IMG/VR virus record: IMGVR_UViG_3300037756_000021
Coordinates: 1 to 34,762 of that record
Direction: 5' to 3' (one strand)
Source: a virus
Lineage: Duplodnaviria > Caudoviricetes
DNA: 34,762 bases
Of this stretch, positions 1 through 34,762 are shown piece by piece. Under the pieces are notes generated by a model. It searched no databases. It saw only the letters and a program-made list of their open reading frames with translations, and had not been told where the DNA came from. The position numbers and the translations under genes are program-made. How positions within the stretch are numbered: the first letter of the stretch is position 1; each line of letters opens with the position of its first letter.

Positions 1-35
1 CAGACGAGTTCGTGCGGCTCGGAGGCAGTGCGGGC
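1..35 (+). repeat. 35-bp terminal direct repeat, copy 1 (circular assembly overlap)
   Basis: CAGACGAGTTCGTGCGGCTCGGAGGCAGTGCGGGC is identical to 34728-34762. Confidence 0.97.
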
Positions 36-227
36 CAGCCGCACGACATCGGCGTGGAGTTCCATGAGCGTCGCCAACAGGCGCTCCGAGCCCTGCGCCG
101 GGTCGTCGGCGATGCCTCCCAGAAGTTCGACGCAACCTCGGCAAACGGGGAGCGGACTATCGCCCAGGATCAGGTCATCGGTGCCGTTACACCGGCAGCA
201 GTGCTTCTCGGGCAGGCGGGCGGTCAT
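1..227 (-). CDS. 80-aa Cys-rich hypothetical protein spanning the junction (227->1, then 34727->34712)
   Basis: ATG at 227 overlaps the stop of 224..694 (ATGA). It reads MTARLPEKHCCRCNG...VCRGCVE...HELV|WEWVA* and stops 1 nt before the GTG at 34710. Two CxxC motifs. Confidence 0.8.
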   Translation of the reverse strand, partial: MTARLPEKHCCRCNGTDDLILGDSPLPVCRGCVELLGGIADDPAQGSERLLATLMELHADVVRLARTASEPHELV

Positions 228-694
228 GGCTCGGTGACCGTCGCAATGAGGCTCGCCACGGAAACCGCCGCGAGAATCGTCCCGATGATCGAGCCGACGA
301 TCAGGAAGATGGCCCGCTGGGCGGTCAGGGTGGAGGTCACGCCGCGCTCCCGAGCATCGCGGGCCAGCTGCCACGTCTCGACGTTCGCGATCCGAGCCTC
401 GGTCGGCTTGACCTCCGCGAACAGCTCGGCGCGCAGGCCGTCGTGCTTGGCCTGGTACTCGGTCTTGAGCACGAACGCGGCGCGAAGATCGGAGATGGTC
501 GCCCGCCATTCGTTCGACTCACGCTTGTATTCCGACAGCGAGCGGGCGAGTTCGATGTGGACGCGATCGTGGCTGGTCCAGTGTTCGAGCTCAAGCGCCT
601 TCTGGCCGGCGATCCGCTCGTCGCGGAGCTCCAGTTGGGCGTAGATGACCTCGTGAGCAGCGTCGCAGCGGTCGAGGTTCTTACGCCTCGGCAC
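224..694 (-). CDS. Coiled-coil protein with C-terminal transmembrane helix (lysis-cassette/holin-like)
   Basis: Charged helical body followed by hydrophobic AIFLIVGSIIGTILAAVSVASLIATV. First gene of the late arm. Confidence 0.7.
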   Translation of the reverse strand: MPRRKNLDRCDAAHEVIYAQLELRDERIAGQKALELEHWTSHDRVHIELARSLSEYKRESNEWRATISDLRAAFVLKTEYQAKHDGLRAELFAEVKPTEARIANVETWQLARDARERGVTSTLTAQRAIFLIVGSIIGTILAAVSVASLIATVTEP

Positions 695-845
695 AACGAA
701 CCCCGGAGCGTGAGGTCATTCACAAGCCGCCGGACGGAGTTGGCGTCAGGGGCGCAACTCTCTGGACGCGGGGAACAGGCGCGCTACAATCGCACAGAAG
801 CCATTAGGCCACGCCGGGATGCTCGTTAGCTACTACCTAGGTAGC
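695..845 (-). promoter_or_regulatory. Early/late intergenic control region with perfect palindrome CTACCTAGGTAG (833-844) and GAGTTG...CAACTC hairpin (737-760)
   Basis: One of very few non-coding gaps. The palindromes are read directly from the sequence; the regulatory role is inferred. Confidence 0.5.
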
Positions 846-1262
846 GAGTCTGGCCTCCGCCAAGCGCGCATTGTGCTCCCGCGTCTGGCGCATCTGTTCC
901 ATTAGGCGCGTCCGATCCGAACCACCAACGTGACCCTTCCACATGGCGTCGAGCATGTTGTCGGCAGCCGTCCCGAGATATAGATGATCGGGCCGAATGC
1001 ACGGCGGGTTATCGCAGTGGTGGCAGACGTACAAACCAGGAGGGATCGGACCAATGAACAGTTCATAGGACGCCCGATGAGCGAACGCCTGCCTGCTACC
1101 GCCAATTGAGACGCGCCCGTACCCAAAACTCTCTCGTCTCCGCTGCCACTCCCAGCACCCGGCCTCGGTCACGAGTACGGCATTCTGTATACGCGCCCAG
1201 ACTACGCGCCGGTTCTCGTCCGTAATGATCCGCCCGAAGGTTCCGGTATGTCCCTTACTCAC
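837..1262 (-). CDS. HNH homing-type endonuclease (HNH_3-like)
   Basis: CWEW...GYG...AHRASY...VCHHCDNPPCIRPDHLYLGTAADN motif. GTG at 1262 overlaps the upstream stop. Confidence 0.9.
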   Translation of the reverse strand: MSKGHTGTFGRIITDENRRVVWARIQNAVLVTEAGCWEWQRRRESFGYGRVSIGGSRQAFAHRASYELFIGPIPPGLYVCHHCDNPPCIRPDHLYLGTAADNMLDAMWKGHVGGSDRTRLMEQMRQTREHNARLAEARLAT

Positions 1263-1462
1263 GCCATGATCCGCCGGGCAAGCACATCCGCGAGCTGGGC
1301 GTTGGTGGTTACGTTGTAGAGATCCCGGAGCGCCGCAATCCGCTTCCTGACGGTGATCTCGTGCACGCCTAATTTTACCGCAGCCCGCTTCATGGAACCA
1401 GTCTTTAGATACGTGTCCCACGCTGCGAGCTCGGCGGCGGTGGGCTGGTCGGTGGGGGTCAC
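1259..1462 (-). CDS. Stand-alone LuxR/NarL-type HTH DNA-binding protein
   Basis: PTAAELAAW...SMKRAAVKLGVHEITVRKRIAALRDLYNVTTNAQL resembles the LuxR C-terminal HTH. Confidence 0.75.
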   Translation of the reverse strand: MTPTDQPTAAELAAWDTYLKTGSMKRAAVKLGVHEITVRKRIAALRDLYNVTTNAQLADVLARRIMA

Positions 1463-1782
1463 GCGGCGATGTGCTCCGGGTACAGCTTTTCGTACCGGCG
1501 CAACGCGGCTCGGAGGGTGAGCAGTTCGGCAGTCTCAGACCATTCGAGGCGTTCCAGCGCCCGCGCCGCTTCGACGATGGGTCGAACATCATTCCAGAGC
1601 GAGACGTAGCCCATGAGGACTTCGATCTGTTCCTCGATGGCCCGCTCAGCGATCGTCTTGCCGCACCGCGGACACCAGATCCGCAAGTAGGCGTACAGCC
1701 CGAATACTTCCTCCGGGAGCATCGTCGTCGACGGTTCGGCGTGGCCCCGGAATCGGCAGATCAAACGCCCGATGATGCTCAC
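1459..1782 (-). CDS. Hypothetical Zn-binding protein (LICRFRGH...CPRCG; DUF1660-like)
   Basis: C-x4-H ... CxxC pattern; GTGA coupling on both sides. Confidence 0.65.
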   Translation of the reverse strand: MSIIGRLICRFRGHAEPSTTMLPEEVFGLYAYLRIWCPRCGKTIAERAIEEQIEVLMGYVSLWNDVRPIVEAARALERLEWSETAELLTLRAALRRYEKLYPEHIAA

Positions 1783-2084
1783 GTCGGCTCCTCTCCGGCC
1801 TCCTGGTGGGCTAGGGCGGCACGGAGGTCGACGAGAGCGGCTTTCGGCACGACCGCGATGACCGCCGATTCGCCGCTGCCATCCCGCTCGTAGTAGCGAC
1901 CCTCCTGGATAACGACATCACGCGCCGCGTTCCGCAGACGGAGGAACGTCCTCACATCGAGCGTCTCATCGGCTAGGAACGCAGCCCGCAGCTCGCCCAG
2001 CGTCACCTTGAGCGTCGCGTCGTCCGGCATCTGGCGGTTCCACAACAAGTCCCGAAGTCGCTCCTCTGGCGTCTCACCCATCAC
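1779..2084 (-). CDS. Hypothetical protein
   Basis: Coupled ORF in the early operon. Confidence 0.65.
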   Translation of the reverse strand: MMGETPEERLRDLLWNRQMPDDATLKVTLGELRAAFLADETLDVRTFLRLRNAARDVVIQEGRYYERDGSGESAVIAVVPKAALVDLRAALAHQEAGEEPT

Positions 2085-2374
2085 TCGCTCCCATCTGTCG
2101 GCGAGGGTCGCGGCGGAAGGTGACGCGCACGGCGCTCCGCAAGCTGGGGCGGGACGTCCAGCTCAAGGTCATAGACCTCGTCGACGGAATCGCCTAAGCC
2201 CCCGGTCCCGTTGTCCCCGATGTGGTCGACGATGTGCCAGATGTCCTCGCCCGCCATCACGTAGCGCGGGTAATTGTCGTAATCGAAGTTGTCGCGGCCG
2301 ACGATGAGCCAGCGTGCCCCCCTGCGCTGCGCCTCGGCCACCCAGCCTTCGATGTCCTGGCGTGTCGCGGTCAT
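2081..2374 (-). CDS. Hypothetical protein (MTATRQDIEGW...)
   Basis: Strong RBS AAGGAGGT upstream of ATG 2374. Confidence 0.75.
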   Translation of the reverse strand: MTATRQDIEGWVAEAQRRGARWLIVGRDNFDYDNYPRYVMAGEDIWHIVDHIGDNGTGGLGDSVDEVYDLELDVPPQLAERRARHLPPRPSPTDGSE

Positions 2375-2393
2375 GTCGCCATACCTCCTTCGG

Positions 2394-3269
2394 TCATCGG
2401 TCCGTCGGCGGCAAGGTGACCGCCGGCCCCACCGACACCTCGACCAGCACATCGATTCTGCCCCTGCTCAATGGTGCCAGCTCCTCGAAAGCCGACGGTG
2501 AGAGGTCGATTGCGTTGTGCGTCCCTCGGCACTGGCAGAAGCTGACCACGGTCACGTCGACGTAGTCCTGGCCGTGCCACACGCGCACAAGGTACGGCTC
2601 GTCACCCCAGCGGAAGCCGAACACCGCGCCGAGCTTCGAGTTGCCGCCCCACGACTGGCACTGCGTTTTCGTAGGCGCGCACCACGTCGCGGAGGCGTTG
2701 TAGATAGCCGAGAGCTCGCCGGTTGGAGTTGGGGCGTCGGCTGCCGGGAAGGGAGGAGCCCATCGATCCGACGCCCCGGTCTGCCGCTGGCCCGTTCCGC
2801 TAGGCGTTGCCGAGGCCGTCATCAAAACCCCGGACGTTCCAGTGGACGGGATAACAGCGGCAGACCGCGGAGCCGCATCGTCGCGGGGTGCCGCAAGTCC
2901 CGACAAGATGATCACGAGCGCGACCACGAGGTACGGCAACACGGAGCAGCCCCGGCGGCGGGTGGGCTCCGGGTCGTCGGGCAACCGGCGTTGGTTGTTC
3001 GAGAGAACCCCCATTCCGGGTTCGCCCTGGACACGCGGATCCCAGTCGTCGTCGGTGACGGCGAGCGGATCGGCGGCCATGTGAGTGGTGCGTTCCAGCG
3101 CGGAACGCTCAATCTCCTCCACCACGACCGTCGGGACGTGGTACCAGTGCTTGATCGCCGTCACCGGATCGTGCAGCGGGATCACCGTCCACGACGTGAT
3201 GTGGTTGGCGGTCCGGTACTTGTGGGTGTTCGGGCCGTCCTGGTAGCCCACACCGTCTCCGTGCGTCAT
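2394..3269 (-). CDS. Membrane-anchored RlpA/expansin-like double-psi beta-barrel protein
   Basis: TM helix (VLPYLVVALVIILSGLAA), Pro/Thr linker, then ATW...VRV...VDVTVVSFC...AIDLSPSAFEELAPLSRGRIDV. Start taken at the ATGA overlap at 3269. Confidence 0.75.
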   Translation of the reverse strand: MTHGDGVGYQDGPNTHKYRTANHITSWTVIPLHDPVTAIKHWYHVPTVVVEEIERSALERTTHMAADPLAVTDDDWDPRVQGEPGMGVLSNNQRRLPDDPEPTRRRGCSVLPYLVVALVIILSGLAAPRDDAAPRSAAVIPSTGTSGVLMTASATPSGTGQRQTGASDRWAPPFPAADAPTPTGELSAIYNASATWCAPTKTQCQSWGGNSKLGAVFGFRWGDEPYLVRVWHGQDYVDVTVVSFCQCRGTHNAIDLSPSAFEELAPLSRGRIDVLVEVSVGPAVTLPPTDR

Positions 3270-3724
3270 CCCGGCACGCACACGCAGCCGTCCTTGCGGA
3301 GGTCGGCATCGCAGTTGGGACCGTGTTGCGGGGCGGTCAGGCGGGCGGCGAGGGCACGGAGGGCGACGGCGGGGGTGGGGCCAAGACCGACCGGAGCGCC
3401 GCCGCGGCGAAGGGTTGGCGGTGTTGCAAACGCAGCGTAGTTGTCCGGGTGTTGCGCGACCGATAGACGCCACCCTTCCGGTAGCGCCGCTTCCGCTTCC
3501 GCCCATGCCGCGTCCAGTCCCTCTGGTGCGAGGCTGTCGATCCCGGCGGTCGCAGGGTCGTCGCGAACAGCCGTAAGTGCGTCAATCCAGCCACGCCGGT
3601 AGTGCGGGCTGACCTCGATGTACTTCGCCGGGTCGTCGATCGCCGCAATGGCCTTGTCCAGCGCCAGCCGCGACAGTACCTCGCGGCGTAGGTCCCGCCG
3701 TGCCTCGGCCAACCTGTCAGTCAC
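3266..3724 (-). CDS. Hypothetical protein, possible phage ABA-sandwich-like C-terminal domain
   Basis: DAAWAEAEAALPEGWRL...GPTPAVALRALAA pattern; coupled ORF. Confidence 0.6.
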   Translation of the reverse strand: MTDRLAEARRDLRREVLSRLALDKAIAAIDDPAKYIEVSPHYRRGWIDALTAVRDDPATAGIDSLAPEGLDAAWAEAEAALPEGWRLSVAQHPDNYAAFATPPTLRRGGAPVGLGPTPAVALRALAARLTAPQHGPNCDADLRKDGCVCVPG

Positions 3725-4115
3725 TGGGGGCCTCCTGTCGGGGCTGGGCGGCGAGACTGCAGCACGCGCTACCTGCTGACGAACCTGAGCCGTCGCACCA
3801 TTCGTCGTGCAGCGCCGCTGGCTGGAAGAGTGCGGCGCGGAACCTCGTGCAGTACGGGCTTGGGCATGTCTCGAATGGGCCTTCGCAGGTAGACGCCTTG
3901 AGGCCCCGCACCGTCAGCGCATGTGCATCGCGGGCCGCTTCGTCCAGCGCCGTCCGCAGCCCCGCCTCACCTGGGGTACGGGCGGCGTCCAGCGTGGCGA
4001 GGAGACGCAGCGTGAACGCGTCGCCATCGACCGGATGAGCACGGCGAGCAGCGATGACCATGCGCGTCGTCTGTTCTTCCTCCGCGCTCAGGGGTAGGGC
4101 TGTCTCTCGGGTCAT
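3717..4115 (-). CDS. Hypothetical Cys-containing protein
   Basis: Coupled ORF. Confidence 0.6.
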   Translation of the reverse strand: MTRETALPLSAEEEQTTRMVIAARRAHPVDGDAFTLRLLATLDAARTPGEAGLRTALDEAARDAHALTVRGLKASTCEGPFETCPSPYCTRFRAALFQPAALHDEWCDGSGSSAGSACCSLAAQPRQEAPSD

Positions 4116-4354
4116 AGCTCGGAGTCCTGAAAATGCCAGGCGCGCCGTCTGCGACCGGGACCATGACTATGGTCGCCCCATTCGTGCTCGCTGAGGTTTA
4201 CCGTCTCGACGCCGAGCGAAATAAACGCCATTCCTTGCCATGCTTCCTGAACAGCGGCTAGTGCCTCGGCCTCAGTCGCAGCCTGATCGAGCCGCACCCA
4301 GTAGTCGCCGTCCTCGTTTTCGTACACCGTCGGGGGCTGGGTTTTGAGGATCAT
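4112..4354 (-). CDS. Hypothetical protein
   Basis: ATGA overlaps at both ends; GGAGG RBS. Confidence 0.7.
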   Translation of the reverse strand: MILKTQPPTVYENEDGDYWVRLDQAATEAEALAAVQEAWQGMAFISLGVETVNLSEHEWGDHSHGPGRRRRAWHFQDSEL

Positions 4355-4587
4355 GAGATTGGCCTCCCCTGGTAGTAACCGACGCGCGGTTTGCGACCCT
4401 CCTTGACGGCATGACCGACCTCGGCGGCGTGCTCCGCGACCCGCACCTGACCGGCTGCAATCGCCGCTTCGAGCGTGTCGCCCTCAGCGGTGTCGAGCCA
4501 TGCACACCACGGGCAGGACAATCGCGCTCGCTTCACCTTTCGGGGCTGAGCTTCGGGGGTCATGCGGGCCGGCGATTCTTGCGTCAT
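4351..4587 (-). CDS. C2H2-type Zn-finger microprotein (CPWC...H...GH)
   Basis: ATG 4587 with AAGGAG RBS and ATGA overlap. Confidence 0.65.
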   Translation of the reverse strand: MTQESPARMTPEAQPRKVKRARLSCPWCAWLDTAEGDTLEAAIAAGQVRVAEHAAEVGHAVKEGRKPRVGYYQGRPIS

Positions 4588-4778
4588 CGCGTCTCCTTCG
4601 CTTTCGCCGTCGTCTTGCGCTCGGCGATCGGCTCTGCGTCCGCGACGGCACCGACGCCCACCAGGGCGGTCAGCGCATGGCTGCCGCCCGTGCCGTAGCC
4701 GGCGACGCGGCCGCGAGCGTGCGGCTCGTTCTTGCTCCACTGCGGCTTGCCGTCGCGGTAGCCGATGACGGTTCTCAC
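4584..4778 (-). CDS. Hypothetical protein (MRTVIGYRDGKPQW...)
   Basis: GTGA overlap at 4775-4778. Confidence 0.55.
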   Translation of the reverse strand: MRTVIGYRDGKPQWSKNEPHARGRVAGYGTGGSHALTALVGVGAVADAEPIAERKTTAKAKETR

Positions 4779-5137
4779 CGCAAGGCCGCCTGGACGCGAC
4801 CGGCGGTCATGTCCGAGGGCCGCCAGACGACCGTCTCGAGGCCGGCAGCGGCGAGCGTCTGGAGGACAGCTACCTGGTCCGCGGTCAGCGGATCCCCGAT
4901 CTCGCGCTTGACCTCGACGGCCAACAATCGCCGCTTGCGGGGGTGCGCCAGGAACAGGTCCGGCCAGCCCTTGCCGAGCGGGCCCTCGACCGGCGTGCGC
5001 CAACCGCGTTGCGTCTGGGCGGGCCGGAAGTGGACCCATTGCCAGCCGTAGATGTGGGCGAGCTCCGCAATCTGCGCCTGGAACGCGGCGCCGGTCATCT
5101 TGCGATCGGCCTGCTCGGCCGGGGTCAGGCGGGTCAT
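4775..5137 (-). CDS. VRR-NUC (PD-(D/E)xK) nuclease, putative Holliday junction resolvase
   Basis: FQAQI...GWPDLFL...AVEVK...LTADQ...VWRP signature. Confidence 0.88.
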   Translation of the reverse strand: MTRLTPAEQADRKMTGAAFQAQIAELAHIYGWQWVHFRPAQTQRGWRTPVEGPLGKGWPDLFLAHPRKRRLLAVEVKREIGDPLTADQVAVLQTLAAAGLETVVWRPSDMTAGRVQAALR

Positions 5138-5790
5138 GTCGACGCCCCGGCAGGGTCGCCCGGATAGTCCAAGACCCGGAGGTTGATCTGATCCGGCTCA
5201 ACGCAAAGCTGTGCCTTGATGTAGCCACGGTTGGGCAGGCGCTGAAACGGCGATCGTCGGAAGGACGCGATCTCTGACCACCCGGCGACCACACCATGAC
5301 CACAGGTCCATGCATGACCCGCTTCGCACGTGTAGAACCCGAGATACCAATCGGGCTTGATTTGCCAGATGGCCCATGGCAGGAAGCCGTCACTGTGCGG
5401 TTGAACACACAACTGATCCCATGCGCCATCAGGCAGCGGCCAGCCCCGGTGTTGCCCGATCCCCACCGGCCAGATCAGTTCCCGTCGTGTGTACTTAGGA
5501 CGCCAAGCAGCTTCGATGGCCTGGAGATGCCGTACGGATCGCTGGAGTCGGGTCGGGATCGCTGCCGGGATAACGCCTTCGGGGAGCGAGATCAGTCCAG
5601 CACGCTTCCCGTTATTGCACTCCCGACAAGCCGTGACCAGGTTGGTTGCGTCGTCCGATCCGCCCAGCGATCGTGGCAGGACGTGATCGACCTCAAGGGC
5701 AACCTCGGGTGGCTTCCGTCCACAATATGCACACGTAAAGTTGTCCCGTTCGAGGACGCGGATCCGCAGCCAACCGCTCAGTTTGCCCAT
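5134..5790 (-). CDS. HNH endonuclease (McrA/HNH_5-like N-terminus)
   Basis: LRIRVLERDNFTCAYCG...VDHVLPRSLGG...NLVTACRECNNGK. ATG at 5790 (TGATG overlap). Confidence 0.9.
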   Translation of the reverse strand: MGKLSGWLRIRVLERDNFTCAYCGRKPPEVALEVDHVLPRSLGGSDDATNLVTACRECNNGKRAGLISLPEGVIPAAIPTRLQRSVRHLQAIEAAWRPKYTRRELIWPVGIGQHRGWPLPDGAWDQLCVQPHSDGFLPWAIWQIKPDWYLGFYTCEAGHAWTCGHGVVAGWSEIASFRRSPFQRLPNRGYIKAQLCVEPDQINLRVLDYPGDPAGAST

Positions 5791-5993
5791 CAGCAGGACC
5801 CTTTTGCTGACGGTTGCACGCTGACGCTTGCACCTATATATCCGTGCAAGCGTGCAAGCGTGGACATTTGAGCACGAATGGATGCATGTACGCTCTCGCC
5901 TTGGAAGGCGGCGATAGCGGCCACGGTTGCACGGTTGCAGATGATTGCGTGCAAGCGTGTGCAAGCGTGCAAGCGTGCATAGATATGCGTCAT
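5790..5993 (-). CDS. 67-aa ORF running through the iteron array (possibly a coupling bridge only)
   Basis: ATGA overlap with the helicase stop and TGATG overlap with the HNH start; low-complexity ARLH repeats. Confidence 0.4.
   Translation of the reverse strand: MTHIYARLHACTRLHAIICNRATVAAIAAFQGESVHASIRAQMSTLARLHGYIGASVSVQPSAKGSC
5811..5981. repeat. Iteron-like array, about 10 copies of (C)GTGCAA(G/C) in two inverted clusters; putative replication origin
   Basis: CGCTTGCAC-CTATATATCC-GTGCAAGCG inverted repeat (5825-5852); tandem CGTGCAAG at 5843, 5851, 5948, 5966; CGGTTGCA at 5811, 5924, 5932. Lies immediately downstream of the helicase gene. Confidence 0.75.
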
Positions 5994-7120
5994 GCGGTCA
6001 CATCCAAAGGTGGTGTCCACTGGGCCGGAATGGACCAGTAGCGATGGCTGTGGGTCCGGCCTGTCTTGACGTATTCCGTCCGCATCCGACCCATGTTCAG
6101 GAGCTGTTCGATCCGCTTTCGCGGGTCCCGCTTCCACAGTCCGGCCAGATCAGCACGGCTCAACCCGTCACCATCCGTGGGCACGTCGGCCAGGTCTGCA
6201 TCGAGCTCGGCCAGCGCATCGGCCTTGTCCTCCAGCCGGTACGACATGCTGCTGCGCTCGAACGACAGCACGTAGCGTTCGGGCAGGATCACGCGACCCT
6301 GTACGTCGAGCCAGCGGTCGTCGCTGCCTGGCCTGACCCGCGACAGCTCGGCTGCAATGTCAACGGTCGCCAGGATCGCGCCAGAGCCACGGATAGCCTC
6401 GCCGTGCTCGCCGCCGGCCTTGCGGGCGTGGTGGACGAGCACGACGGCCATGTCGGTCGCCTGTGCCAGTGACGTCACACGAGCAACGGCCTTGCTCGCC
6501 TCACTCGCGTCGTTTTCGTTCTGGATCTCGGCCCAGATGGCGAGCGTGTCAATGAACACGAGGCCACCGGGGTTGGATCGCGCCCACTCCGCGATCGCGT
6601 TGAGCACCTGCGGAAACGACAGGCCGGCCATGATCGCTGACCGTCGATCGAGCACCTGGAGCCGGTGCATGTCGTTCGTCTTGTGGACGACGGCTACGCC
6701 GCCCTCCTCCGTCACGAGCAGGACCGGGCCCATCTGCACCGGCCACGAGCCGAGGAAGTCGTCGCCCGTCTCGCAACATCGTTGGAGCTGGGCGGCGAGC
6801 GTGCTTTTGCCGGCCTTCGGGGATCCTGCAACCAGCGTCACGCCGCCGCTGTACGCGATCGGCTTGCAGCGCCATGGGATCGTCGTCGGGACGCTGCCCC
6901 GGTAGAGGTCGATGTCCACGATCAGGTTGGGGTAAAGCTTCATCAGCTCGACCTCGGCCGGCGGCTCCGGTTCCGTATCCGGCGCTGGGCCCGATCCGTT
7001 CGCCGCGCGCTGCACGTAGGCATCCATCGGGTCGACCGTTCGCAGGTTGCGTGGGTCGGCGTCCACATCCTCGAGCCCCCACTGGGCTCGCTGCGCCTGC
7101 TGCTCCGGTGTCCATGTCAC
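5990..7120 (-). CDS. RecA-fold AAA ATPase / RepA-like replicative helicase (AAA_25-like)
   Basis: Walker A GSPKAGKST, Walker B LVFIDT, LVHHARK and RGSGAI motifs; possible C-terminal winged HTH. Confidence 0.88.
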   Translation of the reverse strand: MTWTPEQQAQRAQWGLEDVDADPRNLRTVDPMDAYVQRAANGSGPAPDTEPEPPAEVELMKLYPNLIVDIDLYRGSVPTTIPWRCKPIAYSGGVTLVAGSPKAGKSTLAAQLQRCCETGDDFLGSWPVQMGPVLLVTEEGGVAVVHKTNDMHRLQVLDRRSAIMAGLSFPQVLNAIAEWARSNPGGLVFIDTLAIWAEIQNENDASEASKAVARVTSLAQATDMAVVLVHHARKAGGEHGEAIRGSGAILATVDIAAELSRVRPGSDDRWLDVQGRVILPERYVLSFERSSMSYRLEDKADALAELDADLADVPTDGDGLSRADLAGLWKRDPRKRIEQLLNMGRMRTEYVKTGRTHSHRYWSIPAQWTPPLDVTA

Positions 7121-7338
7121 GCCGCCGTCGCCCGTCTGACGGGCTGCGCCCCGGCGATCGCCTTCGTGATCTGTTCGTCGGTCATGTCGTTACTCGTATC
7201 GCGTGGCGGTTCGTTTGGTGGGGCCGTCCAGCGCCCCTGCTCCCGTAGCTCCCAAATGCTCAGGAGCGGCACGCGGGACGGCCCGGTATACGGAAGCGTC
7301 AGCGGGTCAAAACCCGAGCTCGTCACCGCCTGTCGCAA
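7117..7338 (-). CDS. Hypothetical protein (start uncertain)
   Basis: Fills the gap and its stop overlaps the helicase GTG. Confidence 0.45.
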   Translation of the reverse strand: MRQAVTSSGFDPLTLPYTGPSRVPLLSIWELREQGRWTAPPNEPPRDTSNDMTDEQITKAIAGAQPVRRATAA

Positions 7339-7819
7339 CTCCGGCCAGCGGTGGCGTGGCCGGCGCTCCCGCGAACTCGCCGGGCTGGGTGACGGGTGCC
7401 GCTACGGCAGCCGGCGGCGACGCGGGCTTGCGCACGGGCGGGACCACGTTAGCGACCTTGCTGTAGCCGGCCTCGTTGATCTCGACCGTGACGAAGCACT
7501 CTCGCCCGACCGCCTGCTTGCGTAAATCCGCGAGCCCGATCTTCTCGTCGAGCGCGCGCCCGAGCAGGGCCGTTACCCATGCCCGCATCTTCGAGCGCGG
7601 TCCCGTCGCCAGCGACGTGACGCCATCGAGCACGAGGGCCAGTCCGGGGACCTCGGGGTCCTCGAGGCCGTCGAGCGAGAAGTCCCAGCGAAGCAGCATC
7701 TTGGCGTCGGCCGTGCCCTCGTTGATCTGGAACGGCTCGATCCCCGTCAGCATCGCCGGATAGGTCGCTGGTTCCGCCTTGGGGATCGGCTTGCCAAAGT
7801 TCAGTTCCATGTCAGTCAT
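7307..7819 (-). CDS. Putative ssDNA-binding protein (DUF669/OB-like)
   Basis: ATYPAML...LRWDF...VGRECFVTVE...YSKVANV, then an Ala/Pro linker and acidic-aromatic tail DELGF. Adjacent to YqaJ. Confidence 0.65.
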   Translation of the reverse strand: MTDMELNFGKPIPKAEPATYPAMLTGIEPFQINEGTADAKMLLRWDFSLDGLEDPEVPGLALVLDGVTSLATGPRSKMRAWVTALLGRALDEKIGLADLRKQAVGRECFVTVEINEAGYSKVANVVPPVRKPASPPAAVAAPVTQPGEFAGAPATPPLAGVATGGDELGF

Positions 7820-7839
7820 CGTTCGCGTTTCCTTTCTCG

Positions 7840-8442
7840 CTACCCTGCAAAGTCCAGGAACAGCTCGGCCGGTGCCGCCGGTTCGGGACGGATCCCCGTC
7901 AGGATGTGGTCGCGCCAGAAGGCATCGACCTTGGTGAGCATCCGGTCCTCCATGTCCGGCTCGCGCTCCAACAGGAATGTCCGCAGACCGGCGCCCACGA
8001 GGACGCATACGGCAGCGGTGTTGCGGTTGGTGCAGGCCATCTGGGCGCGCACCTGTGCCTCAACGTGAAGTGGCAGCGGGCCGCGAATGGGCCACATCTC
8101 AGGACGACCAGACAGCTTGATCTCGACGAGGCCCGGTGGCTCGCCGAGTACGAGGTAGTCCGGCGTCGCGCATAGACGGACTCTCTTGTGAACGTACGTC
8201 TTGCTGTTGGCACGCAGACGCAGACCCAGTCGTCGTGCAGCCAGTGCGGCGATGGCTGGTTCCATAGCCGTGCCCGTTTCCATGTACTCGTTCACGTCCC
8301 GCGTCAGCGCGAACGGTGAACAGAGTCGATCCCAAATGCCTTCGGGGGTTATGTATGGATGCGGCCCGAGCAAAGCGCCAACCTCTGAGGCCGTGACGTT
8401 TTCCGACCGGATCGCGTCGTTTCGCGGGTTAAGCGGCGGCAC
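7840..8442 (-). CDS. YqaJ/lambda-exonuclease family recombination nuclease
   Basis: VTASEVGALLG, G...EPAI, ATPD, VEIK, QVRAQM motifs. Confidence 0.9.
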   Translation of the reverse strand: MPPLNPRNDAIRSENVTASEVGALLGPHPYITPEGIWDRLCSPFALTRDVNEYMETGTAMEPAIAALAARRLGLRLRANSKTYVHKRVRLCATPDYLVLGEPPGLVEIKLSGRPEMWPIRGPLPLHVEAQVRAQMACTNRNTAAVCVLVGAGLRTFLLEREPDMEDRMLTKVDAFWRDHILTGIRPEPAAPAELFLDFAG

Positions 8443-9001
8443 GTCGGCGTCCTCCCAGCCATCGCTTCCATTCGATCACCAGGCGGTTGCGCTTCGATGC
8501 GTTGCATCGCGCACAGGACGCCGCCAGGTTGCCTATCGCATGGCGACCGCCACGAGATAGCGGGATGACATGCTCGACCTCATCCGCCTTGGCGCCGCAG
8601 TAGATGCACGGTTGCGTCAGGATCTTGGCGAGGTCGCGTGCGGTGACCTGATGTGTCGTGGCGGCCTTCCGCTGTGCGGTTCGCTGCGCCTGTCGGAGTC
8701 GTGCAGACAACATCGCGGTAGGCCGCTGTTTGTAGGCCCTTCCGTAGGTGCGTCTGTACTCTCGATGGCGTTCGCGTTGCGCAAGGGCGACAGCCTGTCC
8801 TTCGGCGGTGGCACGTCGCTTGGCAGCCACTTCGCGGACGCGCGCGCGGTTGCCCGGATCGAGCCGATTGGCAGCTCGACGCCTGTTCGCGTCGATGCGT
8901 CGACAGGCATCGCTACACTTGACGCCACGACCTTGGCCCATGTATGCGCCGCCGCAAACGCGACAGGAACGCGCGGTCACCGGATGGAAGTCAGGCATCA
9001 T
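8429..9001 (-). CDS. HNH endonuclease with N-terminal Zn finger
   Basis: CRVCG...CSDAC N-terminus; CIYCG...EHVIPLSRGG...NLAASCARCNASK. Confidence 0.9.
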   Translation of the reverse strand: MMPDFHPVTARSCRVCGGAYMGQGRGVKCSDACRRIDANRRRAANRLDPGNRARVREVAAKRRATAEGQAVALAQRERHREYRRTYGRAYKQRPTAMLSARLRQAQRTAQRKAATTHQVTARDLAKILTQPCIYCGAKADEVEHVIPLSRGGRHAIGNLAASCARCNASKRNRLVIEWKRWLGGRRRAAA

Positions 9002-9237
9002 CGCCCCTCCTCTAGCCGCCGCACGCACTCCGGGCAGCGCGACAGCATTGGCCAGGCGTGCCGCTCCGCGATCGCCGCGTTGCCGCACAGGTAGTGGGTG
9101 CGCGCCACCGCACCGCGCCCCGGCAGCAGGTGGCCGATCTTGTCGGGGCCGGCCCTGAATGACATGCCGGGCGGAAGGCGCAGCGGCTTCTGCGGCTGCG
9201 GCCCGCCCCAGAGCTGGTCTGGCGTGATGGGGGTCAC
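8998..9237 (-). CDS. Zn-finger microprotein (H...LCG...CPEC)
   Basis: Coupled ORF with GTG at 9237. Confidence 0.65.
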   Translation of the reverse strand: MTPITPDQLWGGPQPQKPLRLPPGMSFRAGPDKIGHLLPGRGAVARTHYLCGNAAIAERHAWPMLSRCPECVRRLEEGR

Positions 9238-9464
9238 CGCAGGCCGGCCCGTTCCGCCCACTGGACGTGGATCGCCGTTGCGTTATGCCGGCTGACCGCT
9301 TCAATGATCTGCCGTTCGCCGTCGGCTGCCGTGATCCAGCCGCCGCACGCGCATGGTTCGCGCCGGATCGGAGCGAGCTGGCAGCAGCAGGGGTAGTGGC
9401 GACAGTCCGCGCAGACGCCGTTCGGGATGAGCGGATGCGGCTGGTAGGCCGGCGCTACCGTCAC
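9234..9464 (-). CDS. Cys/His-rich microprotein
   Basis: CADC..CCC..CACG..HN..H; GTGA coupling. Confidence 0.65.
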   Translation of the reverse strand: MTVAPAYQPHPLIPNGVCADCRHYPCCCQLAPIRREPCACGGWITAADGERQIIEAVSRHNATAIHVQWAERAGLR

Positions 9465-9673
9465 CGGAACGCCCTCCGTATCGCATGCATCAGCTCGGGC
9501 CACTCCCGAACCCCGGCCATATCCAAGTCGGCCCGCGCCAGCGCCAGCGCCTGCCTCAGCTCGCGCTCGGCCCGGTACGAGGCCCGGTGTTCGGCGTAGG
9601 CGGCGTCGAACTCCTCACGACAGCGGATGCAGTGCGGGTCCTGGCGTTCGTCGTGGGTGGCGTGGGGGGTCAT
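9461..9673 (-). CDS. Hypothetical protein (H..H..HCIRC plus coiled coil)
   Basis: ATGA coupling. Confidence 0.65.
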   Translation of the reverse strand: MTPHATHDERQDPHCIRCREEFDAAYAEHRASYRAERELRQALALARADLDMAGVREWPELMHAIRRAFR

Positions 9674-9873
9674 GCGGGGATCTTGCTCGGCTGGAGCCAC
9701 ACGCCCCTCGGCGGCCAGATATACGGACCGGGGTAACGGTCAAGGACCGCAAGGGCGCACGGTTCGCACCACCGCTCGCGCCGCTTCTCCAAGCCATAGT
9801 CGCTGCCGTGTCCGTGGAACACCCGCACGTTGATAACAGCCGGCCGGTGGCGGCAGATCTCGCAGCGGATCAC
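9670..9873 (-). CDS. Zn-finger microprotein (CEIC...CEPC)
   Basis: GTGA coupling. Confidence 0.65.
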   Translation of the reverse strand: MIRCEICRHRPAVINVRVFHGHGSDYGLEKRRERWCEPCALAVLDRYPGPYIWPPRGVWLQPSKIPA

Positions 9874-10139
9874 CGGATCGCCTGCGCTTCGGCGTTGCTC
9901 TGCCAGTCGTGCCACGCGAGCCCCTGCGTAACGGCGTCCTCTCGCTCGACCGTCTCCCGCGCCAGCCGCCGCGCCGTCCGCCGTATCGCCAGCAGGGCCA
10001 ACAGCTCCGTCCTGCGGTTGTGACGGGCCGGCGTCCAGGTGGCGCGCATCCAGCGGCGGTCGCGTTTCTCCTGTTCCCAGAGGGCGTGGGCACGGGTTTC
10101 GAGGGTGATGGCTATGGCTTGGGCTTCGATGGGGGTCAT
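9870..10139 (-). CDS. Hypothetical protein
   Basis: Coupled ORF. Confidence 0.65.
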   Translation of the reverse strand: MTPIEAQAIAITLETRAHALWEQEKRDRRWMRATWTPARHNRRTELLALLAIRRTARRLARETVEREDAVTQGLAWHDWQSNAEAQAIR

Positions 10140-10393
10140 GTCGACAGCTCAGGCGCGGGGACCACGATCTTCTGAGGCTCGCGCATGATCACCTCGCCGC
10201 AGCGACGGCAATACAGAAACTCGGGTCGGCCGTCCGGCGAGTAGGCATCCGTGAAGTCGTGCGCACCGTTCTCATCGGTGTTTGCGAACCGACATCGGTT
10301 TACGTCTGCCATTTGGTGCCCAGTCCTTTCATGTGCCCAAGGGATCGAAGCCGGCGAGCGCTGGGCACAGCCACCCGCCGGCCTGAGGGTCAA
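10136..10393 (-). CDS. Zn-binding microprotein (C...HDF...CRRCG); start may be ATG 10312
   Basis: AAAGGA upstream of the internal ATG; Cys/His motif. Confidence 0.6.
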   Translation of the reverse strand: MTLRPAGGCAQRSPASIPWAHERTGHQMADVNRCRFANTDENGAHDFTDAYSPDGRPEFLYCRRCGEVIMREPQKIVVPAPELST

Positions 10394-10605
10394 CCCGCGC
10401 CGGGCAGGGGGGATTGCGCGACCGGCGACCCAGAGGGCCGGCGAGGCTCCACGTCTCGGCTCGCGGCTCCCCAGAAGCCGGCCAAGTCAGGAACGTCGCC
10501 GGCCCTCTTAGGCGTCGGGCGCTTGCGGTTCGCTTGCCACTGATCGACGACCGCGCAGATCGCGCACGAGGCGTCGTGGGGCCAAGTGGTATCGGGTTTC
10601 GTCAT
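10390..10605 (-). CDS. Hypothetical protein (HDASCAIC)
   Basis: ATGA coupling. Confidence 0.55.
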   Translation of the reverse strand: MTKPDTTWPHDASCAICAVVDQWQANRKRPTPKRAGDVPDLAGFWGAASRDVEPRRPSGSPVAQSPLPGAG

Positions 10606-10805
10606 GCCCGCACCACGTCGTGATGCTGTCCTGGAATGAGCGTGATCTCCCAGCCATAGGCGTCGCGGGCGATGCGCCACTTCGGCGCGTCAAACTGGCG
10701 ATTGCGTGGGTAGGGCAGGATCTCCGTGATCCGGTGCGGCTTGCCTAGGAACAGGAGGTCGTCGCCGACGCGGATTCGGCCCGCCGGAACGGTCAGGGCC
10801 GTCAT
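10602..10805 (-). CDS. Small beta-barrel-like hypothetical protein
   Basis: VPAGRIRVGDDL motif; coupled ORF. Confidence 0.65.
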   Translation of the reverse strand: MTALTVPAGRIRVGDDLLFLGKPHRITEILPYPRNRQFDAPKWRIARDAYGWEITLIPGQHHDVVRA

Positions 10806-10957
10806 CGCTCGTCTTCCCGGAAGTGCCGTCGCTCAACGGGGTGCGCCATGCGGTCCCAGAACGGGTTGGAACGCGGCCATTCGTGCCGGACCCATGCCGC
10901 GAGCGCGACGAAGAAGCCGGTGAGCATGGCGACGAGCAGGAGGTCGATGGGCGTCAT
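10802..10957 (-). CDS. Small membrane protein
   Basis: MTPIDLLLVAMLTGFFVALAAWV; ATGA coupling. Confidence 0.65.
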   Translation of the reverse strand: MTPIDLLLVAMLTGFFVALAAWVRHEWPRSNPFWDRMAHPVERRHFREDER

Positions 10958-11121
10958 CGCGCCGCCCTCAGAACCAGCCATACCCCCACAACCGCGACCG
11001 CGATCAGCGCCACGGTGCCGAGGCCCAGGAGCATGAGCGGACGCCAGTTGGCGGTGCCGGCGGCGCAGGCGATGATCGCCTCGGCGGCTTCGAGGGAGGT
11101 CGGAGCGGTGAGGCAGTTCAT
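10954..11121 (-). CDS. Small membrane protein
   Basis: C-terminal TM LMLLGLGTVALIAVAVVGVWLVL; ATGA coupling. Confidence 0.65.
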   Translation of the reverse strand: MNCLTAPTSLEAAEAIIACAAGTANWRPLMLLGLGTVALIAVAVVGVWLVLRAAR

Positions 11122-11252
11122 GCGGGGTACGTCGCCCGCATGGCTCGGAGTTGTGCGACGATGACGACGTTGCGCGTGGCCTGCATCTGCTCGGCCACGA
11201 CGCGGCGGGCATACAGCCAGCGGAGGAGGACGCCGAGCGTGGTGTGGCTCAT
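11118..11252 (-). CDS. 44-aa hypothetical protein
   Basis: ATGA coupling on both sides. Confidence 0.55.
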   Translation of the reverse strand: MSHTTLGVLLRWLYARRVVAEQMQATRNVVIVAQLRAMRATYPA

Positions 11253-11827
11253 GCCGCGGCCTCGGCAGACTCGGGGCGCTGGACGTTCCCTTCGTCGGGC
11301 TCGATCCATCGCTTGCCGTTGACGATGTTGCTGATGAGGGCCTGCGACACGCCGTAGGTGCGGGCCAGTGGCCCTTGTCCGGTGCCCTGAGCCCACGCGG
11401 CACGGATCGCGCGTACCTGATCCCAGTCCAGGCCGCGCTTGCCGAGACGACCTTTGCGTCCGGCGTCCTGCAAGTTCTCCTGGTGCGTGGCGGCAAACAG
11501 GCCGGCAGGATTGCAGCACGGCGGGTTATCGCAGGTGTGGCAAACCTCTAGGCTGCGGTCGAAGTCGGGGTGGACGAGCCGGTATGCCTCGCGGTGCGCC
11601 TTGCGCGTCCAGCCGAAGTAGCCCTGCCCGTATCCGGCGGTGTCTCGACCGCCTGGTCCGACGTACGGCCAGCAGGCATCTGGCCCGCCCGACTGGTCCA
11701 CGAACCGCCAGAACGGCGCAGACATAAACAGAGCATTCGGAAGCGGCTGAGAGTGGACCAGCGTACCTTCGTGCGCGATCCGACCGTTACATAACTGCAT
11801 ATTATCGGAAGTAATAGATAGGCTCAC
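11249..11827 (-). CDS. HNH homing-type endonuclease with C-terminal HTH (true start may be ATG 11725)
   Basis: FWRFVD...DACW...GYG...AHR...VCHTCDNPPCCNP...THQEN; C-terminal QGPLARTYGVSQALISNIVNGKRW. Confidence 0.88.
   Translation of the reverse strand: MSLSITSDNMQLCNGRIAHEGTLVHSQPLPNALFMSAPFWRFVDQSGGPDACWPYVGPGGRDTAGYGQGYFGWTRKAHREAYRLVHPDFDRSLEVCHTCDNPPCCNPAGLFAATHQENLQDAGRKGRLGKRGLDWDQVRAIRAAWAQGTGQGPLARTYGVSQALISNIVNGKRWIEPDEGNVQRPESAEAAA
11717..11744 (-). other. Second, degenerate dif-like site: GCTTCCGAATG-CTCTGT-TTATGTCTGCG
   Basis: Shares CTTCCGA and TTATGT with the first site, has a 6-bp spacer, same orientation, offset by 68 bp. Confidence 0.4.
11784..11812 (-). other. dif-like XerC/XerD recombination site: ACTTCCGATAA-TATGCAG-TTATGTAACGG
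   Basis: 11-bp arms with inner TAA/TTA symmetry and the TTATGT XerD core, in an AT-rich island. Resembles B. subtilis dif (ACTTCCTAGAA-TATATA-TTATGTAAACT) but has a 7-bp spacer. Confidence 0.7.
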
Positions 11828-12012
11828 GCTACCTCCGGCTTCGGGGTCAGAGCCTCTACGATCAGGCGCGCCTCATCGGGTGTGGGCATGACGCCGCGCT
11901 CAATGATCGACAGCCGGCCCCGGTTGATCCCGGTCAGCTTCGAGAGCACGCGGATGCTGAGCCCGCTGGAGCGGCGAAGTTGACGGAATGGGGTTGTGCT
12001 GGGGGTATCCAT
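11824..12012 (-). CDS. Cro-like XRE-family HTH regulator
   Basis: FRQLRRSSGLSIRVLSKLTGINRGRLSIIERG; first gene of the early operon. Confidence 0.88.
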   Translation of the reverse strand: MDTPSTTPFRQLRRSSGLSIRVLSKLTGINRGRLSIIERGVMPTPDEARLIVEALTPKPEVA

Positions 12013-12040
12013 TGACGTAACCGTAGCACTCGGTTATACC
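12012..12040 (+). promoter_or_regulatory. Candidate divergent promoter TTGACG-N17-TATACC
   Basis: Correct spacing; points to the RBS and small ORF at 12061-12142. The -10 lacks the final T. Confidence 0.45.
12018..12036. promoter_or_regulatory. Operator-like palindrome TAACCG-N7-CGGTTA
   Basis: Perfect 6-bp arms overlapping both promoters, flanked by TTGAC (12012) and GTCAA (12044). Confidence 0.6.
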
Positions 12041-12048
12041 TGTGTCAA
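12020..12048 (-). promoter_or_regulatory. Early sigma70-type promoter TTGACA-N17-(TGc)TACGGT giving a probably leaderless cro mRNA
   Basis: Consensus -35 at 12043-12048, extended -10 at 12020-12025, ATG 7 nt downstream, no RBS. Confidence 0.75.
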
Positions 12049-12070
12049 CAGCAATCTTGCGGAGGTACCG

Positions 12071-12142
12071 ATGACAGATGGACAGCGCCACGGCGGTGAG
12101 TCGGCCCGCGTCCCGGTTCGCGTCCGGCAACAGGCACCATGA
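12071..12142 (+). CDS. 23-aa plus-strand ORF (MTDGQRHGGESARVPVRVRQQAP)
   Basis: GGAGG at 12061-12065, 5 nt before the ATG, downstream of the candidate divergent promoter. Confidence 0.4.
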   Translation: MTDGQRHGGESARVPVRVRQQAP

Positions 12143-12204
12143 CGGCTTGAGCGTATCGTGATTAGGAATGGTTGACGTGTCCAGTAGGGCGGATGCCCTA
12201 ACGC

Positions 12205-12230
12205 AAAAAGCCGCCCCCGAAGGGGCGGGC
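12205..12230 (-). terminator. Rho-independent terminator ending the late operon
   Basis: Minus strand GCCCGCCCC-TTCG-GGGGCGGC-TTTTT; a second small hairpin TAGGGC-GGAT-GCCCTA at 12185-12200. Confidence 0.85.
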
Positions 12231-12262
12231 AATCTGCTGCGCTTCGCGCTGTTGTGCGTGGG

Positions 12263-13558
12263 TCAGCCGCCGTCCACGATGAGGTCAGCGGCCCAGGTCA
12301 GCGAGGCGTCGGCCGCAGTCGTATAGGTCGACACGTCGTGCCAGATCAGGAGGCTCCGCGTCCCGCCCTGGATCGGATGCGGACGCACGATCCTGGTCGC
12401 GCCTGTCTCGAGCACCTGCGTAACCGCCCACGTTCCGCTGAACGCCCAGCGTTCGATCGACCACGTACCCGAGTCCTCGCGCGACAGGTAGACGATGCCG
12501 CCGGTCGTGTTGCGCGGGAACATGACCCCGCCGTTGTAGTGGATGGTGGCGATGTAGCCGAAGGTCACGCCCGCCGCGACGATCGAGGTCGAGACCCACG
12601 AACTGCCGTTCCAGACGGTGCGGTAGTAGATCGTGTTCGTGTCCGAGGTCCAGTCGCCGTACGCGATCTCTGGGTCTGGCCCGTCCCCGATATCGAACAG
12701 GCGCGCGTTGTGCCCGCCCGCGGTGTCGGTGTCGACCGCCTTGTCGAGCGCCGTCACCACCAGCGGGAGGTTCGTTCCATCCTTGACGTTGCCCAGCACG
12801 GACCCGGCGAGGTTGAGGATGTCCCCCGTGTCGAGCTCGATCTCGCAGTAGTAGATGTCGTGGATCGAGGATGAGGTCGGGTGGCCGGTCAGCGCCACGC
12901 GCAGCTTCGTCGGATCGGAGGCGATCGGGACCGTCCCGATGTAACCCTGCTCGCCGGACCCGAAGTCGAACACCCGGCGGATCGTCTCGTTCGTGTCGAA
13001 CCAATCATCGGACCAGACATCGACCCAGTAGCGGGAACTCTCGCGGACGAACACATGGATCTCGTCCGTCCCAGGTCGGCGCCATGACTGCGCGTAGGTC
13101 GTCACACCTGACAGGGTGATCGTCTCGTCGGGCGTCACCAGCGACGTGATGTCCCCGATCACGGTGCCCTTACGGACGCGCAGCAGGCTGTCCTGGTTAT
13201 GCCGGCAGTAGAAGACGATCGGCACCTTGTCGGTCTCGATCACGAGCGCCGCCGCGTTGTGGTCGTCGGATTCGGCGGTTATCAGGAGCCGTGTCGTCAC
13301 GTCGTCGTGATCGTCCACTGCGACTGAATACACCCGGCCCTGTCCGCTCGACTGGACGCCCGAGATGTTCACCCGCCCGCCCGACTCGACCGCCTTGGGG
13401 ATGACCCACCACGACGCCATGAAGTCGTCGATCCGCACGTCGCTGAGGTCGAGTTGGACGAAGCTGCCACCCCCGCCCATGAGCAGCCGGCGACCGAGGG
13501 TCACGGCCCCGATCGCCGCGAGTGCTGATCCGACGATGAATCGGCGCCGAGTGAACAC
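12263..13558 (-). CDS. BNR-4-repeat-like beta-propeller protein with twin-arginine signal
   Basis: N-terminus MFTRRRFIVGSALAAIGAVTLG; DDHNAAAL, TYAQ, Asp-box-like SDDWFDT and IYY motifs. Confidence 0.75.
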   Translation of the reverse strand: MFTRRRFIVGSALAAIGAVTLGRRLLMGGGGSFVQLDLSDVRIDDFMASWWVIPKAVESGGRVNISGVQSSGQGRVYSVAVDDHDDVTTRLLITAESDDHNAAALVIETDKVPIVFYCRHNQDSLLRVRKGTVIGDITSLVTPDETITLSGVTTYAQSWRRPGTDEIHVFVRESSRYWVDVWSDDWFDTNETIRRVFDFGSGEQGYIGTVPIASDPTKLRVALTGHPTSSSIHDIYYCEIELDTGDILNLAGSVLGNVKDGTNLPLVVTALDKAVDTDTAGGHNARLFDIGDGPDPEIAYGDWTSDTNTIYYRTVWNGSSWVSTSIVAAGVTFGYIATIHYNGGVMFPRNTTGGIVYLSREDSGTWSIERWAFSGTWAVTQVLETGATRIVRPHPIQGGTRSLLIWHDVSTYTTAADASLTWAADLIVDGG

Positions 13559-13583
13559 GCCGTGAGTTGTACCACGGCCGGAT

Positions 13584-14360
13584 TCACCGCAACTGCTTGA
13601 GCTTGAGCGTCGAGCCGATCTTGGTGACCGCCGATTCGCTGCCGGTCTGCGTGTTCTGAGCGAACTTGAAGTTCATCGTGAACGCCTGCGATGGTGCGAT
13701 TATCACGCCTTCGATGAGGATGAAGCGCACCGTCCCGCCCGACGTCCCGCCAGCCGCGATGTCGGTCAGGGCCGTCCCGCCCGAGATGCGAATACCAGTG
13801 GACACGAGCACGGCGTTGGCGGCGGTGTCCGAGCCGAGGTAGCGGTAGGCTGCCGAGAATGTCCCCGCCGACGCCACGAGGTTGCACTTGTAATCGCCCG
13901 CGAGCGTGGAATCGTAGAGCACCAGCAACTCGAACCGCCACACGTCAGTCGTCGCGCCGACCGCCCACAACAGCTCGGAATCGCTGGTCAGGACCGCCGA
14001 GTTCGTCACGGTGTCGTCGGACGCCTTGACGATGGTCGAGTCCCAGTCGGAACCGCCGGCCGCCGCGGCCCATGCAGCCGTCGTGCCATTCGACGTCAGG
14101 ACCTGGCCGGTCGTACCGATGGCGAGACGCGCCGCGGTATCCGCCCCTGTCCCCACCGCAATGTCACCGGCCGCATCCCAGATGGCATCGGTGGCGACGG
14201 AGCCTCCTCCCGCGCCACCAGACATCAGCGTCTCGGCGCCGGCATCATCCTTCGAGTACATAAGGCCGTCGGTCTTGGCGTAGACCGCGACCCGGCTCGC
14301 AGCGGGAGTCGCGGCGGCGGCGCCTTCGACATATGTGATCTTGGTGGTTTCAGTCGCCAT
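13584..14360 (-). CDS. Tail fibre / receptor-binding protein
   Basis: TPAASRVAVYAKTDG, AAGDIAVGTG..RLAIGTTGQVLTS fibre motifs and a C-terminal beta-sandwich; AGGAG RBS. Confidence 0.75.
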   Translation of the reverse strand: MATETTKITYVEGAAAATPAASRVAVYAKTDGLMYSKDDAGAETLMSGGAGGGSVATDAIWDAAGDIAVGTGADTAARLAIGTTGQVLTSNGTTAAWAAAAGGSDWDSTIVKASDDTVTNSAVLTSDSELLWAVGATTDVWRFELLVLYDSTLAGDYKCNLVASAGTFSAAYRYLGSDTAANAVLVSTGIRISGGTALTDIAAGGTSGGTVRFILIEGVIIAPSQAFTMNFKFAQNTQTGSESAVTKIGSTLKLKQLR

Positions 14361-14369
14361 CGTGTACTC

Positions 14370-16265
14370 CTATCCTGGTACCCAAACGTAGAGCCAGTCG
14401 TCGCCCGCGCCATTCTCAAGGGGCTCCGGCGGTCCTGATCCGACCATCAGCAGTTCGTAGTGGCCGATGTCCTCGATCGCCGACGCCGAGATCGTCGGAT
14501 TGGGATACGTCCCCGAGAGGTCCCCGCCAGCCGCGCCCGTGGGGGTACCGGGGATCGTGATCGTCTTCTCAGCCCCGGTCCCCGATGCTGTGACGCCGGC
14601 CCCTACGAAGTCGAGCGTGTCTGCGGCCGTGGCGAGGGGCGTGCCTTCGTCTTCGACGGTCAGCGACGAGCCGGTCCCGACCATGTTCCCGACCCAATCG
14701 TTCGTCGTGCCGGGGATGCGCTCGGTGACGACGCGGAAGGTGTTGCCCGTGGCGGGGAAGTCAGGAGTGACCCCGCCGTCCCACTGGAACGTCCCGCCCG
14801 TGGGCGTGAAGGTCGGCGTGAACGAGCCGCCGGATTCGGTCAGCCACCATTCGAGGGTCGAGCCGCCCGAACCGGTTGGGGCTGAGATGGTGATCGTGCA
14901 GTCCTGGTCGAGCGTTCCCGTGATGATGTTGCCGTCGGTCGGATCGACAGTCTCCGTGGCTCCCAGCGTGCCGCGGGCGTTGATCGTCTCCTGTCCGCCC
15001 TCGATCTTGGTGACGACCTCGGTATCAAGGGCGTACTGGCTGTGGTCATCGTCCGCCAGCCCCGACAGCGCGCCGTGATCGGTAATGCCGAGAACCGGCT
15101 CGGCCTCCATCAGCTCCCAGGTGCAGACGTACAGGTTCTCGCCCGGCCCCACGAGCTGCCAGTAGCGGAACGAGCCGGTCGAGGTCCATTCGTAGTCCAC
15201 GTCCTGCGCCGTGAACGAGCCCGTGGCGCTGAACGTCTCGGAGGCCACCGTCGCGGCATCGGAGAAGTCGGCCAGCGTTGCCGCCTGGATCTCATATGTC
15301 ACTGAGCCCGCGTTCTCGATTGAGAGTCGCAATCGCGACCGGGCGATGGCCTTGGCAACCGGCAGGACGACACGGGCCACGTCGGTTTCGGTATCGGGGA
15401 CGAACTCGCACGTCGTGTCGTCGGCGTCGTTGACCGCTGGCCCCGATACCCAGGTCGTCGCGGTGCCGACCGCGAACGCGATGGCCTGCCCGCCCCAGTC
15501 CCGGCCGGCCTCGCTGATCATGCCACCGACATCGAACGCGCCGCCCGGCGTATCGATGACGCGGTAGCCGACCCACGACAGCGGCCAGTTGCCCGTGACA
15601 CCAGCCTCCATGTCGAACAGCTCGGTCGAGTTGGCGTCGGGGGTCATCGACTGGGAACCGCTGTCCGAGGTGCGGACGATCGCGCCGCCGAGCATGAACA
15701 CCGGAACCGTGGGCGTGAGACTGACCGCGAACGCGTCGCCGTTCTGGTCGTTGAGCTCGGACGCAACGTCGAGCGCGCCCAGCCCCGACACCTCGACGAT
15801 GAACGCGATCGAGCCCTCGCCGGCGTCGAGCGGACATTCGATCGTGGCCGATTCGCTGGCACCGGCCACCTTGTAGAAGAAACCACCGTGGCCTGCCGAC
15901 GCGATACCTGCATCGACAACACCATCCGGGTGCGCCGTCCAGCCGGTGGGAGTCGTCGGGATCTCCGTATCGCGGACGGCGTGCCACAGGATCAGCGTGT
16001 TGCCTTCGACCGGAGCATCGTCAAGGACCACGATCGCGCTCGCGCCGCTTGACCGCGCCCAGGCCGACTGGACGACAAGGGCCTCCTCGACAGGGGGGGT
16101 CGGGACGGTGGCCTCGCCCTCTTCGGCTAGATCGATCTCGACCGGGTCCACGGGATCGCCACCGATGACCCCGATCCCGCCACCCTCGATCGGTCCGACG
16201 ACCGAGCCACCGAGGTTGATTGTGTCTCGGACAGGCGATGGAATCCCGAGCAGCGCCGTTTTCAC
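14370..16265 (-). CDS. Mosaic minor tail / fibre protein
   Basis: Acidic beta-rich modules; DHGALSGLADDDHSQY and EDEG..LDFVGAGVT fibre motifs; GTG 16265 overlaps the upstream stop. Confidence 0.75.
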   Translation of the reverse strand: MKTALLGIPSPVRDTINLGGSVVGPIEGGGIGVIGGDPVDPVEIDLAEEGEATVPTPPVEEALVVQSAWARSSGASAIVVLDDAPVEGNTLILWHAVRDTEIPTTPTGWTAHPDGVVDAGIASAGHGGFFYKVAGASESATIECPLDAGEGSIAFIVEVSGLGALDVASELNDQNGDAFAVSLTPTVPVFMLGGAIVRTSDSGSQSMTPDANSTELFDMEAGVTGNWPLSWVGYRVIDTPGGAFDVGGMISEAGRDWGGQAIAFAVGTATTWVSGPAVNDADDTTCEFVPDTETDVARVVLPVAKAIARSRLRLSIENAGSVTYEIQAATLADFSDAATVASETFSATGSFTAQDVDYEWTSTGSFRYWQLVGPGENLYVCTWELMEAEPVLGITDHGALSGLADDDHSQYALDTEVVTKIEGGQETINARGTLGATETVDPTDGNIITGTLDQDCTITISAPTGSGGSTLEWWLTESGGSFTPTFTPTGGTFQWDGGVTPDFPATGNTFRVVTERIPGTTNDWVGNMVGTGSSLTVEDEGTPLATAADTLDFVGAGVTASGTGAEKTITIPGTPTGAAGGDLSGTYPNPTISASAIEDIGHYELLMVGSGPPEPLENGAGDDWLYVWVPG

Positions 16266-18106
16266 GAGGCCACCCAATCCATCCCGGCGAAACCCCAGCC
16301 ATGGCCACACGCGGGTCCGTTGTCCCTGACCGCGACCCAGTGTGTGCAGAACTCTTGGCCGTGACTTGAGATGGGAATGACGACGTCCGTATCGGCCGCG
16401 AACGCCGTGGTGGAATCGAGGATCTCGGCAACGCCGTCGGCGTGGTAGAGCTTGGCGAGGAAGTTCTGGGCACCCTCAGTGTCCACCATATGGATCGTCA
16501 TGGTCCCGTCGCCCACCACGATCAATCGCAATTCGTTCTGGGCACAGTTACCAGCCTCGTCGACGGTCCCGATGCCGCCCGCCTGATAGGTCGCGAAGTG
16601 CCAGCTCCCCACGTGGCCTGGTGAGACGATCCGCGGGTAGGTGATGCCAGGGCGCAGATAGAGCACGTTGCCGTCGGTCGATGCGTTCGGCGTCTTGGTG
16701 GCCGTGTTACCACCGAGCGGGTAGAAACTCCCGGTCGGCGTCGGGGAGGGGCAACTGGGCGGGATGGGCCGCATCCACAACCTGTTGCCGAAGGTCGTCG
16801 GGCCGATCTGGCGGAGTTGCCGACGCATGATCCGCATGTCGGTGCCGCTCGAGTAGCCGGGCATCGAGCTCGCCGCGGTGTAGTTCGGCAAGTGGGTCGC
16901 CTTGAGCGGGATCCGCATCCCGTGCATGACGTCGTTGACCTGCGCCGCCTGGACGACGATCTCCGTCTCGACCTCGTCCTCGGGCTCGTCAAGCTCAGCG
17001 AGCAGGCGCTTGGCCCTGGTCTCGGCCTTGACCGCCGTCTTGACGTTCACGGCCGGCGCCGCCACGTCGCGGTAGACGTAGGTATCTCCAACCGTCGTGT
17101 CCTGGACGTACTTGTAACCGCCGTCGTAGGTCAGGTCCATGCCCGACACGGGGGAGCGCCCGCCGGCCCGAGAGAGGCGCGTGTCGTCGGAGATCGCGAA
17201 CACCGTCGAGCTGTCGATCTCCGTGGCATCGTTGGACAGTGACAGTGCCGAGACATACAGTTCGGAGTTCGATGGGAAGTAGCACAGGACGTAACGTCCG
17301 ACCGTCGTCGAGGTCCCGCCCGTCCCGCCCACCGTCACGTCGATCGGGATCGAATAGGTCGTCGACGTCAGGACGGTCACGACGTGCGTCCCGTTGATGT
17401 CGGGGGTTGAGCCTGTGTGCCCTGCGATGACGATGCTCATCCCCGAGGTCAGGCCATGCGCCGAGGTCGTCGTGATGACCGAAGGATCGGCGACAGAGGA
17501 CGACACGATGGCCCCGCCGACCGCCGCCGCCTCCGAGTACTTGATCCAGTAGTTCTTGCCCGACTGCTGCGACACGTCGGACATGACCTGTTCGGGCTTC
17601 TGGTGGAGGTAGTCGACCGCGTCCATGTCCACGGCCCCGGTCGTGTCGATGAACGCCTCATCCCGATCGACGGTGTTCATCTCCGTCGTGGTCAGCATCC
17701 AGCGGATGCGGGCGATATCCGTCTCAGCCGGTCGGTCGTTGTCCGTACCGACGAAGATGCGCCGCGAGAGCAGCGAGTTCTCGTCGGCCATCGTGACGAT
17801 CCACGTCCTCGATGTCGCGGACCAGGGGTCCATCCGAACTACGTCGAGGTCCACGATGAACCAGTTACCGACTACCTGATTACCGGCCGCCTCGGCATCC
17901 TGGACGCAGTAGATCCGGCGGTGCATGAGCATGACCAGATCACCGGCAGGGTCGTCCACGTTCAGCACGCCCTGCCAGCCGGATCCTTCCTCAGCGTGAG
18001 CGCCGACACCGATCGCCACGTTTTCGGGATCGCGAGGCAGCCGAACGCGGCCCGTGATCTCCAGCACCGTCGAGGCGTCCACGGAGTAGTACCAGCGGAG
18101 CGTCAT
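16262..18106 (-). CDS. Tail hub/Tal-like minor tail protein with inserted 'AHGL' (E1-FCCH-like) domain
   Basis: Directly after the tape measure gene; insert SVITTTSAHGLTSGMSIVIAG...INGTHVVT. Confidence 0.7.
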   Translation of the reverse strand: MTLRWYYSVDASTVLEITGRVRLPRDPENVAIGVGAHAEEGSGWQGVLNVDDPAGDLVMLMHRRIYCVQDAEAAGNQVVGNWFIVDLDVVRMDPWSATSRTWIVTMADENSLLSRRIFVGTDNDRPAETDIARIRWMLTTTEMNTVDRDEAFIDTTGAVDMDAVDYLHQKPEQVMSDVSQQSGKNYWIKYSEAAAVGGAIVSSSVADPSVITTTSAHGLTSGMSIVIAGHTGSTPDINGTHVVTVLTSTTYSIPIDVTVGGTGGTSTTVGRYVLCYFPSNSELYVSALSLSNDATEIDSSTVFAISDDTRLSRAGGRSPVSGMDLTYDGGYKYVQDTTVGDTYVYRDVAAPAVNVKTAVKAETRAKRLLAELDEPEDEVETEIVVQAAQVNDVMHGMRIPLKATHLPNYTAASSMPGYSSGTDMRIMRRQLRQIGPTTFGNRLWMRPIPPSCPSPTPTGSFYPLGGNTATKTPNASTDGNVLYLRPGITYPRIVSPGHVGSWHFATYQAGGIGTVDEAGNCAQNELRLIVVGDGTMTIHMVDTEGAQNFLAKLYHADGVAEILDSTTAFAADTDVVIPISSHGQEFCTHWVAVRDNGPACGHGWGFAGMDWVAS

Positions 18107-19992
18107 CCGAACTCCTCGACGAAAGACCCGCGCGACCCGGCCGGCTTGACGATCCGCCGCCGCTGGACGCTGGTCTTGATGTTGTCCGCCGCGGAGATCG
18201 TGACCCGTGTGGCGGGGATGCTGAGCCCCTTGATGGCCGCCACGATCCGGTTGGTGTCGTTCTCACGTTGCGTATGTGCGGAGAGCGCACTGGACATGGC
18301 GGCCGCCTTCGCCGCGTCGATTCCGGCGTTCGTCAGCTCGGCCGCGGCCGCGGCCTTGGCTTGGTCACGTGCGATGTTCCGTTGCAGCGTGGCCATCGCG
18401 GCGCCGTACAGATCCTTGGGCTGGCGCCCTGCCTTCTCTGCTCGGGCGATGATGGCCGCAAGCCGGGGGTCGTCCTCAAAAACGGGTTTCGGAGGCCCGA
18501 ACATTTCCGTGCCGGCCACGCCCTTTCCCGGCTTAGGCGGACCGAGCATCTCGCTGCCCGTTACGGCGTTGCGGAGCTTCGCTTGGCCTGACTCGTAGTC
18601 AGCCTTCGTTGGGGCCTTACCGAGATGCAGGACCACTTGACGCTGGTAGGCTGCGTCGGACTCGTAGTACTTGATTGCCGCGATCTCGGCCGCGGTCAGG
18701 TTAGCGGCCTGTCCCTTGAGTTGCTGACTCCGGTTGAACTGCGGGGACGCAAGGATGGCGGCGGCGCTGATGGCCGCAGACGCCGCGAGGATGCCGGCGC
18801 CTGCCAAAGCCGCGCCGCCGACGCCTGCGCCTGCCGCTCCAGCGACTGCGGGCAGGCCGCCCCCGGCCCCATTGACCACGCCCGCGTTGATGTTGACCAC
18901 GCCCGCGTTCATGCCGAGCACGCCCTTGATGAGCCCTTTGCCCAGCTCCCCGACGATCCCGCCCAGTGCCCCGCCCGTCAGCTTGTTCAGGCCCCAGCCC
19001 GAGACGACCGCGATCTTCACCCAATCGGGCATGGACATGAACGCGGATACGATGGTCCCGGCTGCCCCGGCGGCGACGCTTAGCCCATCGCCGATTGCCT
19101 TGAAGTCGATCGTCTCGATGAAGTCCATTGCGTCGGACGCTGCACGCCCGAGCCCCTGCCCGAGTTCCTCGATTGCGGCGATGACGGCTGGATCGGCGAG
19201 CTTCGTCGAAAGCCACTTGCCCATGCGCTCCAGGACCGGCAGGACCCCGCGGGCGATGGACTGGGACAGATCCTCACCCACGTCCTGCAGACGGCGCCAC
19301 GTCGCTTCTGGGCCGGTTCCAGCCGCTTTCGCAGCGTTGCCGAACTCGACCTCCAATTCCTTGAGGATGATCGTCTGTGCGCCGAAGATATCGCCTGACT
19401 TCTGGAGAGCCTTGATCTGCTTTTCCTGCTCCTTCGTAAATGCCACGCCGACCTTGCGGAGCGCGGTCATTCCCTTCGTCGGATCGTTGAGTGCCTTGCC
19501 GAGCTGGATCGCCGACGCCTTGAGGTCGACCTGTTCGACATTGCCGCCGGCCATCGCAACGGCCATGTTCAGCGCGGCCTTCGTCGCGTCCGGGAACACC
19601 TTGGCGCCGATGTTGGTGAACGTCAGGAGCATGTTTGCCCCGTCCTGGATCACCTTGTCGTCGACGGTCGAGAGTTTCTCCAGTTCCTCGGACAGACCGC
19701 GGATCGACTTTGTCGTCTGGCCGGCTGCCCCCCCGGTCGAGGCGATGACCGCCGCCGTCTGCGCTTCGGTTCTCGCAAGGTCGGCGAGCGAGCGCACCCC
19801 CATTGCAACCGCGCCGGCAATACCCACCCCGACCGCCAGCCCGATCCGGGTCAGGTTCTGGGTCAGGTTCGTGAGGGCCTTCCCGCCCAGCCGACTGAGC
19901 CGACCGATCGACGAGTCGACCTTGCCGATATCCTTCGCAGCCTGGAGCGCACCCTTGGCTCGGACGAGGATGCCGAGCTCACGTTCAGCCAT
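18103..19992 (-). CDS. Tape measure protein (629 aa)
   Basis: Ala/Gly-rich helical protein with LGKALNDPTKGMTALRKVGV motif; follows the chaperones. Confidence 0.92.
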   Translation of the reverse strand: MAERELGILVRAKGALQAAKDIGKVDSSIGRLSRLGGKALTNLTQNLTRIGLAVGVGIAGAVAMGVRSLADLARTEAQTAAVIASTGGAAGQTTKSIRGLSEELEKLSTVDDKVIQDGANMLLTFTNIGAKVFPDATKAALNMAVAMAGGNVEQVDLKASAIQLGKALNDPTKGMTALRKVGVAFTKEQEKQIKALQKSGDIFGAQTIILKELEVEFGNAAKAAGTGPEATWRRLQDVGEDLSQSIARGVLPVLERMGKWLSTKLADPAVIAAIEELGQGLGRAASDAMDFIETIDFKAIGDGLSVAAGAAGTIVSAFMSMPDWVKIAVVSGWGLNKLTGGALGGIVGELGKGLIKGVLGMNAGVVNINAGVVNGAGGGLPAVAGAAGAGVGGAALAGAGILAASAAISAAAILASPQFNRSQQLKGQAANLTAAEIAAIKYYESDAAYQRQVVLHLGKAPTKADYESGQAKLRNAVTGSEMLGPPKPGKGVAGTEMFGPPKPVFEDDPRLAAIIARAEKAGRQPKDLYGAAMATLQRNIARDQAKAAAAAELTNAGIDAAKAAAMSSALSAHTQRENDTNRIVAAIKGLSIPATRVTISAADNIKTSVQRRRIVKPAGSRGSFVEEFG

Positions 19993-20325
19993 CGTCGTCC
20001 TCCGGGTAGAGGGCGGCACGCATCACCGGGGCGAGCTGGCCCGCGGCGATCTTCTGCTTCGCCACAACGGCCTTACCCGCCGGATCGCGCGGCAACGGAA
20101 CGGCGAGCACAGCCTCGATCTCGTTCAAGGCCGGTGCCAGCCGTTCGGCGAACACACCGAAACGAACCAGCGACATGAAGCCCGGAGCGACGAGTCGGAA
20201 GTCCTCCGCACCCCAGCCGCGGAGGGCCAGGAGGGCGTCATAGACTACCGAGCCGTCTTCGCTGTCAGGGTCCGGGAACCGTTCACCCGCGATCGTTTCG
20301 GCGAGCGAACGGCGGATGCGTTTGG
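19985..20325 (-). CDS. Tail assembly chaperone, -1 frameshift extension (gpGT-like)
   Basis: The -1 frame is open from the slippery site to the stop at 19985 (...KRIRRSLAET...MSLVRFGVF...EDDDG). Confidence 0.8.
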
Positions 20326-20682
20326 GGGCGACTCCGCGCGGAACCGTGCCACCGCATCATCGACGGCCTTTGCCATCGCATCCCGTGTGTCCTCGTCGAG
20401 TAGCCGGACGGTGGCGACCCGGCACGGCACCGGATCGTTCTGCTCGTCGACGAGGTTCCAACGGATGCTGGCGATCTCGATCAGCTTGTCCCGCGCCGCT
20501 TCCCAGTCGAAGTACGAGCCATTGGTCGACGCCCAGCCGTAGGCGCCGGCCCGCTTCTCCTCGCCCTCACCGAGTTCGGTGCGGTAGACCCATCGATCAG
20601 CGTCATGGGGCTTCCCTGGACACTGGCAGCCGCCGGGAAGTTCCAGGACATCGCTCGCCGATGGGTTGGCAAACCGGCTCAT
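20245..20682 (-). CDS. Tail assembly chaperone (gpG-like)
   Basis: Between tail tube and tape measure; IRWNLVDEQ..PVP motif; ATGA overlap. Confidence 0.85.
   Translation of the reverse strand: MSRFANPSASDVLELPGGCQCPGKPHDADRWVYRTELGEGEEKRAGAYGWASTNGSYFDWEAARDKLIEIASIRWNLVDEQNDPVPCRVATVRLLDEDTRDAMAKAVDDAVARFRAESPPNASAVRSPKRSRVNGSRTLTAKTAR
20320..20326 (-). other. Programmed -1 frameshift heptamer C CCA AAC
   Basis: X XXY YYZ pattern in the correct frame near the end of the chaperone gene. Confidence 0.8.
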
Positions 20683-21704
20683 GGGATCGTGGCAATATCG
20701 TTCGTCGTGATCCACATGGCCCGTGAGGCCAGCGTGGAGTCATAGACGAAGACACCGTTGACCGCGTACAGCCGCTCGCCGTTGTCGATCCCGACATCGG
20801 TCGCGGTGAACCGGCAACGGAAGTCGAGCGTGGCGAGGTTGTTGCCCGATCCGTCGATCGTGATCCGCCAGCGCCGGTCGGTCATCACGTCGCCGGCCAC
20901 GTTGTAGATGTCCACGGTGTCGGTCTTGGCCGTGGCCCCGAAGGCGACCAGGGCATCGAACCCGACCTCGCCCTTGGCGGTTTGGCCGACATACGTGGCG
21001 AGGTCCGTTGCTCCACCGTAGGGCCGGCCCGTGAGGTTGAGCGACGAGTTGAACCGGAACTGCCGAAGGGAGCCGGTGAGAGCGGACAGCGAGGCGAACG
21101 CTGTCCCGATCGCGCCCTCGTTGAGTGTGGTCTTGTGGCCCTCCATCGTTTCGAGGGTGGCAGGTGCGGTCTGGGATGCCGTCATCGTGCCGTTACCGCG
21201 ATCCAGCGCGACTAGCCCGGCGCTGCCGTTCCACATCGAGTTGCCCGGAGCGGACAGGGCATCGAACCCGAAGTCCAGCGTGTCGATCAGGACGCCCGTT
21301 GCGACCCACTCATCCTGGGTGGAGCCGATCACGCCGTAGTGCATCGTGTACGGCTTGAGCGCGGTACTCGGAGCGGAGCCCGAGTCGTCGAAGATCGTCG
21401 TGTGGGTGTACGGCGCCGAGCCCGCCGTAGTGGCCGTGTCGAAGTGCATCTGCTGGATGTGCATGATGTCCTGGAAGCGGCCGACGAACGGCAGGCTCGC
21501 GGTCGCCCAGCGCACACCCGTCGAGCCGCGACCGCCGAACTCCCGCGACGAAGACCCGAAGTCCTCATTGGGTGATTCGGCGGCGCGATCGAGCTCGAAT
21601 CCCGTAAATCCCTCGTCGACCGGGAAGACCGTCGTCGTGGCGACCGCCGTGGCGATGGCCGTCTGCTGCCCCAGTTGGACCTTGTTGAACACACTTTCAG
21701 TCAT
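20679..21704 (-). CDS. Major tail (tube) protein
   Basis: Position, size and Thr/Gly-rich beta composition (APYTHT motif); GGAGGT RBS. Confidence 0.85.
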   Translation of the reverse strand: MTESVFNKVQLGQQTAIATAVATTTVFPVDEGFTGFELDRAAESPNEDFGSSSREFGGRGSTGVRWATASLPFVGRFQDIMHIQQMHFDTATTAGSAPYTHTTIFDDSGSAPSTALKPYTMHYGVIGSTQDEWVATGVLIDTLDFGFDALSAPGNSMWNGSAGLVALDRGNGTMTASQTAPATLETMEGHKTTLNEGAIGTAFASLSALTGSLRQFRFNSSLNLTGRPYGGATDLATYVGQTAKGEVGFDALVAFGATAKTDTVDIYNVAGDVMTDRRWRITIDGSGNNLATLDFRCRFTATDVGIDNGERLYAVNGVFVYDSTLASRAMWITTNDIATIP

Positions 21705-21706
21705 GA

Positions 21707-22210
21707 CTACGCGACCTCCAATCGCCGCCGCGCAGATTGAGCGAGGTAATCAGTGGCGGCGGCCATCAGCACCTCGTCTTCGATAAACCCGAGCACGCCG
21801 TTGCAGCGATTGCAGAGCAGTCCACGGACGACGCCCGTCCGGTGATCGTGGTCGACCACGAGCTTCGCCTCGGTTCGTTGGCAGATCGCACAGGCTCCAC
21901 CTTGGGCATCGTGTAGCGCCTGCCATTCCTCGACGGTCAGCCCATAGGTCGCTAACCGACGACGGAGGAGCCCCAGTCGAGCCTTGTCCGGGTTGGCTTC
22001 GCGCCATGCCTTCGTAGCAGCCCGGCCTCTCTCAACGTCCTCGTGATACTTGGCGCGAGCGATATCCCGCCGCGGAACCCTGTACTCGGCGTAGTAGCGC
22101 CGGGTCCGACGATTCCGCCATTCGCGCTGACACGCAGGACTGCACCGCTTCGTATGACGGCGCTGCTGATCGTCCGTGAGGGGACCGCTGCAGATATCGC
22201 AGTCGGTCAT
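21707..22210 (-). CDS. Endonuclease VII-family (homing-type) nuclease
   Basis: YGLT...QGGACAIC...LVVDHDHRTGVVRGLLCNRCN..LG. Confidence 0.92.
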   Translation of the reverse strand: MTDCDICSGPLTDDQQRRHTKRCSPACQREWRNRRTRRYYAEYRVPRRDIARAKYHEDVERGRAATKAWREANPDKARLGLLRRRLATYGLTVEEWQALHDAQGGACAICQRTEAKLVVDHDHRTGVVRGLLCNRCNGVLGFIEDEVLMAAATDYLAQSARRRLEVA

Positions 22211-22380
22211 TCCTTGCCTCTCACTTTCTCGGCGTAGACGCCTGACGCGATCAGGTCACGCCGTAGGTCGGCGGCCTTGAGATTGCGGCGCTGGGCGAGG
22301 GCCGCGAGCTCGTCGTCTGTGAGGTTCTTGGCAGGGATGCCGACGACGGCCCGTCCCTCGCCGGTGTAGATCAGGCTCAT
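22207..22380 (-). CDS. 57-aa hypothetical protein (MSLIYTGEGRAVVGIPAKNLT...)
   Basis: Below the ORF-track cutoff; ATGA overlaps at both ends. Confidence 0.7.
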   Translation of the reverse strand: MSLIYTGEGRAVVGIPAKNLTDDELAALAQRRNLKAADLRRDLIASGVYAEKVRGKE

Positions 22381-22820
22381 GCGGTCTCCGTCCTATCTAG
22401 CGATTGGTCGATGGCTTGGTAGGCCTGGGTTTCAAGGCGATCGGCAACGCGGGATACGATCGGATTGGGTGGAACGCCCCGGACTCTGCGGGTCACGACG
22501 AACCCAGACCTTCCCTCGAAGACGAGGGCGGATGCACTGCGCGGCCCGTGGTCTTTCGTGCCACCGATAACGAAGTGCCGGAACCACGCGACCTTGGGCC
22601 GGAAGGTGACGATGGTCGCGGGGCGATCCTTGCGCGCCTTGCGAACGGACACCGATCGCGCCATGCGCTTCGAGACCTTCCGCGCCTCGGTCTTGAGCGG
22701 AGCCTTGAATACGGTCGCTCCCGCCTTCGTGGCGTCCTGCATCCGCTTGGGCAGCTTGGGTTCCATGTAGTCGCGGAGCATCCGGTGAACCCCGTCCGCT
22801 CCGGTGATCTGGACGCTCAT
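22377..22820 (-). CDS. HK97 gp10-like neck/tail-completion protein
   Basis: VQITGAD...basic body...FVIGGT...VRGVPPNP pattern. Confidence 0.7.
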   Translation of the reverse strand: MSVQITGADGVHRMLRDYMEPKLPKRMQDATKAGATVFKAPLKTEARKVSKRMARSVSVRKARKDRPATIVTFRPKVAWFRHFVIGGTKDHGPRSASALVFEGRSGFVVTRRVRGVPPNPIVSRVADRLETQAYQAIDQSLDRTETA

Positions 22821-23269
22821 GTCAGCGGCCAATCGCGGATGATGACTTCCACATCGAACTCGATCCCGAAGCAGTCGGTCGTCGAGGCGTAGTCGTCGGT
22901 GAAGTAGCGGAAGGCACCACCGAGGGCCGATTTGACCTGATTGCCTGCCGCAACCGCTGCCGTGTTGACGGTGGTCAGTGATGCGACCATCAGGACACCT
23001 AGCCAAGAGAGAACAGCGGCGTCATCGCGCTTCTGGTCACCCGTTTTCTTGGAGAGCCAGAACCGAACGGTGAATCGGAGCGTGAAAACGACCGGCTGAA
23101 TGATCTCCTCGCCTTCGTCGAAAGCTACCGTGACGATCGGGAACGTCGGGATCGCATTGGGTCGGGTATCAGTGGCCCTGCGAATCGCGGAGTAGCCCGT
23201 AGGCGGCGTGAGCGACGCATAGCCCGAGGCCACTGCGGCGGCAACGGCTTTGATATCGGGGGCACTCAT
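22817..23269 (-). CDS. Putative tail terminator
   Basis: PNAIPTFPIVTV...FTVRFW pattern; 150 aa; neck position. Confidence 0.55.
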   Translation of the reverse strand: MSAPDIKAVAAAVASGYASLTPPTGYSAIRRATDTRPNAIPTFPIVTVAFDEGEEIIQPVVFTLRFTVRFWLSKKTGDQKRDDAAVLSWLGVLMVASLTTVNTAAVAAGNQVKSALGGAFRYFTDDYASTTDCFGIEFDVEVIIRDWPLT

Positions 23270-23901
23270 CCGATGACGGCCGGCTGCTTGACGCGGTATG
23301 CCTGGATCGTCTTCCAGTGGAAGGGAGCCACGAACCTCGAAACCAGCGGGGCCCCGGTGTCGTCGGTACCAACGATGTCCGCCTGCCCCGACTGGCGGCT
23401 GTGCCATGCCCGTGTGGCCGTCGTCAGGGCCACGTCGATCATGTCGTCGGGGATGGCTGCCCAGCCCGCCGTACAGGTCATCGAAACCGTTTCGATGCCC
23501 TTGTGGAAGACGGAGTGATCTCCGGCCGGAATGTCCGAGAGGACGACGTACTCGGCCGGCCATCCGGGCTTCCGTTCATGAGCCGAGGGTCGGAGGAAGT
23601 AGTCCGCCGCTGCGAGGGTGTCGAACGTGTCCCCGGTGTAATCGCCGACCTTGAGCTCGGTGATCGCCCGGATGCCCCTCGGGAAGTAGAGCCGCCTCAG
23701 TCCATTGCCGTCGATCAGGTAGGTGGCGGAGGTGATCGGGGCCAGGATGCGACCCGTACCCTGCGGCGACTCTATGAACTGGTTGACCTGATCGCAGATC
23801 GTGCCGAGCAGAGTGTCGTCTGCTGTATCGGTCACGCCCGCATCGAACAGGCGGGCCTTGACGAGGGCCGTCGTCGCGTATGCGCCGGTCGCGGTTGCCA
23901 C
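23266..23901 (-). CDS. Head-tail adaptor/connector (gp6-like, large form)
   Basis: YATTALVKARL...DDTLL...TAGWAAIPDD..VA. Confidence 0.85.
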   Translation of the reverse strand: MATATGAYATTALVKARLFDAGVTDTADDTLLGTICDQVNQFIESPQGTGRILAPITSATYLIDGNGLRRLYFPRGIRAITELKVGDYTGDTFDTLAAADYFLRPSAHERKPGWPAEYVVLSDIPAGDHSVFHKGIETVSMTCTAGWAAIPDDMIDVALTTATRAWHSRQSGQADIVGTDDTGAPLVSRFVAPFHWKTIQAYRVKQPAVIG

Positions 23902-23903
23902 AG

Positions 23904-24206
23904 TTAGATCCTCATGCGATCAGACGGGGCGCTCAAGGCCGCAGAGCGGCCATTGGCGGACATCTCCTGCCAACGCCGGACAGTCCTCGGACTGACGCCG
24001 ACGAACTCTGCGATGGAGTCGAGCGTCGCGTTCGGGCCAAGCTGTCTACGGGCCTCGGACAGACGACGGCGAGCGTCGATCCGTCGAGCCTGGGCCTCCG
24101 TGGGAGGTACCTGGCCACGCTGGGTCCAGGGCAGGACCGGATCGCGCCCGCACGCCGTACAGGTGTCCGGGCCGGTGAGCGAGGCGCACCAGCCGCAGAC
24201 GATCAC
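23904..24206 (-). CDS. Zn-ribbon plus HTH DNA-binding protein
   Basis: CGWC...CTAC, then ATLDSIAEFVGVSPRTVRRW. Confidence 0.75.
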   Translation of the reverse strand: MIVCGWCASLTGPDTCTACGRDPVLPWTQRGQVPPTEAQARRIDARRRLSEARRQLGPNATLDSIAEFVGVSPRTVRRWQEMSANGRSAALSAPSDRMRI

Positions 24207-24853
24207 TAGCTGGTCTTGAGGAAGACCACCGTGCCGTCGGCCGTCGTGTCAGCCACCGCGCCACCGGAGGTTAGCGAGGTCTGACAGTAGTTGATCGTTC
24301 CGGCGGCGTAGACCGGGGACTTGACGTACACCGTCGCGTCGACGGCAACGGCAGCCGCACCGGCTGCGGACTTGTAGAGGAGCTTGAGGCTGTCGCCGTC
24401 AACGGCGCCGCGGAGCCCACCCCCAGCCGACACCATGTCCTCGACGGTGCCTGCGGTGAAATCGTTCGAGCCGGCGATGATCCGATCACGGACGGCCGCC
24501 GCGACCAGGGCGGAGCGGGTCTTGAGGAAGGCCACGTTGCCGTCGGCGGTGTTCTCGATCGTGTCACCGTCGGCGTCCTCGCACTGGAAGGTGTCGGCCG
24601 TGAGCTGCTCGACGACGCAACGGGTCAGCTCGCCGCCCGTGATGGCGCCGATGACCGACTGCCAGACGGGGTAGACGATATCGCCGTCGACGAGCCCGTG
24701 AGCCGTGAGAGTGAACAGATCCTCGGCAGCGCCGCCGGTAAAGTCGCCGGCCGCGAAGATGATATCGGCGGATGCGACGTTACCGACCCACGTTGAGATG
24801 CCCGATTCGCCCAGATTCATCCGAGGGGCGGGGAGCGTTGTCGAAACGGTCAT
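24206..24853 (-). CDS. Putative capsid decoration protein with two tandem related domains
   Basis: Directly after the capsid gene; GAGGAG RBS; internal duplication (DFT..ED..G.VDGD...TADG.V.FLKT). Confidence 0.65.
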   Translation of the reverse strand: MTVSTTLPAPRMNLGESGISTWVGNVASADIIFAAGDFTGGAAEDLFTLTAHGLVDGDIVYPVWQSVIGAITGGELTRCVVEQLTADTFQCEDADGDTIENTADGNVAFLKTRSALVAAAVRDRIIAGSNDFTAGTVEDMVSAGGGLRGAVDGDSLKLLYKSAAGAAAVAVDATVYVKSPVYAAGTINYCQTSLTSGGAVADTTADGTVVFLKTS

Positions 24854-24878
24854 GGTGCTGATCTCCTCAAGGGGTGGA

Positions 24879-24902
24879 GGGGCGGGCACCAAGGCCCGCC
24901 CC
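24879..24902 (-). terminator. GC-rich stem-loop after the capsid gene (attenuator/stabiliser)
   Basis: GGGGCGGGC-N6-GCCCGCCCC perfect 9-bp stem with no strong U tract. Confidence 0.55.
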
Positions 24903-24911
24903 GGATAGGTC

Positions 24912-26696
24912 TTAGGTGTCGGCGCTCACGCCGGAGTAGCTGGACACGCTGTAGGCGAACGAGTCCTGGATGTTCGCGTCCATCCGCGCCCAGGCGTGGT
25001 ACGCGATCTGGCGCGTGCCCTGTGCGGTGTACGGATCCACGAGAACCTGAACGCCCCGCACCCGGCGGATGATGTAGCCACGTCGGATGTCTCCGAACGC
25101 AACGAGGTTGCCCGCCGCGGCGTCGATCGTGATCGGATAGCCGTAGAGGGTGCCGTGCGGCGCCCCGCCGATGCTCGCCCCACCGGGGATGAAGATCGGA
25201 AGGCCAGCGGCCTGCGCCTGCCAGAACTTGACGAGGGATGTGTCCGACATCACGAAGCGGCAGTTGCCGAGGTCGCGATAGGCGGAATCGACCTGGAAGA
25301 TGTGCTCCGATGCCGCGAGCGAGGCCACAGTCGCGGTCATCGTGTCCGCGCTCTTGGACAGCAGCCCGACCGGTTCGGTGCCGCCCGCGCCCGTTGCCAA
25401 GTCGACGGCCTGCTTGCGACCGATCCGCTCGCCCAGCCGGTCACCAATGAAGCCGGCGATGTCGAACGCCGAATCCTGGATCAGCTCGAGGCTGACCTTG
25501 AGCGGCAAGTTGCCGGTGCCATTGGCGTCGTAGCTGAATGCTCCGAGCTCGATGCTGCCGAACGTCAGGTCTGCGCCTGCCGTACCGGCAACACCTTCCG
25601 CAGCAATGGCCGCGGAGTTGGTCGTGTCGTCATTCGAGGGCCAGCGGAGCGATTCGCCGGTTGTCGTGGTGATCTCGTCGGCCACGCCGGCGATCCCGCC
25701 GAACGCCTTGAGGCGAGTGGTGATCCGGTTGAGGAAGCCATCGGGGACGGTGAACCCACCCTCGGCCCCAGAACCCGCGACGCTCTGAGCGAACTGCTCC
25801 ATGTGGCTGGGACGGCCGTCGCGCAGGTAGGCGGTGAACGCCGCGCTGTAGTCGTCGGAGGCGAACATCTCCGCTTCCTGGGGAGCCTTCGGGGCGATGC
25901 CAAGCGTGATGTCCCGGCGGAACCTCAGCTCTCGCCGACGATCCTCGGCAGCGGCCGTCGCCACTCGGCGATCTTCGGCCTCCTTGGTGAACGCTTCGAT
26001 CCGCTGCATCGACAGGGGATCGGGCTCCTCGCCAGCCTCCGACCAAGCACCGGCCACGGCGGCCTTGAGTTGGTCGTCCGAGAGCGTCTTGGCGAAGCCG
26101 AGCGTTCGCTCGTAAAGCGTGGGCTCAGCGTTGAACTGGACCTTCGGCTCCGCCTTCGGAGCCTCCGCGACAGGAGCCTTCGGCTCCTCGACCACAGGTG
26201 TTTCTGCCACGTCGAACTCCTTGCTGAATGCGGCTGCGCTGGATGCCTCGAAGAACGGGTCCCGAACCGGGCTCACATCGACGAGGCGACCGATGTGCGT
26301 GATCCGGCGCGTCCGCTCGCCGGTGTCGGGGTCTGTGTGGAACGTGGAGCGGAAGTCCTCGATGCGGAACGAGGAGCCGGTGACATAGCCGCCTCGGACG
26401 AGCTCGAGGGCGTCATTGGCTGCAGTCGTGTTTGGGAGGTTCAGGAACTCGAACTCGATGCCCTGGTCGCTCCGACGTAGAACGAGGGTGTCGTTCTGGA
26501 GGCTGGCCAAGAGCTGGCTTTCGTCGTGCTCGAAGACCCCAATGACCTTCGAGGCGTCGGCCTTGACCAGCGCAGCCGGATCGACCTCCAGCCACTCGCC
26601 GGCACGCCGATTGCGTTGTCCGGCAAGTTGAACGGCGCCCCGGATGGTCCGGCCTTCGGCCGTGACCTTTGCGGCGAATGCGATGCGTTCACTCAT
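24912..26696 (-). CDS. HK97-family prohead protease fused to major capsid protein
   Basis: N-terminal FEHD...GSSF...LVDVSPV..P protease; C-terminal GGFTVP, VSLELIQDS, FGD...R.D capsid motifs. Confidence 0.93.
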   Translation of the reverse strand: MSERIAFAAKVTAEGRTIRGAVQLAGQRNRRAGEWLEVDPAALVKADASKVIGVFEHDESQLLASLQNDTLVLRRSDQGIEFEFLNLPNTTAANDALELVRGGYVTGSSFRIEDFRSTFHTDPDTGERTRRITHIGRLVDVSPVRDPFFEASSAAAFSKEFDVAETPVVEEPKAPVAEAPKAEPKVQFNAEPTLYERTLGFAKTLSDDQLKAAVAGAWSEAGEEPDPLSMQRIEAFTKEAEDRRVATAAAEDRRRELRFRRDITLGIAPKAPQEAEMFASDDYSAAFTAYLRDGRPSHMEQFAQSVAGSGAEGGFTVPDGFLNRITTRLKAFGGIAGVADEITTTTGESLRWPSNDDTTNSAAIAAEGVAGTAGADLTFGSIELGAFSYDANGTGNLPLKVSLELIQDSAFDIAGFIGDRLGERIGRKQAVDLATGAGGTEPVGLLSKSADTMTATVASLAASEHIFQVDSAYRDLGNCRFVMSDTSLVKFWQAQAAGLPIFIPGGASIGGAPHGTLYGYPITIDAAAGNLVAFGDIRRGYIIRRVRGVQVLVDPYTAQGTRQIAYHAWARMDANIQDSFAYSVSSYSGVSADT

Positions 26697-27970
26697 ACGG
26701 CAGCCTCACTAGGCGTTGGGGATTCGGGTGCGTCGGTGACGGTGCCCCGTGTACCGCTTTGCAGCGCCAGTTCGGCCTTCTGCGCGGGCGTCAGGGACGG
26801 GCGGTTCTGGACCTTCCGGGCCTCGTCAACCGTCAGGATCGGCTTACCGCCCGTCTGCTTGAGCAGTAGCTCGATCTCCTGTGCGGGCGTTCCCTGAAGC
26901 AGCGCCCGGTAGTCGAACTCGACGAACTGGCCGCGTGGCAGTCGGAGCGAAAGCACCTGCTCTATGCGGTCTGACCAACCGCGCAACGTGAACCGGGACA
27001 GACCGAGGTTTTGTTCAGCGACGCCCGTTCCCCAGGAGGTCTGCTTTTCGGTATCCGCCATCAGGTGAGGCGGGACGCCGAACAGTTGCTCGATCTCCAT
27101 GAGCACCCAGCTCAGGGTTTCACGCCACTGGGCCTCGACGTTCGTGGACTGCCACTTCTGGAGTTCGACACGGCGGTTGATGAACGCGACATCGCCGGCG
27201 TTCTCCGAACCGACCACGTGAGAACGGAACCCCTCCAGAATCTTCTTGGCTTCGTCCTCGCCGACATCGTTGGCATCAGCGGATTCGCCCGGCCTGACGG
27301 CAGCAGGGGTCAGGAGTCCACCGAGCCGGATCCCACGACGAAGGTGCCGCTGGGTCGTCTTGTCGGCCGAGATCGCCGCCGAGAACACGGCGCGCGCCGC
27401 ATACAGGAGCGGATGGCCGGCGGTGCCGTCGATCGAGGGGCCGGGGATGTAGGTGATCTGCTCCGAGCCGACCTCTTTCGTCTCTGTCGTGCCCGATTCC
27501 CGGTACTCAAAGACGCGCCTGCCGTTCTCACGCTTCACCCGGAGAATCGCGTCGGGGACGATCGGTCGGTACGCAAGGCCCGAAGTCCCGTCCATTCGCG
27601 CCTCATGCCAGAGGAAGGCGTGGCGCCAGATGAGCGAATGCATAAGGATCGTCTCGACCCACGCGAACGGCGTCATGCCATCGATGCCGGGGTAGGGATC
27701 GTCAAACTCGGATTCGATCTGGTGCTTCTCGCCGCGGTCGTCGCGCTCGTATGTCTTGAGTGGAAGCCCGGCGATCGTCGTTGAGATGATCGCGACCGCA
27801 CGCTGGACTGCCGCCAAACCGAGAACGGTGTAGGGGGTCACCGACTCCTGGGCGTTGTTATCGGTACCGAGCCACCATTCGGCCGCAGCACGGTCAGCGA
27901 TCGACCATTGGCTAAACTGCGCGGATTGGGCCTTCGGTCGGAATAGACTCAGGAAATCAAACGGGGGCAC
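26693..27970 (-). CDS. HK97-family portal protein
   Basis: AVAIISTTIAGLPL, FGVPPHL, SWGTGVAEQ, LTVDEAR motifs. Confidence 0.95.
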   Translation of the reverse strand: MPPFDFLSLFRPKAQSAQFSQWSIADRAAAEWWLGTDNNAQESVTPYTVLGLAAVQRAVAIISTTIAGLPLKTYERDDRGEKHQIESEFDDPYPGIDGMTPFAWVETILMHSLIWRHAFLWHEARMDGTSGLAYRPIVPDAILRVKRENGRRVFEYRESGTTETKEVGSEQITYIPGPSIDGTAGHPLLYAARAVFSAAISADKTTQRHLRRGIRLGGLLTPAAVRPGESADANDVGEDEAKKILEGFRSHVVGSENAGDVAFINRRVELQKWQSTNVEAQWRETLSWVLMEIEQLFGVPPHLMADTEKQTSWGTGVAEQNLGLSRFTLRGWSDRIEQVLSLRLPRGQFVEFDYRALLQGTPAQEIELLLKQTGGKPILTVDEARKVQNRPSLTPAQKAELALQSGTRGTVTDAPESPTPSEAAV

Positions 27971-28018
27971 GATTGGACGGTGCCCGATTACAGCGTCCGC
28001 GGCTACCGACTTTTCGGC

Positions 28019-28225
28019 CTATGCCACCTCGTTGAGCCGGTGGCTCCGGGTGACACCTTGACGGATCCGGGCCGTCGCGAGTTGGTGCTTCACGGTCGCG
28101 GGTGACTTTCCAAGCAGGGCGGCGGCTTCCTTGATGGTATCAGCGTGGCGAAAGGCCTCGATCGCAAGCCGTTCAGCCGGCGTCAACGGCGTACCAGGAC
28201 GTGCCACGTCGGTCGGGTCGCTCAT
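28019..28225 (-). CDS. Stand-alone LuxR-type HTH protein
   Basis: PLTPAERLAI...TIKEAAALLGKSPATVKHQLATARIRQGV; ATGA overlap with terL. Confidence 0.82.
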   Translation of the reverse strand: MSDPTDVARPGTPLTPAERLAIEAFRHADTIKEAAALLGKSPATVKHQLATARIRQGVTRSHRLNEVA

Positions 28226-29808
28226 GAGGCAAAGCCCACATATAGAGCAGGCTTGGACTTGGGTGGCAGGGCCATCGTCATCGCCGCTTCGAGTGCCAGG
28301 ACATCGGCGATCGTGGCGTCGATCCGCCGCCGTTCGGTGCCCTCGCCCTTCGTCAGCTTGTACAGCGTCCGTCCGTCGAGATCGGGAGCGTTTACACGCA
28401 CCTTCTCTTTGTGGGTTGCCTTCACGTGAGCGGTGGTGATGGGATCCGCATCGTGGGTGTGCGTGCCCTCGCGCAGCATGGTCATCCAACGGTCAACGGC
28501 CGGCGCAAATCGGGTGGTGGAGAAGGTGTCGAGAGCCATAACGCGAGGCTTCGCCTCGGTATCGACCCCGTATTTCGCCTCCCACTGCTCGATCTCGGTC
28601 CACCACTTGGGTGGATCACAGAACATCCGGCCGACGCGGAAATGGTCAAACGCCCAGGCCACCCGCTCGTGGACCTCGGTCCTATTCACGCGCCATTCCT
28701 CGGCCTGCTCGGGTCGCTCCCAGGCTCCGATGAGGAACGAATAGCCTTCGGACGTGCAGCCCCGGAGCACCGTCGCGTCGCCGCTCTGCGAGCCGTCGAA
28801 GCCGAGGCCAACGTACGTCTTCGGGGGGACATCCTGTGGCCGGGCACGCTCATCCCAAAGCTTGGGATCAATGGCCTTCGACTGACCCGCAGCCCGGATG
28901 TTGAAGAAGAATCGCAGAGCGTCCGTCCAGTCGGTCGCTGGATCACGGATGTCAGACAGAATCCGCTGCAAGTCAACCCACGTGGCGTCGCCGTAGGCTT
29001 CCGCCAGGGCCTCGAGCATCTGCTCGTCCGTCCAGTCAGGTTCAGGCTCGGACTCGGGCCGCTTCGCGTCCCAGAGGATTCCCGAGAACCCTCGATCTAC
29101 GGCTCGCCCCGACTGCTCGGCGACCGATCCCTCCCCCATGAGCGGTGCATTCGTCGTTTCCTGGGAGCGACCGCCGATCTTGGCGACGTTCCGGCGCAGC
29201 GTCGCGGCGAGCTTCACTCCACCGTTTCGCCGGGTGTAGAGGTGCGTCTCATCCATGAGGACATGGGTCAGTGGTTGGCCCTCACGGCTGCCGGCCGAGG
29301 CCGTAACCGGCTCTAGCGATCCCGGTCGGCCCAGCAGATAGAGCCGCGTGCGACCGTCGTCAATGCGGAGCGCCTTGGCTGCCCGGTGATCGTTCGCGGT
29401 CAGCATCTCGAACATCGCCGAATACGTGTTGTCAGTCTGATCCTCAGAGACTGCAGCGATCTGTACCCACGCCCGCGGGGATCCCTTCGTGCCCCAGGGC
29501 CGGCCGATCGGCTCCTTGCCACGCCAGCCATCGAACAGCACAGGGGCCGAGTCGCTTTCGGACCCTGCACCGAGCTCAGCCAACGCGATAGCACCGTGGA
29601 GCGGTGACTTGCCCCAGCCCTTGGCACGTTCCGATATGGATCGGCGGTAGATGAACCGCCCGGCCTTGTCGACGGCGTACCAGGCGAGAACGAACTCAGC
29701 CTGCTCGTCCGTCAGGACGAACGGCTCGTCAGGGTCCCGCGGCGACGGCAGATACGCCGACATCCATTCGAGAACACCCCAGCCCAGGGTTGGGAGTGTC
29801 CACGTCAT
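28222..29808 (-). CDS. terL: Terminase large subunit
   Basis: RAKGWGKS Walker A, AAVSEDQT, MDETH Walker B, LGFDGS nuclease, RIDA motifs. Confidence 0.96.
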   Translation of the reverse strand: MTWTLPTLGWGVLEWMSAYLPSPRDPDEPFVLTDEQAEFVLAWYAVDKAGRFIYRRSISERAKGWGKSPLHGAIALAELGAGSESDSAPVLFDGWRGKEPIGRPWGTKGSPRAWVQIAAVSEDQTDNTYSAMFEMLTANDHRAAKALRIDDGRTRLYLLGRPGSLEPVTASAGSREGQPLTHVLMDETHLYTRRNGGVKLAATLRRNVAKIGGRSQETTNAPLMGEGSVAEQSGRAVDRGFSGILWDAKRPESEPEPDWTDEQMLEALAEAYGDATWVDLQRILSDIRDPATDWTDALRFFFNIRAAGQSKAIDPKLWDERARPQDVPPKTYVGLGFDGSQSGDATVLRGCTSEGYSFLIGAWERPEQAEEWRVNRTEVHERVAWAFDHFRVGRMFCDPPKWWTEIEQWEAKYGVDTEAKPRVMALDTFSTTRFAPAVDRWMTMLREGTHTHDADPITTAHVKATHKEKVRVNAPDLDGRTLYKLTKGEGTERRRIDATIADVLALEAAMTMALPPKSKPALYVGFAS

Positions 29809-30224
29809 CCGGCGACCGATCGCAGGTGCCCATATCGGCCGGACGGGTCAATCGGCGTCTGAGCCTGTTGATCGACCTTGGGCGGCGCCCACCGGCGAGC
29901 CTGTTGGCCGGCCGGGGTGATCCCATAGGTATCCATGATCCGAATCAGGGCCGTGACATCGTTGGCCTTCGGGGGGTTAGCTCGACGAACGGCGTCGTAA
30001 TGAAGGATCGCGACCTCAAGGCCGGCTAGGTCGTTGACCGACCAGTTGGATGCCCACCAGCCCGTGAACCATTGGCGCCACGCCTCACGTGATGAGGCAA
30101 TCAGGCCGTCCGGAGGCTCAGGAACAGGACCATGCGGCCATCCGACGCCTGGAGACGCCCTCCACTCTCCTAGAGCTGGCGCGTTGCGGCGACGACGAGT
30201 CTGCTTGGCGGGAGGACCGCTCAC
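29805..30224 (-). CDS. terS: Terminase small subunit
   Basis: GPPAK..RRRRN, PEPP, W..W, YGITP..R pattern directly upstream of terL. Confidence 0.88.
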   Translation of the reverse strand: MSGPPAKQTRRRRNAPALGEWRASPGVGWPHGPVPEPPDGLIASSREAWRQWFTGWWASNWSVNDLAGLEVAILHYDAVRRANPPKANDVTALIRIMDTYGITPAGQQARRWAPPKVDQQAQTPIDPSGRYGHLRSVAG

Positions 30225-30604
30225 GCGATTCCCTGCGAATCACGAACCCGTACACAACGCGAGCGAGATAGGTGCGGGTACAGGCTGGGCGACCCTTCTG
30301 AACTTTTCGCAGCCCGGCGCCTGTTCTCCAACGCCGCGTGACATGACCGGGACAGCACTAGACGGGTTGGATGATCCACCGTCAGATCAACGCTACCGCG
30401 GCACCTAGCCGAGTGGACCACAGCATGGCACCACGGCTCAGCCTGGCGCAGTGCTCGTGACTCAGCCGGCCATCCGCCGCTGTAGATACGGCGTTCGGGA
30501 CGGGCGTTGCGCTGCTGTTGCCATGCCAACCCGCAGTCCCGACATCGAGATGAGCCGGGCATTGCTGCCCTTCCGCAACGATCCAAGCACAGCCGGGTGA
30601 CCAT
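30221..30604 (-). CDS. Terminase-associated HNH protein (HK97 gp74-like), degenerate
   Basis: C..CG..SRC..C, YSGGW, EPWC, TVDH...SCH; position upstream of terS. Confidence 0.7.
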   Translation of the reverse strand: MVTRLCLDRCGRAAMPGSSRCRDCGLAWQQQRNARPERRIYSGGWPAESRALRQAEPWCHAVVHSARCRGSVDLTVDHPTRLVLSRSCHAALENRRRAAKSSEGSPSLYPHLSRSRCVRVRDSQGIA

Positions 30605-30605
30605 C

Positions 30606-30797
30606 TCAAAGAGTAAGACGCTCAACGAGCTTGCGAGCGCAATCTCTGGCCAGAACACCTGTCTTGTGCTTGTGAGCACAAGTTTCCTCAGCAACCATCG
30701 TGGCGCCCTTGAGACGTTCGGCTCGGGCTATGAATGTGCCCTCCTCGCCCGACACCACGACCGCAACCCAACGGACATCCTTGCGCGGGATGCTCAT
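30606..30797 (-). CDS. Hypothetical protein (CAHKH...ARDC)
   Basis: ATGA coupling at 30794-30797. Confidence 0.6.
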   Translation of the reverse strand: MSIPRKDVRWVAVVVSGEEGTFIARAERLKGATMVAEETCAHKHKTGVLARDCARKLVERLTL

Positions 30798-30904
30798 CGG
30801 TACGTCGTCGTCCAGTAGCTGTTCGCCGGCCGCCGCCATTCGTCGTACAGCACCCAGCCGATCAGGACGAAGCCCACGATGCCGGTGAGGGCCAAGATCA
30901 GCAT
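30794..30904 (-). CDS. 36-aa single-TM protein
   Basis: MLILALTGIVGFVLIGWVLYDEW...; TGATG and ATGA overlaps. Confidence 0.6.
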   Translation of the reverse strand: MLILALTGIVGFVLIGWVLYDEWRRPANSYWTTTYR

Positions 30905-31041
30905 CACAACGCCCCGACCAGCAGCGCACCCGTGAGGAACGCCAGCCCGACTGCCGTCAGGTTGACCGGGGTTGGCACCTTGAAGGCGTCCACGATAAAC
31001 ACGATCAAGGCGATGATGAGCAGGATGGCGGTGACGCTCAT
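30904..31041 (-). CDS. 45-aa two-TM protein (holin-like)
   Basis: MSVTAILLIIALIVFIVDAF...NLTAVGLAFLTGALLVGAL; coupled. Confidence 0.7.
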   Translation of the reverse strand: MSVTAILLIIALIVFIVDAFKVPTPVNLTAVGLAFLTGALLVGAL

Positions 31042-31277
31042 ACGCCGGGACTCGTCGCCGGACTGACGAAGAACCTCGTCACGATCCCCACGATGATCGG
31101 CAGCGCCCAGCCCGACTGCGGATCGAGCGCCCTGCCGATGGATGCCGCGATGTCCGGGCTGATGACCTCGTTCCCGGCGAGTGACTGCACCACGGCCAGG
31201 ACGGCTGCGGCGACGATGCCAATTACGACCGCTGGCTCTCGGCGGATGCGGTCAGCGATACGGCCGAAGATGCTCAC
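31038..31277 (-). CDS. Putative holin
   Basis: RREPAVVIG...two TMs...TRFFVSP, a pattern typical of actinophage-type holins; follows the endolysin. Confidence 0.72.
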   Translation of the reverse strand: MSIFGRIADRIRREPAVVIGIVAAAVLAVVQSLAGNEVISPDIAASIGRALDPQSGWALPIIVGIVTRFFVSPATSPGV

Positions 31278-32290
31278 GATTTGCTCGCCAGGTACTGCGC
31301 CCAGTAGTTCTCGCTGGTCAGGGTGTCCGGGGTGTCGCTGAGCAGAATGTCGATGTTCTTGATGGCGTCGTGGCGGTAGTACTGCTCCTTGAGCGAATAG
31401 TCCACGTCCGGGCGGGTGCCGATGTGGCCGAAGAACCCGAGCAGGGCGAGTTCCTGGACCTGGAGCGGGGTGGCGTCGGCGATGACCGCCTCGGGCTCTG
31501 GCGCAAGCACACCGGGCCTGCCCGGCTCCGTCTCGCCGATGGTCGTCGGGTGCCCCGTCGCGGCAAGGAGCTGATGAACGGCGATGCCCGGCTGGTCGGA
31601 CAGTTCGGGATCGTCAAGCTGGACGCCGGCGATGGACACGAGGATGCGGGTGTTGAACTCGTTGATCTTGGCGATCTGGAGCAGCGCCCCTTCGTTGTCG
31701 CCCGCTGCGAGCTCGTTGGCGAGATAGCCGGCGCGGACGACGATTGCGTCGGTGAGTCGGTTGCCTGTTGCCACTGGAGCCTCCTGTATGGGTGCCGGTT
31801 GAGCCGGCGTGAAGTAGGGGCTGAAAGCGCCGATCTTGGGCCGCTTCTCCGAGTCCCTGTAGAACGAAACGTGCGTGTGGGTCAGGTGCGAGTTGTCGGC
31901 CTCTCCGGTGCGAGGGGCGCTCGCGACGCCGCGCTCCCGATCCCAGCGGAGCACCCGCTTGCCGTCGTCGGTGTAGATGACCTCCCGGATGTCCTGCGTA
32001 CCTGGTGAGTTGAGCTGGCACCGCTTGACGAGCCACTTGGAGAACGTGCGGAGCGGCCCGAAGGAGCCGTTGAGCTTGCCGAGGTCGATCGCCGATGCCG
32101 CTTCGGTCAGGCCGGCCCTGTCCCGAGTCGTCCTCCGGGAATAGGCGGTCGCGGTCAGTTGGCTCGCGCCGAGGTGGTACGAGGTGCCCTTGGCCTGATG
32201 ACGGGTGTCTCCGACTACACCGAGATTCACGCCGCCGTGGGCGGTCCAGTAGCGGCCGAGGTCGCGCAGGGTGGGGGGGTTGTACGTCAC
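31274..32290 (-). CDS. Putative endolysin (LAS/M15-like Zn peptidase plus C-terminal domain)
   Basis: GVVGD..H...SYH...ASAID...REVIY...HLTHTHVSF; flanked by membrane proteins. Confidence 0.72.
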   Translation of the reverse strand: MTYNPPTLRDLGRYWTAHGGVNLGVVGDTRHQAKGTSYHLGASQLTATAYSRRTTRDRAGLTEAASAIDLGKLNGSFGPLRTFSKWLVKRCQLNSPGTQDIREVIYTDDGKRVLRWDRERGVASAPRTGEADNSHLTHTHVSFYRDSEKRPKIGAFSPYFTPAQPAPIQEAPVATGNRLTDAIVVRAGYLANELAAGDNEGALLQIAKINEFNTRILVSIAGVQLDDPELSDQPGIAVHQLLAATGHPTTIGETEPGRPGVLAPEPEAVIADATPLQVQELALLGFFGHIGTRPDVDYSLKEQYYRHDAIKNIDILLSDTPDTLTSENYWAQYLASKS

Positions 32291-32538
32291 GGCCCCGCCT
32301 CCGGCGATGTAGTCGGCGGGACCGGCGTGTTCAGCGCCTTCGTCGTGGCCGTCGCCGTGGCCTTGGCGATCTCCTGGCCGAAGACGAACGAGATCGCCGC
32401 CGACATGAAGCCGATGATCGCGCCCTTCACGAGCTCGTCGAGCTCGAACGGGTACACGACAAGGGCGTAGAAGCCGCCGACAAGGATCAGCACGGCAATC
32501 AGGTAGGTGAACAGGGCGCGGGCCGCGTCAAGGTTCAC
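32287..32538 (-). CDS. Two-TM membrane protein (holin-like)
   Basis: Two hydrophobic helices ending in FVFG; directly upstream of the endolysin. Confidence 0.7.
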   Translation of the reverse strand: MNLDAARALFTYLIAVLILVGGFYALVVYPFELDELVKGAIIGFMSAAISFVFGQEIAKATATATTKALNTPVPPTTSPEAGP

Positions 32539-32560
32539 GGCTCAACCTCGTCATGGGTCG
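32535..32560 (+). repeat. 26-bp direct repeat, copy A
   Basis: TCACGGCTCAACCTCGTCATGGGTCG; 25/26 identical to 33224-33249. Confidence 0.9.
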
Positions 32561-33227
32561 GTCCCTCACAACCGGCGGGAAAGTACACATCCGACGAGAA
32601 CCCCGTGACGCCCCAGACCGTGCGGTCACGCTTGGTCCCCGTGTTGGTGATCCGCGCCGTGACGGTGGTGACGACGCCGCGCCCGCCGTGTGAGCCCTCG
32701 ATGTCCGTGAGTGCCGGATCGTCGGGGGCGTAGCTCGCCCGTCCGCAGAACTCCCAGCGCCACGCCTTGAATGAGGCGTCCCACTTCGGCGAGAGCGGGA
32801 AACAACGGCCCTGCGGCGAGTAGCAGACCTCGACGGAATGCGTCGCCAGCGAGGTTCGCAGCGACAGCCCGAAGTAGCCGTAGGCGGCCATGCTCCACCA
32901 TGCCGTCGTGCCATTGCGGGTGGCATACACCGGGTTGAAGTCGGACACGATGCAGTAGCTCCCGCTCGCCGTACCGGGGTCGAGATAGCCCTGGATCGGC
33001 CCCCAGTTCAGGTGGTCGTTGACCGACCACGCGCAGGTCGACGGGTTGCGGATGAAGTCAACCGGCTTCGGCCAATCGTCCTGCTGCTCGATCCATGCCG
33101 TGCGTTGGCCGCTGCCGGGTCCTTCGAGGAACACGAACGGTGAGGGCTTCGCAGCCCCGACCGGCGCAGCGAGAGCCGCCACCATTACGGCGGCCAACGG
33201 CACGGAGAAGACCCGAACGTGTCTCAC
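32535..33227 (-). CDS. Secreted Cys/Trp-rich protein with Sec signal peptide
   Basis: MRHVRVFSVPLAAVMVAALAAPVGA|AKP; six Cys in the mature part. Confidence 0.72.
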   Translation of the reverse strand: MRHVRVFSVPLAAVMVAALAAPVGAAKPSPFVFLEGPGSGQRTAWIEQQDDWPKPVDFIRNPSTCAWSVNDHLNWGPIQGYLDPGTASGSYCIVSDFNPVYATRNGTTAWWSMAAYGYFGLSLRTSLATHSVEVCYSPQGRCFPLSPKWDASFKAWRWEFCGRASYAPDDPALTDIEGSHGGRGVVTTVTARITNTGTKRDRTVWGVTGFSSDVYFPAGCEGPTHDEVEP

Positions 33228-33249
33228 GGCACAACCTCGTCATGGGTCG
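33224..33249 (+). repeat. 26-bp direct repeat, copy B
   Basis: TCACGGCACAACCTCGTCATGGGTCG. Confidence 0.9.
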
Positions 33250-33499
33250 AGCCGTCGTCCTCGAGTTCGGTGTCCTCGTCGGTGTTCGGCTTCCCGCGCT
33301 GGATGGCCTGCTCGTCGCGTCGTGTCGTGATGGCGAGGCACGAGTTACAGGTCGGGTCGCCCCACGGCAACACGTCCCTGACGGGATCGCGGACCAGCCG
33401 GCCGCAGACCGTCTTCCATGTGTCGAGCCCACGGGTATGGAACGCCACCGGGTGCCACGACAATCCGGGGCGCTTGCGGGCGTACTGGCGGTCGGTCAT
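33224..33499 (-). CDS. Zn-finger microprotein with acidic tail (WH...VCG...CNSC)
   Basis: Coupled ORF. Confidence 0.68.
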   Translation of the reverse strand: MTDRQYARKRPGLSWHPVAFHTRGLDTWKTVCGRLVRDPVRDVLPWGDPTCNSCLAITTRRDEQAIQRGKPNTDEDTELEDDGSTHDEVVP

Positions 33500-34710
33500 G
33501 CCGCCACTCCCGTGCAGTCCTCAGCGGTGAACGGCAACGCCTGGCCGGCCTGTGTGTTGCTTCGGAACACGATCCCGTCGATCCGCTGGAACCGGACGCC
33601 CTGCGTGCCCACCTTTGAGGTGCGGTTGTTGGTGAACGTCCAGTTCGCCATTCGGGCCGGGCGCCCGATCCACGAGGCGAGGCCCGACCATGACGAAGGG
33701 GTATTCGGGCTGGGCGGGATGCCGCCCGTTACCTCGTTGCCGTCGATCGTCACGTTCTTGACGACCGCCCCGAGGCCCGCGAACTGCGAGGCGCAGCCGA
33801 CGAACCACTGCGTGAACTGCGGGTTGAGCCCGAACACGCCTGCGGTATTGCCCCGGAAGATGAGCCCGTCCACGCCCTGCGTGTCGGTGTCCATCTCGAT
33901 GTCGAGGAACATCATCCCGATCTGGTCGCCCGACGAATCCTCGATCAGGACCCGGCGCCCGGAGTTGACGGTGAAGCCCTGCCGGCCAATCCGATCCAAT
34001 GTCACGTCGTGGATCCACACGTCCTCGGGCCACTGCCCTGTGGTGTCCTTGGCGTTCATGTAGACGCCGTCGCCGAACGTCTTTCGGATGGTCAGGTTGG
34101 CGAGCTCGATCCGCTGGTCGCCGTAGATCGCGACGCCCTGCTGGTCCTCACCGCCACCGTAGATCGAGGTCCCGGTCTTCTGGTTGTTCCCCTCGAGCGT
34201 GCCGTTGAGCACCGTGATGTCCGAGTTGCCGCCATCTAGGAGGAACGGACTGGACGCGATCAGAACCGACGAGCCGATGCAGCGGATCGTCGAGCCGTTC
34301 AGGTCAAACACGAGGTTGTGCCGGCCGATCAGCTTGACCCCGCGATCGAGGGTGAATAGCGCTCCCGCCGGGAACAGGAACCGCGTGCCGTCAGGGGCCG
34401 CGTTGACCCGGTCCTGGATGCTGTCCGAGGCCGTCAGTGCGGCGACCGTCGTGGTGACGGGCGCTGGGAATGGGCGGGCGCTGGGCGGCGGTGGTGGTAC
34501 GGGTTCCGGTTCCGGCGACGGCGCGGGCTCCGCGAGCAGCGCCCGCAATCCGGCGACCTCGGCAGCGGTCAAGCCATCGGCGGCGGACGCCGGGTGCGGG
34601 TGGCCGTGGACGCCGCTCTGCGTTCCGGGGTGGCCTGTCGTGACGTGGTTGACGAGGTGGGCCGACTTCCACGCTTCGAGATCGGCGACGCGCTTGTTGA
34701 CGGTCGCCAC
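33496..34710 (-). CDS. Right-handed parallel beta-helix (pectin-lyase-like) protein
   Basis: SIQDRVNAAPDG...FDLNGSTI...GDGVY...RQGFTV..G repeats after a His-rich N-terminus and Pro linker. Confidence 0.82.
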   Translation of the reverse strand: MATVNKRVADLEAWKSAHLVNHVTTGHPGTQSGVHGHPHPASAADGLTAAEVAGLRALLAEPAPSPEPEPVPPPPPSARPFPAPVTTTVAALTASDSIQDRVNAAPDGTRFLFPAGALFTLDRGVKLIGRHNLVFDLNGSTIRCIGSSVLIASSPFLLDGGNSDITVLNGTLEGNNQKTGTSIYGGGEDQQGVAIYGDQRIELANLTIRKTFGDGVYMNAKDTTGQWPEDVWIHDVTLDRIGRQGFTVNSGRRVLIEDSSGDQIGMMFLDIEMDTDTQGVDGLIFRGNTAGVFGLNPQFTQWFVGCASQFAGLGAVVKNVTIDGNEVTGGIPPSPNTPSSWSGLASWIGRPARMANWTFTNNRTSKVGTQGVRFQRIDGIVFRSNTQAGQALPFTAEDCTGVAA

Positions 34711-34727
34711 GTCAGGCCACCCATTCC

Positions 34728-34762
34728 CAGACGAGTTCGTGCGGCTCGGAGGCAGTGCGGGC
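34728..34762 (+). repeat. 35-bp terminal direct repeat, copy 2
   Basis: Identical to 1-35. Confidence 0.97.

Follow-up and report, generated by a model that had tools for sequence, protein, structure and literature searches.

Results

Genome and gene map around the locus

The stretch of DNA analysed here (the window, 34,762 nucleotides) is a complete phage genome. The record is a full circle, with a 35-nt terminal repeat (DTR, 100% complete), and carries genes for terminase, portal, a protease-capsid fusion, neck, tape measure, an AAA_25 helicase and a YqaJ nuclease. The fusion joins the prohead protease and the major capsid protein in one 594-aa ORF (24912-26696). Five free-standing HNH or endonuclease VII genes are present, at 837-1592, 5134-5964, 8429-9304, 11249-11827 and 21707-22210. 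The main features are:

1..34762, minus strand for all annotated genes: complete circularly permuted siphovirus-type genome, 66% GC
12211..12228, minus strand: intrinsic-terminator-like hairpin closing the tail operon ahead of the early promoter
12013..12048, minus strand: candidate early promoter, leaderless, read by eye
11824..12012, minus strand: 62-aa XRE-family HTH gene, the first early gene (Pfam HTH_3, E 1e-7; phrog_3 repressor, E 2e-4)
11249..11827, minus strand: HNH endonuclease gene, HNH_3 with a C-terminal HTH (Pfam/PHROGs)

Along the minus strand the order is tail genes, hairpin, candidate promoter, XRE gene, HNH ORF and then all other early genes. The candidate promoter has a perfect -35 (12048-12043), a 17-nt gap and a weak -10 (12025-12020), with the start codon 7 nt further on. 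The consensus promoter scanner called no promoter at 12013-12048; the same -35/17/-10 design is also found before the first early genes of two other phages, G421 and G426, described below. The candidate operator for XRE is an inverted repeat of 6 bp (12036-12031 / 12023-12018) that overlaps with the -10. The XRE gene is the only repressor/Cro-like gene found, and there is no divergent cI/cro switch.

The HNH ORF opens with a GTG at 11827 that overlaps the XRE stop, and its frame reads through two dif-like sites, which we call site 1 and site 2. Further in-frame ATGs lie at 11800, within the spacer of site 1, and at 11725. Translated in this frame, site 1 gives T-S-D-N-M-Q-L-C. Residues 1-33 of the protein are predicted to be disordered (from a shallow alignment of 27 rows), and a fold search with the protein returned no significant match, the best being I-HmuI (E 0.055). 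Apart from the XRE HTH and the HNH-HTH genes, the Pfam scan shows no other family beside site 1.

In terms of recombination genes, an earlier note made from the sequence had reported no recognisable recombinase. Profile searches agree: in six frames they find no tyrosine recombinase, resolvase, serine-integrase domain or ParA, with controls positive each time. Among the 63 ORFs scanned against Pfam and PHROGs there is likewise no recombinase, and no ParB, replication-initiator or toxin-antitoxin family.

A dif mimic in frame at the start of the HNH gene

Site 1 is a 29-bp dif mimic read on the minus strand from 11812 to 11784:

11784..11812, minus strand: site 1, dif mimic and candidate attP, from its arms and host-matrix score
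11812-11802, minus strand: XerC arm, identical to the commonest host arm
11801-11795, minus strand: spacer, 7 bp, ending AG as in most host spacers
11794-11784, minus strand: XerD arm, 11 bp

This layout of dif-like arms around a 7-bp spacer is the one given by the earlier note, and its coordinates are borne out exactly. In both its XerC arm and its inner XerD arm the site is identical to the Limnocylindria chromosomal dif. The AT-rich patch noted previously is also real, since site 1 overlaps the most AT-rich 29-mer of this 66% GC genome (21/29 A/T, the next best having 18). The core pattern occurs once in the whole genome and matches in none of 100 shuffles. With an arm matrix built from 29 host dif sites, site 1 scores 34.7 bits. 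Host dif sites range from 32.8 to 43.9, and the best of 30 block shuffles reaches 15.6.

The site lies 11 bp downstream of the XRE-HTH stop. It had been placed just after the cro-like gene, which is correct, but that description overlooked that it lies inside the HNH ORF and is not intergenic.

The spacer has 7 bp, as against 6 bp in all 131 host sites, which were found with a search that allowed 5 to 8. For this reason site 1 is best read, from its sequence, as a mobile-element variant of dif and not as a chromosomal dif. A second assembly (a Logan contig, perhaps from the same reads) shows no difference to the phage over 5000-20000, so the seventh base is no error of a single assembler. The first spacer base, T, is common to 25 of the 82 distinct host spacers, and the first three letters are matched by 0 of 131, so the dif of the phage's true host is absent from the sampled sites.

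As for the outer XerD arm, the earlier note took its degeneracy as a sign of regulation. This does not hold: positions 24-28 are equally variable in the 82 distinct host sites, ten of which share the phage's first 9 letters. Since host sites vary as much, the phage arm is not specially degenerate.

The host and its chromosomal dif

Phage-type arms gave 131 matches in 125 of 401 genomes of the class, with none for a reversed-pattern control. In all four genomes with both on one contig, the motif sits 49-54% of the contig away from dnaA. Because it lies opposite dnaA in every testable genome, the class motif is the chromosomal dif. Strong XerC/XerD-like genes number two in three of five class genomes and one in the other two.

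Several proteins point in the same direction as the site. Among the 120 matches listed for the AAA_25 helicase, two are named Ca. Limnocylindrales. The gene at 20679-21704, taken as tail tube by its position and with no family match, has homologs in two Chloroflexi MAGs and one Acidimicrobiales MAG, and one on a 265-kb contig of a class genome. Ca. Limnocylindrales is also the name of some members of the DnaA clusters from genomes in G018's class. Taking proteins and site together, the host is very likely a member of Chloroflexota, class Limnocylindria, a call made at class level only. The XerC arm alone does not name a host, and it is found at 108 viral loci of 26-69% GC. The earlier suggestion that the site could point to the host, with Chloroflexota as one candidate, is supported. 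Limnocylindria are common in sediments and fresh water. A literature search, with subscription journals outside its coverage, found no phage study on this class.

Conservation in the HNH clade

We then consider the translated site in related proteins. Next to the window's own protein, the ten nearest of the best 120 matches in the HNH search start without exception with the translated site, and one distant match (P0359) fits the pattern too. The motif is absent from 372 other proteins, and an all-protein HMM search gave no further carriers. In a tree of 27 core domains built without the leader, the 11 carriers and P0252 form a clade with 100/99 support, so that 11 of its 12 members start with the translated 7-bp site. 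The DNA of the site was seen for two of the 11 carriers (the window and G426), and the 7-bp register of the other nine is deduced from protein.

The arm variants of the carriers (T-S, T-A, T-T and P-S, with S, A or T as second residue and P as first residue in one case) mirror arm variants of the host. Four members (P0247-P0250) have a changed XerC arm, with back-translation scores of 6.8-14.5 as compared with 20.7-26.1 for the others; these changes may represent decay.

The leucine codon in site 1 is TTA, used for none of the 517 Leu codons in the 18 main genes, and its ACT accounts for 23 of the 610 Thr codons there. Furthermore, the 25 residues past the motif vary freely among the HNH proteins and the motif does not. 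Since rare TTA and ACT codons are kept and the encoded leader is predicted to be unfolded, the constraint on the translated leader acts on the DNA.

The second genome, G426 (40.7 kb, 99% complete), has no tyrosine integrase and is otherwise little similar to the window phage. It carries a 7-bp-spacer site with different spacer letters, which follows an HTH stop and lies inside the orthologous HNH gene (59% identity). No other common start codon stands ahead of the nuclease core of that gene. In both genomes 17 positions, the XerC arm and the inner XerD arm, fit the host consensus, and the flanks have diverged. No close ortholog of the HNH gene was found in the 401 host-class genomes.

In a sister HNH clade (P0253-P0280) the leader is about as long but differs in sequence and is partly conserved (e.g. 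V-R-V-D-P). This leader may encode another DNA site.

A second dif-like site

A further site, overlooked previously, lies downstream in the same ORF:

11717..11744, minus strand: site 2, dif-like but decayed, 6-bp spacer; candidate relic or accessory site for XerCD binding

Site 2 (11744-11717) has a host-consensus XerD arm and a 6-bp spacer, and follows site 1 by 68 bp in the same orientation. It is the highest 6-bp-spacer score genome-wide, at about 10.6 in the window and 0.4 in G426, where it lies at 78 bp. Taken alone it falls within the genome-wide shuffle range (about 10.7, with shuffles up to 15.6). What gives it weight is where it lies and its being conserved in two reading frames, not its score. 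All 11 carriers of site 1 have a recognisable site 2, with two different reading frames represented, and in every one of them it is decayed. The spacing between the sites is 68 bp in five proteins and 78 bp in six, values about one helical turn apart. A role as an accessory XerCD-binding site is speculative.

Sites 1 and 2 are direct repeats. Ten inverted repeats were found in 11650-12300, and none includes site 1.

dif mimics in other phages

Besides G426, three GC-rich viral genomes resemble the window phage in this respect: G017, G421 and G422, the last two being partial records. All four are siphovirus-type (67-72% GC) with a dif mimic that adjoins an XRE-like gene, and neither they nor the window phage have a tyrosine integrase. 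The sites of G017, G421 and G422 have 6 bp in the spacer, and G017 and G422 lack a site-bearing HNH gene. In G422 the site is in frame within a gene coupled to the XRE stop, in G421 it lies upstream of the promoter, and in G017 it is reversed. Conservation in related phages, one of the checks that the earlier note proposed, is thus seen in that such sites are present in relatives. For viral contigs, single-protein queries came back near-empty and alignment queries were used instead.

A contrasting picture is seen with the three complete relatives found through the tail-tube gene, none of which has the site. One of them (G003) has an integrase, and the other two (G002 and G014) have neither. 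Because these complete relatives are without it, the dif mimic is, judging by the genomes compared, a lineage-specific module and not a family trait.

Two phage contigs in MAGs have dif-like sites near the terminase gene. More broadly, about 390 viral loci contain dif mimics, with 6- and 7-bp spacers and across many GC ranges, and the near-complete contigs among them G423, G428 and G430 have no tyrosine integrase. G017 (locus L167) and G422 (locus L336) are very small siphovirus-type genomes, that of G017 being a circle of 14.4 kb in which terminase, portal, capsid and tail genes are all present. In both, the XRE gene is followed by a 6-bp dif mimic with a spacer equal to a host spacer, and their hosts are likely Limnocylindria.

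Two candidates for prophage ends were rejected. G422 was considered as an attR, since it matches a host dif without a mismatch over spacer and XerD arm (24 nt), yet the DNA beyond is phage-like and not like dif flanks. The loci L375 and L380 of one viral contig, with the motif at both its ends, were considered as attL and attR and are actually a terminal repeat within coding sequence.

Search for an integrated copy

The earlier note proposed looking for related prophages at dif. None was found at 100 host dif flanks (100 of the 131 sites, about 10 kb per side, 1.8 Mb): no flank has structural or replication genes of the family, and none has a second strong site, in genomes that are mostly drafts and often break at dif. 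Portal genes occur in 12 of 126 host genomes, none of them beside the chromosomal dif. The sole run that holds the phage contains it as one free contig.

Several other leads were followed and dismissed. Run X2 holds a small share only (0.06) and gives no evidence. Those joints and loose ends of the phage contig that were shown are short chance matches. In G058 a prophage and dif share a contig but lie 2.16 Mb apart. Six genomes with several sites (G127, G130, G223, G329, G375 and G091) owe these to duplicated contig ends, small separate contigs of elements or phages, or repeats, and none has a prophage of the window clade at dif.

The assemblies themselves show an uneven pattern at dif. Six of the 131 host dif contigs end no more than 30 nt beyond the inner XerD arm, where 0.07-0.25 are expected. 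These ends lie 1-28 nt past the arm (G181, G313, G371, G329, G377 and G415), and none is so close on the XerC side. As this exceeds chance, it suggests that variable insertions at dif break assemblies in part of the population.

A number of other elements were observed near dif-like sites. At L131 (4459-6299) and L130, chromosomal DNA close to rpsB and a group II intron encodes a helicase 62% identical to the phage AAA_25, with a dif-like site some 600 bp away; this is possibly a small element integrated at dif. In G329, the near-identical dif-like sites at C4:5878 and C5:4808 (L327 and L328) adjoin, as annotated by eye, Rhs-like repeats with immunity-like genes, and may mark polymorphic toxin cassettes linked to Xer. 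In host MAGs, small contigs of phages or elements carry additional dif-like sites at G223:C11:4780 (L330), G091:C5:21317 (L332), G375:C54:923 (L325) and G130:C22:10233 (L323), with spacers that differ from the chromosomal dif of their own genome. Lastly, the AAA_25 cluster P0121 (92% identity) is on a 52.9-kb contig, longer than the phage genome, and this contig is a possible integrated close relative.

Discussion

Proposed mechanism and alternatives

We consider it moderately probable that site 1 is an attP, at which host XerC and XerD integrate this integrase-less phage into dif. The model for such a step is VGJphi. Its 29-bp attP has a 7-bp centre and undergoes one exchange by XerC, the resulting junction presumably being resolved by replication, and the gene next to attP encodes an HTH activator (PMC4246890, 10.64898/2026.06.12.731946). 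By analogy, the 7-bp spacer would block strand exchange by XerD, XerC would make a single exchange, and host replication would resolve the junction. With the crossover placed on the spacer's XerC side, one prophage end would regain a dif of 6 bp. On the gene map, that end would keep the early promoter together with XRE and the upstream HNH start codon, and the opposite end would hold the body of the HNH gene and the remaining early genes, left without a promoter. Lytic growth would in this way be shut off by integration and resume after excision. With the promoter separated in this manner, lysogeny could be explained with one small HTH protein and no cI/cro pair.

The evidence that we count for an attP is the identity with host arms and a score in the host range, the lack of a phage recombinase, the in-frame position after the XRE gene, the constraint on the DNA, the 7-bp register kept in the HNH clade, the dif mimics beside XRE-like genes in other phages without a tyrosine integrase and, indirectly, the contig breaks close to dif. 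Against it we count that no integrated copy was found, nor a close HNH ortholog in the 401 host genomes, that no host spacer opens with the phage's first three letters, that four clade members have a changed XerC arm, that the phage is one free contig in the only run with it, that there is no cI/cro switch, and that G002 and G014 have neither site nor integrase. As these two genomes are complete, the family can live without either. The in-frame site is equally compatible with the resolution of multimers. Of the two uses of host XerCD named by the earlier note, integration or multimer resolution, both remain the leading readings, and integration itself is not shown.

A serious alternative, though less probable than an attP, is that site 1 is a multimer-resolution site of the cer/psi type, where XerCD turn circular dimers into monomers during lytic theta replication or in an episomal carrier state. 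The HNH gene would stay intact, the reaction would regenerate the site, and site 2 could give directionality. This would suit a phage that was assembled as one free circle with no integrated copy found, the fixed spacing of the sites at 68 or 78 bp, about one helical turn apart, and the different placement and orientation in relatives (upstream of the promoter in G421, reversed in G017). Plasmid sites also have non-6-bp spacers and accessory sequences, cer having an 8-bp centre (PMC5357621). Other observations speak against it. ParA or another maintenance gene is absent, and a 7-bp centre is documented for an attP (10.64898/2026.06.12.731946). The host-like spacer ends are kept and would be needless for self-recombination, and the recurrent position at the junction of XRE and early genes has no obvious use in dimer resolution.

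The sites could also be a relic, an ancestral attP or captured dif annexed as a leader by a homing-endonuclease gene and no longer recombining. The five HNH or endonuclease VII genes of this genome would fit, as would the similar HNH and leader in the otherwise little similar G426, the changed XerC arms of four clade members and the decay of site 2 everywhere. We regard this as unlikely, given that 17 arm positions match the host consensus in the window and G426 with diverged flanks, that rare codons are retained, and that the motif is constant ahead of 25 residues that vary. Least probable, and very much so, are two readings taken jointly in which the site is bound or protected and not recombined. 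In one, bound XerCD would act as a roadblock and hold down expression of the HNH and early genes, for which the site is well placed, in the transcribed and translated path right after the first early gene. In the other, the HNH nuclease would cut 6-bp dif-type sites of the host or competing phages, its own genome being shielded by the extra base; in keeping with this, the relatives G017 and G422 have 6-bp sites and no such HNH gene. Two arms kept with a legal spacer fit recombination more simply, and nucleases of the I-HmuI type usually cleave alleles that lack their gene, close to the place of insertion, which also counts against this pair.

Returning to the attP reading, an extended form is that XerCD serve this clade of tailed phages of uncultured Chloroflexota as both integrase and lysis-lysogeny switch, with site 2 as a helically phased accessory. 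Integration at the VGJ-type attP in the HNH leader would disconnect the entire early operon, and a single small XRE protein would be enough for lysogeny, with no cI/cro/integrase module. Recombination may then be assisted by the HNH-HTH protein, whose synthesis would be confined to the circular form. We hold this extended form to be doubtful.

Relation to known Xer-borrowing elements

VGJphi is one of the closest known systems. Both it and the window phage have a single 29-bp dsDNA dif-like site with a 7-bp centre, no integrase and an adjoining HTH gene (XafV in VGJphi). The 7-bp spacer reported by the earlier note is real and phage-specific, but its novelty was overstated. VGJphi is a 7.5-kb filamentous ssDNA phage of Vibrio, whereas here the phage is a 34.7-kb tailed dsDNA phage of Chloroflexota, with its site in frame in an HNH gene and a second direct-repeat site; its integration and any activator are putative.

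The earlier note described Xer exploiters as mostly ssDNA phages or satellites, but dsDNA cases are published. The tailed LME-1 of Legionella borrows Xer via XerL (PMC9765430), and its repO is split on integration (PMC12407071). LME-1 is a T7-like podophage with the single recombinase XerL, a 22-bp site identical to dif and observed integration. The window phage differs in its siphovirus-type genes, a canonical XerC/XerD site, the 7-bp spacer, and HNH as the gene that would be split. The dif-type double jelly-roll prophages of Vibrio are dsDNA, tailless and Xer-borrowing (PMC12715192). Their lysogeny module is a repressor gene with a dif-like attP, and integrase-type and dif-type members exist in one family. 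Such coexistence is found here too, with G003 (integrase) alongside the window, G017 and G426 (dif mimics). They differ in being tailless, in a P15/XafT gene and in having been seen integrated in arrays.

Mycobacteriophage BPs has its attP within a reading frame, and integration alters expression (PMC4557955). BPs uses its own integrase and the cut activates its repressor; here host Xer would act and the XRE gene would remain uncut, with the genes downstream parted from their promoter. As in the cer/psi sites, there is an XerCD core site on a circular element with accessory DNA nearby. Unlike them, the site lies within a gene and there are no plasmid maintenance genes.

In the case of IMEX, this phage has no self-encoded recombinase, a dif-like candidate attP that matches host dif at class level, and a host class with XerC and XerD genes. 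CTXphi-type IMEX have two inverted dif-like sites that form an ssDNA hairpin. That layout is not the one found here, sites 1 and 2 being direct and not inverted.

In terms of novelty, the 7-bp attP design of VGJphi, Xer-borrowing dsDNA phages and the tailed LME-1 with XerL were already known. New here are the dif mimic in frame at the 5' end of an HNH gene, the translated site in 11 of 12 clade proteins and the second site downstream. A literature search that left subscription journals outside its coverage brought up no report of a tailed phage with a 7-bp XerCD site, of a tailed XerCD-type IMEX or of an attP inside an HNH gene.

Implications

Site 1 helps to point to the host class, Limnocylindria, and the translated motif at the start of HNH proteins can serve, at protein level, as a tag by which such sites are found in fragmentary metagenomes. 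If the attP reading is true, phages without integrase or partition genes that look lytic can be temperate via XerCD, and lifestyle predictors would misclassify them. An attP that is both coding sequence and operon disconnector would then be a minimal genetic switch.
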